DNA of 64,000 bases from Litorimonas sp. WD9-15 (GTDB lineage: Bacteria; Pseudomonadota; Alphaproteobacteria; Caulobacterales; Maricaulaceae), in the NCBI RefSeq assembly GCF_050271975.1, contig NZ_CP189850.1, positions 2,282,551 through 2,346,550 on the forward strand, given 5' to 3'. Position 1 is the stretch's first letter, and every line of letters starts with the position of its first letter. Under the pieces are notes generated by a model. The model searched no databases. It worked only from the letters and a program-made list of their open reading frames with translations, and had not been told where the DNA came from. The translations under genes and the position numbers were made by a program. Shown one piece after another: positions 1 to 64,000 of the stretch.

Positions 1-204
1 CACTCCAATTGTATAGCCTTTCAAACGATCGCCGCGTCCTTCCAATGTTTCCTCGACGACAAAGCGCAGGAAACGTTTCATGCGGGTTGTATCTCGGAAA
101 AGGGCGTCTTCGCAGATAAGTTCTAAGGCCTGCCTGACGAGAACCGCTTGCGCATCTTCATCAGGACCGGGCATGGCAGTCATAGCTGACATTGCAGCAG
201 ACAT
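1..204 (-). CDS. partial CDS (N-terminal 68 aa, runs off window start); hypothetical, possibly N-terminus of a regulator/cyclase-type protein
   Basis: Reverse-strand reading from ATG at 202-204 (preceded by AGGAG RBS) gives MSAAMSAMTAMPGPDEDAQAVLVRQALELICEDALFRDTTRMKRFLRFVVEETLEGRGDRLKGYTIGV with no stop before window edge. Confidence 0.3.
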   Translation of the reverse strand, partial: MSAAMSAMTAMPGPDEDAQAVLVRQALELICEDALFRDTTRMKRFLRFVVEETLEGRGDRLKGYTIGV

Positions 205-355
205 AGCGCTCCTAAATCCCACATTATTTGAATGGAGGCCTACGCGTGTAATCTCCGACTTGCAACAGATCGACTGGGTAAAATTGTCCCGATTCTGATT
301 TGTTGTTCAATATCGTGGGCTTGCTACGTCGGCATGTCCGACATAACAGAGCGTT

Positions 356-814
356 ATGAACTCTATTTCGAAAATTGCCGCGCTCTCGATCCTGCCGATT
401 ATGATCTCGGCCTGTGCCTCAACGCCCAATCCGGCCAAGGTCTGCACGGCGGAATGGATTGCCCCGCGCGCCGACCGCGCCGTCGAGCGAATCGAGAAGA
501 AAGCGTCTCGGGCCATCAAGACTTTGGCGGCGGCCTCCCAAACGCTAGCAGAGGGCAAAACGCCCGGCTTGTTCCAATCGCTTGCGGCGTCCCGCGCATT
601 GGGGAGCCTTGAGAAAGAATTGAAAAACGGCAAGGGTATTCAGGATCTTCGAACAGTTGCGAAAACCTGCAATGATCCGGAAATTATCTCCGATGGCATG
701 CGGAGCTTGCTTGAGCGTCAGGGCGTGTCCGACAGTTTTATCTCTCAAATCGAATCCTTCGGAATATATCAGGACCTGATCTCCGGGATCGCCGAACCAG
801 AGACGTCTTCATAA
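356..814 (+). CDS. hypothetical secreted lipoprotein (lipobox ...MISAC)
   Basis: 152-aa ORF, N-terminal signal peptide MNSISKIAALSILPIMISACAST with Cys lipobox; helical low-complexity remainder. Confidence 0.5.
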   Translation: MNSISKIAALSILPIMISACASTPNPAKVCTAEWIAPRADRAVERIEKKASRAIKTLAAASQTLAEGKTPGLFQSLAASRALGSLEKELKNGKGIQDLRTVAKTCNDPEIISDGMRSLLERQGVSDSFISQIESFGIYQDLISGIAEPETSS

Positions 815-872
815 AGCCTCGCGACAGTGTCCTCGCCTTGACCGCGGGGCGCTCTGAAATTAGGTCGCGCTC

Positions 873-1784
873 ATGACCTATCACGTCGCAGCCCTGTACC
901 AATTTACGTCTCTCCCCGATTACGTCGCCTTGCGCCCGATCTTACAGGATATGTGCGACCTGTTGGAGATCAAGGGGACAATCCTTTTGGCCTCTGAGGG
1001 CATAAACGGTACGGTTGCTGGCTCAGAAAAATCCATCACGGATATGCTCGCATTCCTGCGCGCCGATCCGAGACTCGCTGATCTCGAAGCCAAATTCTCC
1101 ACGGCCAAGGACCAACCCTTTCATCGGATGAAAGTGCGTTTGAAGAAAGAGATCGTGACGATGGGCGTGGACGGGATTGACCCGAACGAGACCGTCGGGA
1201 CCTATGTCGATCCTGCCGATTGGAACGCGCTGATAAGCGATCCCAACACTATCTTGATCGACACACGCAATGATTATGAAGTCGAGATCGGCACATTTAA
1301 AGGCGCCGTCAATCCTGAAACAGAAACCTTCCGCGAGTTCCCCGCTTGGGTCGAAGCCAATCGCGACAACCTAAACAAGCCTAAAGTCGCCATGTTCTGC
1401 ACGGGCGGTATCCGTTGCGAGAAGGCCTCGTCCTTTATGAAACAAAACGGCTTTGACGATGTCTATCATCTCAAGGGCGGCATCCTGAAATATCTTGAAA
1501 CCCAGCCACAATCCGAAAGCCTGTGGGAAGGCGATTGTTTCGTGTTCGACCAGCGAGTCGCCGTTACACATGGCTTGGAAGAGAGCGAATATAACCAGTG
1601 CTTTGCCTGCCGCCGCCCGCTCCTGCCCGAAGATATGGACCGTCCCGAGTATCTTCTCGGCGTATCGTGCCATCGCTGTCACGCAGAGATGAGCGACGAC
1701 CAGAAAGCCCGCTTTGCAGAGCGGCAAAAGCAGATTGCCCTCGCCAAATCGCGCGGGGAAGACCATATCGGGCGCAAGGCATGA
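873..1784 (+). CDS. trhO: rhodanese-domain protein, UPF0176/YceA family (tRNA uridine-34 hydroxylase TrhO)
   Basis: 303 aa; N-terminal [10 protein letters not shown]...ASEGINGT signature of YceA family, central rhodanese fold with [10 protein letters not shown] active-site Cys, C-terminal CxxC...CxxC. Confidence 0.8.
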
Positions 1785-2386
1785 GCGGACATATTCTCTA
1801 TTCTTTCCGCCGCTGCCCCTATGCGATGCGGGCGCGGATGGCGCTCTATCTCGCGGGAACGGAATATGAGCACCGCGAAGTCAGCCTGCGCGACAAGCCC
1901 GAGGCCATGTTGGAGGCCTCACCCAAAGGGTCTGTTCCTGTTTTCATGACGTCCAATGAAGAGGTCATTGATCAAAGCCTCGATATTCTCCGCTGGGCAA
2001 TACCTGATGCCGCCCTGAAGATGGAATTTGTCGCGCAAATAGACGGCCCGTTCAAACACCATCTGGACCGTTATAAATATGCATCGCGCTATGACGAAAC
2101 AGCGAAACGCGGCGATGTCGACCTCGGCCACCGCGCGGAAGCTGTTGAAATATTGCAACCTTTCGAACGGACTTTGGAAATACAGACCTTTCTCTCGGGC
2201 GCCGATATGGGTCCCACAGACATCGCGACATTTCCCTTCATCCGCCAATTTGCAGCTGTCGAGCCCGATTGGTGGTCGAACGAGTCAGGACTTCCCAAGA
2301 TGCGGGATTGGCTGAAAAACTGCATCACATCCGATCTGTTCAAAGCGATCATGGAGAAATATCCCCTCTGGTCGCCGCCGGAATGA
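1782..2386 (+). CDS. glutathione S-transferase N-terminal-domain family protein (glutaredoxin-2-like)
   Basis: ATG at 1782 overlaps trhO stop (ATGA); [22 protein letters not shown] thioredoxin-fold start typical of GST_N/Grx2-like proteins. Confidence 0.65.
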
Positions 2387-2542
2387 CACGGCCTCTCCCG
2401 TCAGCCTGTTGAGATTAAGAGTATAGTCACTGATAAGCGGACCGATTTGCGGTTATCAACACGCAGGGACACAATCCATCTTGCCAGCCCCCACCACATC
2501 CATAGCCTATCCTTAAAGAGACAAGTGATTCATTGGACCCTG

Positions 2543-3076
2543 ATGTCATACGCTGACCAACGTCAAATTCGCCCCAACCCGACATTGTCGAGTGCTGTGG
2601 GCCTGCGCCAAAATCCGCTGGATGTGTTTACACGCATCTGCCTGGCCGAAGGTTATGACAATGAGCGTATGGATATAAACGAGCTTCACATCACCCTGCC
2701 CGGCCTGTGGTGCGAGCATGATGTGTCCCTGAGCTGGAATCCGGCCACAGAGCAGGTTCAGGTCTTTCTTGTTTTTGATGGTAAACTTCCGGGTGGACGG
2801 TCTGATGATATTTGTCGTCTGATGAGCTTGTTGAATGAACGGCTCGTCTCCGGACACTTTGATTATTGGGACAAGACACGCTGCCTCGTTTATCGCGATT
2901 CGGTCTCCCTGCGTGGCGGTGCGAAACTTGGGCTAGAACAAGGTTTAGACCTTCTCTCTCTCGCCCTGGATGCGGCGGAGCGCGGCTATCCGGCTTGCCA
3001 ATATGTGACATGGGCGGGCAAATCACCGGAAGATGCCCTCACCTCTGCCCTCGTTGACTTGGCGGCAAATCCGTAA
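2543..3076 (+). CDS. YbjN-domain protein (putative sensory transduction regulator family)
   Basis: 177 aa from internal Met MSYADQ; pattern of YbjN family; stop overlaps proC start. Confidence 0.5.
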   Translation: MSYADQRQIRPNPTLSSAVGLRQNPLDVFTRICLAEGYDNERMDINELHITLPGLWCEHDVSLSWNPATEQVQVFLVFDGKLPGGRSDDICRLMSLLNERLVSGHFDYWDKTRCLVYRDSVSLRGGAKLGLEQGLDLLSLALDAAERGYPACQYVTWAGKSPEDALTSALVDLAANP

Positions 3077-3885
3077 TGGCGCAGACACACCTTCTCATCG
3101 GCGCGGGGAAGATGGGCGGCGCACTACTTAAGGGCTGGCTTGAATCCGGATTGGTGTCCCGACGCAATCTGTGCATCCTTGACCCAAACCCCGGGACGGA
3201 GGCCGTTTACGCAATTGAGAAAGGCGCGAAGCATCTTCACGCGCCCCAAGATATCCCGAAATCTGTCAGGACTGTCCTGCTTGGGATTAAGCCGCAAATA
3301 TTTGAACAGCTAGGCCCTGAACTCGGCGAAAGCTTGCCTGAGAAAGCGATTATTGTTTCGATTCTTGCGGGAACAAGCCTTCGGACCCTCCGCAAACACC
3401 TGGGTGAGCGTACAATTATCCGTGTCATGCCCAATACACCCGCCGCAATTGGCGCCGGTATAAGCGCTATGTTCGCCGATCCAACTGTTTCGGAAGAACA
3501 TCTGGATCTCACTGAAGCCCTTCTCACCGCAGGTAGCAAGGTCGTACGCGTTGAAAGCGAATCCGCACTCAATGCCGTTACAGCCGTGTCCGGTTCCGGT
3601 CCTGCTTATGTTTTTCACCTCGTCGAAACACTCGAAGCCGCCGCCCGCGATCTGGGATTGCCCAAAGAAATCGCCGCAGAACTGGCGCGCGAGACGATCA
3701 TCGGCTCCGCCAAATTACTGGAGGACAGCTCTGAAACGCCGGGCACGCTTCGAAAGAACGTCACCTCCCCTAATGGCACGACACAGGCAGCCTTGGACGA
3801 GCTTATGTCGGAAAACGGCCTTTCCCGTTTGATGCTGCAGGCCGTGCGCGCCGCCTTTGCGCGGGCGAAGGAATTGGCAGGCTGA
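3076..3885 (+). CDS. proC: pyrroline-5-carboxylate reductase
   Basis: 269 aa; N-terminal Rossmann LIGAGKMGGALLKGW and ProC-typical SGSGPAY...NVTSPNGTT motifs. Confidence 0.9.
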   Translation: MAQTHLLIGAGKMGGALLKGWLESGLVSRRNLCILDPNPGTEAVYAIEKGAKHLHAPQDIPKSVRTVLLGIKPQIFEQLGPELGESLPEKAIIVSILAGTSLRTLRKHLGERTIIRVMPNTPAAIGAGISAMFADPTVSEEHLDLTEALLTAGSKVVRVESESALNAVTAVSGSGPAYVFHLVETLEAAARDLGLPKEIAAELARETIIGSAKLLEDSSETPGTLRKNVTSPNGTTQAALDELMSENGLSRLMLQAVRAAFARAKELAG

Positions 3886-5190
3886 TTAAAGCGGTAATCT
3901 CAGCGTCGCCCGAAGCCCACCTTTCGGACTATCCGCCAACAGGATCGTCCCGCCATGCAATTGCGCGATATCCTGCGCGATGGACAGGCCCAGACCGATG
4001 CCCTCGATATTCTGGTTCCGCGCTCCGTCCAATCGCTGGAAAGCCTTGAAGACCTCACTACGTTGTTCAATAGGAATTCCTGGACCGTCATCCTCGACGT
4101 GAAACATCAGGAAATCTTCCGTGTCTTCAATGCGTAAATCCACATTCGACCCATATTTCCGCGCATTATTGATGAGATTCCCGAGCGACCGCCGCAACAT
4201 AACTGGACGAATTGAAATATCCCGATCTTCAAAATCAGACACCTCAACATCGTCCCTTCCTTTCATTGTTTGCGTAACGAAATCAGCTAATCGCACAGTG
4301 TCTGGCTTTTCCGTCCCCATGCCCCGCGCAAAGTCGAGATAGCCCGTCAGCATGGCCTCCATCTCGTCGACATCCCGCCGAGCTGCGCGCGTATCTTCCG
4401 TATCATCCTGCATGGCGAGTTGGAGTTTGAGCCGCGTCAGAGGCGTCCTTAGGTCATGCGACACGCCTGCCAGCATGAGGGTCCGCTGCTCTAAATGCCG
4501 TCTGATCCGGCTTCGCATTTTGAGGAAAGACTGTCCTGCCATACGCACCTCTGACGCTCCACGCGGCTTAAAATCGGAAATATCCTGCCCCTTACCAAAG
4601 CTCGTCGCAGCATCCGCGAGTTCTTTAATCGGGTCTGACTGCCGCCGAATGAATAAAATTGAGATGAGCGAGAGTAGGACCGTCGCGGTAATCAGCCAGA
4701 AGATGAAGACGTATCCCGTCGGCGCAAAGACCCGTTCCCGCGCCGCAATAAATCGCAAGACACCTTGATCGACCTTCACCTGAATATCGACGTGATTGGG
4801 ATAACGCGTCGTGTCGAACCAGAACGGTTCATCCAATGTCTCGTTCAGGGATCGGCGGAGCGTCTTATCCAGCGTGGAGAAAAACGCATTTCGATTAGAT
4901 GTTGGCAGAAGCTCATCCGGGCGAAGCACCACGGAGAGCTCCATATCCGGCCGCAGCAGCGCGTCCAGTGACTTCGCATTTTCATCTGTCGGGTCTTGCT
5001 GGAATAGCTGCACCGCCACCGCGACATCCGCCGCGACAGAATCGGACAGGTTCGATGTCACCCGCGCCCAATGCGCGTTGAAGAAGAACCAGGCCACCGC
5101 CATTTGCATGACGACAATCGGCAGGATGATAATCAGAAAAGCGCGCCAGAAGATCGACTTTGGCAGGATATTTCGTAAGCTCGGTTTCAC
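3886..5190 (-). CDS. sensor histidine kinase, EnvZ-like (2 TM, HAMP, HisKA, HATPase_c)
   Basis: 434 aa; H-box LAGVSHDLRTPLTRLKLQLAM closely resembling EnvZ, G-boxes DDGPGIP and GIGLGLSI; 4-bp gap to downstream response regulator. Confidence 0.85.
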   Translation of the reverse strand: MKPSLRNILPKSIFWRAFLIIILPIVVMQMAVAWFFFNAHWARVTSNLSDSVAADVAVAVQLFQQDPTDENAKSLDALLRPDMELSVVLRPDELLPTSNRNAFFSTLDKTLRRSLNETLDEPFWFDTTRYPNHVDIQVKVDQGVLRFIAARERVFAPTGYVFIFWLITATVLLSLISILFIRRQSDPIKELADAATSFGKGQDISDFKPRGASEVRMAGQSFLKMRSRIRRHLEQRTLMLAGVSHDLRTPLTRLKLQLAMQDDTEDTRAARRDVDEMEAMLTGYLDFARGMGTEKPDTVRLADFVTQTMKGRDDVEVSDFEDRDISIRPVMLRRSLGNLINNARKYGSNVDLRIEDTEDFLMFHVEDDGPGIPIEQRSEVFKAFQRLDGARNQNIEGIGLGLSIAQDIAQLHGGTILLADSPKGGLRATLRLPL

Positions 5191-5193
5191 AAC

Positions 5194-5892
5194 TTACGCA
5201 ACATCAGAGACGAGGCGATACCCCTCGCCCCGCACTGTGAGAAGATACTGCGGCTCGGACGGATCATTTTCCAGTTTCCGGCGCAGGCGTGTCATCTGCA
5301 CATCAACGGCTCGTTCCGATTGCGCTTTTATATTCTCGGACAGAATGTAGCGCGAAACGACCGCTCCCGATTGCCCAGCCAGCAAAGCGAGCAAGGTCTG
5401 TTCCCCCGTCGTCAGCCGCATTTGCTTTCCATTTTTGCGCAGCAATCCCTTCGCAAGATCAAATTCATACGGCCCAAAAACGACCTTATCCGTTGTCAGT
5501 TCTCTCCCCGTCCGGCGGAAAATATTATCGATGCGCAGTAGCAATTCCTCCGGCTCGAACGGCTTGGGCAGATAATCATCCGCGCCGGACCGCAGACCTG
5601 CAATCCGCTGTTCTGCCTCGCCCAAAGCCGTCAGCAGGATAATCGGCACATCGTGATGTTCCCGCAATGATTTGGTCAGGGACAAGCCGTCCTCCCCCGG
5701 CATCATAATATCCAAAATCAGCAGGTCATATTTCAGACCCTGCATTTTCAATCGCGCTTCATCGGCACTGCCGGCTGTACTCGCACGGTAACCCTGCTTG
5801 ATGAGGTAGCGGGACAGCAAGTCACGGATCCGGTCATCATCATCGACAATCAGGACATGCGTGTCGGAACGATCCAAATATGTGGTACTCAT
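5194..5892 (-). CDS. OmpR-family response regulator (receiver + winged-helix)
   Basis: Start set at internal Met MSTTYL (upstream extension lacks homology); VLIVDDDDRIRDLL...LDIMMPGEDGLSL and C-terminal LLTVRGEGYRL match OmpR. Confidence 0.9.
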   Translation of the reverse strand: MSTTYLDRSDTHVLIVDDDDRIRDLLSRYLIKQGYRASTAGSADEARLKMQGLKYDLLILDIMMPGEDGLSLTKSLREHHDVPIILLTALGEAEQRIAGLRSGADDYLPKPFEPEELLLRIDNIFRRTGRELTTDKVVFGPYEFDLAKGLLRKNGKQMRLTTGEQTLLALLAGQSGAVVSRYILSENIKAQSERAVDVQMTRLRRKLENDPSEPQYLLTVRGEGYRLVSDVA

Positions 5893-6017
5893 CCGTGCAA
5901 CTCCCCAAAATTCGCATATATTTTTCTTGGCATAGACGATAGATGACTTGTAACGAAGACGCTTGCAAGACTGGCGGGCTTCACGGCTTGCTTCATGTTG
6001 GAAAGACGAGAGAGACA

Positions 6018-6896
6018 ATGATCGAGAAAGCTTATCATGACCGCGACGGCGAAATTTGGCTGGACGGGAATTTTGTGGATTGGCGCGAGACAAAAATTCA
6101 CGTCTTGACGCATTCGCTGCATTATGGGTCCTGCGTATTTGAAGGCAATCGCGCATATGGCGGGAAGATTTTCCGCCTGTCTGACCATAGCCAGCGCCTC
6201 ATCAATTCGGCCAATCTCCTCGGCTATGAAATTCCTTATACGCGGGATGAAATTGACCAAGCCTGTCTCGACACATTGGCGAAGACGGGGTTGGACGATG
6301 CCTATCTCCGCCCCTTTGCGTGGCGTGGATCGAATATGATGGGTGTCGCCTCCAAAAACAATCAGATCCATTTCGGCGTGGCCGCTTGGCATTGGGGTAG
6401 TTATTTTGAGGACAAGATGAAGGGCATCCGTCTCTGTATTTCGGATTGGATTCGTCCTGACCCGCGCTCTGCACCCTGTAAATCCAAGGCCGCCGGCCTC
6501 TATATGATCTGCACCCTTGCCAAGGATAAGGCCGCCGCCACGGGCTGGGATGACGCCCTGATGTATGATTTCAAAGGCCGTGTTGCCGAATGTACAGGTG
6601 CGCATATTTTCTTTGTCCGAAACGGCGAATTGCATACCCCGACCAATGATATCCTCCTTGAAGGTATCACCCATGACACGGTCATCAAACTGGCCGAAAA
6701 GCGGGGCATTAAAGTGCATAAGCGCGATATCCATCCGTCTGAAATGCCGCATTTCGAAGAGTGTTTCGTCGTCGGCACCGCCGCCGAAGTAACGCCCGTG
6801 CGCGAAATTGACGGGATGCATTACGTGGTTGGCGAGACCACAAAGACCCTTGCCACGGATTATGATGATTGCGTCCGAGGTAAGATAGCGATTTAA
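6018..6896 (+). CDS. ilvE: branched-chain-amino-acid aminotransferase
   Basis: Start at MIEKAYHDRDGEIWLDG; fold-type IV PLP aminotransferase pattern (SKAAGLYM...ECTGAHIFFV..GITHDTV) characteristic of IlvE. Confidence 0.9.
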   Translation: MIEKAYHDRDGEIWLDGNFVDWRETKIHVLTHSLHYGSCVFEGNRAYGGKIFRLSDHSQRLINSANLLGYEIPYTRDEIDQACLDTLAKTGLDDAYLRPFAWRGSNMMGVASKNNQIHFGVAAWHWGSYFEDKMKGIRLCISDWIRPDPRSAPCKSKAAGLYMICTLAKDKAAATGWDDALMYDFKGRVAECTGAHIFFVRNGELHTPTNDILLEGITHDTVIKLAEKRGIKVHKRDIHPSEMPHFEECFVVGTAAEVTPVREIDGMHYVVGETTKTLATDYDDCVRGKIAI

Positions 6897-7289
6897 CCAA
6901 GCGGAACCTGCGACCGCCCATCTTGGAGTCAGCATTGGCGTATTTTCCCTGAAAATGGGACTGTCCGCGCGGTGGCATCCGGAATGGAGACCAAAGTTCT
7001 AAGTGTTTTATCCGAATGTCCAGCGCATGAGAGTGTGAAATGGGTCGGCGATACCGTTACGTTTCCAAATCTCGAACCCCACCATTTCCAAGCGGCGAAG
7101 TCCTGACGCTGTGTACATATGGCTTACGCCATTTGTACTACCACGCGGCGGTGCGGCTCCAACGGCGGCCTTACTTGACTGCGGGTGTCACAACCCGTCA
7201 GGCGCTCGCGGCTGGGCCCCTCAACCCGGATGTCAAACCGAGCCAATAGGCACACCCTCTCTCAAACCGGCAGATGACGTCCTACCTGT

Positions 7290-7330
7290 CCCGTGTCTGA
7301 AAGAACGAGTGTTAATATGACACGGGTTTT
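7290..7330 (+). terminator. candidate intrinsic terminator hairpin (tcccgtgtc ... gacacggg + TTTT)
   Basis: 9-bp GC-rich inverted repeat followed by T-run at end of a 430-nt ORF-poor region downstream of ilvE. Confidence 0.4.
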
Positions 7331-7459
7331 ATAAGTGGGGATTATGTTTTTTATAAATGCGGGGTTGGGGCATATTTCACTCCTTAAAACCCACAACAAC
7401 ACTGCTGTTCTACAAATTTAAAATGCAGGTCGCTTGCATATCATATGTATGCATATTAA

Positions 7460-7987
7460 ATGATCGATATGATTACAAAGCATGATGATTTGCTGGGAAC
7501 CCTTATTCATGATGTGGCGCATCTTTTGCGTCTCAATATTGATAGACGTCTCGAAAGCCATAACCTGACACGCGTGAAATGGCTCGCATTGGGCGTACTC
7601 TACCATAAGGACGCAACGACACAGTCTGAACTCGCAAGTGCGATGGAACTGGGGACGGCCTCAGTTGGGCGGCTCGTCGATAGGCTTGTCGTCAGGGGAT
7701 TCGTTGAACGTCGGCAGGATCCAGAAGATCGTCGGGCCTATCGCCTCTTTCTTACCCAAACAGCCTTGGCTCTCTTAGAAGAACTTGAGGATATTGGGGT
7801 AGAGCTAAGGGAAGAAACGCTGCAATCCTTATCTGATCAGGATATCGGAACGCTCAACTCAGGTCTTTTGAAAATAAAATCGAACCTTCAATCCCTGTCT
7901 ACAACTCTGATTGTTGCCACCGGATTCTTCGTTCACAAAACATCAACTTATTCTTATGCGGTCACAGATTTGGCCGGATCAATCTAA
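7460..7987 (+). CDS. MarR-family transcriptional regulator
   Basis: 175 aa; winged-helix segment LTRVKWLALGVLYHKDATTQSELASAMELGTASVGRLVDRLVVRGFVERRQDPEDRRAYRLFLT is a canonical MarR fold; AT-rich promoter region upstream. Confidence 0.8.
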   Translation: MIDMITKHDDLLGTLIHDVAHLLRLNIDRRLESHNLTRVKWLALGVLYHKDATTQSELASAMELGTASVGRLVDRLVVRGFVERRQDPEDRRAYRLFLTQTALALLEELEDIGVELREETLQSLSDQDIGTLNSGLLKIKSNLQSLSTTLIVATGFFVHKTSTYSYAVTDLAGSI

Positions 7988-8071
7988 AGGGCGCACCACA
8001 GGAATTAAGAGACCTCATCGTCACGCCTATCAATTAACTCGCTTCGGCGATCTATCAATCAGGAATACAAA

Positions 8072-8296
8072 ATGAAAATTTACATTAGCGCTTTTGTGGG
8101 TGCCCTCTTTTTAATGCTCATGGCCGGTTTATTGGTAGAGGGCGTCGTCTGGGCTATTTTGTCAGCCTTCCATGCCTCTAAAACGGTATTGTTGACGGCC
8201 GAGGCTTTCATGCTCGCCCCTCTTCTCGTCATGTTTGGATTTACGTTTAAATCCACACTCTCCACAGAAAGAGAACTGGCCGAACAGGGATATTAG
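8072..8296 (+). CDS. small hypothetical membrane protein (2 predicted TM helices)
   Basis: 74-aa ORF with two hydrophobic stretches; RBS-like aggaat upstream; no recognisable family. Confidence 0.3.
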   Translation: MKIYISAFVGALFLMLMAGLLVEGVVWAILSAFHASKTVLLTAEAFMLAPLLVMFGFTFKSTLSTERELAEQGY

Positions 8297-8423
8297 ATTG
8301 GGCAGAGGAGAATTTCTGGCAGCACATATTTATTAACAGCGCTGACGCGACGTTGATAAATATCAAATCAAACTCAATAAGACTGACACCCACGCACTGT
8401 AAAAGCGCGTGGGAGATTACAGA

Positions 8424-9983
8424 TCAGGTCAGATCGCATTGCCCTGAGAAGTTCGGCTCCATCAACTTAACCCGATTATACAGGCTGAACTTATCCCTAT
8501 TCGGATCTGTTTCAGCTTGTTTTTTCGCCGTTTTAAAATACTCGCAAGCGCGAATTGTTTTACCGGATTTCATGAGAATATTTGAGAGATCCAGGGTCCC
8601 GCTGACACTGTTAGAGTCCCAATAAACGTCCTCATACACTTCCGCCGCATAGGTCGCCACAGGCGTGACAGGAATGTCGGACGCGCCGTAAATCGACATC
8701 ATGTGAGAGACCGCTGTGTAATCCTCGTCATTCTCAAGTAATGCAGCCTCAAAATATTGGATGGATTTTTTCATGTCATCATTCAATTCGAAAATGCGCG
8801 GTTCCGTGTCTTCCAAATCTTCGAATTTCAAATCATGGGATTTATGAAAATAGACATCCCCCATAACGCGTAGAGGCTCAATTCCGTCCGGGTCCTGCGA
8901 CAGCGCGGCTTGTGAGTATAAGACCGCTTGATCAAAGTCCTGTGCGTTGATGAAATAAGTGGCCCGCGCCGCAAGAGACTCCGCCGTCTGGCCGTTCTTT
9001 TTCTCAAATACGTTCAGCTTTTTACCATAGTCATTCATAGTCTTTTTATTGACAAATGAGCGCTGCCCCAATGCCATTTGCAAATTGAGCTCGGCTTTTG
9101 ACAAGCGTGTCGACTTCATATTCACAGCCATAAATTCAGCCTTGGGCTGGAATTGTTGCACATTAAATCGATCATCCTCGAAATAATCACGCGCCGCTTC
9201 GTGGAATTCCTGAGGGGTTATTCCAAATCCTTCCTCAAAAGCTTTGATAGGTTCTTCGCCGGAATTTATAAGTTCGAGATAGTAACCCAAACGACTTGAT
9301 AGCTCTTTTTCAGAATGCAGGTAATGCACGTAGAGCCAGCTTTGCGCATAAAATTGGTTAAGTAATAGACCGCGTTTGGAGCCTTTATCAGCAAAAGGAT
9401 AAACGCGAATGGCGCTGATTACATCTTCAACATCTACCCAATCCGGCCCGCCCCGCATCAAACCTCTGGCATGTTTTGCCGCCGCTCGGCCAACCATTAA
9501 TGTGCCGTCCCGCATCGTAAAGGTTGAAAGATAATTGGCATGACCTTCATCATACCAACGCGGATAGGCCGTATCCATGTAACCATGCAAAACGTGATGG
9601 CTATATTCATGAAGCGCGACTTGGTTTGTGAAACTATTCTGCTTTTTACTATCGGCCAATGGCGTCAACATGATTGGGCCGTCATAACCCTGTGTGTAGA
9701 GTCCTGCGATGCCACGCGTTCCCGTAAATTTGCTTAAGCCAGAATCGGAATCAAATGCATAAATCGTGAGTTTCTTGCGGTCCGGTGTTGGCTTCACACC
9801 CCCAAGTGTCATGATAAGCTTGCGGTAAACTTCCATCTTCTCGACGGTCTGCTTTGCCTGGTTCAGTTTGACGTCGCCATATAAGACGATATTTTCAGAC
9901 TCTACCTTTAACGGGTCCGCATAGGCCGTTGAGGTCATCAATAAAATTGAACTGCTAATCCCAACTAAAAGCTTTTTCATCAT
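8424..9983 (-). CDS. secreted putative zinc metallopeptidase (HExxH) with C-terminal TPR-like helical repeats
   Basis: 519 aa; signal peptide MMKKLLVGISSSILLMTSTAYA; HEYSHHVLH motif; repeated helical/TPR-like C-terminus. Confidence 0.55.
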   Translation of the reverse strand: MMKKLLVGISSSILLMTSTAYADPLKVESENIVLYGDVKLNQAKQTVEKMEVYRKLIMTLGGVKPTPDRKKLTIYAFDSDSGLSKFTGTRGIAGLYTQGYDGPIMLTPLADSKKQNSFTNQVALHEYSHHVLHGYMDTAYPRWYDEGHANYLSTFTMRDGTLMVGRAAAKHARGLMRGGPDWVDVEDVISAIRVYPFADKGSKRGLLLNQFYAQSWLYVHYLHSEKELSSRLGYYLELINSGEEPIKAFEEGFGITPQEFHEAARDYFEDDRFNVQQFQPKAEFMAVNMKSTRLSKAELNLQMALGQRSFVNKKTMNDYGKKLNVFEKKNGQTAESLAARATYFINAQDFDQAVLYSQAALSQDPDGIEPLRVMGDVYFHKSHDLKFEDLEDTEPRIFELNDDMKKSIQYFEAALLENDEDYTAVSHMMSIYGASDIPVTPVATYAAEVYEDVYWDSNSVSGTLDLSNILMKSGKTIRACEYFKTAKKQAETDPNRDKFSLYNRVKLMEPNFSGQCDLT

Positions 9984-10203
9984 GACAGGTCCCTTAAATA
10001 ATCTTTAGAGAAGCTTCAAACGTTGAGCGTGCTTGGTCAAGAGTGATTTCCCGGATGTTCCTGAGAAAATACATCTCGGTGAACAGACTATAATGTTTAA
10101 TGAACGTATTGAATGATCACGCACAGCCGTTCAAAACGCCGAATTCTATGGCCTGATAAAGCTGTTTAAAAAAGCGAATCTACTCAAATTTATATGGGCG
10201 CAG

Positions 10204-11001
10204 TTAATCCTTGCGCGCCGTCCCCCGCCCCTTCGCCAAAGCTTTCACAATGCCACGAAACGTGCGCACCTCCTGCTCACTCATCTTCGCACGGGTTAGC
10301 GGCGCGCGGATATTTTGTTGCATTAAGTTCCGCTTTGTTGCGGGAAAGAAGAATCCCGCATTGTCGAGTTCCTCTTCCAGATGCTCGAATAGGCGCGTCA
10401 GGTCTTCGCGCGGGGCGACCTCGCTGCGCACGCCTTCGAAAATATCCGGCACCTGCACATCTCCCGCCTGCGCCCAGAGAAAGGCAAAGAGGTTCACGGC
10501 TTGGGCGAGGTTCAAGGATTGAAATGCCGGATTGACGGGATAGGTCAGGATGGCATCCGCCATCACGACATCAGCATTGGTCAGGCCCGCTTTTTCAGGA
10601 CCGAACAGCACACCGACCCCTGCCCCGATTTGCGCGCGCATTTCACCGCCGACCACATCAGTCCCAACCACAGGAATTTCGAGTTCACGGCGACGCGCCG
10701 TTGCCGCAAGGACATAGGAGAGATCGGCCACGGCCTCTTCCACCGTCTTGTAGAGTTTCGCATTTTGCAGAACGGGCAGCGCACCCGACGCCATCGCATC
10801 CGCATCCGGATTGGGCCACCCATCGCGCGGCGCAACAAGGCGAAGTTCCGTCAGGCCGAAATTAAGCATACCCCGCGCGCAAGCCCCGATATTCTGACCC
10901 AGTTGCGGCCGCACGAGAATCACGACGGGCGCGGGCGCAGCATCCGGCGTCACAACGCGCCCCAATTGGTCTTTCCGGGCTTTCCCAACTTTGTTGTACA
11001 T
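10204..11001 (-). CDS. SpoU/TrmH-family RNA 2'-O-methyltransferase (TrmJ-like)
   Basis: 265 aa; SPOUT motifs VILVRPQLGQNIGACARGMLNFG and GVLFGPEKAGLTN. Confidence 0.8.
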   Translation of the reverse strand: MYNKVGKARKDQLGRVVTPDAAPAPVVILVRPQLGQNIGACARGMLNFGLTELRLVAPRDGWPNPDADAMASGALPVLQNAKLYKTVEEAVADLSYVLAATARRRELEIPVVGTDVVGGEMRAQIGAGVGVLFGPEKAGLTNADVVMADAILTYPVNPAFQSLNLAQAVNLFAFLWAQAGDVQVPDIFEGVRSEVAPREDLTRLFEHLEEELDNAGFFFPATKRNLMQQNIRAPLTRAKMSEQEVRTFRGIVKALAKGRGTARKD

Positions 11002-11077
11002 ATATTCGGCTTTAAGTTTACAGGGTCGGATGTTATGGGCCGCCCAACAGAATTAACGTCCGTTTAATGAGGAAAAC

Positions 11078-12289
11078 ATGGCTAAAATCAAGGTGACAAA
11101 CCCCGTCGTTGACATGAACGGGGACGAGATGACCCGCATCATCTGGGACATGATCAAGGATCGCCTGATCCATCCCTATCTGGATATCGACCTGCTGGAC
11201 TATGATCTCTCTATCCAATCGCGCGACGCGACTGACGATCAGATCACTGTCGATGCGGCCAATGCGATCAAAAAACATAATGTCGGCATTAAATGCGCAA
11301 CGATCACGCCGGATGAGCAACGCGTCGAAGAATTCGATTTGAAGAAGATGTGGCGCTCTCCGAATGGCACAATCCGTAACATCCTTGGTGGTGTTGTCTT
11401 CCGAGAGCCGATTATCTGTAACAATGTCCCGCGCCTCGTGCCGGGCTGGACACAGCCTATCGTCATTGGCCGTCACGCTTTTGGCGATCAGTACAAAGCG
11501 ACAGACTTCCTCGTCCCCGGCGAAGGTAAGCTGACCATGAAATGGGAAGGCACAAATGGCGAAACTATCGAGCGCGAAGTGTTCGACTTCCCTGAAGCCG
11601 GTGTGGCTATGGGGATGTATAATCTCGACGCCTCGATTCGCGACTTCGCCCGCGCCTGTTTTAATTACGGCACGCAGCGCCGATGGCCGGTCTATCTGTC
11701 GACGAAGAACACTATCCTCAAAAAATATGACGGACGGTTCAAAGATATCTTCCAAGAGGTTTACGATACGGAATTTGCGGAGAAGTTCGAAGAGTTTGGC
11801 GGCGAATACCAACATCGCCTGATCGACGATATGGTCGCGGCGGCGATGAAATGGTCCGGTGGCTATATCTGGGCCTGTAAAAATTATGACGGCGATGTGC
11901 AGTCCGACACCGTCGCGCAAGGGTTCGGGTCGCTCGGCCTGATGACATCCTTCCTGCTGACGCCGGATGGAAAGACGATGGAAGCCGAAGCCGCGCACGG
12001 TACGGTGACACGTCACTATCGTAACCACCAGAAGGGCGAAGCGACCTCGACCAACTCCACCGCATCGATCTTCGCCTGGACACGCGGTCTCGCCCATCGT
12101 GCGAAACTGGATGATAACGAGGCCCTCGCAAAATTTGCGGGCGGGCTGGAATCCACAGTGATTGAAACCATTGAAGGCGGTCAAATGACGAAAGACCTCG
12201 CGCTCCTTGTTGGGGACCAGCAAGGTTGGCTGACGACGGAGGGCTATCTCGAAGCGATTGCCGAGAATTTCGAACGGAAGATGACGTAA
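11078..12289 (+). CDS. icd: NADP-dependent isocitrate dehydrogenase, dimeric (eukaryote-like IDH1) type
   Basis: 403 aa; [23 protein letters not shown]... and [37 protein letters not shown] characteristic of dimeric NADP-IDH. Confidence 0.9.
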
Positions 12290-12310
12290 GTCAGACTGAT
12301 ATTAAAACAG

Positions 12311-12349
12311 AAAAACCCGCCGCGAGACCCTCGCGGCGGGTTTTTATTT
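12311..12349. terminator. bidirectional intrinsic terminator (cccgccgcgag/ctcgcggcggg, A-run before, T-run after)
   Basis: Perfect 11-bp GC stem flanked by AAAAA and TTTTT between the two convergent IDH genes. Confidence 0.8.
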
Positions 12350-12384
12350 GGGAGCGTCGTTACGCCCTCGCTTGTGGAAAGCGC

Positions 12385-14571
12385 CTAACCAATAATCGCA
12401 TTCAACGTTTTTGACGGACGCATTATCGCGGACACTTTTTCCGCATCTGCATGATAATATCCGCCCATATCAGCAGGCTTGCCTTCATCAGCCTTTAGTT
12501 CACTCAATATTCTTTCTTCATTCTCAACGAGTTGCTGACGAATCTTCGCGAAGTGAGCCTTTAGGCCTTCATCCTCATATTGCAGCGAGATGGCTTCCGC
12601 CCAATAGCGCGCGAACCAGTAATGGGAGGAACGGTTATCATTATCGCCGACCTTACGGCCCGGAGAATGGCCTTCTACCAACAGGAACTCCGTCGCCCGT
12701 TCAACGGCCTCACCAAGAATGGCGGCTTTTGGACGGTTCTTTGTCGCGAGGAAGTTGAAGCTTTCGCCGAGTGCGCAGAACTCCCCGAGGCTGTCCCAAC
12801 GCAGATGGTTCTCCTCTTGCAACTGCTCCACATGTTTTGGCGCGGAACCGCCTGCTCCTGTTTCGAACAAGCCACCCCCATTCATGAGTTTAACGATGGA
12901 GAGCATTTTAGCCGATGTGCCAAGCTCAAGAATCGGGAACAAATCCGTCAAGTAATCGCGCAAGACGTTACCCGTAATGGTCACGACATCATGGCCTTTG
13001 GTCATTTCTTCGAGTGTGTAGCTGGTCGCTTCACGCGGGGCGAGAATTGGAATGTCTTTTCCAGCCTCCTCCAAAGCCGGCTTTACATATTTAATGAGTT
13101 CCGCATCATGAGCGCGATTGGCATCCAGCCAGAACGCGGCCAAGCCGGTTGCATCAAAACGCTCAATGCCGAGCTTAATCCAATCGAGGATCGGCGCTTT
13201 TTTGGCTGTACAGGACCGCCAAATATCACCCGCTTCGACTTCATGGCTGATAATCGTTTCACCGTTCTCAAGAACGATCGACATTATCCCGTCAGAGGGT
13301 GCCGTAAAAGTTGTTGGATGGGACCCATATTCTTCGGCCTTTTGCGCCATCAGGCCGACATTGGACACAGCGCCACAGGTCGTGACGTCGAGTTTGCCGT
13401 TTTTCTTAAAGAACTCAACGGTCTCATCATAAACGGGCGCATAGCAATTATCAGGGATGCAGCATTTCGTATTAGCGGGTTCACCGTCCGGTCCCCAACC
13501 AATACCGCCGGCCTTGATAACGGCTGGCATAGACGCATCAATAATGACGTCGGACGAGACGTGAAGGTTGGTAATCCCCTTATCGGAATTGACCATATAG
13601 AGCGGCGGCTTGGCGGCAAGCGCGGCCTTTAAATCCGCTTCCATTTCGGCATTGCCCGCAATTAATTTTTCCAACGTGCCAATGCCTGAATTCGGATTAA
13701 AATCGAGTGCGTCACCATGTTTGGCGAGGAAGTCTTCGAGGTAGACCGAGACAAAATGTCCAAAGATAATCGGGTCAGAGACCTTCATCATCGTAGCCTT
13801 GAGATGGACCGAGAACAGCACGCCCGGCTCCATTGAGGCGACTTCTTCTTTTATGTAGGCGCGCAAGGCTTTCGCGGACATGTATGTGCCGTCAACAATT
13901 GTGCCTTCTTCATAGGACAAGCCGTCTTTCAGAACTGTTTCCTCGCCCGCTTTATTCGTGAAGATAATTTTAGCACCACCCGCTTGCGCGGCTGAAATCG
14001 TGACAGACTTTTCGTTCGCGTAGAAATCATTGCCCGGCATTGAGGCCACAGTCGTCTTATTATCCGCTGTCCACTCACCCATACGGTGCGGGTTCAGCTT
14101 AGCATAGGCCTTGACCGCTTTCGCAGAACGGCGATCAGAATTACCCTCGCGCAAAACGGGGTTCACGGCAGAGCCTTTGATTTTGTCATATTTCGCACGC
14201 ACTGCTTTTTCAGCATCGGATTGTGGGTCCGTTGGATAATCAGGGATCGGATAGCCTTGCGACTGAAGTTCACTAATCGCCTCTTGCAACTGCGGGACTG
14301 ATGCCGAAATATTCGGCAATTTGATGACATTCGCATCCGGAGTTTTTACGAGCCGTCCGAGTTCCGCAAGATCGTCAGAGACCCGCTGATCATTGGAAAG
14401 GAGATCCGGGAACAGCGACAGGATACGTCCTGCGAGTGAGATATCCCGTGTTTCAACCTCAATATCCGCAGCCTTAGCAAAGGCCGTGATGATGGGCAGC
14501 AAGGAATTACGGGCCAGCTCGGGCGCTTCGTCGACGATTGTGTAAATAATATCAGGTGTCGTTTTTGTCAT
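12385..14571 (-). CDS. NADP-dependent isocitrate dehydrogenase, monomeric type (~740 aa)
   Basis: Start at [11 protein letters not shown] (verified codons at 14569-14571 on reverse strand); length and sequence (LLPIITAF..., [13 protein letters not shown]) typical of monomeric IDH. Confidence 0.9.
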
Positions 14572-14767
14572 ATGTCTCGGTCTTCCAGGCATTTCAAAAG
14601 GATGTCGTTCTTCTTGACCTCTATCCATCCGGAACCCCGGCGGAAGAGATATTCGCTCGCCTTCCTATAGGAATGTTCGGCTTTTTAAAGGTCTATCAAA
14701 TGGCCCACACGATATATTCATCAATGCATATTGTGGTCCCGCTGCCTGATTTGTGTCACAATAAGGT

Positions 14768-15610
14768 ATGACAGATATTTCAAAATGGCTGGGCCCGGAA
14801 AGCTTTGAAGACGCGAAAGTGCGTTACGACACAGAAGGCTATCTCGTTTTCGAGAACGTCCTTTCGCAAGACAAACTCACGGCGATCAAAACGGCCCTCG
14901 CGCCTCATCTTGACACCCCGCTGAAAGGTCGGAATGATTTCGAAGGGACGCGGACAAACCGTGTCTATGCTTTATTGGCCAAGCATCCCATTTTCGCGGA
15001 ACTCGCGACGCATCCCCTGGCCCTCAGCTTTGCGGAGGCCGAGCTCGGCGAGTCGATGTTACTCTCGGCCTGCCTCGCCATTCAATTGCATCGGGATGAA
15101 ACGGTGCAGCCCTGGCATCATGATGATGCGCATATGCTTGCCGCACGTCCTCGCCACGCTTGGGGACTGTCGGCCTTCTGGGCGATTGACGCGACAACGG
15201 TAGAAAATGGGGCGACGCAATTCATTCGCGGGAGTCATGAATGGGGCGACGCCGAAAACCCACTGGACGTCACGGGCGAAGTCTTCGAACGCCATGATCG
15301 AGATTACAGCAGGGATGACGCCAAGTTCGATATTGTGACGCCGGAACTGCCGGCTGGCTCTCTCATGATTGCCAAAAGCACGCTTTGGCATCGCGGCGGC
15401 GCGAACCGGACGGATCAATCTCGAACCATTATCACACCACAATATTGCGTGGGGTGGGCGCGACAATTGGAAAACATGTCGCTTGCCGTACCGCCGGAAA
15501 TTGCAAGTAAGCTCCCAAAACGTGCGCGGGAACTCTTAGGCTATTCCATCCACTCGCCCTTCATGGGCTATGTGGACGGGATGCATCCTGCAAAAAAACT
15601 CAACATATAA
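14768..15610 (+). CDS. phytanoyl-CoA dioxygenase (PhyH) family Fe(II)/2-oxoglutarate oxygenase
   Basis: 280 aa; PhyH-like pattern incl. HHDDAH and ...LWHRGGAN. Confidence 0.75.
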   Translation: MTDISKWLGPESFEDAKVRYDTEGYLVFENVLSQDKLTAIKTALAPHLDTPLKGRNDFEGTRTNRVYALLAKHPIFAELATHPLALSFAEAELGESMLLSACLAIQLHRDETVQPWHHDDAHMLAARPRHAWGLSAFWAIDATTVENGATQFIRGSHEWGDAENPLDVTGEVFERHDRDYSRDDAKFDIVTPELPAGSLMIAKSTLWHRGGANRTDQSRTIITPQYCVGWARQLENMSLAVPPEIASKLPKRARELLGYSIHSPFMGYVDGMHPAKKLNI

Positions 15611-15644
15611 AGACGAAAAAGTCTTTGGTCGCGCCATCATCGTA

Positions 15645-16455
15645 TGAAATCTGTGACCCGTAAAATACTCTCCATTCTTCTCCTCGCCTTTGGATTTCCA
15701 CTCGGTGCATTTGCCGATGATAAAGCTGAGAGTGAGAGCTATATTGATCTGGGCGGTGCCGTTCTGACGCGCCCCGCCTATGTCTGATCTGAGGATTATC
15801 AGACTAACCTCCTGCCCTATATCGGCTTTCAAGACCTTTACGGCTTTGACCTGTCCGGGCTGCGACTGTCCCGAACTGTTTTTGAGGCAGGGACAGGTCA
15901 AGGCCCCGGGACCTGATCCCTTCAGGCCGGCCCAAGTCTGGGTTTCGACTTTGGGCGTGATAGCAATGACGGTCCGACCTTGGAAGGATTAGACGACATA
16001 GACTCGAGTGCGGTTTTGGGTGGATATGTGAAGTCCACAATCGGCATTATCGGATTTGATATGTCAGCGGGACAGGACATCATTGGCGATCACGATGGGT
16101 TCGTCACGGATCTGTCAGTTGGCACGCGCTACCCCGGAAAAGGCTGGTATATATAGCCCATCGCGACGCTCAGTTAGGCGGACGCAAATTATACGCAATC
16201 TATTTACGGTATTACATCGGATCAGGCTGCGGCCTCAAACCTATCCGCATTTGATGTAAAGAGCGGGTTTCACCAAGCTTCCGTCACAGTTTTAGGCGGG
16301 GTGGACATTGATGTAAATTGGAGTTTAACAGGCGTCATATCTTACCGCGAAGCGTTGGGCGATTATCGCGACAGTCCGATTATGACAGCCCCTGACGGTT
16401 CAGCGTCAGGCTTATTTGCAACACTCGGCATCACACGCCGATATAACTTGAACTA
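15645..16455 (+). pseudogene. MipA/OmpV-family outer-membrane protein gene disrupted by several frameshifts
   Basis: Signal peptide ORF MKSVTRKILSILLLAFGFPLGAFADD stops at 15786; MipA-like segments (YIGFQDLYGFDLSGLRL; SLGFDFGRDSNDGPTLEGLDDIDSSAVLGGYV; ALGDYRDSPIMTAPDGSASGLFATLGITRRYNLN*) continue in three other frames. Confidence 0.55.
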
Positions 16456-16507
16456 AAATATAAACACCCCGCCATCTGGCGAGGAGCTTTATTTGATTAG
16501 AACGCAA

Positions 16508-19189
16508 TCAGGCAACGAAATCGTCTATCGTAATATCGCCGTCCATGACATTCGCGATGCGGAGTTGATCTCCATTCCCGAAATCAAGGATGAGGTAGAT
16601 TGAGGCCATGAAAGCGTTATCAATGGCAGTCTGAATCTCAGCTGTCGTATAGCCCGTCGCTTGGAGCTCGTCGATACCATCTTCAAAATCTTGAATAATA
16701 TCGACACCATAGCCGACACCAAAGACGAATAAGTCCCCTCCGGTTCCGCCGTTCAGACGATCATTGCCCGTTCCGCCATCCAAGATGTCGGGCCCTTCAC
16801 CGCCGAATAGACGATCATCATCAGCGCCGCCGAGCAAGATATCAGATCCGTCGCCGCCGAGCAGCGTATCATCGCCAGTGCCGCCAAAGAGTTCGTCATT
16901 GTCGATACCCCCACCGAGCGTATCATTTCCAGCATCCCCATTCAGGATATCTTCACCCTCATTTCCGATCACGCGGTCATTATCATCACCACCATTAATC
17001 GTATCGTTACCCTCGCCACCAAAAAGACGGTCACGACCTGCGCCGCCGGTAATCTCATCATTTCCTAACTCACCATAGATCAGATCATCATCGGCTTCCC
17101 CGAAGAGAAAATCGCCATCGTCACCACCAAAGATGCGATCATCGCCATCACCACCAGTGATGGTATCCGTACCCTCGCCGCCAAATAGACGGTCAAGGCC
17201 AGCTTCACCATTTATGATATCATCGCCGCCTTCGCCGCGGATTGTATCGCCCTGCGCACCACCAAAAATTGTGTCACCGCCAGCGTCACCATCAATATTA
17301 TCCACCCCATCTCCGCCAAGAATGGTGTCTGAACCTTCCCCGCCAAAGATCCGGTCATTCCCGGCACCACCTTCGATATAGTCGTCATCTAGATCACCGA
17401 AAATTGTATCGCGATCCGCACCGCCAAAGATGGAGTCTACCCCATCACCGCCGCGCAGCGTATCACGGCCACCATTTCCATAGAGACGATCAAAGCCTTC
17501 ATCGCCCCGAATAGTATCATTGCCCGTGCCGCCATAAGCATGGTCATCGCCTAAACCCAAGACTATGAAATCGCTCCCACGTCCTCCGAGTGCAACGTCG
17601 TCACTGTCAAATGTTCTGAGTTCATCATTGCCGGCACCACCGACAAGGCGATCACTATCGGCTGTCCCATTAATGACATCATTACCCGTTGTGGCGGGTT
17701 GCGTCTCAAAAGTGACCGTAAAGTTTTCTTCGATCTGCCCACTCGTTAAGGCGGCATTCGCACCATAAAAAGCGCGCATATCAATATCGCCGCCTCCTGC
17801 TTCTCCAATGGCAAACAGGAAATCATCCAAGAACGTAAATAAGGCGAAGGGTTCAGCATCAGTCAAACGCACACGCCCGGATTGAACGGTCCCGTCGGCC
17901 AGTGTTGCGGAGACACCGAGACTCACCAAACCTTGGCCTGTGTTTGTAGCAGAGCGTGATACGAACAAGCCCGTCGAACTAAATGTCGTTGAGAGATCTG
18001 CAGCAACATCCAAAGTGACATTATTAGCCAATGAATCGCGCCGGTTGACGAGTTCCACCGTCGCATCATTCTGCACATCATATCCAAGGTCGCGGAATAC
18101 AGCGAGTTCGATAGCGCCAATTGTTGTGACATCGCCCAAAACAACGCTCGGGTTCATGAGAGCAAACCGTAGATCTGTTTCCTGGCCAAAAGCATCAAAC
18201 CGCCCGAAATGAGACACGTCTGACCCAGCGCTGTTAAAGAGATACTCCGCCAGGACGTCCTCGCCGTAAACATCCAGAACATTATCGCCGCTATAGCGGG
18301 GTACGAGTGTGCCGAACCCTTCAACACCAAAATCAACATTTACACCGTAGGTGGACTCAATGTTTGGTGGATTGCTTGGGTTTGAAGCATTGCCGGAATT
18401 ATCGCGGAATGAGAAAAACCCCAAACCATGCATAATTTCATGAGTGAGAACGGAAACATAATCGATCTGATTTGCACCCGGCATTCTGTTCGCACCCGTT
18501 TCCAAGAATGCACTGGCACTCGTCAGGAAATCGGTATTCACCGTCACAACGATATCAGCGCCTGCCCCATTTGGGTCATTACCCGTGACAAATTCAAGTT
18601 GTGACGCTGTTACAATTTCGGAAAACCCGTTAATCGTTTCACCGCTAAAATAGAGTGCCCCCGCACCTGCGGACGCAACCGTACTCGGCCCTTGCTGGGC
18701 TAAAGTGATGGCAACATCCAATGATGCGCCGGCGGCAGCTTGAATATATTGCGCAATATTATTGAGCGCGGCCTGTGCCAAATCTGTCACCTGTTGAACA
18801 TATTGATCCAGGTCGGAATTGCCGCCTGTCGAGACGGAAATCGTGGACCCGAAGAGATTTGACATAGGCGCGGTCAACCCCGGAATGGCCATGAAATTCG
18901 AGGCATTCCCAAAATTAAAATTGTCAGGGTCGTAATCAGCCCAAGCCGAGTCAGCACCGTAGAGATTATCCATAATCTCATCACCAACATAGCTATAGCC
19001 CGGGGGAAGAATAGCGCCGTCAAAAGGCGAAAAGATCAAAGACGAATATATCGAGACGGGATTAAGTGTGAAAACTGGAGGCTCAAAGGTGAAATCAACT
19101 TCAAATTCGTCCGGCATCTCCAACATGTCGGGTACCCATTCAAGGTCAAATGAGCTGAAGTTTTCGAGTGTTTCAATGCGATATGCCAT
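16508..19189 (-). CDS. large RTX-repeat (hemolysin-type Ca-binding) protein with N-terminal HExxH domain; probable type I secretion substrate
   Basis: Start at MAYRIETLE (RBS aagggg); N-terminal ~470 aa with [19 protein letters not shown]; C-terminal ~40 tandem GGxGxDxUx nonapeptides and acidic C-terminal tail; no signal peptide. Confidence 0.85.
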   Translation of the reverse strand: MAYRIETLENFSSFDLEWVPDMLEMPDEFEVDFTFEPPVFTLNPVSIYSSLIFSPFDGAILPPGYSYVGDEIMDNLYGADSAWADYDPDNFNFGNASNFMAIPGLTAPMSNLFGSTISVSTGGNSDLDQYVQQVTDLAQAALNNIAQYIQAAAGASLDVAITLAQQGPSTVASAGAGALYFSGETINGFSEIVTASQLEFVTGNDPNGAGADIVVTVNTDFLTSASAFLETGANRMPGANQIDYVSVLTHEIMHGLGFFSFRDNSGNASNPSNPPNIESTYGVNVDFGVEGFGTLVPRYSGDNVLDVYGEDVLAEYLFNSAGSDVSHFGRFDAFGQETDLRFALMNPSVVLGDVTTIGAIELAVFRDLGYDVQNDATVELVNRRDSLANNVTLDVAADLSTTFSSTGLFVSRSATNTGQGLVSLGVSATLADGTVQSGRVRLTDAEPFALFTFLDDFLFAIGEAGGGDIDMRAFYGANAALTSGQIEENFTVTFETQPATTGNDVINGTADSDRLVGGAGNDELRTFDSDDVALGGRGSDFIVLGLGDDHAYGGTGNDTIRGDEGFDRLYGNGGRDTLRGGDGVDSIFGGADRDTIFGDLDDDYIEGGAGNDRIFGGEGSDTILGGDGVDNIDGDAGGDTIFGGAQGDTIRGEGGDDIINGEAGLDRLFGGEGTDTITGGDGDDRIFGGDDGDFLFGEADDDLIYGELGNDEITGGAGRDRLFGGEGNDTINGGDDNDRVIGNEGEDILNGDAGNDTLGGGIDNDELFGGTGDDTLLGGDGSDILLGGADDDRLFGGEGPDILDGGTGNDRLNGGTGGDLFVFGVGYGVDIIQDFEDGIDELQATGYTTAEIQTAIDNAFMASIYLILDFGNGDQLRIANVMDGDITIDDFVA

Positions 19190-19404
19190 AGCGTCGCCCC
19201 TTAAATTTAATGATCGTTTTTCTGCATTTTCATACGGGTCAATGATCACTCTTACGCTTTTTAGGCGAATTCGCTAGGGTTTTTCTGGAGTCTAAAAATA
19301 CCAGAGCATAAAGCCCATTGAAAACAGTGAGTTACGACAAAACCCACAGACATTTTTAAATTCAACCTAAGGTTTTTGGTCACATATTTTTACTTAGATA
19401 AAGA

Positions 19405-19450
19405 AAAACCCGCCCCACCGAGTGGTGAAGCGGGTTGAATATTTCAGTAG
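19405..19450 (-). terminator. intrinsic terminator downstream of RTX gene B (aacccgcttcaccactcggtggggcgggttttt on reverse strand)
   Basis: GC-rich hairpin followed by T-run on the minus strand immediately after the 19460 stop. Confidence 0.7.
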
Positions 19451-19459
19451 GAAATTAAA

Positions 19460-22180
19460 TTAGACGAGCATCATGCCGTCATCAGCATCCAACCCGATGA
19501 TATCGTCGGCTGTAATATCAGCAATATCGACACCTTCGAGGACGACAGCAACGCCGCCGCCGAGAGCCAGGATGAGATTTCCATCAAGAACGAAAGCACC
19601 GTCAAGTGCGCCCTGAATTTCAGCTTCTGTAAAGTCTGAGAGGTCGATCATATCCGTGCCATCCTCAAAGTCGGTAATGATATCAACACCATTGCCTTGA
19701 GATGCGACAAACACATCGGCGCCAGCTCCGCCCGTCAGTGTGTCCTGTCCTGCACCACCGTTAAGCGTGTCATTTCCAGACTGACCATTCAGAAGGTCAT
19801 CACCCTCACCACCGGTCAAGCTGTCATCACGACCGCCACCGAGCAGAATGTCATCACCTGTTCCACCATCGAGAATGTCGTTACCGGAACCACCGTTCAA
19901 ACGATCAGCTCCGTCGCCGCCAGACAAGCTGTCATCACCAAGACCACCCTGAATGAAGTCGTCTCCATCATCACCGGATAGGGTATCATTGCCGCTGCCG
20001 CCGCCGAGCGTATCATCGCCGTCGCCGCCAGACGCAAAGTCATCGCCGTCCTCACCAAGAATCATATCATTCCCGGCTTCGCCAAAGAGTGAATCATCAC
20101 CGACTTGACCATTGAGCATGTCATCGCCGTCACCGCCGGCAAGCGTATCGTCGCCGTTTCCGCCGAGAAGTGAGTCGTCTCCGGCTTCGCCAAAGAGCGA
20201 GTCATCACCGGCTTGGCCGTCCATCTCGTCATTGCCGTCCCCACCAACGACTGTGTCATTGCCGGAGCCGCCGAGAAGATCATCATCGCCAGCGCCACCA
20301 TCAACGAAATCATCGCCTGCGCCGCCACTAACGAAATCGTCGCCATCACCGCCAAGGGCTGTATCATTACCAGTTCCGCCTCTCACAACATCGTCACCGG
20401 CACCGCCGTCAACAAAATCATCAAAGCCGCCCCCGTCAACAACATCATCGCCTTCGCCGCCAAAGGCCGTGTCATTACCGGATCCTGCAAACAAGCGATC
20501 ATCACCAGCACCACCATTGAGTGTGTCGTCTCCGCCACCTCCGCCGAGATAGTCATCGCCAGCGCCGCCATTAAGACCATCATCACCGCCACGACCAACT
20601 AGCGTATCATCGCCGTCTTCACCGTAGAAAATATCTACACCCGTGCTGCCGCGCATGATGTCGTTACCTGTGCCGGCAAAGTAAATGGAAGGTAGATTGA
20701 ATGTGTTCTCCATGACATCATCACCATCAGTTCCCATATCGAGATCAGCGATGAAAGTCAGGCGTGTTGTTTCATTAGAGTCTACATCGAGCTGCGCACC
20801 GTTAAAGAGGCGTACGTCAACGGCTGCAATATCTGTTTCAACAATTGCGCGAAGCATCTCTTCAGTGAAGGCAAACCCGACGGCACTAGCGTCAGCTGGA
20901 ACTTGAATACGGTCTGTAATACTTGTGCCGTCCAAAGTTGTCACTTCAATGCCAACAGAACCAGGCAACGAGAAGAAGAGCGATTCCGCGTCCAAAACAA
21001 CATTGATCCCGGCTGATCCGCCGCCAAAGCCAATAAATGTCGGACTAGCAACAGTCGGCGTGAATGGAAGACCATCAAACTCGTTCACGAGTGGAGTATC
21101 CTCGGGAATAATGACTGTATAGAAAAGGTCTTGAAGAACTGCGAGTTCAAGAAGGCCTATTTCAGCGACATCGCCACGGTTTGAGGCCGGATTCATCAGT
21201 GCAATCGCTGTGTCAGCAATTGATCCATCAGGATTGAATAATGCGAAATGCGAGACGTCTGAACCACCGCTGTTAAAGGTCGTCTCTAACTGAACTTCTG
21301 TTCCGTAAACGTCGACGACATTAGCGCCATCATATGTGGCAGAGAGGAAATCTTCGCCGATGTCTTCAAAATCAACGCTTAAGCCATAAGTTGACTCAAT
21401 TGGTCCACCATTGAATATCACATCCTCTCCCGAATTATCCCGGAAAGAGAAAAAGCCGAAACCATGCAGGAGCTCATGCACAAGAATTGAAACATAGTCC
21501 AAAGAACCTGCCGGAACAACGCGGTCAGGGTCTGTACCAAAGAAGGCAGACGGCTGTGTGAGGAAATCTGTGTTGATGTTTACAAAAATATCAACCGCAT
21601 CGCCATTCGGGTCCTGTCCAGTCACCATTTCGATCTGCGTACCCGTCAGAATTTCCTGAACGCCATCAACTTGTCCACCAAAGAACAAAGCCGCCGCACC
21701 AGCAGAGGCAAGAACACTTGGGCCTTGTTGTACGAGGCTAATCCCAACTTCGATGGAAGCGCCATCCGCACCAACAAGGAACTGACCCAGATATTCCATT
21801 GCGGCCGTTGCAACTTCGACCACGAGTGGGATAAAGTCGTTCAGCTCATCATTACCACCATTATCGACGAAGAAGTCGAAACCGAAATTTGAAGTCGGCG
21901 CCGTGAGGCCCGGAATAGCATTTGTTGCAAAAACGCCCGGCTGTCCTGTAAATGCAGAGGCCGAACCTTCACCAACCGGAATACCACGGTCGAGCATGGC
22001 TTCAACAAATGAGCTGTCGAGTTGTACCAGCTCCAGACCGTCAAATGGATTGCGGGTCGCATTTGGGTTCAAAGTCGACGTCATATTGAAATTAGACCCG
22101 AAGTCCATTTCAACGCCCGCGCCGCCATCAATCAGGACATTGTCCTCATACAAATCGTTCAAATCGAAAATAAAGCTCAT
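19460..22180 (-). CDS. paralogous RTX-repeat protein with N-terminal HExxH domain; probable type I secretion substrate
   Basis: 906 aa; [22 protein letters not shown] aligns with paralogue; C-terminal RTX nonapeptide array (GGAGDD..., GGDGDD...). Confidence 0.85.
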
Positions 22181-22311
22181 CGTCCCACCCTTTGGATACA
22201 GTTATAGTTGTTAACACTTTGATAACCTTTTTCAGGCGGGTCAAAGAAAAAATACTAAAAGGCGAGTATATGGGGGGCTTTACGTCTTATAATTCAGTAA
22301 ATTGATTTAGG

Positions 22312-22674
22312 TTAAGATGCTGCCTCAACCCAAACGCCCAATTCGTTACCGCTAGGGTCCATAAAGTGGAATCTTTTCCCGCCAGGGAAATTATAGGTCG
22401 GCACTTTGATCGTTCCGCCTGCTGTCACAATGGCGGATTCGGTGGCGGCAAGGTCGTCAGAGTAAAGTATAATAAAGGCGCCTGCAGGTTGCGGCGAGAT
22501 ATAGGTTTTATCCGCATCAAATCCGCCCTCAATTCCGGCTCCGTGAAAAGCGGCATAAGTCGGACCGTAATCCGTAAATGTCCAGCCGAAGACCGTGCCG
22601 TAAAACGCCTTCATATCAGTGACACTCAGCGCAGGCAGTTCGATATAATGGATTTTATGGTGATTATCCGACAC
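22312..22674 (-). CDS. VOC (glyoxalase/bleomycin-resistance) family protein
   Basis: 120 aa; two beta-alpha-beta-beta-beta modules typical of VOC fold. Confidence 0.7.
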   Translation of the reverse strand: MSDNHHKIHYIELPALSVTDMKAFYGTVFGWTFTDYGPTYAAFHGAGIEGGFDADKTYISPQPAGAFIILYSDDLAATESAIVTAGGTIKVPTYNFPGGKRFHFMDPSGNELGVWVEAAS

Positions 22675-22686
22675 GGCTTGCCCTCT

Positions 22687-23313
22687 CTATAAAGTGCGCG
22701 ATTTTCCCGCTTCGACCATATCGAGATCTAGCGGCATCAAGTCCGTCGTTGCGACTTTCGTGCGCGGTTTCTCGAATAGGGTCAATGTCCCGTCAATCAC
22801 GGCGAGGAGCTTTCCGCCGGGCGCGAGTTGTTCGAGCAGGGTTTCGGGTTCGGCCCTGAGCGCATAACCCAGAATAATCCGATCAAAGGGCGCCTGCCCC
22901 GGCCACCCATAACGTCCGTCCCCGTGCCGCGTGACAACATTATGGATACCCAAAAGCTTAAACCGCGCATCTGCCTCCCGGATGAGCGTCTTATAACGCT
23001 CGACCGTGTAGATGCGGGTCGTCATATGAGACAGCAGCGCAGCAAGATAACCCGTTCCCAATCCCGTCGTTAGGACCTTCTGATCCGGTTGTACGTCCAA
23101 GAGCTGTACCATCAGGGCAGAGGTCATGGGCGGCGGCAGGGTCTGCCCGCAGGCAATCGGAATATTGACCGCATCATAGGCGAGTTTGCGTTTGTCCATC
23201 GGCACAAAATGTCGACGCGGCGCGAGTTCGACCGCGCGGAGGACGGCATTCGAAGAAATCCCGCGACTGCGCAGCCGCATAATCATGTCTATCAATCCGG
23301 GATCAATGCTCAC
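22687..23313 (-). CDS. pcm: protein-L-isoaspartate O-methyltransferase
   Basis: SAM-binding VLTTGLGTGY and PCMT pattern; overlaps surE stop as in conserved surE-pcm operon. Confidence 0.85.
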   Translation of the reverse strand: MSIDPGLIDMIMRLRSRGISSNAVLRAVELAPRRHFVPMDKRKLAYDAVNIPIACGQTLPPPMTSALMVQLLDVQPDQKVLTTGLGTGYLAALLSHMTTRIYTVERYKTLIREADARFKLLGIHNVVTRHGDGRYGWPGQAPFDRIILGYALRAEPETLLEQLAPGGKLLAVIDGTLTLFEKPRTKVATTDLMPLDLDMVEAGKSRTL

Positions 23314-24062
23314 GTGAGGAGTTTGGCCAAACTGTCTTCATGCGTCAAATCCGTATGAAGCGGCGTGATACTGACATAGCCGTCATAGATCGCGCGGAGG
23401 TCAGTGCCTTGCGGGGGATCAGATTTCTTCGCGCCGTAAGTCAGCCAGAAATAGTCGCCCCCGCGCGGATGATCCCGACGATCCACACCCGTCATTTGAA
23501 AATCCCGATGGCCTTGGCGGGTGAATTGAACGCCTTTGACTCCGTCAACGGGCGTATCCGGAAAGTTAACATTCGGGACAACGTTTTTCGCCCAGCCTTT
23601 ATCCAGTAAATCGCGCAAGACCTGCGGACCATGCGCCAATGCTGTCTCCCACGGCAGGCTAGACGCGCCTTGAAATCCGCGCGCGAGGGAGAGCGCGACG
23701 GATGGAACGCCCATCTGCATGCCTTGTAGCGCGCCCGCGACCGTGCCGGAAAACGTGACATCCTCGGCCAGGTTCTGCCCACGATTGACGCCCGAGAGGA
23801 TGAGGTCGGGCGGAGAGTCGGGCATTAGGGCTTTCATCGCAACAATAACGGAATCAGTTGGCGTCCCTGTGACCGAGTAAATTCGCTCATCAATTTTCTT
23901 GAGCCGGACAGGGTTATGAAGAGATACCCCACGCGACGCCGCAGACTGTTCCGTATCCGGCGCGCAGGTCCAAACATCACCCGAGATTTGCAGCGCGATT
24001 TCTCGTAGAACAGAAATGCCCCGCGCATTTACGCCATCATCATTAGTAAGGAGGATTTTCAT
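23310..24062 (-). CDS. surE: 5'/3'-nucleotidase SurE
   Basis: MKILLTNDDGVNARGI... canonical SurE N-terminus; 250 aa. Confidence 0.9.
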   Translation of the reverse strand: MKILLTNDDGVNARGISVLREIALQISGDVWTCAPDTEQSAASRGVSLHNPVRLKKIDERIYSVTGTPTDSVIVAMKALMPDSPPDLILSGVNRGQNLAEDVTFSGTVAGALQGMQMGVPSVALSLARGFQGASSLPWETALAHGPQVLRDLLDKGWAKNVVPNVNFPDTPVDGVKGVQFTRQGHRDFQMTGVDRRDHPRGGDYFWLTYGAKKSDPPQGTDLRAIYDGYVSITPLHTDLTHEDSLAKLLT

Positions 24063-25327
24063 CCAACAATTTCCAAACCACCCATATAGGGCACCAACGC
24101 GTCGGGCACGGTCACAGTCCCGTCTTCATTCTGATAATTTTCCAGCACCGCGACGAGAGTCCGCCCCACGGCCAAACCACTGCCGTTTAGGGTATGGACG
24201 AAGCGGTTATCCTTCTCCGCGAATTTATAGCGGGCATTCATGCGGCGGGCTTGGAAGTCTCCGCAATTGGAGATGGAACTGATCTCGCGGTACGTATTCT
24301 GGCTCGGCAACCAGACTTCGATGTCATAGGTCTTCCGCGCCCCAAACCCGAGATCGCCCGTGCAGAGCTCGACGACGCGGTAAGGCAGGTCCAGCTTTTG
24401 CAGGACCAATTCGGCGCAACGCAGCATATTCTTATGTTCGGCCTCGCTGTCATCAGGTTTACAGATGGTGACGAGTTCGACCTTATTGAACTGATGCTGA
24501 CGGATCATGCCCGTCGTATCGCGACCCGCAGATCCGGCTTCAGACCGGAAACAAGGCGTATGCGCTGTCATCCGACGCGGGAGCGTGTCGGCGTCGAGGA
24601 TGGACTCGCGAACGGTGTTGGTTAGGGAGACTTCGGCGGTTGGAATGAGGTAGTGATCCTCTCCGGCGGGGTAGAGATCCTCCGCAAATTTAGGGAGTTG
24701 GCTCGTGCCGTAAAGCGCCTTCGGCCAAACTAGGAATGGCGGGCTCGTCTCCTCAAACCCCTCCGCCGTTTGCATATCCAACATCAACGCAGCGAGCGCG
24801 CGGTCCATCCGGCTCAACGCGCCTCGCAGGATGACAAATCTGGACCCGCTCATCTTCGCCGCCGTCTCAAAATCCATCAGGCCGAGCGCGACACCAATAT
24901 CTTCATGAGACTTCGGCTCGAAATCGAACACGCGGGGCTCACTCCATTTCGTGAGTTCGACATTATCGTCTTCGCTCTCGCCTTCCGGAGTTTCGGCAAA
25001 GGGGATGTTCGGGAGGCTGGAGAGAAGGTCATGCAACATCGCCTTCTCGCTCTCGACCTGTGCGCCCATCGCCGCGATAACGTTCTTCGCGCCCGCGACT
25101 TCGGTTTTCAAACGTTCGGCCTCTTCCTTATCGCCCTTGGCCATCGCTGCGCCGATCAGTTTGGAACTTTTATTTCGAGCGGCTTCGGCCTCTTGCACAA
25201 CTTGCATGGCTTTGCGGATCAGTTTGTCCTGATCGATGATTTTCTTTGTCTGCGGTTCCAATCCGCGCTTCGCCCATAAACGGTCGAATTCCTCGGGATT
25301 TTCGCGGATGGCTTTGATGTCGAACAT
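24059..25327 (-). CDS. serS: serine--tRNA ligase
   Basis: 422 aa; N-terminal coiled-coil MFDIKAIRENPEEF..., class II aaRS motifs. Confidence 0.95.
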   Translation of the reverse strand: MFDIKAIRENPEEFDRLWAKRGLEPQTKKIIDQDKLIRKAMQVVQEAEAARNKSSKLIGAAMAKGDKEEAERLKTEVAGAKNVIAAMGAQVESEKAMLHDLLSSLPNIPFAETPEGESEDDNVELTKWSEPRVFDFEPKSHEDIGVALGLMDFETAAKMSGSRFVILRGALSRMDRALAALMLDMQTAEGFEETSPPFLVWPKALYGTSQLPKFAEDLYPAGEDHYLIPTAEVSLTNTVRESILDADTLPRRMTAHTPCFRSEAGSAGRDTTGMIRQHQFNKVELVTICKPDDSEAEHKNMLRCAELVLQKLDLPYRVVELCTGDLGFGARKTYDIEVWLPSQNTYREISSISNCGDFQARRMNARYKFAEKDNRFVHTLNGSGLAVGRTLVAVLENYQNEDGTVTVPDALVPYMGGLEIVG

Positions 25328-25475
25328 GGGAGTACCTGTTTCGATAAGGGTTATTTTGCGCCGCTATAGACAGGGCTTGCCGCGCGGTAAAGTGCGCGGC
25401 GCGTAAGCTCTGATTAACCAAGAATTCCTATGAAGATTTTGAAATTCTCACAGCTGATTTTCGAAAGACTGTAAC

Positions 25476-26213
25476 ATGTTCTCCCGCCTCGCCATTCCGC
25501 TCGTCTTGTTATTCGTGCCGCTGACGGCACACGCGCAGGAAGACGCCGGATGGACGGGCGAATTTGCCCTGAATGGGTCCGCGACAACGGGCAATAATAA
25601 GACCACAGATGTCGGCTTTGCCACGAAAATTTCCAATCGTGGCAGCGACTGGCGGCATAATTTCAAAGCCAGCGCAGATTATGGCCGCAATAGCGGGAAC
25701 ACAAATAAGCGTCGCTACCGTCTCGGCTATAAAATAGGACGTGACCTCGCCTCGCGTGTCTATGGCTTTGCCAATGCTGATTATTATAGCGATGATTTTG
25801 GCGCCTATAAACATGGCCGTTTTCTTGGCGCGGGTGTCGGTTATTCCGTTCTCGTCGACGGTCCGACACTTTGGCGATTGGAAAGCGGTGCAGGTTACCG
25901 TTCGCAGAAAGCGCGCCTCGCAGCCGGCACACCCGGCGGTGAAGCCAGTCGGGAGGAGGAATTTGCCTCCGCCAGACTCTTCTCTGATTTTGAGCATCTT
26001 TTTCATGAAAATTTCAAAGTCACAAACGATACGGAACTCTTCTATTCTGACATTGACACGTTCTTCATCAATGAAGTCGCGGCCACCTCCAAAATGTTTG
26101 ATCGCCTCGCCCTGCGTGTCAGTTTCCGCGTTGAAACGCATACAGATGTCCCTGAGGGTCGTGAAAAGACCGACACGATCAGTCGCATCGGGATTGTCTA
26201 CACCATGAAATAG
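25476..26213 (+). CDS. DUF481-family outer-membrane beta-barrel protein
   Basis: 245 aa; signal peptide ...LTAHAQ; alternating beta-strand pattern, terminal aromatic. Confidence 0.65.
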   Translation: MFSRLAIPLVLLFVPLTAHAQEDAGWTGEFALNGSATTGNNKTTDVGFATKISNRGSDWRHNFKASADYGRNSGNTNKRRYRLGYKIGRDLASRVYGFANADYYSDDFGAYKHGRFLGAGVGYSVLVDGPTLWRLESGAGYRSQKARLAAGTPGGEASREEEFASARLFSDFEHLFHENFKVTNDTELFYSDIDTFFINEVAATSKMFDRLALRVSFRVETHTDVPEGREKTDTISRIGIVYTMK

Positions 26214-26228
26214 GCGCAGAATGGGAAC

Positions 26229-26726
26229 ATGTTGTCCCACTTGCTCCTGATGCGTCACGCAAAATCCTCTTGGTCGGACGGAAGCCTAAGCGATCACGAG
26301 CGCCCATTGAATGAACGTGGCAAAACCGCGGCGACCAATGTTGGCGCGGCGCTCACGGCCAGAGGCTACGCACTCGATACAATATGGAGCTCTGACTCTA
26401 AACGCACGCGCGAAACGGCGATGCGCCTTATCCGCGTTACACCGGGGGCGCAGACCGTCAATTATACGCCGGACTTCTACCATGCGGGCGTCCAAGATGT
26501 TCTGCGGGTTTGCGGCATCACGCCGGAACCTGACGGCGCATTAATGCTACTGGGGCATAATCCGGGTTGGTCGGACCTCCACCACTATTTCACAGGGCAG
26601 CCCCATGATTATCCGACGGGGGCTTGCACAGTTCTGAAACGCGTCCCGAAAGGCCAGAGCGACTGGCTAGACCCGAAAGCGTGGCGATTTGTCGATCTTA
26701 TTTTACCGCGAGATCTGGAAGCATGA
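26229..26726 (+). CDS. histidine phosphatase superfamily protein (SixA-like phosphohistidine phosphatase)
   Basis: LLLMRHAKSSW (RHG motif) and HNPGWSDL second His motif. Confidence 0.75.
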   Translation: MLSHLLLMRHAKSSWSDGSLSDHERPLNERGKTAATNVGAALTARGYALDTIWSSDSKRTRETAMRLIRVTPGAQTVNYTPDFYHAGVQDVLRVCGITPEPDGALMLLGHNPGWSDLHHYFTGQPHDYPTGACTVLKRVPKGQSDWLDPKAWRFVDLILPRDLEA

Positions 26727-26935
26727 GGTCCGGCAAGACGTCGGCTATTATCCGGCTCGCTCTCTCAATCTTTTTCTTCCCCGCCGTCTTTGGCACCATG
26801 ATCTGGCTCTGGATGACCGGGCAGCATTGGGTATGGGGTGTTTTAGTGATTGCAGCCGTCTTAATCTTTGATCCGATCTACCGGATTATCGGAGGCTCAA
26901 TTTTAAGCTGGCGACCACATCCACGCGACAAATAA
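26723..26935 (+). CDS. small hypothetical membrane protein
   Basis: ATG overlaps upstream stop (ATGA); 70 aa with two hydrophobic helices. Confidence 0.35.
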   Translation: MRSGKTSAIIRLALSIFFFPAVFGTMIWLWMTGQHWVWGVLVIAAVLIFDPIYRIIGGSILSWRPHPRDK

Positions 26936-26970
26936 AAAAAGACCCTGCGCCTGGGGAAGACACAGGGTCT
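26933..26970. terminator. bidirectional terminator hairpin (gaccctg...cagggtc) with A-run upstream and T/A-run downstream
   Basis: 7-bp perfect stem between convergent genes; poly-A on plus strand gives T-run for minus-strand gene at 27101. Confidence 0.6.
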
Positions 26971-27100
26971 ATAAAAATTTCGGGCCAAGGGGATAGACCC
27001 GAATAGCGTCAACCAACAAGGGACCTGCAGTCGGTTAACAACATAGTTACGCAATACCTTAGCAAGTCAGATTTATCCGCAGTTAAAATTTTGCGGGTTT

Positions 27101-27514
27101 TTAACCCAGCTTTCCACCGACGCTCAGCAGCGTGTCCTCGCGCCGCAGCATCCAGAGCAAGCCCATCGCAGCCGCAGCGGGAATAGCGGCGAGGAAGAGT
27201 TGGTTAAAGCCTTCGGTGCCCATGATGTAGGCCGGCAAAGCAATCAGAATTGCGCCCGCATGAAGAATAAAGACGAGGCCGTAGCTCACGGATTTCTTCA
27301 ATCCGATAAGAAACGCAATGAGCAAAGCCATCCAGAATACGCCAATCACAAGCCCCAAGGAGTCGGACAGGCCGGAGACGTGGTAGTATTTTTTGGCAAT
27401 CCCGCTCGCGGATTCAGGACTCGTAAATCGCATGATCTGCCAAGGCAGCAGGAAGTAGAAAATAGAAAGCCGCGTCAGGAAAAGCGCAGGTTTCAGGAAT
27501 TTAGTTTCAGTCAT
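27101..27514 (-). CDS. DoxX-like small integral membrane protein
   Basis: 137 aa, four hydrophobic segments. Confidence 0.45.
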   Translation of the reverse strand: MTETKFLKPALFLTRLSIFYFLLPWQIMRFTSPESASGIAKKYYHVSGLSDSLGLVIGVFWMALLIAFLIGLKKSVSYGLVFILHAGAILIALPAYIMGTEGFNQLFLAAIPAAAAMGLLWMLRREDTLLSVGGKLG

Positions 27515-27587
27515 AGCAAGTCTCTCAATTGATTTGCGCGCCCCCTAACAGGAACGTGCATCAACTGGGAGACACGAAAACGAGAGC

Positions 27588-28916
27588 CTAAGCCGTTTCG
27601 CCGTGCAGACGCGCTTTCGCTTTTTCCGCACCGAGCAGGACCAGCATATCATCCATGGACGGACCATGCGCTTGCGCGGTTAGAGCGAGGCGGAGCGGCA
27701 TGAACAGCCCCTTTCCCTTACGACCTGTCTCAGTCTTCAAATAACCGATGAGTTCGGACCATGTTTCCGGCAGGACCGTGTCGGGCAGAAAATCCGCTGC
27801 GGCGTGACAAAAGTCTTTGTCTTCCTCCGCAATCTCACCCGCCATGGGTTTCAGGACGATATCGGCCCAGTCATCAACGTCGGAGATTTTCTCGATATTC
27901 GCGCGAACGATATTCCAGAACGCGGCATCACCCGGCACGCGGTCCGCGACGGCGTCATAATGCGTTTCATGGAGGAGTTTGGCGTTGAGAGCTGTCAGGT
28001 CTCTTTCATCAAATCGCGCGGGCGCACGGCCAATCTTGTCGAATGAAAATTCTGAGGCCAGCGCCTCAAGACTGTGACGAATTTCAACCGAATCCGACGT
28101 TCCGATTTTTGCGAGGAGCGACGCAATCGACATCGGTTCAATCCCCTGCTCCCGCAGTTCCAACATGGAGAGCGAGCCGAGGCGTTTGGAGAGTGATTTT
28201 CCATCCGCACCAACGAGGAGCGGCGTATGCGCGAATTGCGGTAGATGGTCTGAGAGCGCTCGAAAAATTTCAATCTGCGCGCCACTATTCGTGACGTGAT
28301 CTTCGCCGCGAATGACATGCGTGATCTTGGCCTCAATATCGTCGACAACACTGGGTAATGTGTAGAGATAGGACCCGTCGCCGCGAATAAGGACCGGGTC
28401 AGAGAGCGAAGACATGTCTATCGTCTGATCACCGCGCACCATATCCGTCCACGTCACCGTCCCGCCGGAAAGTTTAAACCGCCAATGCGGGGTCCGCCCT
28501 TCCGCTTCATAGGCGGACTTTTGTTCATCCGTCAGCTCCAGCGCCGCGCGATTATAGACAGGCGGTTTGCCCGCAACGCGCAGGAGTTTCCTCTGGCGGT
28601 CGAGTTCGTCCGAAGTTTCATAACAGGCATAGAGCAGACCGTCGGCTTTCAACTTCGCTGCCGCTGCGTCATACATGCCGAAACGCTCGGATTGTTTGAA
28701 CGTCCTGCCCCATGTCACGCCGAGCCATGACAGGTCATCTTTGATGCCCTGCTCAAATTCCGCCGTAGACCGTTCCAGATCCGTGTCATCAATGCGTAGG
28801 ATGAAGGTCCCCTGCTCTGCCTGCGCGAATAGCGCATTCATCAGGGCGGTACGGACATTGCCGACATGGAGGCGACCCGTCGGGGACGGCGCAAAGCGAA
28901 CAATAGGAGTGGACAT
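27588..28916 (-). CDS. gltX: glutamate--tRNA ligase
   Basis: 442 aa; FAPSPTGRLHVGNVRTAL (HIGH) and class I KMSKS-equivalent KLSKR. Confidence 0.9.
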   Translation of the reverse strand: MSTPIVRFAPSPTGRLHVGNVRTALMNALFAQAEQGTFILRIDDTDLERSTAEFEQGIKDDLSWLGVTWGRTFKQSERFGMYDAAAAKLKADGLLYACYETSDELDRQRKLLRVAGKPPVYNRAALELTDEQKSAYEAEGRTPHWRFKLSGGTVTWTDMVRGDQTIDMSSLSDPVLIRGDGSYLYTLPSVVDDIEAKITHVIRGEDHVTNSGAQIEIFRALSDHLPQFAHTPLLVGADGKSLSKRLGSLSMLELREQGIEPMSIASLLAKIGTSDSVEIRHSLEALASEFSFDKIGRAPARFDERDLTALNAKLLHETHYDAVADRVPGDAAFWNIVRANIEKISDVDDWADIVLKPMAGEIAEEDKDFCHAAADFLPDTVLPETWSELIGYLKTETGRKGKGLFMPLRLALTAQAHGPSMDDMLVLLGAEKAKARLHGETA

Positions 28917-30586
28917 TAAATCTCACCTTCAGGAATCTTATCGCGATAGCGATTTGTGATCGGGTAGCGGCGGTCGCGCCCGAAATTCTTTGTGCCGATT
29001 TTCACACCCGGTGGCGCTTGGCGGCGTTTATATTCAGCGATGTAGAGCAGATTTTGAATCCGTTTCACATCCGCCTCGCTATGGCCGCGCAGCAATATCT
29101 CTTCAATCGGCAATTCCAGTTCGATGAGGCACAGCAATAGATCATCCAGCACGTCATATTCGGGCAAGCTGTCACTGTCTTTCTGGTCATCGCGGAGTTC
29201 TGCAGAGGGTGGTTTTGTAATGATACGTAACGGAATGGGGGCATCCGCGCCGAGTAGGTCTTCCGGTGTATTCGCATTCCGCCAATGGGCGAGTTGGAAG
29301 ACTTCGGTCTTATAAACGTCTTTCAACGGATTATATCCACCGCACATATCACCATAGAGCGTGGCGTATCCCACGGCCATTTCCGACTTATTGCCCGTTG
29401 TCACGAGCATCGGTCCGAACTTGTTGGACAGTGCCATGAGGGTCAGGGCGCGGCTGCGGGATTGGATGTTTTCTTCCGCCGTTGAGGGTTCAAGATCACC
29501 AAAAAATGGCGCTAACATTTCATCAAATGCGTCAATCGCGGGCTTAATCGGGATGGAATCGTAACGACATCCTAGACGTTCACAGCACTGTTCCGCGTCA
29601 GTAAGTGAGTCGCCGGATGTGTATTTCGTCGGCATCATAACCGCCCAAACCCGGTCGGGGCCGAGTGCATCAACGGCAATCGTTGCCGCCATGGCACTAT
29701 CTATACCGCCGCTCATGCCCAAAATAATTTGCTTGAAACCGTTCTTATTGACGTAATCGCCGAGGCCCAAACACATGGCACGCCAGTCGGCTTCATAACC
29801 GGAAAGTTGGACTTCCTGTTTGGCCGCGACGCAAGTCCAGACACCGTCAATTTTCTCCCATGTCGCGACGTCGTAATCGTCCACAAAGCTCTTGAGCGAT
29901 TGAACGATTTCGCCGGTGGCTGACATCGAAAAACTCGACCCGTCAAAGACCAATTCATCCTGCCCGCCGACCTGATTCACATAGACGAGCGGGAGGCCTT
30001 CGGTGATAACTTTATCGCCCATCGCCGCCGCGCGTTCCGACAATGCCGTACGCCGCCACGGGGAGCCATTCGGAGAAATCATCAGTTCCGCGCCGGCGCG
30101 GTCCAAATGCGCCGCAACCGTGTCTTGCCAGAGGTCTTCGCAGATCGGGAGGCCAATCGAAACACCATTAAAATCAATAGGCTGAGGCAGTGGACCTCGT
30201 GTGAAAACACGGGCCTCATCAAAGACACCGTAATTAGGCAAATGATGTTTAAACCGAATATCCGTGATCTCTCCACCCCGCATAAACAGCGCCGCATTAT
30301 AGAGATTTCCGTCCGCTTTCCACGGCGCGGAAAACACGATTGCGGGACCGTTTTTCGTCGCTTTCGCGAGACGCTCACAGGCGGTTTTGCAATCCGTCAC
30401 AGCGGACGGGCGCAGGACCAAATCTTCGGGCGCATAACCGATAATAAACAGCTCTGAAAAGACGATAATATCCGCGCCATCCGCTTTCGCTTTGGCGTAA
30501 TGATTTTCCGCTTTTTTCAAATTGCCGGGGATATCCCCGACGACCGGATTAGCTTGGATGGAGGCGATTTTGAGACGTGTTGTCAT
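28916..30586 (-). CDS. nadE: glutamine-dependent NAD+ synthetase (N-terminal CN-hydrolase + C-terminal NAD synthase)
   Basis: Start at MTTRLKIASIQANP; nitrilase-type domain followed by PP-loop ILGMSGGIDSA; stop overlaps gltX start by 1 nt. Confidence 0.9.
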   Translation of the reverse strand: MTTRLKIASIQANPVVGDIPGNLKKAENHYAKAKADGADIIVFSELFIIGYAPEDLVLRPSAVTDCKTACERLAKATKNGPAIVFSAPWKADGNLYNAALFMRGGEITDIRFKHHLPNYGVFDEARVFTRGPLPQPIDFNGVSIGLPICEDLWQDTVAAHLDRAGAELMISPNGSPWRRTALSERAAAMGDKVITEGLPLVYVNQVGGQDELVFDGSSFSMSATGEIVQSLKSFVDDYDVATWEKIDGVWTCVAAKQEVQLSGYEADWRAMCLGLGDYVNKNGFKQIILGMSGGIDSAMAATIAVDALGPDRVWAVMMPTKYTSGDSLTDAEQCCERLGCRYDSIPIKPAIDAFDEMLAPFFGDLEPSTAEENIQSRSRALTLMALSNKFGPMLVTTGNKSEMAVGYATLYGDMCGGYNPLKDVYKTEVFQLAHWRNANTPEDLLGADAPIPLRIITKPPSAELRDDQKDSDSLPEYDVLDDLLLCLIELELPIEEILLRGHSEADVKRIQNLLYIAEYKRRQAPPGVKIGTKNFGRDRRYPITNRYRDKIPEGEI

Positions 30587-30800
30587 AGGCCTCACGCCAT
30601 AGCCCTGCCCGCCCGCTTTGGCAAACAACGCAGAAAAGTTTTTTTATTTTTCCGCTTGCCAAAAAATAAAACCGCCACTAGACGCCGCCTCCCGCTGCTT
30701 CGGTAGCTGAACTTCTACGGTCCGGATTGTTTGAATTCCGGCCAGTGCGGTCTGTCCCTGACGGTTTCGTATGCTGTGAGTCGGTTAGCGTGTTGCGGGT

Positions 30801-30882
30801 GTTTGTGTAGCCAAGCGGTTAAAGGCAGCTGACCTCACAGTCAGTCACTTATGTGTACGCAGGTTCGAATCCTGTCACAAAA
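30801..30882 (+). pseudogene. degenerate type-II (long variable arm) tRNA-like element with 6-nt anticodon loop
   Basis: 3-bp D-stem gcc/ggc with aagcggttaaa loop, ctgac/gtcag anticodon stem enclosing only 6 nt, variable hairpin cac-ttat-gtg, T-arm gcagg-ttcgaat-cctgt, imperfect acceptor. Confidence 0.45.
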
Positions 30883-30884
30883 TA

Positions 30885-30959
30885 ACAACTGTAGCTCAGA
30901 GGAAGAGCACTGAACTTATAATTCAGCTGTCGCGGGTTCGACTCCCGCCAGATGTACCA
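30885..30959 (+). tRNA. tRNA-like gene with UAU anticodon (Ile2-type) and one acceptor-stem mismatch; may be a pseudo-tRNA
   Basis: 75 nt: acaactg/ta/gctc-agaggaa-gagc/a/ctgaa-cttataa-ttcag/ctgtc/gcggg-ttcgact-cccgc/cagatgt/a/cca; encoded CCA; A:A mismatch at 4:69. Confidence 0.45.
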
Positions 30960-30960
30960 C

Positions 30961-31002
30961 GGGATGCCCATACGGGCTTGGGTTCGACTCCCAACAAGCG
31001 AC
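30961..31002 (+). other. tRNA 3'-half-like fragment (T-arm ttggg-ttcgact-cccaa)
   Basis: Directly abuts preceding tRNA-like unit with no spacer; only T-arm recognisable. Confidence 0.35.
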
Positions 31003-31427
31003 TGTAAATCGCTTTCCATAACGACGTTCCGGGTGGACGTCAGGAAGATAGATACGGTTGGTAATTTTGGATGGGCTTTCCCTTGGGCGAGCTGTGTCTG
31101 ACTGCGCCTGCCTCTCTACTTTCCTTACAGATTAGACCGACCTCGCGGTGGCCCGCTTTGTGCGCCCCTCGTGTCGGGCACAGACATGGTTCGGCCCGTA
31201 TGTGGGTGTGTCGCGCCAGACCTGTGTCCAAACTTGCGGCCCGCATCTGCGGTCCCCGTGGGTCCGTCGCGTCTGCGTCAGCGTCTGCCCGGGCGTCTGA
31301 GTTTTACCTCGCGGCCCTCATGGGGAGGACCGCCTTCACCGGGACGTTCGTCCCCTCAACCCAACCGGACAATCCTGTCCAACCGAAAGGAACGTCACAC
31401 GTGCAATAACTGCGAAGGAGAAATGCT

Positions 31428-32573
31428 ATGACCAAAGTGACACATAAAATACTCGGCCTCGAAGCCATCGTCCCCGAAACCGAACGGGCCATCGTCCTGA
31501 AAGACGGTGTGTTCGATTCCGTCCTGACACCCGGACGGCACATGATTGGCCATCTCGGCAATCAAACCAAGTTCGAGGTCAAAGCCTATACTTTGAGCAA
31601 GGACGCGATCCATAGCGACCTCCTGAGCACATTGTTCCGGAACCATCCTGACGCGCTTGGCACAATTCTGACGACTGTCGAAACGGGCGAAGATGAAATG
31701 GCAATCCTGTCCTTGGACGGCACGCCCCGGCTCATCGTTGCGCCTCTGTCTCGGACTATGGTCTGGACGGATGCGGGTCTCTGGTCCGTCGAGCGGGTAA
31801 ATCTCGCCGATGGTTTCGTCATGACGGACGCGTTGTCGAAGCGGTTGATGCGGGTCTCCTCGGACTTCATCAAACGGTTCAAAGTTGAGCACGGTCAAGT
31901 CGGATTGCTGCATGTTGACGGAAAGCTGGTGGGAGACCTCTCCCCCGGTGGTCACGCACTCTGGTCCTACGGTAAGGTCATCTCGGTCAAACTCGTCGAT
32001 ACGCGGGAACACGCGCTCGATGTCACGGGCCAAGAAGTCTTGACGAAAGACCGGGTTTCGATCCGGGTGAACCTGTCGGCGACATACCGGGTGACCGACC
32101 CTGTGAAAGCCGTCACGGAAGTCAAAGACTTCCACGATGCGCTTTACCGGGCGCTCGGCGCGGCTTTCCGGTCCTCCCTGGCGACCAAAACGCTGGACGC
32201 GGTTCTGGCCGAAAAAGGCGCGGTGGATGCGGAAGCGTCAGCCACGGTTGTCTCGGACATGGCCAAAGCCGGTATCGCGGTTTCGGGCATCACGCTGAAG
32301 GATATCATCCTGCCCGGCGAGATGCGGGACATCCTAAACACGGTTGTATTGGCCGAAAAGGAAGCCGAAGCCAACGTCATCCGGCGTCGGGAAGATGCGT
32401 CCGCGACGCGGGCGCTGCTCAACACCGCCAAAGTCATGTCGGATAACCCCGCCATGATGCGGCTGAAAGAGCTCGAAGCGCTGGAAGGCATCGCCGAGAA
32501 AGTCGGCACGCTGACCGTTCACTCAGGCACAAAAGGCCTGATGACGGAAATAGCTTCGCTGTCGGCGGAGTGA
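31428..32573 (+). CDS. SPFH/band-7 (stomatin/slipin-like) domain protein with ~200-aa N-terminal extension
   Basis: 381 aa; C-terminal TLKDIILPGEMRDI...AEKEAEANVIRRREDASATRALLNTAKVM typical of SPFH proteins; strong aggaga RBS; GC-rich, CGG-codon-rich composition unlike neighbours. Confidence 0.7.
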   Translation: MTKVTHKILGLEAIVPETERAIVLKDGVFDSVLTPGRHMIGHLGNQTKFEVKAYTLSKDAIHSDLLSTLFRNHPDALGTILTTVETGEDEMAILSLDGTPRLIVAPLSRTMVWTDAGLWSVERVNLADGFVMTDALSKRLMRVSSDFIKRFKVEHGQVGLLHVDGKLVGDLSPGGHALWSYGKVISVKLVDTREHALDVTGQEVLTKDRVSIRVNLSATYRVTDPVKAVTEVKDFHDALYRALGAAFRSSLATKTLDAVLAEKGAVDAEASATVVSDMAKAGIAVSGITLKDIILPGEMRDILNTVVLAEKEAEANVIRRREDASATRALLNTAKVMSDNPAMMRLKELEALEGIAEKVGTLTVHSGTKGLMTEIASLSAE

Positions 32574-32619
32574 TGGAAGCGAATCAAGAGTGACCCGTCC
32601 CTGCGACAGTGGGGGCGGG

Positions 32620-34146
32620 TCAACCGTTAGCAATGCACATTTTTACTTCTTCCCTTAATTCTTGTGTAATCTCTTCAGAACCAAAGTTTTTCCAATCCAC
32701 TTCACCACCAAATATGTTTTTGAGATCGTCTAGGACTTCAGATTGTGCTTCTTGAAAGCGAAAATTATGATCTCCTTCATATTTAATCGCATCCATTGTC
32801 CGCATAAGTGTTTTTACAGCCTCATTGACCATTACATCAACATCTGTTCCCTCTGGGATAGTCGCTGGAGTAAGCTTAACTGTAGTAGAAATTAAACAGC
32901 GGGTCGAAACTTCAAGACTTTTTTTTGTCTGTGAACGCTTACGGAATTCGTCCGCCAAACTCCGGAACATATCAATATTTAGGTTCACACTGTGCTGACC
33001 ATTACTTTGGGTTTGCGTAAATTCGCGGTCTGCCGCATTTTTCGCAATCACGATATTCGCGCTTGGATTGACATATATATATTGACCGTAAATCCCGACG
33101 GCAAAGAAATCGCCCTTATTCGGGCCTTCCTGCGGCATTGGCACCCACCATTGATAGCCATAACCCGTGCCACGAATGGGATGGACATTCGGTGAATGAT
33201 TTGTTGTTGAGTCCGCAACCCAATCTGCCGGAACAATCTGTTCGCCTTTCCATTCTCCCCCTTGCAAAAATAGCTGACCAAACTTCGCGTAGTCGCGCGT
33301 GCGCAAGTTCAGCCCACCAAGCGCAAAGGCTACATCATATCCATCCGTCATGTAATATGGCGCTTTACCCATTCCGAGATTATCGCCATAGGTTTCTTCC
33401 CAAAGCTGATGCAGGGACTTTCCTGTGACTTTGCGCAAAGCCATCGCTGCAACATGGGTATCAATCGAGACATATTGCCAGACTGTACCCGGTTCATAGT
33501 GGCGCTCGGTCAGCGTCTCCGTATATTTATCCATCGACCCGCCGAGACCAAGAACGCGGCCCATATCATTGATATCGGATTTCGGGTCCATATAGTCTTC
33601 GTTAAAACGCACACCGCTGGTCATATTCAGGATATTCGCGACTGTCGCGCCCTCATAAGCCGTCCCGATAAGTTCAGGAAGATAGACTTCAATTGGTTTT
33701 GAAATATCCATCAGACCGTCTTCAATCGCCTGACCGTAAAGGCCGGACATAAAGGACTTCGCGACCGACCAACTTATCCGCAAGTCGTCTTTCTCTGTGC
33801 CGAGATAATAGCTCTCATGGATAAGCTTGCCGTCCTGAATGATGACAAGTGCCGTTGTATCCAGTTCTTTCAGAACATCGGAGAGTTGTAACGCTTCGCC
33901 CTGTATCGTCACGGTCTCGGGGATTGGTCGAATGTCTTCTTCCCACGGTTCAGGCGTTCCGATTTTTAAATCATGATGGAGAAAGGCGGAGTCCATAGAC
34001 GAGAAGTTCGTCACGATCTTATCCTCATCAAACAGCGTGTTGACGGTTTTTAATCGATTGATCGTGGTCCAATTCAACGCGATCAGAATGCCCGCCGCCA
34101 GAAATAAGAGCAGAATGCCAATTCCGATTTTCTTCATCAAACTCAT
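32620..34146 (-). CDS. membrane-anchored serine hydrolase of beta-lactamase/transpeptidase-like superfamily
   Basis: 508 aa; N-terminal TM anchor, SxxK motif SVAKSF, AT-rich codon usage distinct from neighbours; 4-nt overlap with downstream oxidoreductase. Confidence 0.7.
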   Translation of the reverse strand: MSLMKKIGIGILLLFLAAGILIALNWTTINRLKTVNTLFDEDKIVTNFSSMDSAFLHHDLKIGTPEPWEEDIRPIPETVTIQGEALQLSDVLKELDTTALVIIQDGKLIHESYYLGTEKDDLRISWSVAKSFMSGLYGQAIEDGLMDISKPIEVYLPELIGTAYEGATVANILNMTSGVRFNEDYMDPKSDINDMGRVLGLGGSMDKYTETLTERHYEPGTVWQYVSIDTHVAAMALRKVTGKSLHQLWEETYGDNLGMGKAPYYMTDGYDVAFALGGLNLRTRDYAKFGQLFLQGGEWKGEQIVPADWVADSTTNHSPNVHPIRGTGYGYQWWVPMPQEGPNKGDFFAVGIYGQYIYVNPSANIVIAKNAADREFTQTQSNGQHSVNLNIDMFRSLADEFRKRSQTKKSLEVSTRCLISTTVKLTPATIPEGTDVDVMVNEAVKTLMRTMDAIKYEGDHNFRFQEAQSEVLDDLKNIFGGEVDWKNFGSEEITQELREEVKMCIANG

Positions 34147-35048
34147 GCTTGATCCCCATCTATTTGCGCGGCCACCCTCACCGCGATTAATCCATCCGCA
34201 GCAGACACCAGAACGGGCGTCCCTTCCAGCACGGCCTCGACAAAGATATTCGTTGCCGCGCCGAGACTGTCTTTTGCACGCGGGTCATCCCCAAAATTTG
34301 CGTTCAGATCGAATGGCGTATCATGTGTGAGTTTCTTTGCATTGAAATCAATCTCAACCGCGCCGGATGGATAGGTCAGAACCATGCGACGCTGCGGCGT
34401 TTCCGTCACGCGACTGGCCCGCAGAACAGCCTTCGCTTCGCTATAGATTAGCGTCACGTCTGCCTCATCCGGTGTTTTTGATTTTACCGCTTTCGACTGG
34501 CCGGAAACATCATCAGGCGCTGCACCGAAGAGAGCCGTACAAAGATCAATATCATGCGTCATAAGATCCATTGTGACCGATGTATCAGTCCCGCGTTGTG
34601 AATAACCATTGGCACGGATAGCCTCGACACGAAGTGGTGTCTCTTTGACCTTATCCAAACCAATCGCGCGAAGGACCATCCGCTCTTGATGACCGACCTG
34701 GACGATGAGGTTACTCCGTTGGGATAACTCTAAAATCCGTTCCGCTGCACTCACACCTACCGCCAGTGGTTTTTCAATGAGGCAATGGCACCCCGCCTCT
34801 AACGCTTGGATTGCCATGCCTCCATGGAAACTCGCAGGGCAAGCAATGACCATGGCGTCGCACTGAGAGACTAGCGCCTCTGCATCCATTGCGCCAACCT
34901 TGTGTTTCTTAGCGAGCGCCGCCGCGCGACCCTGATCAAGGTCATGGACCCCGACAAACTCCAAACGCGGGTGCACAGCGAGTTTATTCGCGTGATATCC
35001 CGCAAAGACGCCAGCACCAATAAGGCCAATTTTTAAACGTTGTGTCAT
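34143..35048 (-). CDS. Gfo/Idh/MocA-family NAD(P)-dependent oxidoreductase
   Basis: IGLIGAGVFAGYHANK Rossmann N-terminus and family pattern. Confidence 0.8.
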   Translation of the reverse strand: MTQRLKIGLIGAGVFAGYHANKLAVHPRLEFVGVHDLDQGRAAALAKKHKVGAMDAEALVSQCDAMVIACPASFHGGMAIQALEAGCHCLIEKPLAVGVSAAERILELSQRSNLIVQVGHQERMVLRAIGLDKVKETPLRVEAIRANGYSQRGTDTSVTMDLMTHDIDLCTALFGAAPDDVSGQSKAVKSKTPDEADVTLIYSEAKAVLRASRVTETPQRRMVLTYPSGAVEIDFNAKKLTHDTPFDLNANFGDDPRAKDSLGAATNIFVEAVLEGTPVLVSAADGLIAVRVAAQIDGDQA

Positions 35049-35322
35049 AGGGTCTTAACGCCCTCTGACCACGATTTTGCAAGAAAAAAGGGAGAATCAC
35101 TTGCGACAATCCGTCCGATAAGGGGCTGTAATTCCGGACGTTTCAGCTTTTCATGGATGCTCCAGCTACGATTTGAACGGGTTTTAAACAGAAAAACGGT
35201 CCAAAACCTCTCTAAAACCCAATAAAACCGTAGTTTTTAGTGACTCATTAACTCCAATCGCTAGGGTCAGCATCAACTATCCGGCAAAAGATTCGGAAGT
35301 CTCATCACTAGGGAGATCCAAG

Positions 35323-35595
35323 ATGAACAAAAAAGAACTCATTAGCGCAATCGCAGACCACACAGGTTCCACACAAGCGGTTGCCGGTGACATGCTCAGC
35401 GCATTCATCGAAACTGTCACAAACGAAATGAAGCAAGGCGACGGGTCCAAAGTTGTCATTCCCGGCTTTGGTCAGTTCATCGCAAAGCATCGCGAATCCC
35501 GCGAAATGCGCAACCCAGCCACAGGCAAAATGATGATGTCAAAAGCCAAGACATCCGCATCATTCAAGCCGGCGGCGGCGCTGAAAGACCTCTAG
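35323..35595 (+). CDS. hup: HU-family nucleoid DNA-binding protein
   Basis: 90 aa; MNKKELISAIA...GFGQFIAKHRESREMRNPATGK canonical HU/IHF fold; followed by terminator. Confidence 0.9.
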   Translation: MNKKELISAIADHTGSTQAVAGDMLSAFIETVTNEMKQGDGSKVVIPGFGQFIAKHRESREMRNPATGKMMMSKAKTSASFKPAAALKDL

Positions 35596-35614
35596 GGCTT
35601 CGTTAGATAGATAT

Positions 35615-35645
35615 GAAAAAGCCGCCTCTAGGGCGGCTTTTTTTT
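35615..35645 (+). terminator. intrinsic terminator (gccgcc tctag ggcggc + T8)
   Basis: Perfect GC hairpin then TTTTTTTT directly after hup. Confidence 0.8.
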
Positions 35646-35663
35646 GATTTAATTTGGAATAAT

Positions 35664-37043
35664 TTAGCCTGCAAGACGCGCGGCCTCTTCCTTCCGGTAA
35701 CTACCGAGTTCCTCAGAGATCAAAAACGCCAGCTCCAAAGCCTGGTTTGCGTTCAAACGCGGGTCGCAATGCGTGTGATAACGGGAGGACAGATCCTCTT
35801 CGCGCACGGCCATGGCCGAACCGCCCAGACATTCCGTCACGTTCTGTCCTGTCATCTCGAAATGTACGCCGCCTGGCCAGCAGTTTTCGCTATGGAGGAC
35901 CTGCATAAATTGACGGACTTCAGTTAGGATGTAGTCAAACGGGCGTGTCTTGAACCCACTATCCGTTTTAATTGTGTTGCCATGCATCGGGTCGCAAGAC
36001 CAGACGACGTGACGGCCCGCGGCTTTCACAGCCCGCGCGAGGCTCGGCAGGCCTTTCGCGACTTTGTCGTGGCCATAACGGGCAATCAAAGTCATACGAC
36101 CTGGGATATTTTCGGGATTGAGAACATCGAGAAGTCGCAGGAGTTCATCCGATTCCAACCCTTCCCCGATCTTCATCGCAATCGGGTTTTCAATCCCGCG
36201 CATGAATTCGACATGAGCATGGTCCAGTTGACGCGTACGGTTCCCGATCCAAAGCATGTGCGCAGAGGTGTCATACCAACGGCCCGTCGTACTATCGATA
36301 CGGGTCATGGCTTCCTCATAGCCCAGCAGCAAGCCTTCATGGGATGTATAATAATCCGTCGCGGCCATTTGCGGCGTAGAGTCCGGAGTCACGCCACAGG
36401 CTTCCATGAAGTCCAGCGCGTCTTCGATTTTCTCGCAGAGTTCCTTATATTTTTTCGTCTGCTCTGACCCGTCGACAAAGCCGAGTGTCCATTTATGGAT
36501 ATTACGAAGGTTGGCGTAACCGCCCGTTGAGAAAGCCCGCAGTAGGTTCAGCGTCGAGGCGGACTGTCCATAGGCTTTGAGCAACCGTTTCGGGTTCGGC
36601 GTCCGTGATTTTGGATCAAAGGCCATCGCGTTGATATTATCCCCGCGATAGGACGGGAGTGTCACACCGTCGCGAACTTCGACGGGCGAACTACGTGGTT
36701 TGCCAAATTGTCCGGCAATGCGACCCACTTTGACAACAGGCTGACCCGCGCCGTAGGTCAGCACGACAGCCATTTGCATCATAACGCGAAACATATCGCG
36801 TAAGTTATCAGGATGAAATTCCTTGAAGCTCTCAGCGCAGTCCCCGCCCTGCAGCAAAAAGGCTTTACCCATGGCCACATCACCGAGACGGTCACGCAGA
36901 CGACGCGCTTCCCCCGCGAAAACGAGTGGCGGATAGCCCTTCAATGTTGTCTCGACTTCCGCAAGCTTATCCAGATCCGGATAATCTTCCGGAATATGTT
37001 TGGCAGGTAAGGCTCGCCAGCTGGAGGGGGTCCATTTTGTCAT
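35664..37043 (-). CDS. 3-deoxy-7-phosphoheptulonate (DAHP) synthase, class II (plant-type)
   Basis: 459 aa; [23 protein letters not shown]... and [11 protein letters not shown], class II DAHPS hallmarks. Confidence 0.9.
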
Positions 37044-37142
37044 GTCTTCAATTCCTTCGCGCGAAAACGTTTCGCGACAGACCTTTATCTATAACGATAT
37101 TGGCAAAAAATGCCTAGACTCCATGTCAGTCTAATCAAACCA

Positions 37143-38531
37143 CTAGGAGACGACAGTCGTTTTGTTAATTTCACGGGGCTTCAGTGTGACAATCTCTTCT
37201 GAAATTGTTGGATGCACGGCACAGGTCGCGTCAAAATCGGCCTTTGTCAGGCCCGCCTTCACACAGATACCAAGAATTTGGATCAGCTCACCACTGTGAT
37301 CGCCGACAAGGTGAACCCCAATAACGGTTTCCTCATCGCCCTTGGTGATCAATTTCATAAAGACGCCTTGCGGATCACCCGACAAGATATTCTTCATCGG
37401 ACGAAATTTTGTCGAATAAACCGTGACAGCGTCGCCATGTTTCTTACGGGCTTGCGCTTCAGTCAAGCCAACAGTCCCGACCGGTGGTCGTGTGAAGACC
37501 GCACTCGCAATCTGCTCATGATCATAAGCGGTCGGATTGTCTTTATAACGTGTCTCGATGAAGGCCATACCTTCGCGAATGGCGACGGGCGTTAAGTTCA
37601 TGCGGTTGGTCACATCGCCAACGGCATAGATGTTATCCGCTGTTGTCTTAGAAAATTTATCGACTTTGACAGCGCCGCCATCCTCAACTTCGACACCCGC
37701 ATTTTCTAAGCCGAGACCGGAGGTGTGCGGCTTACGGCCCGTCGCCATAAAGACGAGGTCTGTGCCGATTTTGGAACCATCATCAAAGGTTACGATATAT
37801 CCGCCCTGCGTTTCCTTGATCTCTGTCGGACTGATATTGAATTTTAGATCAATTCCGTTGTTTTCTTGGACAAGCGCGACCTTATCGCGAACTTCCGCAT
37901 CAAAACCGTTCAGCAGGCGTCCCCCGCGATAGGCCTGCACGGTCTTCACGCCAAGGCCCGCATAAATGCCCGCAAATTCACAAGCAATATAACCGCCACC
38001 AATGATCAGAACACGTTCCGGCAATTTATCGAGCGTGAAGGAATCGTCAGAGACGATCGCATGTTCGATCCCCTTAATCTCGGGTGCCCAAGGCCGGCCA
38101 CCAACAGCGATGAGAATTGTCTCTGCCGTAATCAGCTTTCCGCTTTTGGTTAGACGCACGGTGTGATTGTCGACAAATTCCGCGCGCTCACGGAACACCG
38201 TCGCGCCGTTCTTCTCAAGTATTGTTGAGTATATACCAGACAGGCGAGAAACTTCTTTCTGAATGGCATCCCGTAGTGTTGGCCAATCGAAAGACGTCTC
38301 GCCGAAGCTCCAGCCATAGCCCTTCGCTTCCTCCAAACTCGCACCGTAATCCGCACCATAGACAAGGAATTTTTTCGGAACACAGCCGCGAACAACGCAG
38401 GTTCCGCCAGGCAAGCTTTCCTCTGCCACGCCGACACGTTTACCAAGCTGCGCCGCCATGCGACCAGAGCGGACGCCACCGGAGCCCGCACCGATGACGA
38501 AAAGGTCAAAGTCATATTTTTGATCGGTCAT
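37143..38531 (-). CDS. gor: glutathione-disulfide reductase (FAD/NAD(P) pyridine-nucleotide disulfide oxidoreductase)
   Basis: 462 aa; FDLFVIGAGSGG, redox-active GGTCVVRGCVPKK, C-terminal HPTISEE dimerisation/active His-Glu. Confidence 0.8.
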   Translation of the reverse strand: MTDQKYDFDLFVIGAGSGGVRSGRMAAQLGKRVGVAEESLPGGTCVVRGCVPKKFLVYGADYGASLEEAKGYGWSFGETSFDWPTLRDAIQKEVSRLSGIYSTILEKNGATVFRERAEFVDNHTVRLTKSGKLITAETILIAVGGRPWAPEIKGIEHAIVSDDSFTLDKLPERVLIIGGGYIACEFAGIYAGLGVKTVQAYRGGRLLNGFDAEVRDKVALVQENNGIDLKFNISPTEIKETQGGYIVTFDDGSKIGTDLVFMATGRKPHTSGLGLENAGVEVEDGGAVKVDKFSKTTADNIYAVGDVTNRMNLTPVAIREGMAFIETRYKDNPTAYDHEQIASAVFTRPPVGTVGLTEAQARKKHGDAVTVYSTKFRPMKNILSGDPQGVFMKLITKGDEETVIGVHLVGDHSGELIQILGICVKAGLTKADFDATCAVHPTISEEIVTLKPREINKTTVVS

Positions 38532-38557
38532 GAGGGCTTAATCCTGTTATTTGTTTT

Positions 38558-39019
38558 CTACCGTCGACGACGCCGGCGTCTTTGTGAGCTGTTCGTTGAG
38601 GAGATAGGAACGCCTTCTCCATTTAACAATTCAAGAATGCGTGCTGTCCGCGCTTTTACGAACCGCATCGTGATATTATTCACGTTCATCATGTGAGATG
38701 AGGTTGGATTATTCAGACCTTGCCGAAAATCGTTAACGGTGCTTTCCAACATCCATTTTGGTAGCGCCTCTTGAAAATTATATGCGAGCCGTTTTTCGGC
38801 GCCCGCATCCAATGCCTGGCTAACGCGCTTATACGCGTCTTCTTCGGGCATTTTATCCCCAAATGAAAAATGGCCATGATAGTCTTCATCAAAGAGAGTT
38901 GAGAGATCAAAGCTCTCCGCGATTTCACGTGCATATTTAAGGCGCTTATCATGATCGCGATCTTGAACAAATCTCACGATTGCGACGATGATGATGCCTA
39001 TGAATATCCAGACTAACAT
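38558..39019 (-). CDS. hypothetical protein with N-terminal TM helix; C-terminal poly-Arg tail likely artefact of reading through a GC palindrome
   Basis: 153-aa ORF; last codons overlie perfect palindrome gacgacgccggcgtcgtc (38563-38582). Confidence 0.35.
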   Translation of the reverse strand: MLVWIFIGIIIVAIVRFVQDRDHDKRLKYAREIAESFDLSTLFDEDYHGHFSFGDKMPEEDAYKRVSQALDAGAEKRLAYNFQEALPKWMLESTVNDFRQGLNNPTSSHMMNVNNITMRFVKARTARILELLNGEGVPISSTNSSQRRRRRRR

Positions 39020-39027
39020 CTGAACGC

Positions 39028-39732
39028 TTAATCCCGAGCAAGCTCAATGACGCGAGCATGATCGGCTTCGCCAACGACGATAACATCCGCGAGGTCAATA
39101 AATAGGCCATGTTCCATCACCCCCGGAATTTGACTGAGCGCTAAAGCTGTATCCGCCGGATTTGGAATTTTACGACACTTGCTGTCTAGGATGTAGTTCC
39201 CACCATCTGTAATAAGTGGGCCTGAGCCGTCTTTCATTTGACGCAGGACAGTCTGCGCTTCCTCACACCCCGTCGTCTTCAAAGCATCGAAGACCTGTTC
39301 CGCCGTCAAGGCCATACCAAAGGGGTCAACTTCGATAGGCAATGGGAATGCGCCCAGCATCTCTACCATTTTTGTGCCGTCGACGATAACGATCATACGG
39401 TCAGACGCGTGGGCGATAATCTTCTCCCGCAGGAGACAGGCGCCTCCTCCTTTAATAAGATTAAAGGCCGGATCGACTTCATCCGCGCCATCAATTGTCA
39501 GGTTAATCCGGTCAACCTTATCCGGTTCCGCTAAAGGAACGCCTGCCTCTATCGCACATTCAGCGGTCCGTTTGGATGTTGGAACACCCACAATTTTCAT
39601 GCCACCCGCAACGCGGTCACCCAAGGCTTCGATAAAAATTTCAGCTGTTGAACCGGAGCCCAGTCCCAAAGTCATGCCGGATTCGACGAACTCCAAAGCA
39701 GCCATGGCTGCATTTTCTTTAACGACACTCAT
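39028..39732 (-). CDS. rpiA: ribose-5-phosphate isomerase A
   Basis: 234 aa; LGLGSGST and IDGADEVD, GGGACLLREK motifs. Confidence 0.9.
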   Translation of the reverse strand: MSVVKENAAMAALEFVESGMTLGLGSGSTAEIFIEALGDRVAGGMKIVGVPTSKRTAECAIEAGVPLAEPDKVDRINLTIDGADEVDPAFNLIKGGGACLLREKIIAHASDRMIVIVDGTKMVEMLGAFPLPIEVDPFGMALTAEQVFDALKTTGCEEAQTVLRQMKDGSGPLITDGGNYILDSKCRKIPNPADTALALSQIPGVMEHGLFIDLADVIVVGEADHARVIELARD

Positions 39733-41090
39733 GACTTTTTCTTCTGTTTTAGCTTTTCTTGAACAGCGCGGAAACGTGCGCCCCAGCCATCCTTATTAAC
39801 TTGTTTCGACCGCGCGAGCGCAAGCGCATCATCAGGTACATTCTCGGTCACGACTCCGCCGGAGCCGAGAAATGCGCCAGCACCGATTGTAACGGGCGCG
39901 ACAAGCGAACTGTTCGAACCGACAAAGGCCCCGTCTCCAATGATGGTCTTATGCTTGTTATATCCATCATAATTGCAAGTAATCGTGCCTGCGCCGACAT
40001 TGACACCCTCGCCCAATTCCGCATCACCAACATAGGAAAGGTGATTGATTTTACTGCCTTTTCCGACAATAGCTTTCTTCGTTTCCACGAAGTTTCCAAC
40101 TTTCGTATTTTCCGCCAAATGCGTTCCGGGACGGAGGCGGGCAAATGGTCCGATCTGCGCATTCTCTCCAATGTCTGTACCTTCAATATGGCAGAAACTA
40201 TGGATTGTCGCGCCCGAATGGACGGTAACACCCGGACCAAAGACGACATTCGCATCAATGCTGACATCCGGTTCAATCATTGTATCATAGGCGAAGAAGA
40301 CGGTCTCAGGATGTTTCAAACTCACACCACTACGCATAGCGTTCTCGCGCATAACGGTTTGAAATGCTGCCTCTGCACGCGCGAGATCAGTCCGGTCATT
40401 GACACCGAGCACTTCGGTTTCCGGCGCATGAACGACTGTGGCGGCTTTTTTTTCTCCGCGCAGAATTTCTACGATATCTGTGAGATAATATTCGCCCTTG
40501 GCATTGTCATTTGTGACACGGTCACAAGCCCCAAAAAGATCAGCGGCAGACGCCGCCAAAACGCCCGAATTACAAATCCCTATCTTTAATTGCTCAGGTG
40601 AAGCCTCTTTCGCCTCAACGATGGCGTGGAGGTCATTTCCGTCCACGACCAAACGGCCATAGGCGGCAGGATCTTCCGGTTCAAACCCAAGGACGGCGAG
40701 AGAATGAGTCTCAAACGCTTTGAACACGCCCTCTAGGGTCGGAACAGAAATTAACGGCGTATCCGCATAGAGCACGACAACATGACCGTCGAAATCCCGC
40801 AGGGCCTCCTTCGCACATTGCACGGCGTGGCCCGTCCCCATCTGCGGTTCCTGAATAGCAATATCGAGACCGAGGTCGCGTGCGGCAGCTTGGACATCCA
40901 CATTGCCCTCCCCGACAACACAGACAATCCGTTCAATCCCCGCATCACGGGCCAGCGATGTCACCCAGTTCAACATGGGGCGCCCGCCCACAGGATGTAG
41001 GACTTTCGAGCGAGCGGATTTCATCCGCGTGCTTTTCCCAGCGGCAAGAATGATGGCGGCGCGTTTAGTTGCAGTGTTCATAGGACTCAT
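39729..41090 (-). CDS. glmU: bifunctional UDP-N-acetylglucosamine pyrophosphorylase / glucosamine-1-phosphate N-acetyltransferase
   Basis: 453 aa; N-terminal AIILAAGKSTRMKS nucleotidyltransferase motif, C-terminal left-handed beta-helix hexapeptide repeats. Confidence 0.9.
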   Translation of the reverse strand: MSPMNTATKRAAIILAAGKSTRMKSARSKVLHPVGGRPMLNWVTSLARDAGIERIVCVVGEGNVDVQAAARDLGLDIAIQEPQMGTGHAVQCAKEALRDFDGHVVVLYADTPLISVPTLEGVFKAFETHSLAVLGFEPEDPAAYGRLVVDGNDLHAIVEAKEASPEQLKIGICNSGVLAASAADLFGACDRVTNDNAKGEYYLTDIVEILRGEKKAATVVHAPETEVLGVNDRTDLARAEAAFQTVMRENAMRSGVSLKHPETVFFAYDTMIEPDVSIDANVVFGPGVTVHSGATIHSFCHIEGTDIGENAQIGPFARLRPGTHLAENTKVGNFVETKKAIVGKGSKINHLSYVGDAELGEGVNVGAGTITCNYDGYNKHKTIIGDGAFVGSNSSLVAPVTIGAGAFLGSGGVVTENVPDDALALARSKQVNKDGWGARFRAVQEKLKQKKKS

Positions 41091-41158
41091 CTAATCGGAA
41101 TTTCTTAGTGGAGCTAGCGTATCGCGCGACAGACCGCACGGATTTTCGAAAGCTAAAT

Positions 41159-41857
41159 ATGCAAAAACTGCCTGCGCCCCTTTTATCAGGTCTCAGCATC
41201 GCTTTTGATCTCGACGGGACTCTTGTCGAAACAGCGCCAGACCTCGTTCGGGTGACGAGTGAAGTCATTGCGACACGTGGACACGGACCTGTTAACTACA
41301 AACTCGCCCGGGCAGAAGTCGGATATGGTTCACGTAAAATGCTGCGCACGGCTTTGAACGCCGTTGGCGATCAGGTGAACGAAGCCGATATGGATGATTT
41401 GCAAGCGCTGTTCCTAAAACTCTACGCCGACAGCCTCGACCACCTCTCGCATCCTTTTCCCGGCGTTGAAGAGACGCTCATCACATTAAATGCGCTGGGC
41501 GCAGAACTCTCAGTCTGTACAAACAAACCCGGCTGGCTCGCCCGACCCTTAATGGAAAAGCTCAACCTAAGTCGTCACTTCGTAAGAATTATTGGGGGAG
41601 ATGATGTCCCACGCAAGAAACCGGATGCGGATCATATTTTCGCGGCCGTGGGGCACCGCAACAGTTGTCGCATCATCATGGTCGGGGATAGTTGGCCGGA
41701 TATGCGGTCCGCGCAAAATGCTAAGGCTTTTCCGATCCTTATGACCTATGGCTATACGCCCTTACCCCAAATACGATTAAGGGCCGGATCACGATTATCG
41801 CGGTTTCGCGATATCGTGCCGACCCTTCAAGCCCGCATATCTGCAGGCCGAATTTAG
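41159..41857 (+). CDS. gph: HAD-superfamily hydrolase, phosphoglycolate phosphatase-like
   Basis: Start at MQKLPAPL; motif I FDLDGTLVET, motif III K, motif IV GDSWPD. Confidence 0.7.
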   Translation: MQKLPAPLLSGLSIAFDLDGTLVETAPDLVRVTSEVIATRGHGPVNYKLARAEVGYGSRKMLRTALNAVGDQVNEADMDDLQALFLKLYADSLDHLSHPFPGVEETLITLNALGAELSVCTNKPGWLARPLMEKLNLSRHFVRIIGGDDVPRKKPDADHIFAAVGHRNSCRIIMVGDSWPDMRSAQNAKAFPILMTYGYTPLPQIRLRAGSRLSRFRDIVPTLQARISAGRI

Positions 41858-41863
41858 TTCGAT

Positions 41864-42064
41864 TTAACCGAAATTTTCAGTCGAATTCGTTGGAACGCCG
41901 TTCACGAGGTTAGAGCGGACATCTGTCCGCGCGGAGCGCATGGAGGCTAAAAATCCACCTTGTATCAGGTTCACACGGACATCATGTCCACGTTCCGCCC
42001 AATAGGCTTCGATTTGCTCTTTCAAGCGTTCTGCGCCTTCGCGCGTGCAATAATCACCTTTCAT
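41864..42064 (-). CDS. small hypothetical protein (66 aa)
   Basis: ORF MKGDYCTREGAERLKEQIEAYWAERGHDVRV...; no family recognised. Confidence 0.3.
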   Translation of the reverse strand: MKGDYCTREGAERLKEQIEAYWAERGHDVRVNLIQGGFLASMRSARTDVRSNLVNGVPTNSTENFG

Positions 42065-42480
42065 AACAAGGCCCTTTTTTATGTTAGCAGCGGGTCAATC
42101 TGACCGCGCCCGCGTTTGTTACTTCCCTTACCAATAAAGTAAGAAGCCTCAGTTCGTATTCAATCCGAATTATAGGGTTTTCTTATAAAAATTGGTAATC
42201 TTCGCGGAAACTGCGTTTAACATGCAAGTCCGCATTGACTTGCGGGGCTATAACTCTGGCGGGCTTTTTTGCAAGTGAATAACAGTGAATATTATCATTC
42301 AAACCTAAATAAATTTGAATATTAATAAATAACTTCTTCTGAATTCTAGCCCGAGATTACCGAGATAAAAGCGCAAGAATTTAACGGGCGATCATATCTT
42401 TATCGAACGGATTATCGAAAAGACGCAATCCAAATTTTCGAAAAATCGATTGGCCACATTACTGCCCTTATTGACCCGCC

Positions 42481-43290
42481 TTAACCCGCTGGGTCGCTCA
42501 TCGCTTCCATATTGGCATCGGCTTGTTTGATTGCCGCTTCCAGGCGTTCTTCAGCCGTTTGTAGGTTCTTCTTCGGATCCTGATAAAAGGCCGTGAGCTT
42601 CATAATGTTGAGAAACGTCTTGTTCAGCACGCGACCGCCTAGCTTCATTGGACGGTCGAAATCGAATAAGAGAATGACGCGCTCTTCGTCGGTGTCGTTC
42701 CAGACCTCGTGCTCATAGGTGTCGTCAAACACAAAAATCTCCCCCTCTTTCCACGGCGTGATCGTATCATCGACGCGAATGCGACACTGCTCACGATCCT
42801 TTGGGATGATGAGCCCGAGATGGGAGCGCAGAATACCCTTGGTCACACCTTTATGGGCGGGAATATGATATCCGGGCGCGAGGATAGAGAACATGGCCGT
42901 CTGAAGATTCGGCACTTTTTCGAGAATATCAGAGGTTTTCGGCGCTAGTGCCGCATTTTTCTCCAACCGTTGACCAAATCCGAACAGCACGAATGTTTTC
43001 CAGTTATTCTCTGTTGAGAGACGGTACTGGTCCGGCGAGACTTCGTGAAATGTCGGAATGGCATCGCGGAATTTCAGGACCTCACGCGCTTCCACCTGAA
43101 TGGTTTCCCAATTCTCAGTGAAATCCTTCAGGAATGGGAAGTGATCATTCGCGATCTTGGGCGTGTCGGGCACTTTAGATTGTCCACTTTGAAACTTCGC
43201 AATTTTGCGCACGAGTTTCTTGCCATTCCGTTTGACGAAAGCCCGGCGTGGGTTGGTCAGATGTTTGGGTTTCTCAACAGGTGTAGCCAT
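42481..43290 (-). CDS. aspartyl/asparaginyl beta-hydroxylase family 2-oxoglutarate/Fe(II) oxygenase (LpxO-like)
   Basis: Start at MATPVEKPK; C-terminal HKGVTKGILRSHLGLIIP...FDDTYEHEVWN 2-His-1-carboxylate pattern. Confidence 0.7.
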   Translation of the reverse strand: MATPVEKPKHLTNPRRAFVKRNGKKLVRKIAKFQSGQSKVPDTPKIANDHFPFLKDFTENWETIQVEAREVLKFRDAIPTFHEVSPDQYRLSTENNWKTFVLFGFGQRLEKNAALAPKTSDILEKVPNLQTAMFSILAPGYHIPAHKGVTKGILRSHLGLIIPKDREQCRIRVDDTITPWKEGEIFVFDDTYEHEVWNDTDEERVILLFDFDRPMKLGGRVLNKTFLNIMKLTAFYQDPKKNLQTAEERLEAAIKQADANMEAMSDPAG

Positions 43291-43301
43291 AATTTGGCGC
43301 T

Positions 43302-44522
43302 TTACCCCTGCGCGCGTTCTTCGTCCACCATGTAATCCCGCGTGACGGGCAGCGCATGCACATCCTTTGTCAGCTGGATTTGGAAATTCATATGTTTGCC
43401 GAGTTGGAATGAGAGCTCCGAGATGGAGAGGTAAAATTCCCACATGCGGAAGAATTCTTCCCCCATCATCTCAACGATTTCGGCCTTTTGCGCCTGACAG
43501 CGCTTATTCCACTCAGCCAGCGTGTAGGCGTAATGAAGGCGCAGGATTTCACAATCCGAGACCCAGAGTCCCGCCTTCTCAATTTCAGCAAATGTTTCGG
43601 ATAAGGCAGGAGAATATCCACCCGGGAAAATATATTTTCGGATCCACGCACCGGTCGTGCCGGGACCACCCTTCCGGCCAATCGAATGCACAAGAGCGAC
43701 GCCCTCATCCGTTAGCAATTCACGTATCGTCTCAAAATATTCGGCAAAATGCCCGATCCCAACATGTTCGAACATTCCGACAGACACGATGCGGTCAAAA
43801 GGGCCTTCAACATCGCGGTAATCCTGCAATCGGATATCGACGAGATCTTCGAGGCCAGCGTCTTTCACCCGCTCTATTGCGAGGCTGTGCTGTTGAGTCG
43901 ACAGTGTAACGCCCACGACTTTGACGCCGTGTTCTTTCGCAAGATGCATTGCCATGCCGCCCCAGCCACACCCGATATCCAATACGCGCTGCCCGGCTTT
44001 CAGGTCCAATTTCGCCGCGATATGGCGCTTCTTGGCGAGTTGCGCCTCTTCCAGTGTCATGTCTGGGTCAGAGAAATAGGCGCAGCTATATTGCATGTCC
44101 TCGTCGAGGAACATTTTATACAGCTCGTTCGAAATATCGTAATGCGCCTTGACATTGGCCGAGCTGGCCGCGCGCGGATTGCGTTGATGCCAGCGTTTGA
44201 TTTTCTTATTCCACGCTTTGACTTTCGACCGAATAGGCCCTTTGCGGAGGCCGTCACGATTATTTGCGAAGACAGTCAGGAAATCATGGATCGTACAGTC
44301 GACCATTTCCAAACGGCCATCCATATAGGCTTCGCCCGCCACAAGTTCTGGGTTCTTCACTAACGCCATTGGAAGCGCAGTATCATTGATTTTGATTGTG
44401 GCCGATGGCTCTCCGCCTGACCCATAGGTGGTGGACGTGCCGTCAGGCAATATAACGGTCAATGCACCCTTCGATACGAAGCGCTGCATGACTTTATCTA
44501 ATAGAGTAGTACCGAGTCCCAT
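43302..44522 (-). CDS. cfa: cyclopropane-fatty-acyl-phospholipid synthase
   Basis: 406 aa; SAM motif VLDIGCGWGGMAMHLA and CFA family pattern ...VSVGMFEHVG. Confidence 0.9.
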   Translation of the reverse strand: MGLGTTLLDKVMQRFVSKGALTVILPDGTSTTYGSGGEPSATIKINDTALPMALVKNPELVAGEAYMDGRLEMVDCTIHDFLTVFANNRDGLRKGPIRSKVKAWNKKIKRWHQRNPRAASSANVKAHYDISNELYKMFLDEDMQYSCAYFSDPDMTLEEAQLAKKRHIAAKLDLKAGQRVLDIGCGWGGMAMHLAKEHGVKVVGVTLSTQQHSLAIERVKDAGLEDLVDIRLQDYRDVEGPFDRIVSVGMFEHVGIGHFAEYFETIRELLTDEGVALVHSIGRKGGPGTTGAWIRKYIFPGGYSPALSETFAEIEKAGLWVSDCEILRLHYAYTLAEWNKRCQAQKAEIVEMMGEEFFRMWEFYLSISELSFQLGKHMNFQIQLTKDVHALPVTRDYMVDEERAQG

Positions 44523-44564
44523 CTAAACGTTTTAGCCGAGTCTAGAGCTGACTCCAATCACGTT

Positions 44565-45320
44565 TTAGATAACAGCGAAGCGTTGACGCGCCATTTCGGA
44601 ATTTCCAAACAGCGAACGGCAGATTTCGTAATCTTCCGGCGTATCCAATTCGGACCAATCGGCACCTTTAATGTTGATTGTATCGATACGTTGTCCGGCC
44701 TGTGCCAGTCCGTGGATCGCAGACAAGAACCAGCTTTTCGTGCCGTCACGTGTCTTCATCAGGCGTTTGAGCTCATTGCGGAATGTCTTGGTACCCTCAC
44801 CCATAAAGCGAAGCATGCCGATGGATTCGCCGTCAGTTTCGGTCAATGGTAACGTCTTACCAATCGCCGTCAGACGCGGCCCATCGAGCGTGACCTTCAT
44901 GTCGTCGCCGTCATAATAACCCTTCTGGTCAATCGTGACGGCAATATGTGTTTTCGGTGCCGCAAGAATCGTTTGGAGCAATTCCGGTGAGAACAGCGTA
45001 TCGCCGTTAATGAGAAGGAAATCTTTCTTCATCGACTTTCGTGCCATCCAGCAAGAAGCCAGATTATCTGCAACTTGGAAGAAAGGGTTATAAAGCGTTT
45101 TGACCTTCGGCCCGGATTCACGCGCATCAATTTCGGCTTTGACCATGTGGCTATTAAAGCCCGTAATGACGGTCGCTGTTTTGACCCCATGTGCGAAAAG
45201 TGTGTCCAATTGCATACCCAAAACGGTCGTATTCCCGATGGGGAGAAGACATTTCGGCAAATTTGTTGTCAGCGGCAGGAGGCGTGATCCGCGGCCTGCG
45301 GCGAGAATAATAGCGTGCAT
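44565..45320 (-). CDS. small sugar/alcohol-phosphate nucleotidyltransferase (NTP_transferase family; LicC/IPCT-like)
   Basis: 251 aa; MHAIILAAGRGSRLLPLT...PKCLLPI signature G-rich loop of nucleotidyltransferases. Confidence 0.7.
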   Translation of the reverse strand: MHAIILAAGRGSRLLPLTTNLPKCLLPIGNTTVLGMQLDTLFAHGVKTATVITGFNSHMVKAEIDARESGPKVKTLYNPFFQVADNLASCWMARKSMKKDFLLINGDTLFSPELLQTILAAPKTHIAVTIDQKGYYDGDDMKVTLDGPRLTAIGKTLPLTETDGESIGMLRFMGEGTKTFRNELKRLMKTRDGTKSWFLSAIHGLAQAGQRIDTINIKGADWSELDTPEDYEICRSLFGNSEMARQRFAVI

Positions 45321-45349
45321 TGAAAATCCAGCCTGTATCTTTGTCTTTT

Positions 45350-46021
45350 CTACTTAGACCAATCAACGGTTTCAAAACCATGAATGGCCGCCTCGCGAGT
45401 GAGTTTCGCATCAGCATTAACGGCCACGCCTTTGTCCGCAAATTTTAAAACGGGCAAGTCGGAATAACTGTCTGAGTACATAGTGATATGCGCTGCCTCA
45501 CGTTGGAAATCATCAAATGTTTCCAAACGTTTCGCCAGCATGTCCAATTTTCCGGGGCCATAGCAATTCTCGGAGCCAAAATAACGGGCGCATTTCCCGT
45601 CTTTCCACGCGAGTTTTGTACAGATCACCTCGTCAATGCCCAAGCGTTTGGCGATGGCTTCAACAACAATATCGGCTCCGGCGGAAGCTATGATAATTTT
45701 ATCCCCGGCTGCACGATGAATATCAAGCTGTCGGACAGCCCCGGGGCGGAGGCCATTTGCAATTTCGTTATCTGCAAACTTGTCGGCTAAAGCCTCCAAA
45801 ACGTCACGGCTTTGCCCAGACAGACTCCACCGTAACATACCCCGTTTGACGGAAATGCGCTCCGTTGAACCGACCTTGTAAATCAACTGTCCAAATCCGG
45901 CTCGCGCCCATAATCCAACTAGTTTCCAAGGCATTCCTTTGACAGAAAGCGAGACATACCGCCCCCACGTCCCACGGGTCGTGATCGTCTCATCCAGATC
46001 AAAAATCGCGTAACACTTCAC
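45350..46021 (-). CDS. HAD-IB subfamily phosphatase
   Basis: 223 aa; motif I FDLDETI; abuts upstream gene (46021/46022). Confidence 0.7.
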   Translation of the reverse strand: MKCYAIFDLDETITTRGTWGRYVSLSVKGMPWKLVGLWARAGFGQLIYKVGSTERISVKRGMLRWSLSGQSRDVLEALADKFADNEIANGLRPGAVRQLDIHRAAGDKIIIASAGADIVVEAIAKRLGIDEVICTKLAWKDGKCARYFGSENCYGPGKLDMLAKRLETFDDFQREAAHITMYSDSYSDLPVLKFADKGVAVNADAKLTREAAIHGFETVDWSK

Positions 46022-48529
46022 CTACGCGTCCATCCAGCTCGCGAGGGGGCGTTTGGCGAGAAGGCCCGCGATCAATGTACAGAAATTGGCGAAAATACAG
46101 ATCCAAGTCCACGCCGCAATCAGGAGGAACGCCCAATAACCTGCACCCGCAAAGACCACTGTAAGCATTATCCCGATCATCATAATGAACGTATTCGGGT
46201 TTCTTCGTGCGATGAAGAACCGAAGACCGGAATTAAAACGCGTCCAGACGTGAATATGAAATCCGTGCTGGCGCATAAAGATACCTTCAATCACGCGGTC
46301 CACGACATAGCCCACCCAAATCGCAAGCAGCGCGATAAAGAGCGGGTCGGACATTTGATACGTTCCGCCCAAACCGATCATCCACGCCCAGTACCAGAAG
46401 GGTGGATGGACGAGATCAATCCCGTGGTCATAAATATTGCCCCAATAGGAATAGGTCATGGTCGTCCGCGCCAGCTTCCCATCAACCGTGTCCAAGAAGG
46501 TCATCGTCCAGCCACACAGGAAACCCAGCGCCCAGAATTCATTCCAGAAGAACCATGTCGCCGCCAGCATCAGGAAGAAACCAACAGTCGTCACCTGATT
46601 GGGAGAAAGGCGCAGCCAAGCGCAGAACCGCGTGACATAAAAAGCCGGAACCGGCCAAAACCACTTCGTCACGAAATCGGTAATGCCTTTGTAAGAGGAC
46701 TTAAACTGACGCCGCATAATATCGAGGATAGGTGTCTCGTTCGTATCCAACACATAGGGCGCCTCCTGCTTGCGCAGGGATTTGATATAACCGTCATTCA
46801 CGTCGGAGGGGGCCGCGACAACGAAGTCTTCCCCTGCAAGTGCGTCAACCGTATTGCCGATGAAGCGCTCTGCCTCTGCCTGCGTAGCTGTAGAGAGACT
46901 GACGATCACACCGTTCTCTACGAGGGCCGTTCGTTCCGTCTTCGCAAAAGACTTGGACAGTTCTGCGGACATAATCCAGTCGACATGGTGCCAAATGCCT
47001 TGATCATTCACCTCAAGTGGAAGCGTGACATCCGCACCCGCTTTCTTGAACGCCCTGACCTGCCATTCCTTCAGGGGCAACCCCCAAATCTTGGCATCGG
47101 TTTCACCGATCAGGCCGAATCCCGGCGCTGTATTTTCCATTGCTGTTTCCGCTCCATGTGTTCGGGCTACGACTTTATCTAAAGCTTGTTTGGCAAGGAA
47201 GAGCAGAAGCCCGACCGCCACAAGATTTCCGGCAATCGCCGCCCATCCCGGTGCCATATGACCGATTGTAAAACTCAGGATGAAAAACGAAACAATATAA
47301 ACGAAAACCCCTGCCCCGCGCGCGTAAATCGCGCGTTCGGGATGATCCGTTGCATAAAGGACCGGGTAGAGAGGCGCCGCCATACCTAAGAGAGCTGCCG
47401 CAGGAACCAGTAAACTCGCAAGCGGCGCAGACTCGATATAATCCTGTGGTAGGAAAGACCCCAATAAACCACCCAAGAAGAGCCATATGAACAGGGAAAC
47501 TGTGAGGCCGAAAACCAGTAATATAACGGCTGTTTTAATGACCAGCCGCCAAATCTTGGCCGCCTCTCCCATCGTGACCATTTTCGCCAATTCCGGATAA
47601 ATAACTTGATCGAGGAGCTTAAACCCTTCGGAAAGAAGCTTCGCAATCTCTTCTGCAATGCGGTAAATCGAAACCCAACCCGCCCCGAACACTGCCATAA
47701 CAAGCAGCACTGGAAGGTGAACATTTGAAGCGGCGAGTGTCGAGTCGATATTTGCCTTAATCACGAAGGGCCAAACGCCCTTGCGCGGATTCAGAATATT
47801 CGATTTCGCCCTTAGAACAGGTTTCAACAATCGCCGTTTCCGCAGCTCAATCGCGGCGAGAAGTGGCATCGTCAGATAATCTGCCAGTGAGCCGATGAAC
47901 CAAGCAAGTAAGAAACCTTCCAGGCCCGCGCCTAATTGCGCAGCAATAACGACGCCGACAAAGCGAACCGCCGGCATAATAACGCCGTGCCACGCCAGAA
48001 CGTCAAAACGGTCAAAAAGACGGAAGACACCTATCGATGTGCCGCGATGGCGCAGGAGTAGCAGTAAGGAGTAGAAAATAACAAGTGTCTGCAATGTGCG
48101 AATATCAACAGACTGCCCGTCACGCTGGAACAGAGCTGGGAAACTTTCCGCAATGAAAACAACAAGCCAGAAACAGCAGACAGCCCCGATAAAGGCGACG
48201 ATCGCCGACAATATATCAAGCTTATAACCAAATTGCAGAAGCCGCGCGAGGCCCGTCGCATCATCATTTTTGACATCATCCATGCCAAACCGAATGATCG
48301 TTTGCCATGCCTGAAACGTCGCGAGTTGTGCGAAGAAAAGGTGATAGGCGTGAATAAAAAGGATAACACCCAAGGCCGCCACACTGAGGAATTTTGCCGC
48401 AATCAAAAGACTGCCAAGACCCAATAAGACTGACAGCACTTTTGAACCGACCATCAGCCCCGTATTGGCGGCGATACGCTTGCCGACGGAGTCAGTTGAA
48501 GCAACGGTCAGATTAGGCGATGTCATCAC
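46022..48529 (-). CDS. fusion protein: N-terminal MprF-type flippase-like polytopic domain + central soluble domain + C-terminal CDP-alcohol phosphotransferase domain
   Basis: 835 aa; ~8 TM helices in first 330 aa; C-terminal DTVDGKLARTTMTYSYWGNIYDHGID = D-G-x2-A-R-x8-G-x3-D-x3-D motif at approx 46400-46495; start overlaps upstream stop (ATGA). Confidence 0.75.
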   Translation of the reverse strand: MMTSPNLTVASTDSVGKRIAANTGLMVGSKVLSVLLGLGSLLIAAKFLSVAALGVILFIHAYHLFFAQLATFQAWQTIIRFGMDDVKNDDATGLARLLQFGYKLDILSAIVAFIGAVCCFWLVVFIAESFPALFQRDGQSVDIRTLQTLVIFYSLLLLLRHRGTSIGVFRLFDRFDVLAWHGVIMPAVRFVGVVIAAQLGAGLEGFLLAWFIGSLADYLTMPLLAAIELRKRRLLKPVLRAKSNILNPRKGVWPFVIKANIDSTLAASNVHLPVLLVMAVFGAGWVSIYRIAEEIAKLLSEGFKLLDQVIYPELAKMVTMGEAAKIWRLVIKTAVILLVFGLTVSLFIWLFLGGLLGSFLPQDYIESAPLASLLVPAAALLGMAAPLYPVLYATDHPERAIYARGAGVFVYIVSFFILSFTIGHMAPGWAAIAGNLVAVGLLLFLAKQALDKVVARTHGAETAMENTAPGFGLIGETDAKIWGLPLKEWQVRAFKKAGADVTLPLEVNDQGIWHHVDWIMSAELSKSFAKTERTALVENGVIVSLSTATQAEAERFIGNTVDALAGEDFVVAAPSDVNDGYIKSLRKQEAPYVLDTNETPILDIMRRQFKSSYKGITDFVTKWFWPVPAFYVTRFCAWLRLSPNQVTTVGFFLMLAATWFFWNEFWALGFLCGWTMTFLDTVDGKLARTTMTYSYWGNIYDHGIDLVHPPFWYWAWMIGLGGTYQMSDPLFIALLAIWVGYVVDRVIEGIFMRQHGFHIHVWTRFNSGLRFFIARRNPNTFIMMIGIMLTVVFAGAGYWAFLLIAAWTWICIFANFCTLIAGLLAKRPLASWMDA

Positions 48530-49263
48530 TGACGGTCTGCCAAAATCTGCTCAACCAGTTCGAGGTCGGACGGTTTATCAACGTCAATCGCAGCTTCGGC
48601 AAATGGGATCAGAACTGGGGCCGCCGTAATGCCGATGCGGCCTGCGGCATATTCAAAGGCGCCGCCCAAAGACAACCGCCCCGCCGCGAATTTGATCCCG
48701 ATACCGACCCCGACTTTTTTGGCCAATTTGAGCGGGTTTTTGCGCAAATGCTGAACCGACTGCCAGAATGCGATGGCTTTTAGGCCGTCCTCATTCGCAA
48801 TATAAAAGAGGTTGCACCCCGATACGGCGTAGTCAGAAAAGCGGAGATAGGTCCGTTTCGTCGTTGGATATTCAGCTTGAATAACCTCTTCTGTCGCGAG
48901 ACCAACACAAATATCTGTCCCTTCGGCCACGGCTCCGGAAACAAACGCTTCAACCATTTCGGGTGCCAGAAGCGCATGATCACAAGTCGTCACAAGGCAG
49001 GGATAGGTATCAATGTCTTCTAACCCCAAAAGGACACTATCCGCAGGTCCCTCGCCGCTGGGCACTTCTGTCAAGTCACTGCCCGAATAGCCGGAGATAT
49101 GAGGTGTCGGCATATTTGCGTCGGACAGCGCCGTACGAACACGGTCCAACATAGAAATGCCCGCCACAGAAATTTCCGCCTTGTGCGATACGCCCTTCGC
49201 CTCACAAAGCGGATCTACCACGCCTGCACGCTGCCCTGCCAAAATGAGAACGCTTGCGACCAT
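48526..49263 (-). CDS. MobA/CofC-like (NTP_transf_3) nucleotidyltransferase
   Basis: Start set at MVASVLILAGQRAG (glycine-rich NT loop); 245 aa; overlaps neighbours at both ends. Confidence 0.55.
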   Translation of the reverse strand: MVASVLILAGQRAGVVDPLCEAKGVSHKAEISVAGISMLDRVRTALSDANMPTPHISGYSGSDLTEVPSGEGPADSVLLGLEDIDTYPCLVTTCDHALLAPEMVEAFVSGAVAEGTDICVGLATEEVIQAEYPTTKRTYLRFSDYAVSGCNLFYIANEDGLKAIAFWQSVQHLRKNPLKLAKKVGVGIGIKFAAGRLSLGGAFEYAAGRIGITAAPVLIPFAEAAIDVDKPSDLELVEQILADRQ

Positions 49264-49264
49264 G

Positions 49265-50419
49265 TCAGCCGATCCGTTTTTCATACATGCGGTAAGTTTT
49301 ATAAGGCACGGCGCTGGCTTGCTCACAAATTGAAATCATGCCGTCATTATCCTCGAGAATCCAAGACAGCTCGCAATAGGTATAGCCCTTTTGGCGCGCG
49401 GCTTCGAACACAGTTTCGCACAGAGCTGCAACAAGTCCGAGCCCCTTGCGCGTGCCGTGATGTTTTGTACGGAGTCCCATCAGCGGCACCCGCGCCTGTT
49501 TCGCCTTCCCAGACTTTAGACGGTAAATAAGCTTGGCCCAATTGAACGGGAAGAGTTTCCCATCAAAGCCCTTTGCCAATTCGTTCAAGTCCGGAATCAG
49601 GCAGATAAAAGCGGCGGGCTCCCCGTCAATCTCGCCTATATAAAAACAATCCGAAGCAATGAGCGGTTTCATCTCTTTGGCGAGGTGCTGGATAGCGTCA
49701 TCCGGGAATTCTAGGAATCCCCAATTATTGCCCCACGCATCGTTGAAGATGCTCATGGCCAATTCGATATCGCGCGTGAAATTCTTTGGATCGAGTTTCC
49801 GCCAGCTTACGGCTTTGGACTTGGTCGCATAATCAACCATCATGCGTGTCACTTTCGGGCGCGGATATCCGGCGTGTAAATCCGCTTGAAAGGCGTACAT
49901 ATCAATCGCTTTGGCATAACCAGCCGTCTCGACCATGTCTTGATAATAGGGTTTGCCATATGACATCAGGACGACATTGGGACTATCAAACCCTTCAACA
50001 AGGAGGCCGACCTCCTCATTCACGCCCCATTGCGCAGGGCCGACCAATCGCTTTCGGCCTTTGTCTTTGGCCCATTCATCGGCCCTATTGAGGAGCATTT
50101 TGCCGAGTTCCGGATCATTTTCGCAATCAAAATAGCCAAAAAAGGCTGTTTCAACATCGTGCTGTCGATCATGGGCGGGATTTGTAAAAACCGCAATCCG
50201 GCCAATAATCGCGTCTCCTCTAACCGCTAGAAATAACGAGCGGTCCAAGTCTTTCGCAGCTGGATTCTTTACAGGGTCTAGCTGCTCTTTGCGCTCCAAC
50301 CTTAATGGCGGCGCCCAACTCGGATCCCCCCGATAAAGATCATAGGGCAAGTCTAGGAATTGCTGGACCTGCGCCTTTGTTTGAACGGAGACGATTTTGA
50401 TGTCGGCATTGGTCGGCAA
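49265..50419 (-). CDS. GNAT-fold N-acyltransferase, two-lobed ~384 aa (candidate lipid N-acyltransferase)
   Basis: Length and paired GNAT-like halves; first gene of the coupled operon. Confidence 0.55.
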   Translation of the reverse strand: MPTNADIKIVSVQTKAQVQQFLDLPYDLYRGDPSWAPPLRLERKEQLDPVKNPAAKDLDRSLFLAVRGDAIIGRIAVFTNPAHDRQHDVETAFFGYFDCENDPELGKMLLNRADEWAKDKGRKRLVGPAQWGVNEEVGLLVEGFDSPNVVLMSYGKPYYQDMVETAGYAKAIDMYAFQADLHAGYPRPKVTRMMVDYATKSKAVSWRKLDPKNFTRDIELAMSIFNDAWGNNWGFLEFPDDAIQHLAKEMKPLIASDCFYIGEIDGEPAAFICLIPDLNELAKGFDGKLFPFNWAKLIYRLKSGKAKQARVPLMGLRTKHHGTRKGLGLVAALCETVFEAARQKGYTYCELSWILEDNDGMISICEQASAVPYKTYRMYEKRIG

Positions 50420-50466
50420 TGCGATTCCCCCGCATCATTAAAAGTCCTGCAGGTATCGAATCCCTG

Positions 50467-51015
50467 TCAGGAAAGGTCAACCAGATGGATGTCGATGTCG
50501 ACGCCCTCCATCGGGACGTCAAATCCTGTCTCAGAGAATTTTGGAAGCCTTAGGGATTTGATTTCAGGGTTGTTTGACAAACCATAAGGCTCTTTGGGCT
50601 TAAAATTCCAAGCCTTTTTCAACCGGCGATCTCCGTCCTTATCGTGATAGCCGACGAGTGCATACTCGCCGGGCAGAGGCAGATTGATACAGACTTTGAC
50701 GGAACCGTCCTCTGCTGGAACACGAATACGGCGAAGTTTTCCTTTTTTCTTGAGAAAATCGCGCTCGCCAAACAGTTCTACCTTCACCATTCCAACTTTG
50801 GAGACATTGTGAATGGTGGCCCGAATCTGCAGAGCGCCCGGCACGCACGTGTCGGCTTTGTCTCGAGGATAGAGTTCTAAGCCGCGCTCCACACCTATTT
50901 CAGATAAGGTTTCTCGGAACTCATCATTGTCATCAGACCCATTATCCTGCGCGACCGCAAAACCGGCCGAGCCCATCATGCTCAAGATGACGAAAGCTTT
51001 AGACAGTTTTCTCAT
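50467..51015 (-). CDS. DUF2141-family secreted protein
   Basis: Start at MRKLSKAFVILSMMGSAGFAVAQ signal peptide; YALVGYHDKDGDRRL...PKEPYGLSNNPE matches DUF2141 core. Confidence 0.6.
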   Translation of the reverse strand: MRKLSKAFVILSMMGSAGFAVAQDNGSDDNDEFRETLSEIGVERGLELYPRDKADTCVPGALQIRATIHNVSKVGMVKVELFGERDFLKKKGKLRRIRVPAEDGSVKVCINLPLPGEYALVGYHDKDGDRRLKKAWNFKPKEPYGLSNNPEIKSLRLPKFSETGFDVPMEGVDIDIHLVDLS

Positions 51016-51133
51016 GTAGGCATTTGATTTCACGACGGTGTTTCCTTAAGCCTCACTGAACCCAAAAAAGGTCCTTAACAGCCATATGGGAAACGATTCC
51101 TCTGTCGTAAAGGCGTAATCACAGACCTGTCAT

Positions 51134-52369
51134 ATGGGCCGATTGAACCGATATATCCTGAAAAAAGCCTCGACAAGTGTCGGTGGGCTGGTCGTTTTCG
51201 CCTGTTGCGTTCTGCTAATGGAACGCCTGTTACGTATTTTCGAAATTGTTACAAATTCGACAAATCCTGCTTCTGACGCGACAAATATGATCGTGAACCT
51301 CCTGCCCTATTATCTCGGCATGGCGGTTCCGATGGCGTTGCTACTTGGCACAATCATCACGGTGGACCGCTTGTCAAAGTCGTCTGAATTGACCGCGGCT
51401 CTTGGTGCAGGCGTATCTCTTTTCCATATGACAAAGCCGTTCTTATGGCTCGCAATTTTCCTTGCAGGCCTGACCATGTTTATCGAAGGCTATATGCAGC
51501 CTGTTGGACGGTATAATTATCGCCAGGTTCTTCACGTCGTGAAACAGCAGAGTTTTACGGCGGCCTTACGAGAAGGCACGTTTACGGAAGTCTTAGACCG
51601 TACTTTTTTTGCGGGCACAGATTCGCCTGATGGCTCCATCGGACCAATCTTCATTTACGAAATGGTGGATGATGTGAACGCGAACGGAGAGCCCGTCAAA
51701 GGCTATCGCATTACAACGGCGGGCAAAGGCGAAATTACAATTCGCGATAAAGTCGATAATGCAAAAACAGGCGCACCCGTTTTGAACCTTGCAGAAGGGC
51801 GCGGTTTTCAAGTTTTGAATAGCACACTTTCGGGACAACTTGAATTCGGCGAGTTGACTGTTGCGGGCGCGACGAGTGAGACGGAATATCGCGTACGCGG
51901 TGATGATGAGCGGGAAATGACATCACTGGAGCTCTTTGCGAACCGTAAAGGTTCTGCTACCTCAAATATTGATCAAAACACAAATAACGCAGCGCTTCAC
52001 CTTCGCGTTTCCAAAGCCGTCCTTCTGATTTTACTTCCCTTCATCGCCGTGCCCTTCGGCCTGAACTACGGCCGAAACCCCTCCTCTGCCGGAATTTTTG
52101 TTGGCGTGGTCTTTCTGGTCTCACTTCAAAAAGCACTGGAATTTGGACAGTCATTGGGGGCGGCTGGAAAAATCCCGCCTTGGCTCGGCATTTGGGGGAT
52201 TATTGGTGTCGTCGCGATCTTCGCCTTCTTCCTGTTTTGGAAAAGCGCCTATAAAATGGGTCAGCCGCCTCTCACCTCATTCTCGCATTGGGTGGGACAC
52301 ATCAAAGGCGAGCTGCTTGGTGCGCTTAAGAAACTGACCCGCGACCGAAGGATCCCACAGGATGTATAG
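51134..52369 (+). CDS. lptF: LPS export ABC transporter permease LptF (YjgP/YjgQ family)
   Basis: 411 aa; MGRLNRYILKK... six TM with large periplasmic beta-jellyroll insert. Confidence 0.85.
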   Translation: MGRLNRYILKKASTSVGGLVVFACCVLLMERLLRIFEIVTNSTNPASDATNMIVNLLPYYLGMAVPMALLLGTIITVDRLSKSSELTAALGAGVSLFHMTKPFLWLAIFLAGLTMFIEGYMQPVGRYNYRQVLHVVKQQSFTAALREGTFTEVLDRTFFAGTDSPDGSIGPIFIYEMVDDVNANGEPVKGYRITTAGKGEITIRDKVDNAKTGAPVLNLAEGRGFQVLNSTLSGQLEFGELTVAGATSETEYRVRGDDEREMTSLELFANRKGSATSNIDQNTNNAALHLRVSKAVLLILLPFIAVPFGLNYGRNPSSAGIFVGVVFLVSLQKALEFGQSLGAAGKIPPWLGIWGIIGVVAIFAFFLFWKSAYKMGQPPLTSFSHWVGHIKGELLGALKKLTRDRRIPQDV

Positions 52370-53441
52370 GTTTGGCCTCTACATATCGAAGACTTTTCTC
52401 TTCACATGGCTGACCGTCGTCTTTGGGTTTCTAACATTGATCGGCCTGCTCGACAGTCTCGCGAATGGCGGAGATATTGTCGCCGATGGCAGTGGTTTTG
52501 CAGGAACGTTCAAATATATGTTTCTGCGCGCCCCTGTGATTTTTGACCGTATCTTTGTCTTCACCCTCGTCGTCGCAATCCTATTGACCTTCGTTAAACT
52601 CATCCGGCAACATGAGTTGGTTGCCCTGCTTGGCTTTGGCATATCCGCCACAAAGCAAGTCTGGCTGATGACGCCCGCCGTTGTCGGTGCGGCTATCATG
52701 TCGGTCATCTTTATCGACCTCGCCATGGCCCCCGCCGTTCGTTCATTACAAGCTTGGGGGATTGGCGAATATAAGGTGAAAAATATAACGGCGGAAAACC
52801 CGCTCTGGCTGGAAGATCGTGGTCGTATCGTGCGGGCCACAGACCGCCTTGGTTATAATAGTCTTGGTAATCTCAAGTTCTTCTTCCGAAGCGAAACCGG
52901 AGAAGTCGAACGCATTTGGCATGCCGAAAAGGCGGATTATCAAGACCCCAACTGGCTGTTGACTAATGTCGAGCAACTGGATGTCAAAGACGCGGACGGG
53001 GAGTCGCGAGAGCTTCGACCCGTCGCAGGAACGCGGGTTTGGGAAACGCGACAAACACCCACATCAATCGCCCGCCTCGCCGCAGAGCCGCGGGACCTCT
53101 CATTGTCCGAAATGCGGAATTTCTCCAAACGCGGCAATAGCGGGTCAAAACCAAGCTTTGCTTATAAATTCTGGCACGCACACCGTCTCACACGTCCCCT
53201 CGCCGCTTTCATATTGCTCATTGCCTGTGCTGCTCTCATGCAGCGGACAGGCCGTGAAGATACGGGCGACAAGACACTCATCATCGGCATTACGATGGGT
53301 TTTGTATTCCTCATCATTGACGGCGCGATGGCGACCTTTGCGGCGTCGGGCGGGATGGGTGTCCTACCCGCGATTGCGATACCACTGCTTCTCTTTGGAG
53401 TTACGGGCGCATATCTTCTGTTGAAAACAGAAAGTCTGTAA
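52362..53441 (+). CDS. lptG: LPS export ABC transporter permease LptG
   Basis: 359 aa; MYRFGLYISKTF...; 8-nt overlap with lptF. Confidence 0.85.
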   Translation: MYRFGLYISKTFLFTWLTVVFGFLTLIGLLDSLANGGDIVADGSGFAGTFKYMFLRAPVIFDRIFVFTLVVAILLTFVKLIRQHELVALLGFGISATKQVWLMTPAVVGAAIMSVIFIDLAMAPAVRSLQAWGIGEYKVKNITAENPLWLEDRGRIVRATDRLGYNSLGNLKFFFRSETGEVERIWHAEKADYQDPNWLLTNVEQLDVKDADGESRELRPVAGTRVWETRQTPTSIARLAAEPRDLSLSEMRNFSKRGNSGSKPSFAYKFWHAHRLTRPLAAFILLIACAALMQRTGREDTGDKTLIIGITMGFVFLIIDGAMATFAASGGMGVLPAIAIPLLLFGVTGAYLLLKTESL

Positions 53442-53449
53442 ACTTCGCT

Positions 53450-54349
53450 ATGAGACGGCTCTTCATAGTCAATTCTTTGTCAGAGCGCGTCGCACGTAAG
53501 GGCTCCGTTCTGCATGAACTCTACGGCGATACAGACGATATTTTTTATCTGGATCCTTTCGACTACCTCCCATCCACTGTTGAGAGAGCAGCGATAGACA
53601 AGGTCGAACATGTCATCATTGAAGGCGGAGACGGGACTGTTCAGGGCGTCATATCCGAATTTCTCCGACAAGAAGACAGGTTCGCAAATTTTCCAAAATT
53701 CTCCATCATCCCGGGTGGCATGACAAACCAGGTTGCCAAGAATATAGGTTTTGCGTCGGCGAGCCCACATAGAGTTAAAACAAAACTCGCGTCAGAACTC
53801 TCACCAACTAACAACCCACTTCTCATCGCGTCTGAACTGGACGGCCCTGATTATTCCGGTTTTCTCTTCTCGACTGGCGCGATTCCGCAGATCACACGCT
53901 ATACGACCGGCCAATTGCACCGCAAAGGGATTGGCGGATCATTGGCCGTGTTTGGCGGTATTCTCAAAGGTATTCGTGGCGACGACGCGACGCTGATGCA
54001 ACTGACGTCTGTTCATCTTGATGATCTCTATGAAGGTGAACATCTGGGCACAGTTATCACGACCCTTCCCGGTCTCATCTTGGGTCTCGACCCGTTTTGG
54101 GGAGAAGAAGAGGCTCCGCTTCGCCTGACTTGGGTGACGTCAGGTTATAAAAAACTGGGCCGCAATATTCTTGGCTTATGGCTGGGTCGCAAATCAGTTG
54201 ATCGCCGCAAAGACGGCATCTTCTCAGTCTGTCGTAACGAAATTAATTACAGCTATTCCGGCCCCGTCGTGTTGGACGGCGAATTTCTTTCATTCCCGTC
54301 AGGCAAATTTACTGTCCGCGCCAGCCGTCCTGTGACATTCCTACGATAG
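53450..54349 (+). CDS. diacylglycerol-kinase catalytic-domain (DAGK_cat/YegS/LCB5) lipid kinase; candidate ceramide/sphingoid kinase
   Basis: 299 aa; IIEGGDGTV (GGDGT ATP-site motif), IPGGMTNQ. Confidence 0.75.
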   Translation: MRRLFIVNSLSERVARKGSVLHELYGDTDDIFYLDPFDYLPSTVERAAIDKVEHVIIEGGDGTVQGVISEFLRQEDRFANFPKFSIIPGGMTNQVAKNIGFASASPHRVKTKLASELSPTNNPLLIASELDGPDYSGFLFSTGAIPQITRYTTGQLHRKGIGGSLAVFGGILKGIRGDDATLMQLTSVHLDDLYEGEHLGTVITTLPGLILGLDPFWGEEEAPLRLTWVTSGYKKLGRNILGLWLGRKSVDRRKDGIFSVCRNEINYSYSGPVVLDGEFLSFPSGKFTVRASRPVTFLR

Positions 54350-55270
54350 ATGAGCACGGTTCTGGATATCATAAAGGGTGAAACACTCGACCCGCCGGCG
54401 CGCGTCACTGCTGTTATGGACGCGATTCGCGCCCGTCACACCGATCGTGTTCAGGCCATGGTGTATTATGGCAGCTCATTACGAGAGCTGGATAACTCGG
54501 AAAAAATGCTCGATTTCTATGTGCTAGTAGATAGCTACCGTAAAACCCATGGTACCGGACCACGCGCCCTCATAAATCGCCTCATACCTCCCGCCGTTTA
54601 TTACCTCGAAAGAGAGAATGAGGACGGCACGCTAAGCACATGCAAATATTCAATTTTAAGCCTGTCGGAATTTGAAAGGCGCTGTAGTTCCAAGGCCTTC
54701 CTCTCACAGGTATGGGGACGCTTTTCGCAACCCTGCGCAGTCCTCTGGTCTAAGGAAGAGACCGTCTTGGATCGTGTCTGGGCGGGACGCGTTAAAGCTG
54801 TTGAAACGATGGCAGCGGAAACAGCGCCACTTCTCGAAGGACGCGCAACTGCCGCAGTATTTTGGGGGCGCGGATTTTACGAGAGCTACCAAACTGAGCT
54901 TCGCCCCGAAAGCTCTACCGGACGCGCAGAGGAAATCGTCGCCCGATTTGCGGAACGCTATGAAGCGATCACGACAGCTCTTTACGGCGCACCGGATGAA
55001 AACGGTAATTATGAAATTCCGCAGAAACCTATCGGAAAAGCCAAGCGCAGATGGTTCTTGCGACGTCTCTTAGGCAAGCCTGCCGCCGCGATCCGCGTGC
55101 TGCTCGGAGCAGCGACATTTGATGGTGGGATTGATTATGTCGCCCGAAAGGTAGAGAATCACTCCGGAGTCAAATTGGACCCCACACCTGCGCAACGTCG
55201 TCATCCGGTGCTACATTCACCGTTTTTGTTCTGGAAACTATGGCGAAAAGGCGCTTTTCGGGCAAATTAG
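54350..55270 (+). CDS. Tam41/Mmp37-like nucleotidyltransferase-fold protein (mitochondrial-type CDP-diacylglycerol synthase homologue)
   Basis: 306 aa; MVYYGSSLRELDNSEKMLDFYVLVDSY...YYLE pattern resembling Tam41 family; abuts kinase gene (54349/54350). Confidence 0.5.
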   Translation: MSTVLDIIKGETLDPPARVTAVMDAIRARHTDRVQAMVYYGSSLRELDNSEKMLDFYVLVDSYRKTHGTGPRALINRLIPPAVYYLERENEDGTLSTCKYSILSLSEFERRCSSKAFLSQVWGRFSQPCAVLWSKEETVLDRVWAGRVKAVETMAAETAPLLEGRATAAVFWGRGFYESYQTELRPESSTGRAEEIVARFAERYEAITTALYGAPDENGNYEIPQKPIGKAKRRWFLRRLLGKPAAAIRVLLGAATFDGGIDYVARKVENHSGVKLDPTPAQRRHPVLHSPFLFWKLWRKGAFRAN

Positions 55271-55362
55271 GCGAAAATGTGACAATATTGAGGCGCGTCT
55301 TTATTGAAACTTCATTTTCATATGCCTAGCCTTGACATATCCGGGGCGCCCTGGAGACGCCG

Positions 55363-55566
55363 ATGAGAGACTTTACCAGTTACGCCAATCATATCACCTT
55401 AACGGTGTTGATTTCAGTCCTATTAATCGGGTCATGGATAGCTGGGCAAACATCTCGTGCTGGTGGAGATACCGACACAATCCTCATTGCAACATTTATG
55501 TTATTAATCCCTTGCGCATTAGCAGCGCTTTATCTGCAAACCCGCGCAGAAGAAGAAGAGGGCTAA
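55363..55566 (+). CDS. small hypothetical membrane protein
   Basis: 67-aa ORF with two hydrophobic helices. Confidence 0.25.
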   Translation: MRDFTSYANHITLTVLISVLLIGSWIAGQTSRAGGDTDTILIATFMLLIPCALAALYLQTRAEEEEG

Positions 55567-55567
55567 C

Positions 55568-56800
55568 CTATTCCGCGGCCTGCATCCGGATCATCATACC
55601 GGACATAATTTCGGCCTGACTGGCCTTCATTCGCCCAAATGCATCAATGATAATATTCACATCGCTTTCCGTATGCGCCGCAGAGAGTGAGATACGGAGC
55701 AAAGACGAGCTCTGCGGTGTTCCGGGTGGAACAGCGAGGTTCACGTAAACGCCGTTTTCCATCAGCCAATTCCATTCCATCGCTGCAATGCCTTCATTAG
55801 GACGACGCACAGCGATGACGGGACTCGGGTCAGCGCAGAGGTCGAAATCCAAAGCCTTCAACCCGGCATGAAGCTGTTGCGCCCGCGCTTTCAAATTCTC
55901 GCGCAAGTACCCACCCGTCTTGACCTTCTCAACGGCGACACGCGCCGCGCAAATATTGGCGGGCGTGGCAGACGCCGTAAACATATAGGGGCGCATAACT
56001 TTGCGTGTAATTTCAAATTGAGGATGTTTGGACGCACAAAATCCACCGACAGAAGCAAGGGATTTTGAGAATGTGCCCGATATAAAGTCAACCTGATCCA
56101 AAACGCCCTGCTCTTCCGCAATGCCGCAGCCAGTGGGGCCGAACACACCGTAGGAATGCGCTTCATCGATAAAGAGATAGCCGCCATGACGGTGCGTCAC
56201 ATCGAGAAATTCATCCACGGGCGCAATATCACCGAACATGGAATACATACCTTCAATCACAACAAGGGCATTGCCGCCCTCAATCTCACCTTGTCGGCGG
56301 AGACGTTTATCCAGATCTTCCGGGTTATTATGGCGGAAACGAATGGTCGACGCATTGGTCAGGCGCGATCCATCAATGATACAGGCATGCGCATCTGCAT
56401 CCATAAAGATGACATCTTTATCACCGGCCAGCCCCGAAATCGCGGCAAGGTTCGTCTGATAGCCCGTCGTAAACACGATACAGGACGGCATTCCGAAATG
56501 TTCTGCCAAGGCCTGTTCCAAATCTGTGTGTTCTGCATATGTTCCGTTTGCAACGCGGGATCCCGTCGTACCCGTACCGTGATCATCAACAGCAGTTTTC
56601 GCGGCGGCGCGACAATCCTCATCGAATGTCAGGCCGAGATAGTTATTCGTACCAGCCAGAAGAATTTCGCGGTTACCGATACGCCCGCGGGTCGCGGACA
56701 AAATATCATCGAATTTCACGCCCAGCGCATCGGCGCCGATCTTCATCATCATATCAACGCGCGTTTGAAGCGGTGCGTATTTGTCAAACAAAGCCGTCAT
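55568..56800 (-). CDS. spt: serine palmitoyltransferase (alpha-oxoamine synthase family, PLP)
   Basis: 410 aa; long colinear matches to Sphingomonas SPT (ILLAGTNNYLGLTFDED, IRFRHNNPEDLDKRL, VIEGMYSMFGDIAP, DEAHS..GTFSKS PLP-Lys, YVNLAVPPGTP). Confidence 0.85.
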   Translation of the reverse strand: MTALFDKYAPLQTRVDMMMKIGADALGVKFDDILSATRGRIGNREILLAGTNNYLGLTFDEDCRAAAKTAVDDHGTGTTGSRVANGTYAEHTDLEQALAEHFGMPSCIVFTTGYQTNLAAISGLAGDKDVIFMDADAHACIIDGSRLTNASTIRFRHNNPEDLDKRLRRQGEIEGGNALVVIEGMYSMFGDIAPVDEFLDVTHRHGGYLFIDEAHSYGVFGPTGCGIAEEQGVLDQVDFISGTFSKSLASVGGFCASKHPQFEITRKVMRPYMFTASATPANICAARVAVEKVKTGGYLRENLKARAQQLHAGLKALDFDLCADPSPVIAVRRPNEGIAAMEWNWLMENGVYVNLAVPPGTPQSSSLLRISLSAAHTESDVNIIIDAFGRMKASQAEIMSGMMIRMQAAE

Positions 56801-57048
56801 CAGGACATCAATCCTTTTGCGGCCAGTGAAAGTTCGCCAACGGTTTTAATGTCGGACACCATCTCCATCGGAATTGAGATATCGTAATGATCTTCCAACT
56901 CCATAATAAAATCGAAAACGGCCACCGAATCGACCTCCAGATCCGACATAATGCCAGAAGACCGCTCAATCGGCAGGCCCTTGGGATTATACGGCTTCAA
57001 AAGCTCACAAATCTTATCGTAAATCTCTGACTCAGTGGGGGCGGTCAT
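56800..57048 (-). CDS. dedicated acyl carrier protein
   Basis: 82 aa; DLEVDSVAVFDFIMELE with phosphopantetheinylated Ser context; stop overlaps spt start. Confidence 0.8.
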   Translation of the reverse strand: MTAPTESEIYDKICELLKPYNPKGLPIERSSGIMSDLEVDSVAVFDFIMELEDHYDISIPMEMVSDIKTVGELSLAAKGLMS

Positions 57049-57119
57049 GGCAGTCTTTCATTTCAAACGTGCTCGTCGCTATCAAAGACAGCGCACGGCG
57101 TAAAGCCGTGCCCTCAGAC

Positions 57120-58910
57120 CTATTTTGACGCGCTATCTGCAACAACTCTTAAAGTTTCATCCGATTGCAAGTCGATGATCGCGCCTTCGAGGAACTTTGC
57201 CTTCACACGGGCACGGGAAAGCTTGCCGGAGCTGGTGATAATCATCGTTGATTTTGGCACCAACATCAGGCGGACGGGCACACCAACCTCCAGGCGAATC
57301 GCCGCCGTGACAGCCGTATAAATTTCTTCCAATAGCTTCGGGTTACGCGTTCGACATTCAAGCAATAGCATAATGTCTTTTTCATCACCCGCACCCCCAA
57401 TGGCAAACGCACAGGCCCGACCACACCGATGTGGCGCGGCAGCTTGTGCGGCCCATTCAATATCCTGTGGCCAAATATTCCGGCCATGCCAGAGAATCAG
57501 GTCCTTAAAACGTCCTGTGACAACCAATTGGCCTTCATGCCAATATCCGGCATCGCCTGTGTCCAACCACCCGTCTTTTGAGAAAGAAGCTTCCGTCGCC
57601 TGCGTATTTCGGAAATAGCCGGGAGACACGGACGGTCCACGGAGACAAACACGGCCAACTTGCTTTTCAGACAAAACGTTATCGTCAAAATCACGAATTT
57701 CGATTTCATGATCCGGTAGGACATGTCCGCAAGCCACAAAAGACCGTCGGCTTTCCTCGCGCGTGACCTCAGACGCTTCAACAGCCTCAGACGTACGCGC
57801 GTAGCGCTCCATATCGATTGTGTGTGTCTTTAGCCCCTGCCCCAATGGCGCAAAAGTTGCGGCCAATGTTGTTTCTGCCAAACCGTATGACGGTGTAAAA
57901 ACGCCCTGCCCAAAACCCATATCTGCGAATAGGTTTTGAAAATCTGTCAGAGGTTCAGGACGCACCATATCACCGCCAATCCCGGCCACACGCCAACTCG
58001 ACAAATCAAGCTCACGATCTTCACGCCAACGCCGCACGCAGAGTTCGTAGCCAAATGTGGGTGAGTAAGAGAGCGTGCCCTTATGATCAGAGATCAATTG
58101 CAGCCATGTAATAGGCCGGCGCGTAAAGTCCTGTGGATCAATGTAATCAACGGACATTTGTGCCGTCATCGGCGCGATCAAAAACCCGATCAAACCCATA
58201 TCATGATAGAGCGGGAGCCAAGAGGTCCCCCGGTCTGTCTCGGTCATTTTCATACCGTGTTTCGTAATCGCCAAGCAATTGGCACAGACGGATTTCTGCG
58301 TTCCAATAATACCCTTTGGCGAAGAAGAGGAACCAGAAGAATATTGAATATAACAGAGATCATCCTTACCAAATGGTCGCAAAACATCTCCCTTTGGCAA
58401 ATTCCCAACAGCCTCAAATGTCATCACTGGAATCGCCTGATCATTTAAGGCCGAACGCATAATGCCGTCCATTGATTCCGGGCATAAAAGTGCGTGAAAA
58501 TCACCCGTATCAGCCATCCGTTGCAATTGCCGTTCATACGAACTCCGCCCGCCCAGCGTAACAGGCAGCGGTACAGGGGCAGCGACAAGACCTGCATATT
58601 GGCAGGCGAAAAACATAACCGCGAATTCGGGAGTCGAAACGGCCGCAATTCCAATACGTGAATTTTTCTTGGCGAATGGAACAAGGCGCTTTGCCATCTC
58701 AATAGCTTGGCTATGAAGATCAGCATAAGAAAGCGCCGCCTTTGGACGTGCTTTACCATCGAAATATGACAGTCCCGTCTTTGCTGTTGCGGCATAGTCG
58801 AGTGCATCACACAGGGTTTCAAAATCGCCATGTCGAATGGGGACACCCCGTTCAGTCGGCAGAACCTGGATGGTTTCGGCTTCAGTCATACTCATATCTC
58901 GCTCAGTCAC
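57120..58910 (-). CDS. acyl-ACP synthetase / fatty-acyl-AMP ligase (ANL adenylating superfamily)
   Basis: 596 aa; AMP-binding motif YIQYSSGSSSSPKGI; directly upstream of ACP-spt. Confidence 0.8.
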   Translation of the reverse strand: MTERDMSMTEAETIQVLPTERGVPIRHGDFETLCDALDYAATAKTGLSYFDGKARPKAALSYADLHSQAIEMAKRLVPFAKKNSRIGIAAVSTPEFAVMFFACQYAGLVAAPVPLPVTLGGRSSYERQLQRMADTGDFHALLCPESMDGIMRSALNDQAIPVMTFEAVGNLPKGDVLRPFGKDDLCYIQYSSGSSSSPKGIIGTQKSVCANCLAITKHGMKMTETDRGTSWLPLYHDMGLIGFLIAPMTAQMSVDYIDPQDFTRRPITWLQLISDHKGTLSYSPTFGYELCVRRWREDRELDLSSWRVAGIGGDMVRPEPLTDFQNLFADMGFGQGVFTPSYGLAETTLAATFAPLGQGLKTHTIDMERYARTSEAVEASEVTREESRRSFVACGHVLPDHEIEIRDFDDNVLSEKQVGRVCLRGPSVSPGYFRNTQATEASFSKDGWLDTGDAGYWHEGQLVVTGRFKDLILWHGRNIWPQDIEWAAQAAAPHRCGRACAFAIGGAGDEKDIMLLLECRTRNPKLLEEIYTAVTAAIRLEVGVPVRLMLVPKSTMIITSSGKLSRARVKAKFLEGAIIDLQSDETLRVVADSASK

Positions 58911-59246
58911 GTCGACTTGACGTACTTTTACAAAAACAGGGTCAATAGGACGTTAACCCTATTTGTAAATGCCCCCGAACATACATCCCACAACTCAAAA
59001 CGCATATCATATAAGATGAAATATGAGTCTCACGCGATGTTACGCAATGTGACAGTTCTGTTGCAGTTTATGACAGTGAAGTCGAGTCTAGGGTATCTGC
59101 GCAACTAACTGAAAAATCATTACATCAATCGCAATTGATTTACCTACGCTAGCGCTACAGCGAGATAGCCTTAACCGTTATACTTGAGAGAGATTAGATG
59201 TAACGGTCTGACATACCAAACCAAAGCTCCCATCAGGATCTAAGAC

Positions 59247-59321
59247 TGGTGGGCGATACTGGGATTGAACCAGTGACCCCTGCCGTGTGAAGGCAGTGCT
59301 CTCCCGCTGAGCTAATCGCCC
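59247..59321 (-). tRNA. tRNA-Val (anticodon CAC)
   Basis: Reverse complement GGGCGATTAGCTCAGCGGGAGAGCACTGCCTTCACACGGCAGGGGTCACTGGTTCAATCCCAGTATCGCCCACCA folds as canonical cloverleaf, CCA encoded. Confidence 0.85.
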
Positions 59322-59380
59322 GTCAGTTCTGACGCGAAAGGCCTCTTAAGGGCTGGGGCTGGACTGTCAACCATTTGGCC

Positions 59381-60421
59381 TCAGTCGGATAATCCGAGTC
59401 GAGCTCTCGCCATGGAGTCGGCAACGACGGTCGTCGCAACCTGATGTTCTGCCGCCTCATCGAAAATCGATTTCAATGTTGTTTCAAGACCTTCCAGCTT
59501 TCCCCTCACCCAATTCGGGTCATAGGTGCCACTGACTTCTGCGGCGACATTGATTATGCCGCCTGCATTGATGACGTAATCCGGCGCATAGAGAATGCCG
59601 CGTTGCCGGCACGCCTCCCCCATCTCCGGCGTGGCGAGTTGATTATTGGCCGCGCCGGCAATGATACCCGCCCGGATATGCGGGAGAGTTTTTTCCGACA
59701 CCGCGCCGCCCAAGGCGCAGGGGGCGTAGATATCGACGGTTTCTTTATGAATGTCCTGCGGGTCAACGAGCATAGCACCCAGCTCATCTTGCGCCTTATC
59801 CAAAACAGCGCGGTTGATATCTGTCACGACAAGTTGACAGCCCGCGCCGTGGAGATGCTCACAAAGCGCATAGCCAACGTGACCGAGCCCCTGCACGGCA
59901 ACGCGAAGGCCTCTTAAAGATTCGAGACCAAATTTGTGGCGCACCGCAACCTTTATGCCGCGAAACACACCTTCTGCGGTGACTGGGGACGGGTCACCCG
60001 AAGCCGCGGGCCCGGTATCAAGACCAGCCACATAATCCGTTTGCGTCTTAATTATCCGCATATCATCCGGAGACACGCCTACATCTTCCGCTGTGATATA
60101 AGCACCACCAACGGCCTCGACGGCCCGACCATAAGCGGCGAATAAGGCGTCCCGATCAAACATGGTTTCCGGGCGCAAAATCACGGCTTTTCCGCCGCCT
60201 AATTCCAATCCCGCCATCGCATTTTTATAGCTCATAGCTTTTGACAGACGGAGCGCATCCGTCAGGGCGTCATCCTGATTGATGTAAGACCAGAGCCGCG
60301 TACCACCCGCAGACGGACCGAGCGTCGTATTGTGCACGGCGATGATAGCGCGCAATCCTGTTGCCTTATCGGTGAAGACATGCACGCCTTCATGGTCATC
60401 ATAATCGGGATGGTCGAACAT
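59381..60421 (-). CDS. Leu/Phe/Val-type amino-acid dehydrogenase (Glu/Leu/Phe/Val DH family)
   Basis: 346 aa; GLELGGGKAVI catalytic Lys motif, Rossmann VQGLGHVGY. Confidence 0.8.
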   Translation of the reverse strand: MFDHPDYDDHEGVHVFTDKATGLRAIIAVHNTTLGPSAGGTRLWSYINQDDALTDALRLSKAMSYKNAMAGLELGGGKAVILRPETMFDRDALFAAYGRAVEAVGGAYITAEDVGVSPDDMRIIKTQTDYVAGLDTGPAASGDPSPVTAEGVFRGIKVAVRHKFGLESLRGLRVAVQGLGHVGYALCEHLHGAGCQLVVTDINRAVLDKAQDELGAMLVDPQDIHKETVDIYAPCALGGAVSEKTLPHIRAGIIAGAANNQLATPEMGEACRQRGILYAPDYVINAGGIINVAAEVSGTYDPNWVRGKLEGLETTLKSIFDEAAEHQVATTVVADSMARARLGLSD

Positions 60422-60423
60422 GG

Positions 60424-61407
60424 TCAGCCGTCTTTCAATGTGGTCAGGCCTGCCGCAGCCGTCTTAAGGAGGGAAAGCGCCATCGCGCCACCTGTACCAT
60501 CACCAATGTTTATGCCGAGGTCCAAAATTGGCGACAGTTGCAGACGCGAGAGCAAGGCATCATGGGCAGGTTCGGCAGAGCAATGCGACGCGATACAATG
60601 GGCGACAGATTTTGGGTCAATTGCGTGAAGAACTGCCGCCGCCGCACAACTGACATAGCCGTCCAGTAGAACGGGTATGCGCTGATGTCCCGCCGCCAGA
60701 ATCGCGCCGATCATCCCCGCAATATCACGCCCGCCAAAGATACGAAGCGTATCGAGTGGATCATCAAGATGGCCGCTATGCGCCTCTATTCCGGCTTCCA
60801 CCGAAGAAATACGCGCCTTCGCCGCCTGTCCACCGGCCCAGTAATTAGCCGCACCCCCATAGAGAGACATTGCGATTCCGGCGGCTGCCGTCGCTGCGCC
60901 GTACCCTGCATTGCCCAATATAATGACGTCCGCGCCTTCGGCGACGACTTCCATTCCGAAAGCAATTGCGGCGGCGCAATCCCGTTCTGACAAGCTGGGC
61001 TCACGTGTGAAATCCGCGCTCGGATATTCTAAACCGAATTCGTAGACTTTGAACGCCGCGCCCAAATCGGATGACATGCCGCGAACGGCCGCCGCACCTT
61101 CGGTCAAGCTTACGACACGGGCTTTTGAGGCTTCGATGATATCCGCATCTGACATTTGCGACGCCACGCCATGTGTTCCCGCAAAGACGGCGATGAGCGG
61201 TCTGGACAGGCGGGGTAGCTGTCCGCCCTGAATGCGGGCAATCTCCGTCAAGGCCCCCTCCAAAGTGCCGAGTGGACGCAAACCCCGCCCTAATGTCTTG
61301 AAGATTGCGCCGAGATCATCGGCCGACACACCGTCCACGGGCGGCATTGACCGCACGAGGTCGCGGATATCGTCAAAAGGACGGCCCTGTTTGTTAGCTT
61401 CGGTCAT
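60424..61407 (-). CDS. cobT: nicotinate-nucleotide--dimethylbenzimidazole phosphoribosyltransferase
   Basis: 327 aa; CobT family pattern (AVFAGTHGV..., ILGNAGYGAATAA..., GDGTGGA). Confidence 0.85.
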   Translation of the reverse strand: MTEANKQGRPFDDIRDLVRSMPPVDGVSADDLGAIFKTLGRGLRPLGTLEGALTEIARIQGGQLPRLSRPLIAVFAGTHGVASQMSDADIIEASKARVVSLTEGAAAVRGMSSDLGAAFKVYEFGLEYPSADFTREPSLSERDCAAAIAFGMEVVAEGADVIILGNAGYGAATAAAGIAMSLYGGAANYWAGGQAAKARISSVEAGIEAHSGHLDDPLDTLRIFGGRDIAGMIGAILAAGHQRIPVLLDGYVSCAAAAVLHAIDPKSVAHCIASHCSAEPAHDALLSRLQLSPILDLGINIGDGTGGAMALSLLKTAAAGLTTLKDG

Positions 61408-61509
61408 GTCTGTCTCGCGTGAATCACTTTGTTAACTGTGAATTCAATACGTCAAATATTGGCACATAGCCTTAAAGTCTTTTCAAATATTTCCAGATAA
61501 AGAAAGATC

Positions 61510-62037
61510 ATGCTGACAAAGACCGCAATTAACGCAGTAACCATTATCGCCGTCTGTGCGGCGGGGGTGTTCTATCTGAATAACCGCTCAGCTGACATTC
61601 CGGTTCCAGCCCCTGCACCTGTTGTCGAAGCGCCTGTGAAAGCCGCGCCGAAAGTTCGTCAATCAGCATCTGTTCTCTCTATCCCCAAGGACCCGCGTTC
61701 CGGGCAATATCATTTTACGGGGCGTGTAAATTCCGGGTCTGTAAAATTTCTAGTCGATACTGGAGCTTCGGCCATCGCCCTCACGCTCAATGATGCCCGG
61801 AAGGCCGGAATTGATCTCAATCGTTTACAATATAATGTTCCCGTCTCAACAGCAGGCGGCATAAATTATGCGGCGGCTGTTCGACTGGACCGCGTGAGCT
61901 TGGGTGGAATTACTTTGCGCGATGTCGATGCACTCGTGCTTCGAGAGGGACTTGATATATCCCTCCTCGGCATGACGTGGTTGGGGCAATTGCAGGAAGT
62001 AAAAGCTACGCCCAGCGCGTTACTCTTGCGGCTTTAA
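61510..62037 (+). CDS. retropepsin-like clan-AA aspartic protease (TIGR02281 family), membrane-anchored
   Basis: 175 aa; N-terminal TM; catalytic FLVDTGASAIAL (DTG). Confidence 0.7.
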   Translation: MLTKTAINAVTIIAVCAAGVFYLNNRSADIPVPAPAPVVEAPVKAAPKVRQSASVLSIPKDPRSGQYHFTGRVNSGSVKFLVDTGASAIALTLNDARKAGIDLNRLQYNVPVSTAGGINYAAAVRLDRVSLGGITLRDVDALVLREGLDISLLGMTWLGQLQEVKATPSALLLRL

Positions 62038-62882
62038 AACAAGCCGGCCTTTCGCGCCATATTCAGCGCCACCAACGCAAGGCATATCCCGAAAACCCGC
62101 CTCAAGACTATAGCATCTAAACGATGGGCGAGCTTCGCGCCTAACGGTACAAATGGCCAAGCCGCCAGAGTGATGAGTGCAAATCCCAAGAGATTGACAT
62201 AGCCGAGCGATCCCGCCGGACGATCAGAAATGCCCCATCCGCTGACAATAAAGCCCAGTGTTGCCGGAACCGCGATGAACAAGCCAAAGGCCGCCGCCGT
62301 GCCAATCGCGCGATGAATGGGTGTTCCGCAGATTGCAAGGAGCGGAACCGACAGCGATCCACCGCCAATCCCCATGAGGGATGAGAGAATGCCAACACCG
62401 CCGCCTGCAATCAGAGGGGCTGGTCCTTTGGGCACTGAGTCGCGAAGTTGAAAGCTTGGGCGTCCAAAGATGAACTGCAACGCGACGACGAAGGCAATGA
62501 CGGCGAACAATATTGTCAACGCAGCGCTGGATAATTTCGGCGCGATCCAAACGGCGGCGATAAAGGCGCCAACACCAATCCAGAGTGCGTAACTTTGCCA
62601 CCACCGCCTACCCGGCCAAACGAGTGACATATCGACAGCACCGCGCGCATGGTGGGCGCGCGTTGAACGGGTCGCATTCAGGATGATCACAGCCGCCGAG
62701 GTCGCGACGGCGCAATGCATGACAACTGACTCAGGTACACCTAATTCTGTAAAAGCGTAGAATAATGCCGGTACCATGACGGCTCCACCGCCAATCCCGA
62801 ACAGCCCCGACGTCAGTCCTGCAACGACCCCGACAGCTGTCAGCGCGAGCATTAATGGCCAGAATTGCAGAAGCTCTGTCAA
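62034..62882 (-). CDS. TauE/SafE-family (DUF81) sulfite/anion exporter
   Basis: 282 aa; two repeated 4-TM halves each with GxGGG (GIGGGAVMVP; GIGGGSLSVP). Confidence 0.8.
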   Translation of the reverse strand: MTELLQFWPLMLALTAVGVVAGLTSGLFGIGGGAVMVPALFYAFTELGVPESVVMHCAVATSAAVIILNATRSTRAHHARGAVDMSLVWPGRRWWQSYALWIGVGAFIAAVWIAPKLSSAALTILFAVIAFVVALQFIFGRPSFQLRDSVPKGPAPLIAGGGVGILSSLMGIGGGSLSVPLLAICGTPIHRAIGTAAAFGLFIAVPATLGFIVSGWGISDRPAGSLGYVNLLGFALITLAAWPFVPLGAKLAHRLDAIVLRRVFGICLALVALNMARKAGLF

Positions 62883-63866
62883 TTAAGCGGCTTGCGCGGC
62901 AGTGTGCATGGCGGTCAAGCCTTCGCGTAACACATCTGAGGGCTTTAGCTTTTGCCCTAAACCCTCGGAGAGCGTTCGCCGCCAAAGCCTTGCGCCCGGC
63001 TGTCCCGCGAAGAGCCCCATCACGTGTCGGATTAAGGCTTTGGTGGAGCGATCTGTGTCCTCGCGGCTTACGGCGTAACGGATGAGTCGGTCTGCGATAT
63101 CCAGACGGGACACATTAAATGCGGGACCGTCGAACCACTGCTGATCCACCTCTGTCAAAATCCACGGCGTGTTATAGGCCGCCCGCCCAAACATGACACC
63201 GTCTAGCGTATCGCCAGCAATCTCTGCCGCATGGGAGACATCGGTCAATTGACCATTCACGATGATCTCCAAGTCTGGAAACTTCACTTTCATGGCGTGG
63301 ACGAGGTCATAATCAATGGGAGGGATGGTGCGGTTATCTTTCGGAGACAGACCTTTCAGCCAAGCCTTACGCGCATGGATAATGAAAGTTTTGCACCCCG
63401 CACCCGCGACCGTTTCAATGAAGCCCGGCAATGTCGCGTGGACATCCTGATCATCAATCCCCAATCGACATTTGACCGTGATCTCTGTCTCACTCGCGCT
63501 GGACATCGCTGTGAAACACTCCGCTACCAAACCCGGCTCCGCCATCAGGCACGCACCGAATCGTCCGGCCTGCACGCGGTCAGAGGGGCAACCCACATTC
63601 AGGTTTATTTCATCATAGCCATAACCCGCGCCAATCTCCGTCGCTTTTGCAAGCTTCTGCGGATCACTCCCGCCAATTTGAAGGGCAACAGGATGTTCTT
63701 CGGGGTTATAGCCGAGCAACCAATCGCGATGACCATGAATCATGGCATCCGCGACCACCATTTCAGTGTAAAGACGCGTCTGGACGGATAATTGACGGTG
63801 GAACCACCGGCAATGCCGGTCCGTCCAATCCATCATAGGCGCAACGCTGACGTGATAATCTCTCAT
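62883..63866 (-). CDS. dusA: tRNA-dihydrouridine(20/20a) synthase
   Basis: Start at MRDYHVSVAPMMDWTD; TIM-barrel Dus motifs incl. NVGCP catalytic Cys. Confidence 0.85.
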   Translation of the reverse strand: MRDYHVSVAPMMDWTDRHCRWFHRQLSVQTRLYTEMVVADAMIHGHRDWLLGYNPEEHPVALQIGGSDPQKLAKATEIGAGYGYDEINLNVGCPSDRVQAGRFGACLMAEPGLVAECFTAMSSASETEITVKCRLGIDDQDVHATLPGFIETVAGAGCKTFIIHARKAWLKGLSPKDNRTIPPIDYDLVHAMKVKFPDLEIIVNGQLTDVSHAAEIAGDTLDGVMFGRAAYNTPWILTEVDQQWFDGPAFNVSRLDIADRLIRYAVSREDTDRSTKALIRHVMGLFAGQPGARLWRRTLSEGLGQKLKPSDVLREGLTAMHTAAQAA

Positions 63867-63943
63867 ATTCACAGGCCTTAAACGCAAAACGCCCCGAACA
63901 AAAGTCCGAGGCGTTTGAGTATCTATTTCCATTTCCGGAGAAA

Positions 63944-64000
63944 TGGCGCGAGTGACGGGACTCGAACCCGCGGCCTCTGGCGTGACAGGCCAGCGCTCTA
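63944..64000 (-). tRNA. tRNA-Asp (anticodon GTC), 3' portion; truncated by window end
   Basis: Reverse complement ...GCTGGCCTGTCACGCCAGAGGCCGCGGGTTCGAGTCCCGTCACTCGCGCCA: anticodon loop CTGTCAC, T-arm, acceptor + CCA. Confidence 0.8.

Follow-up and report, generated by a model that had tools for sequence, protein, structure and literature searches.

The window analysed here, a stretch of 64,000 nucleotides from Litorimonas sp. WD9-15, carries three minus-strand genes that were found, from the ORF list and domain models, where the first-pass annotation had placed them: aasR, encoding a fatty acyl-AMP ligase (57120-58910), acpR, encoding an 82-aa ACP (56800-57048), and spt, encoding a 410-aa serine palmitoyltransferase (SPT; 55568-56800). 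The three genes form a single operon, and their domain matches score well beyond chance expectation. As had been noted earlier, acpR and spt are co-oriented and overlap at 56800, where the acpR stop and spt start codons have one base in common in the sequence TGATG, through which spt is translationally coupled to acpR. Directly upstream of the operon on the same strand is a tRNA-Val(CAC) gene (59247..59321; ARAGORN, Rfam tRNA 66 bits), and the approximately 335 nt between it and aasR are likely to represent the promoter and 5' region; the single sigma-70-like match there (59033-59006) is weak and no better than shuffled expectation. The plus-strand ORFs that run across these genes, 56156-56887 for example, are antisense artefacts arising from mechanical ORF listing.

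The longest aasR ORF starts from GTG at 58910 and encodes 596 aa; the public gene call begins at ATG 58895 and encodes 591 aa. In keeping with the ANL-family acyl-AMP ligase that had been proposed to precede the ACP, the product matches Pfam AMP-binding (164 bits) and passes the NCBIfam model NF006624 'fatty acyl-AMP ligase' (666 bits, cut-off 600). Its top PDB match (446 bits) is 3pbk, the E. coli FAAL encoded in the sphingolipid cluster, with which residues 22-586 align end to end with short gaps only, including the stretch from the YGLAET motif to the GRVCLRGPS motif, and AasR is accordingly best described as a FAAL that probably works as a specialised acyl-ACP synthetase. The AcpR protein is acidic (pI 4.2) and matches Pfam PP-binding (34.5 bits, cut-off 20.8), and all housekeeping-ACP NCBIfam models remain under their cut-offs (best 51.6 versus 70), which agrees with the earlier view of a dedicated carrier. 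Its phosphopantetheine attachment site is Ser41 in the motif DLEVDSV, which in alignment falls on the same position as the serines of AcpP and of the ACP from the E. coli cluster.

The strong SPT assignment made from the first reading, PLP-lysine region included, holds. Spt matches Pfam Aminotran_1_2 (149 bits); it fails the Sphingomonas-type NCBIfam SPT model (412 bits, cut-off 670) but passes the other proteobacterial model, NF047599 'serine palmitoyltransferase' (544 bits, cut-off 500). The closest solved structures are the SPTs of Sphingomonas wittichii (2x8u, 358 bits) and S. paucimobilis (2jg2, 354 bits), with which Spt is colinear, including the PLP-lysine region GTFSKS with Lys246. Residues His138, Asp212, His215, Lys246 and Arg369 of Spt align with the Sphingomonas catalytic residues, so that the PLP-Lys, His, Asp, His and Arg390-equivalent positions are all kept.

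The window is not confined to this core trio: it encodes the greater part of a complete phosphosphingolipid island, in a gene order that recurs in dozens of related genomes. The operon lies within a synthesis and export island of approximately 14.5 kb (44.5-59 kb) that appears to match the published Caulobacter CC_1152-CC_1168 cluster. Convergent with spt is a plus-strand gene (54350..55270) for a cpgC-like (CC_1161-like) nucleotidyltransferase, assigned to the Tam41 fold from its predicted structure; Pfam gave no match even at E<=5, and the AlphaFold model (pLDDT 84, pTM 0.82) retrieved the Tam41 CDP-DAG synthases 6ig2 and 7ecd as top Foldseek PDB matches (E 5e-7, TM 0.50-0.59). The L. cladophorae orthologue carries a UniRef name beginning 'Phosphatidate cytidylyl', and CC_1161 has itself been described as Tam41-like (PMC11324152 S1 Text). 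Adjoining this gene, in the same position in more than 40 related loci, is a cerK/cpgB-like (CC_1160-like) lipid kinase gene (53450..54349, plus strand; Pfam DAGK_cat 39.9 bits), whose product has at residues 59-62 the GGDG ATP-binding motif noted for Caulobacter CpgB (PMC10331486). The plus strand also encodes an lptF-like (51134-52369; Pfam LptF_LptG 198 bits) and an lptG-like permease (52362-53441; 147 bits). Both fall under the NCBIfam LptF and LptG equivalog cut-offs (200 versus 230 and 175 versus 240 bits, respectively), as divergent paralogues would, and from its position in the cluster the pair is read as LptF2/LptG2-type; the same pair is present in the E. coli cluster and in that of Caulobacter (CC_1156/1155; PMC11324152).

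The remaining island genes are on the minus strand. A DUF2141 protein (50467..51033; Pfam DUF2141 76 bits) has a signal-like segment at its N-terminus. Its gene is a conserved neighbour that adjoins bcerS in the 47 relatives' loci spanning both, among them Parvularculaceae, where the order runs spt-DUF2141-bcerS. The bacterial ceramide synthase homologue itself, for which the first-pass annotation had suggested a genome-wide search, is already in the window: bcerS (49265..50419) encodes a YghO-family GNAT N-acyltransferase that is 36% identical to E. coli YghO across 377/380 residues (tblastn, E 6e-83; Pfam Acetyltransf_1 29.6 bits). YghO and Caulobacter CC_1154 (aca/bCerS) are listed as counterparts in PMC9386255 (Fig. 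9). It is followed by a MobA/CofC-like nucleotidyltransferase gene (48526..49326; Pfam NTP_transf_3 35.5 bits), which probably starts near 49260, just past the bcerS stop, as in relatives, where it begins 3-15 nt past bcerS; CC_1153 has likewise been described as MobA/CofC-like (PMC11324152). An 835-aa fusion protein (46022..48529), recognized by tblastn, Pfam and motifs, combines an N-terminal multi-pass Wzx-type flippase (approximately residues 1-455, CC_1166-like, with about ten hydrophobic segments within residues 24-450) with a C-terminal CC_1159/CpgA-like CDP-alcohol phosphotransferase (Pfam CDP-OH_P_transf, residues 642-804) that has a complete DxxDGxxAR...GxxxDxxxD signature at residues 680-705. 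The flippase half also resembles the 'LPS biosynthesis protein' of the E. coli cluster, a flippase that matches 47201-48493 (25% identity, E 2e-28). The two parts are fused in the window clade and in loci L018, L021, L025, L031, L033 and L038, and are two adjacent genes in Henriciella (L063). The island is completed by a phosphoserine-phosphatase-like HAD-IB phosphatase (45350..46021; Pfam HAD 90.6 bits; NCBIfam TIGR01490 111 bits, cut-off 98), syntenic in 29 related loci, and a CC_1152-like sugar/alcohol-phosphate nucleotidyltransferase (44565..45320; Pfam NTP_transferase 51.9 bits) that weakly resembles the inositol-1-phosphate cytidylyltransferase part of IPCT/DIPPS and has the same Pfam domains as CC_1152 (PMC11324152).

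The aasR-acpR-spt trio is a real and already well-described bacterial sphingolipid starter module, matching the AasR/AcpR/Spt system that was demonstrated by experiment in both Caulobacter and E. coli B (PMC9386255). The window has the three core proteins of Caulobacter crescentus, AasR (CC_1165), AcpR (CC_1163) and Spt (CC_1162) (PMC9386255, PMC11324152), with the same acpR-spt operon and aasR upstream, together with matches to bCerS (CC_1154), LptF2/LptG2 (CC_1156/1155), CerK (CC_1160), CpgC (CC_1161), the CDP-alcohol transferase (CC_1159), the flippase (CC_1166) and the nucleotidyltransferases (CC_1153/1152), a correspondence judged by domain content and gene order, with E. coli as proxy, rather than by Caulobacter sequence. 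In contrast to Caulobacter, the flippase and CDP-alcohol transferase are fused, the HAD-IB phosphatase and DUF2141 protein are added, and no Pfam domains matching LptC2, the CC_1158 phosphoesterase, the CC_1157 HIT protein or CC_1167 were seen in the window scans. The E. coli B-type cluster (L081), yghO-FAAL-epimerase-ACP-spt-lptG-lptF, also has a flippase homologue and second lptFG pair adjacent, and its proteins share direct identities of 41% (FAAL), 37% (ACP), 47% (Spt) and 36% (YghO/bCerS) with those of the window; unlike in the window, head-group genes for a CerK, a CpgC or a CDP-alcohol transferase are missing beside it. Sphingomonadaceae carry aasR apart from acpR-spt (PMC9386255), whereas the window has the three genes together.

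The sole unusual point is the clean loss of cerR from the operon in this marine lineage. The gene, one of five needed for ceramide in Caulobacter (CC_1164), is located between aasR and acpR in Caulobacter and in 60 of the 78 related loci that cover both genes, and E. coli L081 retains an epimerase/CerR gene there. The Caulobacter-like arrangement recognized in the first-pass annotation therefore stands for the AasR/AcpR/Spt system but not for cerR, which is replaced by a structured 71-nt spacer (57049..57119, minus strand). The spacer contains a GC-rich first hairpin, GCACGGC-TTTAC-GCCGTGC, then GCTGTCTTTG, and a second hairpin, whose end falls just before the start codon of acpR; it has a terminator-like match at 57111-57093 and folds at -27.3 kcal/mol (z = -3.2), a value equalled by none of 200 shuffles. 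Residual similarity to cerR was not detected within it (z<=2). The 17 closest loci covering that site, isolate L. cladophorae included, all lack cerR there and share a related spacer, 64-71 nt long and with the core TTTGGTATCGC/TCTTTGATAGC. L018 has lost cerR independently, and in L027 only a C-terminal remnant of the gene is left; in the Hellea/Litorimonas/Algimonas group it was lost at least three times. The earlier observation that the window has no SDR/epimerase-type reductase is borne out by a Pfam scan of gene-like window ORFs of at least 150 aa and by tblastn, in which six CerR queries, one from E. coli and five from relatives, gave noise only, even at E<=10.

The observed gene identities, motifs, synteny and purifying selection are very probably those of an operon of the Algimonas/Litorimonas/Hellea-group Caulobacterales that provides the committed step of sphingolipid synthesis, within an island that builds and exports a phosphosphingolipid and, most likely, with the reductase encoded elsewhere. 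By analogy with the orthologous proteins tested in Caulobacter and E. coli B, from which substrates, head-group chemistry, export route and reductase step are all predicted, AasR would adenylate a free long-chain fatty acid and load it onto the phosphopantetheine arm of AcpR at Ser41, and Spt, with PLP on Lys246, would condense L-serine with acyl-AcpR to give 3-oxosphinganine and CO2. N-acylation to oxo-ceramide may then be carried out by bCerS, encoded 5 kb away. The CerK-like kinase, CpgC-like protein, CDP-alcohol transferase, two nucleotidyltransferases and HAD phosphatase would supply an anionic phospho head group, predicted to be of ceramide-phosphoglycerate type by extrapolation from the Caulobacter pathway, in which the individual enzyme reactions are not yet established (PMC11324152). 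Transport of the lipid to the outer membrane would fall to the flippase domain and LptF2/LptG2 pair. Reduction of the 3-keto group, CerR's step in Caulobacter, is most likely performed by a reductase encoded outside the operon and window, elsewhere in the genome, as we infer.

Since alpha-oxoamine synthases share one fold and all match significantly, the PLP enzyme might be conceived of as a BioF-, Kbl- or ALAS-type synthase outside sphingolipid metabolism, with the ACP and ligase serving another acyl-transfer pathway. The SPT equivalog model alone was passed, however, and the curated bioF (294 bits, cut-off 426), Kbl (278, cut-off 460) and ALAS (222, cut-off 339) models each fell more than 100 bits short, which leaves the clustering with BioF or Kbl that the first-pass annotation had weighed against its assignment unsupported. 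In the PDB ranking, the SPT structures score approximately 160 bits above KBL (194 bits), with BioF at no more than 164, and spt is translationally coupled to an AcpR-type ACP gene amid bCerS, CerK, CpgC and LptF2/G2 homologues, as in the experimentally characterised cluster; model scores, PDB ranking and gene context effectively refute such an identity, the chance of which is negligible. It is also very unlikely that the trio makes another, sphingolipid-like long-chain base, such as a capnine/sulfonolipid precursor built on cysteate or a 1-deoxy base that uses alanine or glycine. SPT is closely related to cysteate-C-fatty acyltransferase, and Spt has Val357 in place of Arg378, the Sphingomonas SPT residue in contact with the serine carboxylate; yet the cysteate enzyme matches at 166 bits, half the strength of the SPT match, and Val, Leu or Ile at this position is common to Spt, E. 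coli Spt and other relatives, making the substitution a subfamily trait. The E. coli B enzyme has been shown to form 3-oxosphinganine from serine (PMC9386255), and the CerK-like kinase would need a C1 hydroxyl, supplied only by a serine-derived base.

A more credible alternative, although still an improbable one, is that the lineage is without any CerR-type reductase, and either keeps the 3-oxo group in oxo-ceramide-based phospholipids or has had the step taken over by a non-homologous reductase. In addition to the loss at the canonical site, none of the cerR-less loci has a CerR homologue in the surrounding 10 kb, and the 64-kb window has none either; no relocated cerR was seen among the contexts checked (two top database matches and four metagenome loci), which were all canonical. 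Caulobacter cerR mutants build up oxidised ceramide, and bCerS must therefore work without prior reduction (PMC11087976). Against this, Sphingomonas, Zymomonas and Gluconobacter have cerR at a place not linked to spt (PMC9386255), co-localisation is known to be dispensable, and repeated loss is what would be expected if a redundant copy existed elsewhere. The absence of cerR concerns the 64-kb window and the relatives' loci rather than whole genomes of the cerR-less clade, and the lack of an L. cladophorae match in the CerR protein search is weak evidence because that search also missed the CerR proteins of L015 and Hellea balneolensis. A functional pathway completed by an unlinked reductase is the preferred reading. 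Whichever route reduction takes, the remaining pathway is under strong purifying selection: within the cerR-less clade, spt has a dN of 0.05-0.08 with saturated dS and a dN/dS of approximately 0.02, and the pathway has therefore been kept functional.

The three minus-strand ORFs that the first-pass annotation took for a bacterial sphingolipid core are real and encode, in order of transcription, a fatty acyl-AMP ligase (FAAL; aasR, 57120-58910, 596 aa counted from the first GTG, or 591 aa from the ATG at 58895 used in the public gene call), a dedicated acyl carrier protein (ACP; acpR, 56800-57048, 82 aa), and a serine palmitoyltransferase (SPT; spt, 55568-56800, 410 aa). The last of these falls in the SPT clade of the alpha-oxoamine synthase superfamily. 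A class I/II aminotransferase domain spans its full length (Pfam, 149 bits), and it scores 544 bits against the NCBIfam serine palmitoyltransferase equivalog NF047599, passing the cut-off of 500, with the rival NCBIfam models all under their own cut-offs (bioF 294/426, Kbl 278/460, ALAS 222/339, and the CqsA-type model 188/428). When all PDB sequences are ranked against it, the SPTs of S. wittichii (358 bits), S. paucimobilis (354), and Sphingobacterium (241) stand at the top, followed by KBL (194), ALAS (172), cysteate acyltransferase (166), and BioF (at most 164 bits). The curated cut-offs and this ranking together rule out BioF, Kbl, ALAS, CqsA, and cysteate acyltransferase as the identity of the PLP enzyme, and the SPT assignment made earlier stands. 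Alignment to the SPTs of S. wittichii, E. coli, and five relatives puts His138, Asp212, His215, Lys246 (in GTFSKS), and Arg369 at the catalytic positions, where they correspond to His159, Asp231, His234, the PLP lysine Lys265, and the C-terminal arginine Arg390 in S. paucimobilis numbering. The position of Sphingomonas Arg378 is occupied by Val357 (LAVPPGTP vs TARPPATP) and, in E. coli Spt and every relative compared, by Leu, Ile, or Val, so that, as judged from the alignment, lack of the arginine characterizes the subfamily and does not mark the enzyme as defective; this subfamily, to which the tested, acyl-AcpR-preferring Spt of E. coli B belongs, may therefore bind its substrate differently. 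The predicted activity of the window enzyme is the conversion of L-serine and a long-chain acyl thioester to 3-oxosphinganine.

The readings of the two upstream genes as ACP and acyl-AMP ligase were likewise borne out. AcpR is acidic (pI 4.2), carries a PP-binding domain (Pfam, 34.5 bits) with Ser41 of DLEVDSV in the phosphopantetheine position, and falls below every housekeeping or AcpP-type NCBIfam cut-off. AasR scores 666 bits against the NCBIfam fatty acyl-AMP ligase model NF006624, over the cut-off of 600, and its best solved relative is the E. coli FAAL 3pbk (446 bits), to which residues 22-586 align with short gaps only. The alignment covers the 70-residue stretch from YGLAET (342) to the GRVCLRGPS motif, which in FAAL structures contains the FAAL-specific insertion. 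At its N-terminus, 3pbk has the sequence of the FAAL from the B-type spt cluster of Escherichia coli (L081), and the window trio is 41% (FAAL), 37% (ACP), and 47% (Spt) identical to the proteins of that cluster, in agreement with the earlier reading of an acyl-ACP-type system.

The layout of the genes is equally conserved. Among 80 related loci recovered by spt search, acpR lies directly upstream of spt in 79, the exception (L037) being cut at the start of spt; in the window the acpR stop and the spt ATG overlap by one base at 56800 (TCC TGATG ACG), the usual mark of translational coupling. The distance from aasR to acpR is 71 nt, and aasR is linked to acpR-spt in 78/80 loci, the other two being incomplete. 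The operon begins directly downstream of a tRNA-Val(CAC) gene (59247-59321, minus strand), which stands between a Leu/Phe-dehydrogenase-like gene and aasR. Plus-strand ORFs running across the trio are antisense by-products of the mechanical ORF list. Apart from the tRNA, no known regulatory RNA family was matched in the operon and its leader, and promoter and terminator patterns in the operon region were no more numerous than shuffled expectation. Between spt and cpgC, the public annotation places a 67-aa ORF (55363-55566, plus strand) that matches no family and is probably spurious; RNA folding of this intergenic region gave no unusual structure.

The system to which these genes belong has been characterized in Caulobacter, where the ligase CC_1165 (AasR) loads only the specialized carrier AcpR (CC_1163) and not CoA (PMC9386255, Padilla-Gomez et al. 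2022). Acyl-AcpR is the preferred substrate of the SPTs of Caulobacter (CC_1162), E. coli B, and S. wittichii, and the acpR-spt operon is found across alpha-, beta-, and gamma-proteobacteria (PMC9386255). By every feature open to sequence analysis, the window trio belongs to this AasR/AcpR/Spt system, and by analogy its AasR is predicted to load AcpR, but neither CoA nor AcpP, for use by Spt. The 80 loci, found by scanning a single genome for each species, all belong to Caulobacterales; the closest SPTs (up to 95% identity) come from Algimonas, Litorimonas, and Hellea, and those at 51-71% from Robiginitomaculum, Henriciella, Parvularculaceae, and others. The likely sphingolipid producers now include a marine member of Caulobacterales and, along with it, the entire Hellea/Litorimonas/Algimonas group.

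Around the trio, the gene inventory maps almost one-to-one on CC_1152-CC_1168, the 17-gene Caulobacter cluster required for ceramide and ceramide phosphoglycerate (CPG) synthesis and for a proposed Lpt-like export (PMC11324152). Convergent with spt on the plus strand lies a gene for a CpgC-like protein (54350-55270) that has no Pfam match, but whose AlphaFold model (pLDDT 84) has a Tam41 fold, best matching the Tam41 CDP-DAG synthases 6ig2/7ecd (E 5e-7, TM 0.50-0.59). It is accompanied by genes for a CerK-like kinase (53450-54349, plus strand; DAGK_cat domain, GGDG at residue 59) and for a divergent LptF/LptG pair (51134-53441, plus strand) that matches Pfam LptF_LptG and stays under the NCBIfam equivalog cut-offs. 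The bcerS homologue for which a genome-wide search had been proposed is found in the same window, 5 kb away (49265-50419, minus strand); its GNAT product aligns along its whole length with E. coli YghO (36% identity, E 6e-83), the counterpart of Caulobacter bCerS/CC_1154 (PMC9386255 Fig. 9). Beside it is a gene for a DUF2141 protein (50467-51033, minus strand; Pfam, 76 bits) with a signal-like N-terminus. The two genes adjoin in all 47 related loci that cover both, and their adjacency survives rearrangement of the island, as in the spt-DUF2141-bcerS order of Parvularculaceae; DUF2141, which the Caulobacter cluster paper does not list, can be added, as a modest gain, as a conserved bcerS neighbor without assigned function. 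The order aasR-acpR-spt / cpgC-cerK-lptG-lptF / DUF2141-bcerS-NTP-flippase-HAD recurs in the closer relatives.

The remaining island genes, all on the minus strand, encode a MobA/CofC-like nucleotidyltransferase (48526-49326; Pfam NTP_transf_3), an 835-aa fusion protein (46022-48529), a HAD-IB phosphatase (45350-46021; Pfam HAD, TIGR01490 cut-off passed), and a second nucleotidyltransferase (44565-45320; Pfam NTP_transferase). The fusion gives a two-part match: the N-terminal half, which is multi-pass, corresponds to the Wzx-type 'LPS biosynthesis' protein encoded in the E. coli cluster, and the C-terminal part is a CDP-OH_P_transf domain in which residues 680-705 carry the CDP-alcohol phosphotransferase signature in full. 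Flippase and transferase are two adjacent separate genes in Henriciella (L063), and the flippase half occurs alone in L015, L016, L019, L020, and others. The fusion suggests that head-group transfer is coupled to lipid flipping, and offers support of the Rosetta-stone type both for such coupling and for CC_1166-type proteins as the missing sphingolipid flippase. It is one of the points in which the island differs from that of Caulobacter, together with the HAD phosphatase and DUF2141 gene that replace some of the accessory genes and the lack of cerR in the operon. Adjacent to the island are two genes of lipid modification, for a cyclopropane-fatty-acid synthase (43302-44522) and an OlsC/LpxO-like acyl hydroxylase (42481-43443), both on the minus strand.

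What can be read from the sequence is an operon for the acyl-AMP ligase, a dedicated carrier protein, and an SPT that retains its catalytic residues, to which are linked genes for a YghO-type acyltransferase, a kinase, a Tam41-fold nucleotidyltransferase, a CDP-alcohol transferase, and permeases. By analogy with tested orthologues, AasR would adenylate a fatty acid and load it onto Ser41 of AcpR, Spt would condense acyl-AcpR with serine to 3-oxosphinganine, bCerS would N-acylate this product, and CerK would phosphorylate C1. More tentatively, the Tam41-like enzyme might activate ceramide-1-phosphate with CTP, the CDP-alcohol transferase might join the activated lipid to an alcohol that the HAD phosphatase and the two nucleotidyltransferases prepare as the acceptor, and the fused flippase and the second Lpt permease pair (LptF2/LptG2) might move the product outward. 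Genes for a GGDG kinase, a Tam41-like CpgC, and a CDP-alcohol transferase CpgA, as in a CPG/CPG2-type cluster, are all present, the correspondence of CerK, CpgC, and CpgA to the Caulobacter proteins being one of domain and synteny. By analogy, the product would be ceramide phosphoglycerate or diphosphoglycerate; given a HAD phosphatase in the place of the CC_1158 phosphoesterase and weak IPCT/DIPPS-like similarities, the head group may be a different one. In type, the set is that for the anionic sphingolipids of Caulobacter, where it influences how stable the outer membrane is, how sensitive the cell is to polymyxin, and even whether lipid A can be dispensed with.

Missing from this otherwise familiar set is the ceramide reductase CerR, a member of the NDUFA9-like NAD-dependent epimerase/dehydratase family. 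Its gene, coding for about 300 aa of the NAD-dependent epimerase family, fits closely between aasR and acpR in 60 of the 78 related loci in which both flanking genes are covered, and it separates the FAAL and ACP genes in the E. coli cluster. The same flanking genes enclose it in Caulobacter (CC_1164; PMC9386255, PMC11324152). The Caulobacter arrangement invoked by the first-pass annotation is accordingly reproduced in the trio and its order, but not in the presence of cerR between aasR and acpR. Within the 64-kb window, tblastn searches with CerR from E. coli and from five relatives returned only noise (E<=10) and no SDR/epimerase Pfam domain occurs in the ORFs scanned, as expected from the earlier remark that no reductase was visible there; nor does any cerR-less locus contain a CerR-like sequence within 10 kb. 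Of the five-gene Caulobacter-type ceramide module (aasR, cerR, acpR, spt, and bcerS), the window thus contains bcerS but lacks cerR.

In place of cerR, the window has a 71-nt aasR-acpR spacer (57049-57119) with a stable two-hairpin fold (-27.3 kcal/mol, z -3.2), which was compared with the cerR position of L001-L014, L018, L027, L045, L057, and L058. A homologous spacer of 64-71 nt, with a hairpin ahead of a conserved core (TTTGGTATCGC/TCTTTGATAGC), is common to the 17 closest loci covering the junction (SPT identity at least 88%), including that of the type strain Litorimonas cladophorae KCTC 23968, and this shared sequence indicates a single ancestral deletion of cerR in the closest clade. 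No remnant of cerR was detected in the 71-nt spacer, local alignments being no better than those of shuffles. The gene is also missing from L018, whose nearest relatives in every protein (L021 and L025) are cerR-positive, and in L027 only the last 40 or so codons persist as a C-terminal remnant. Taken together, the shared-spacer clade, the isolated case among cerR-positive kin, and the remnant imply, on these sequence comparisons, that cerR has gone from the operon at least three times in the Hellea/Litorimonas/Algimonas group. All cluster genes are intact in the cerR-less clade, and spt shows dN of 0.05-0.08 with saturated synonymous sites (dN/dS about 0.02); because of saturation dN/dS is undefined for most gene pairs, and figures are available for spt, one lptG, and one cerK comparison only. 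The intact genes and the low spt ratio argue that selection on the pathway persisted long after the loss of cerR. Faster evolution of CerK or bCerS accompanying the loss gave no signal, CerK being the fastest protein in every comparison whether cerR is present or absent. Upstream of aasR lie a gene of the Glu/Leu/Phe/Val-dehydrogenase family, whose closest NCBIfam model is the tryptophan dehydrogenase ScyB (below cut-off), and a CobT-like gene (59381-61407, minus strand). This pair occupies the same place in many Hellea/Litorimonas/Algimonas loci, cerR-positive and cerR-less, and was rejected as a replacement for cerR since it occurs with and without that gene.

Where, then, the reduction step is encoded can be given two answers of unequal weight. 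The most likely situation, which we consider probable, is that a reductase gene lies elsewhere in the genome, as repeated loss from the operon is easiest where a redundant copy exists. Precedents are at hand in Sphingomonas, Zymomonas, and Gluconobacter, in which cerR lies apart from spt (PMC9386255), and co-localization of the two is not needed according to the literature. Two top protein matches and four metagenome loci that were checked all had cerR in its canonical context, and no L. cladophorae or Algimonas protein appeared among the best 120 matches to the nearest CerR, that of L015, which is weak evidence, as the coverage of that search was incomplete and it also missed the CerR of L015 itself and of Hellea balneolensis. 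Proteins of L. cladophorae do appear under that species name in the database searched.

The other answer, which we regard as unlikely, is that outer-membrane sphingolipids are made in the Algimonas/L. cladophorae lineage with no CerR orthologue at all, the reductase having been cut out of the operon, as happened independently at least twice more in the Hellea/Litorimonas group. Purifying selection on spt, aasR, bcerS, cerK, and the export genes appears from the sequences to be strong and to have lasted long enough for synonymous sites to saturate. In Caulobacter, oxidized ceramide builds up in cerR mutants (PMC11087976). If CerR is encoded nowhere else, phosphosphingolipids with a 3-oxo-ceramide backbone would be expected, or an unrelated reductase in the place of CerR, and the finding would bear on the timing and location of reduction in bacterial ceramide synthesis. 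Whichever of the two holds, a reductase elsewhere in the genome being the favored one, the repeated losses form a natural set of cerR deletions, including the culturable L. cladophorae KCTC 23968, in which it could be asked at what point the reduction takes place and whether it is needed. The core system has already been described and will not surprise the specialist; the loss of cerR, in a lineage that includes a strain open to culture, offers a lead of modest weight that can be tested.

Two features of the window away from the island deserve mention. ARAGORN reports an 83-nt 'tRNA-???' with a two-base anticodon (ca) just before tRNA-Ile(TAT) (30801-30959, plus strand), and at 16508-22180 (minus strand) two large RTX calcium-binding repeat proteins of 913 and 906 aa are encoded in tandem, each with 11-13 HemolysinCabind repeats.
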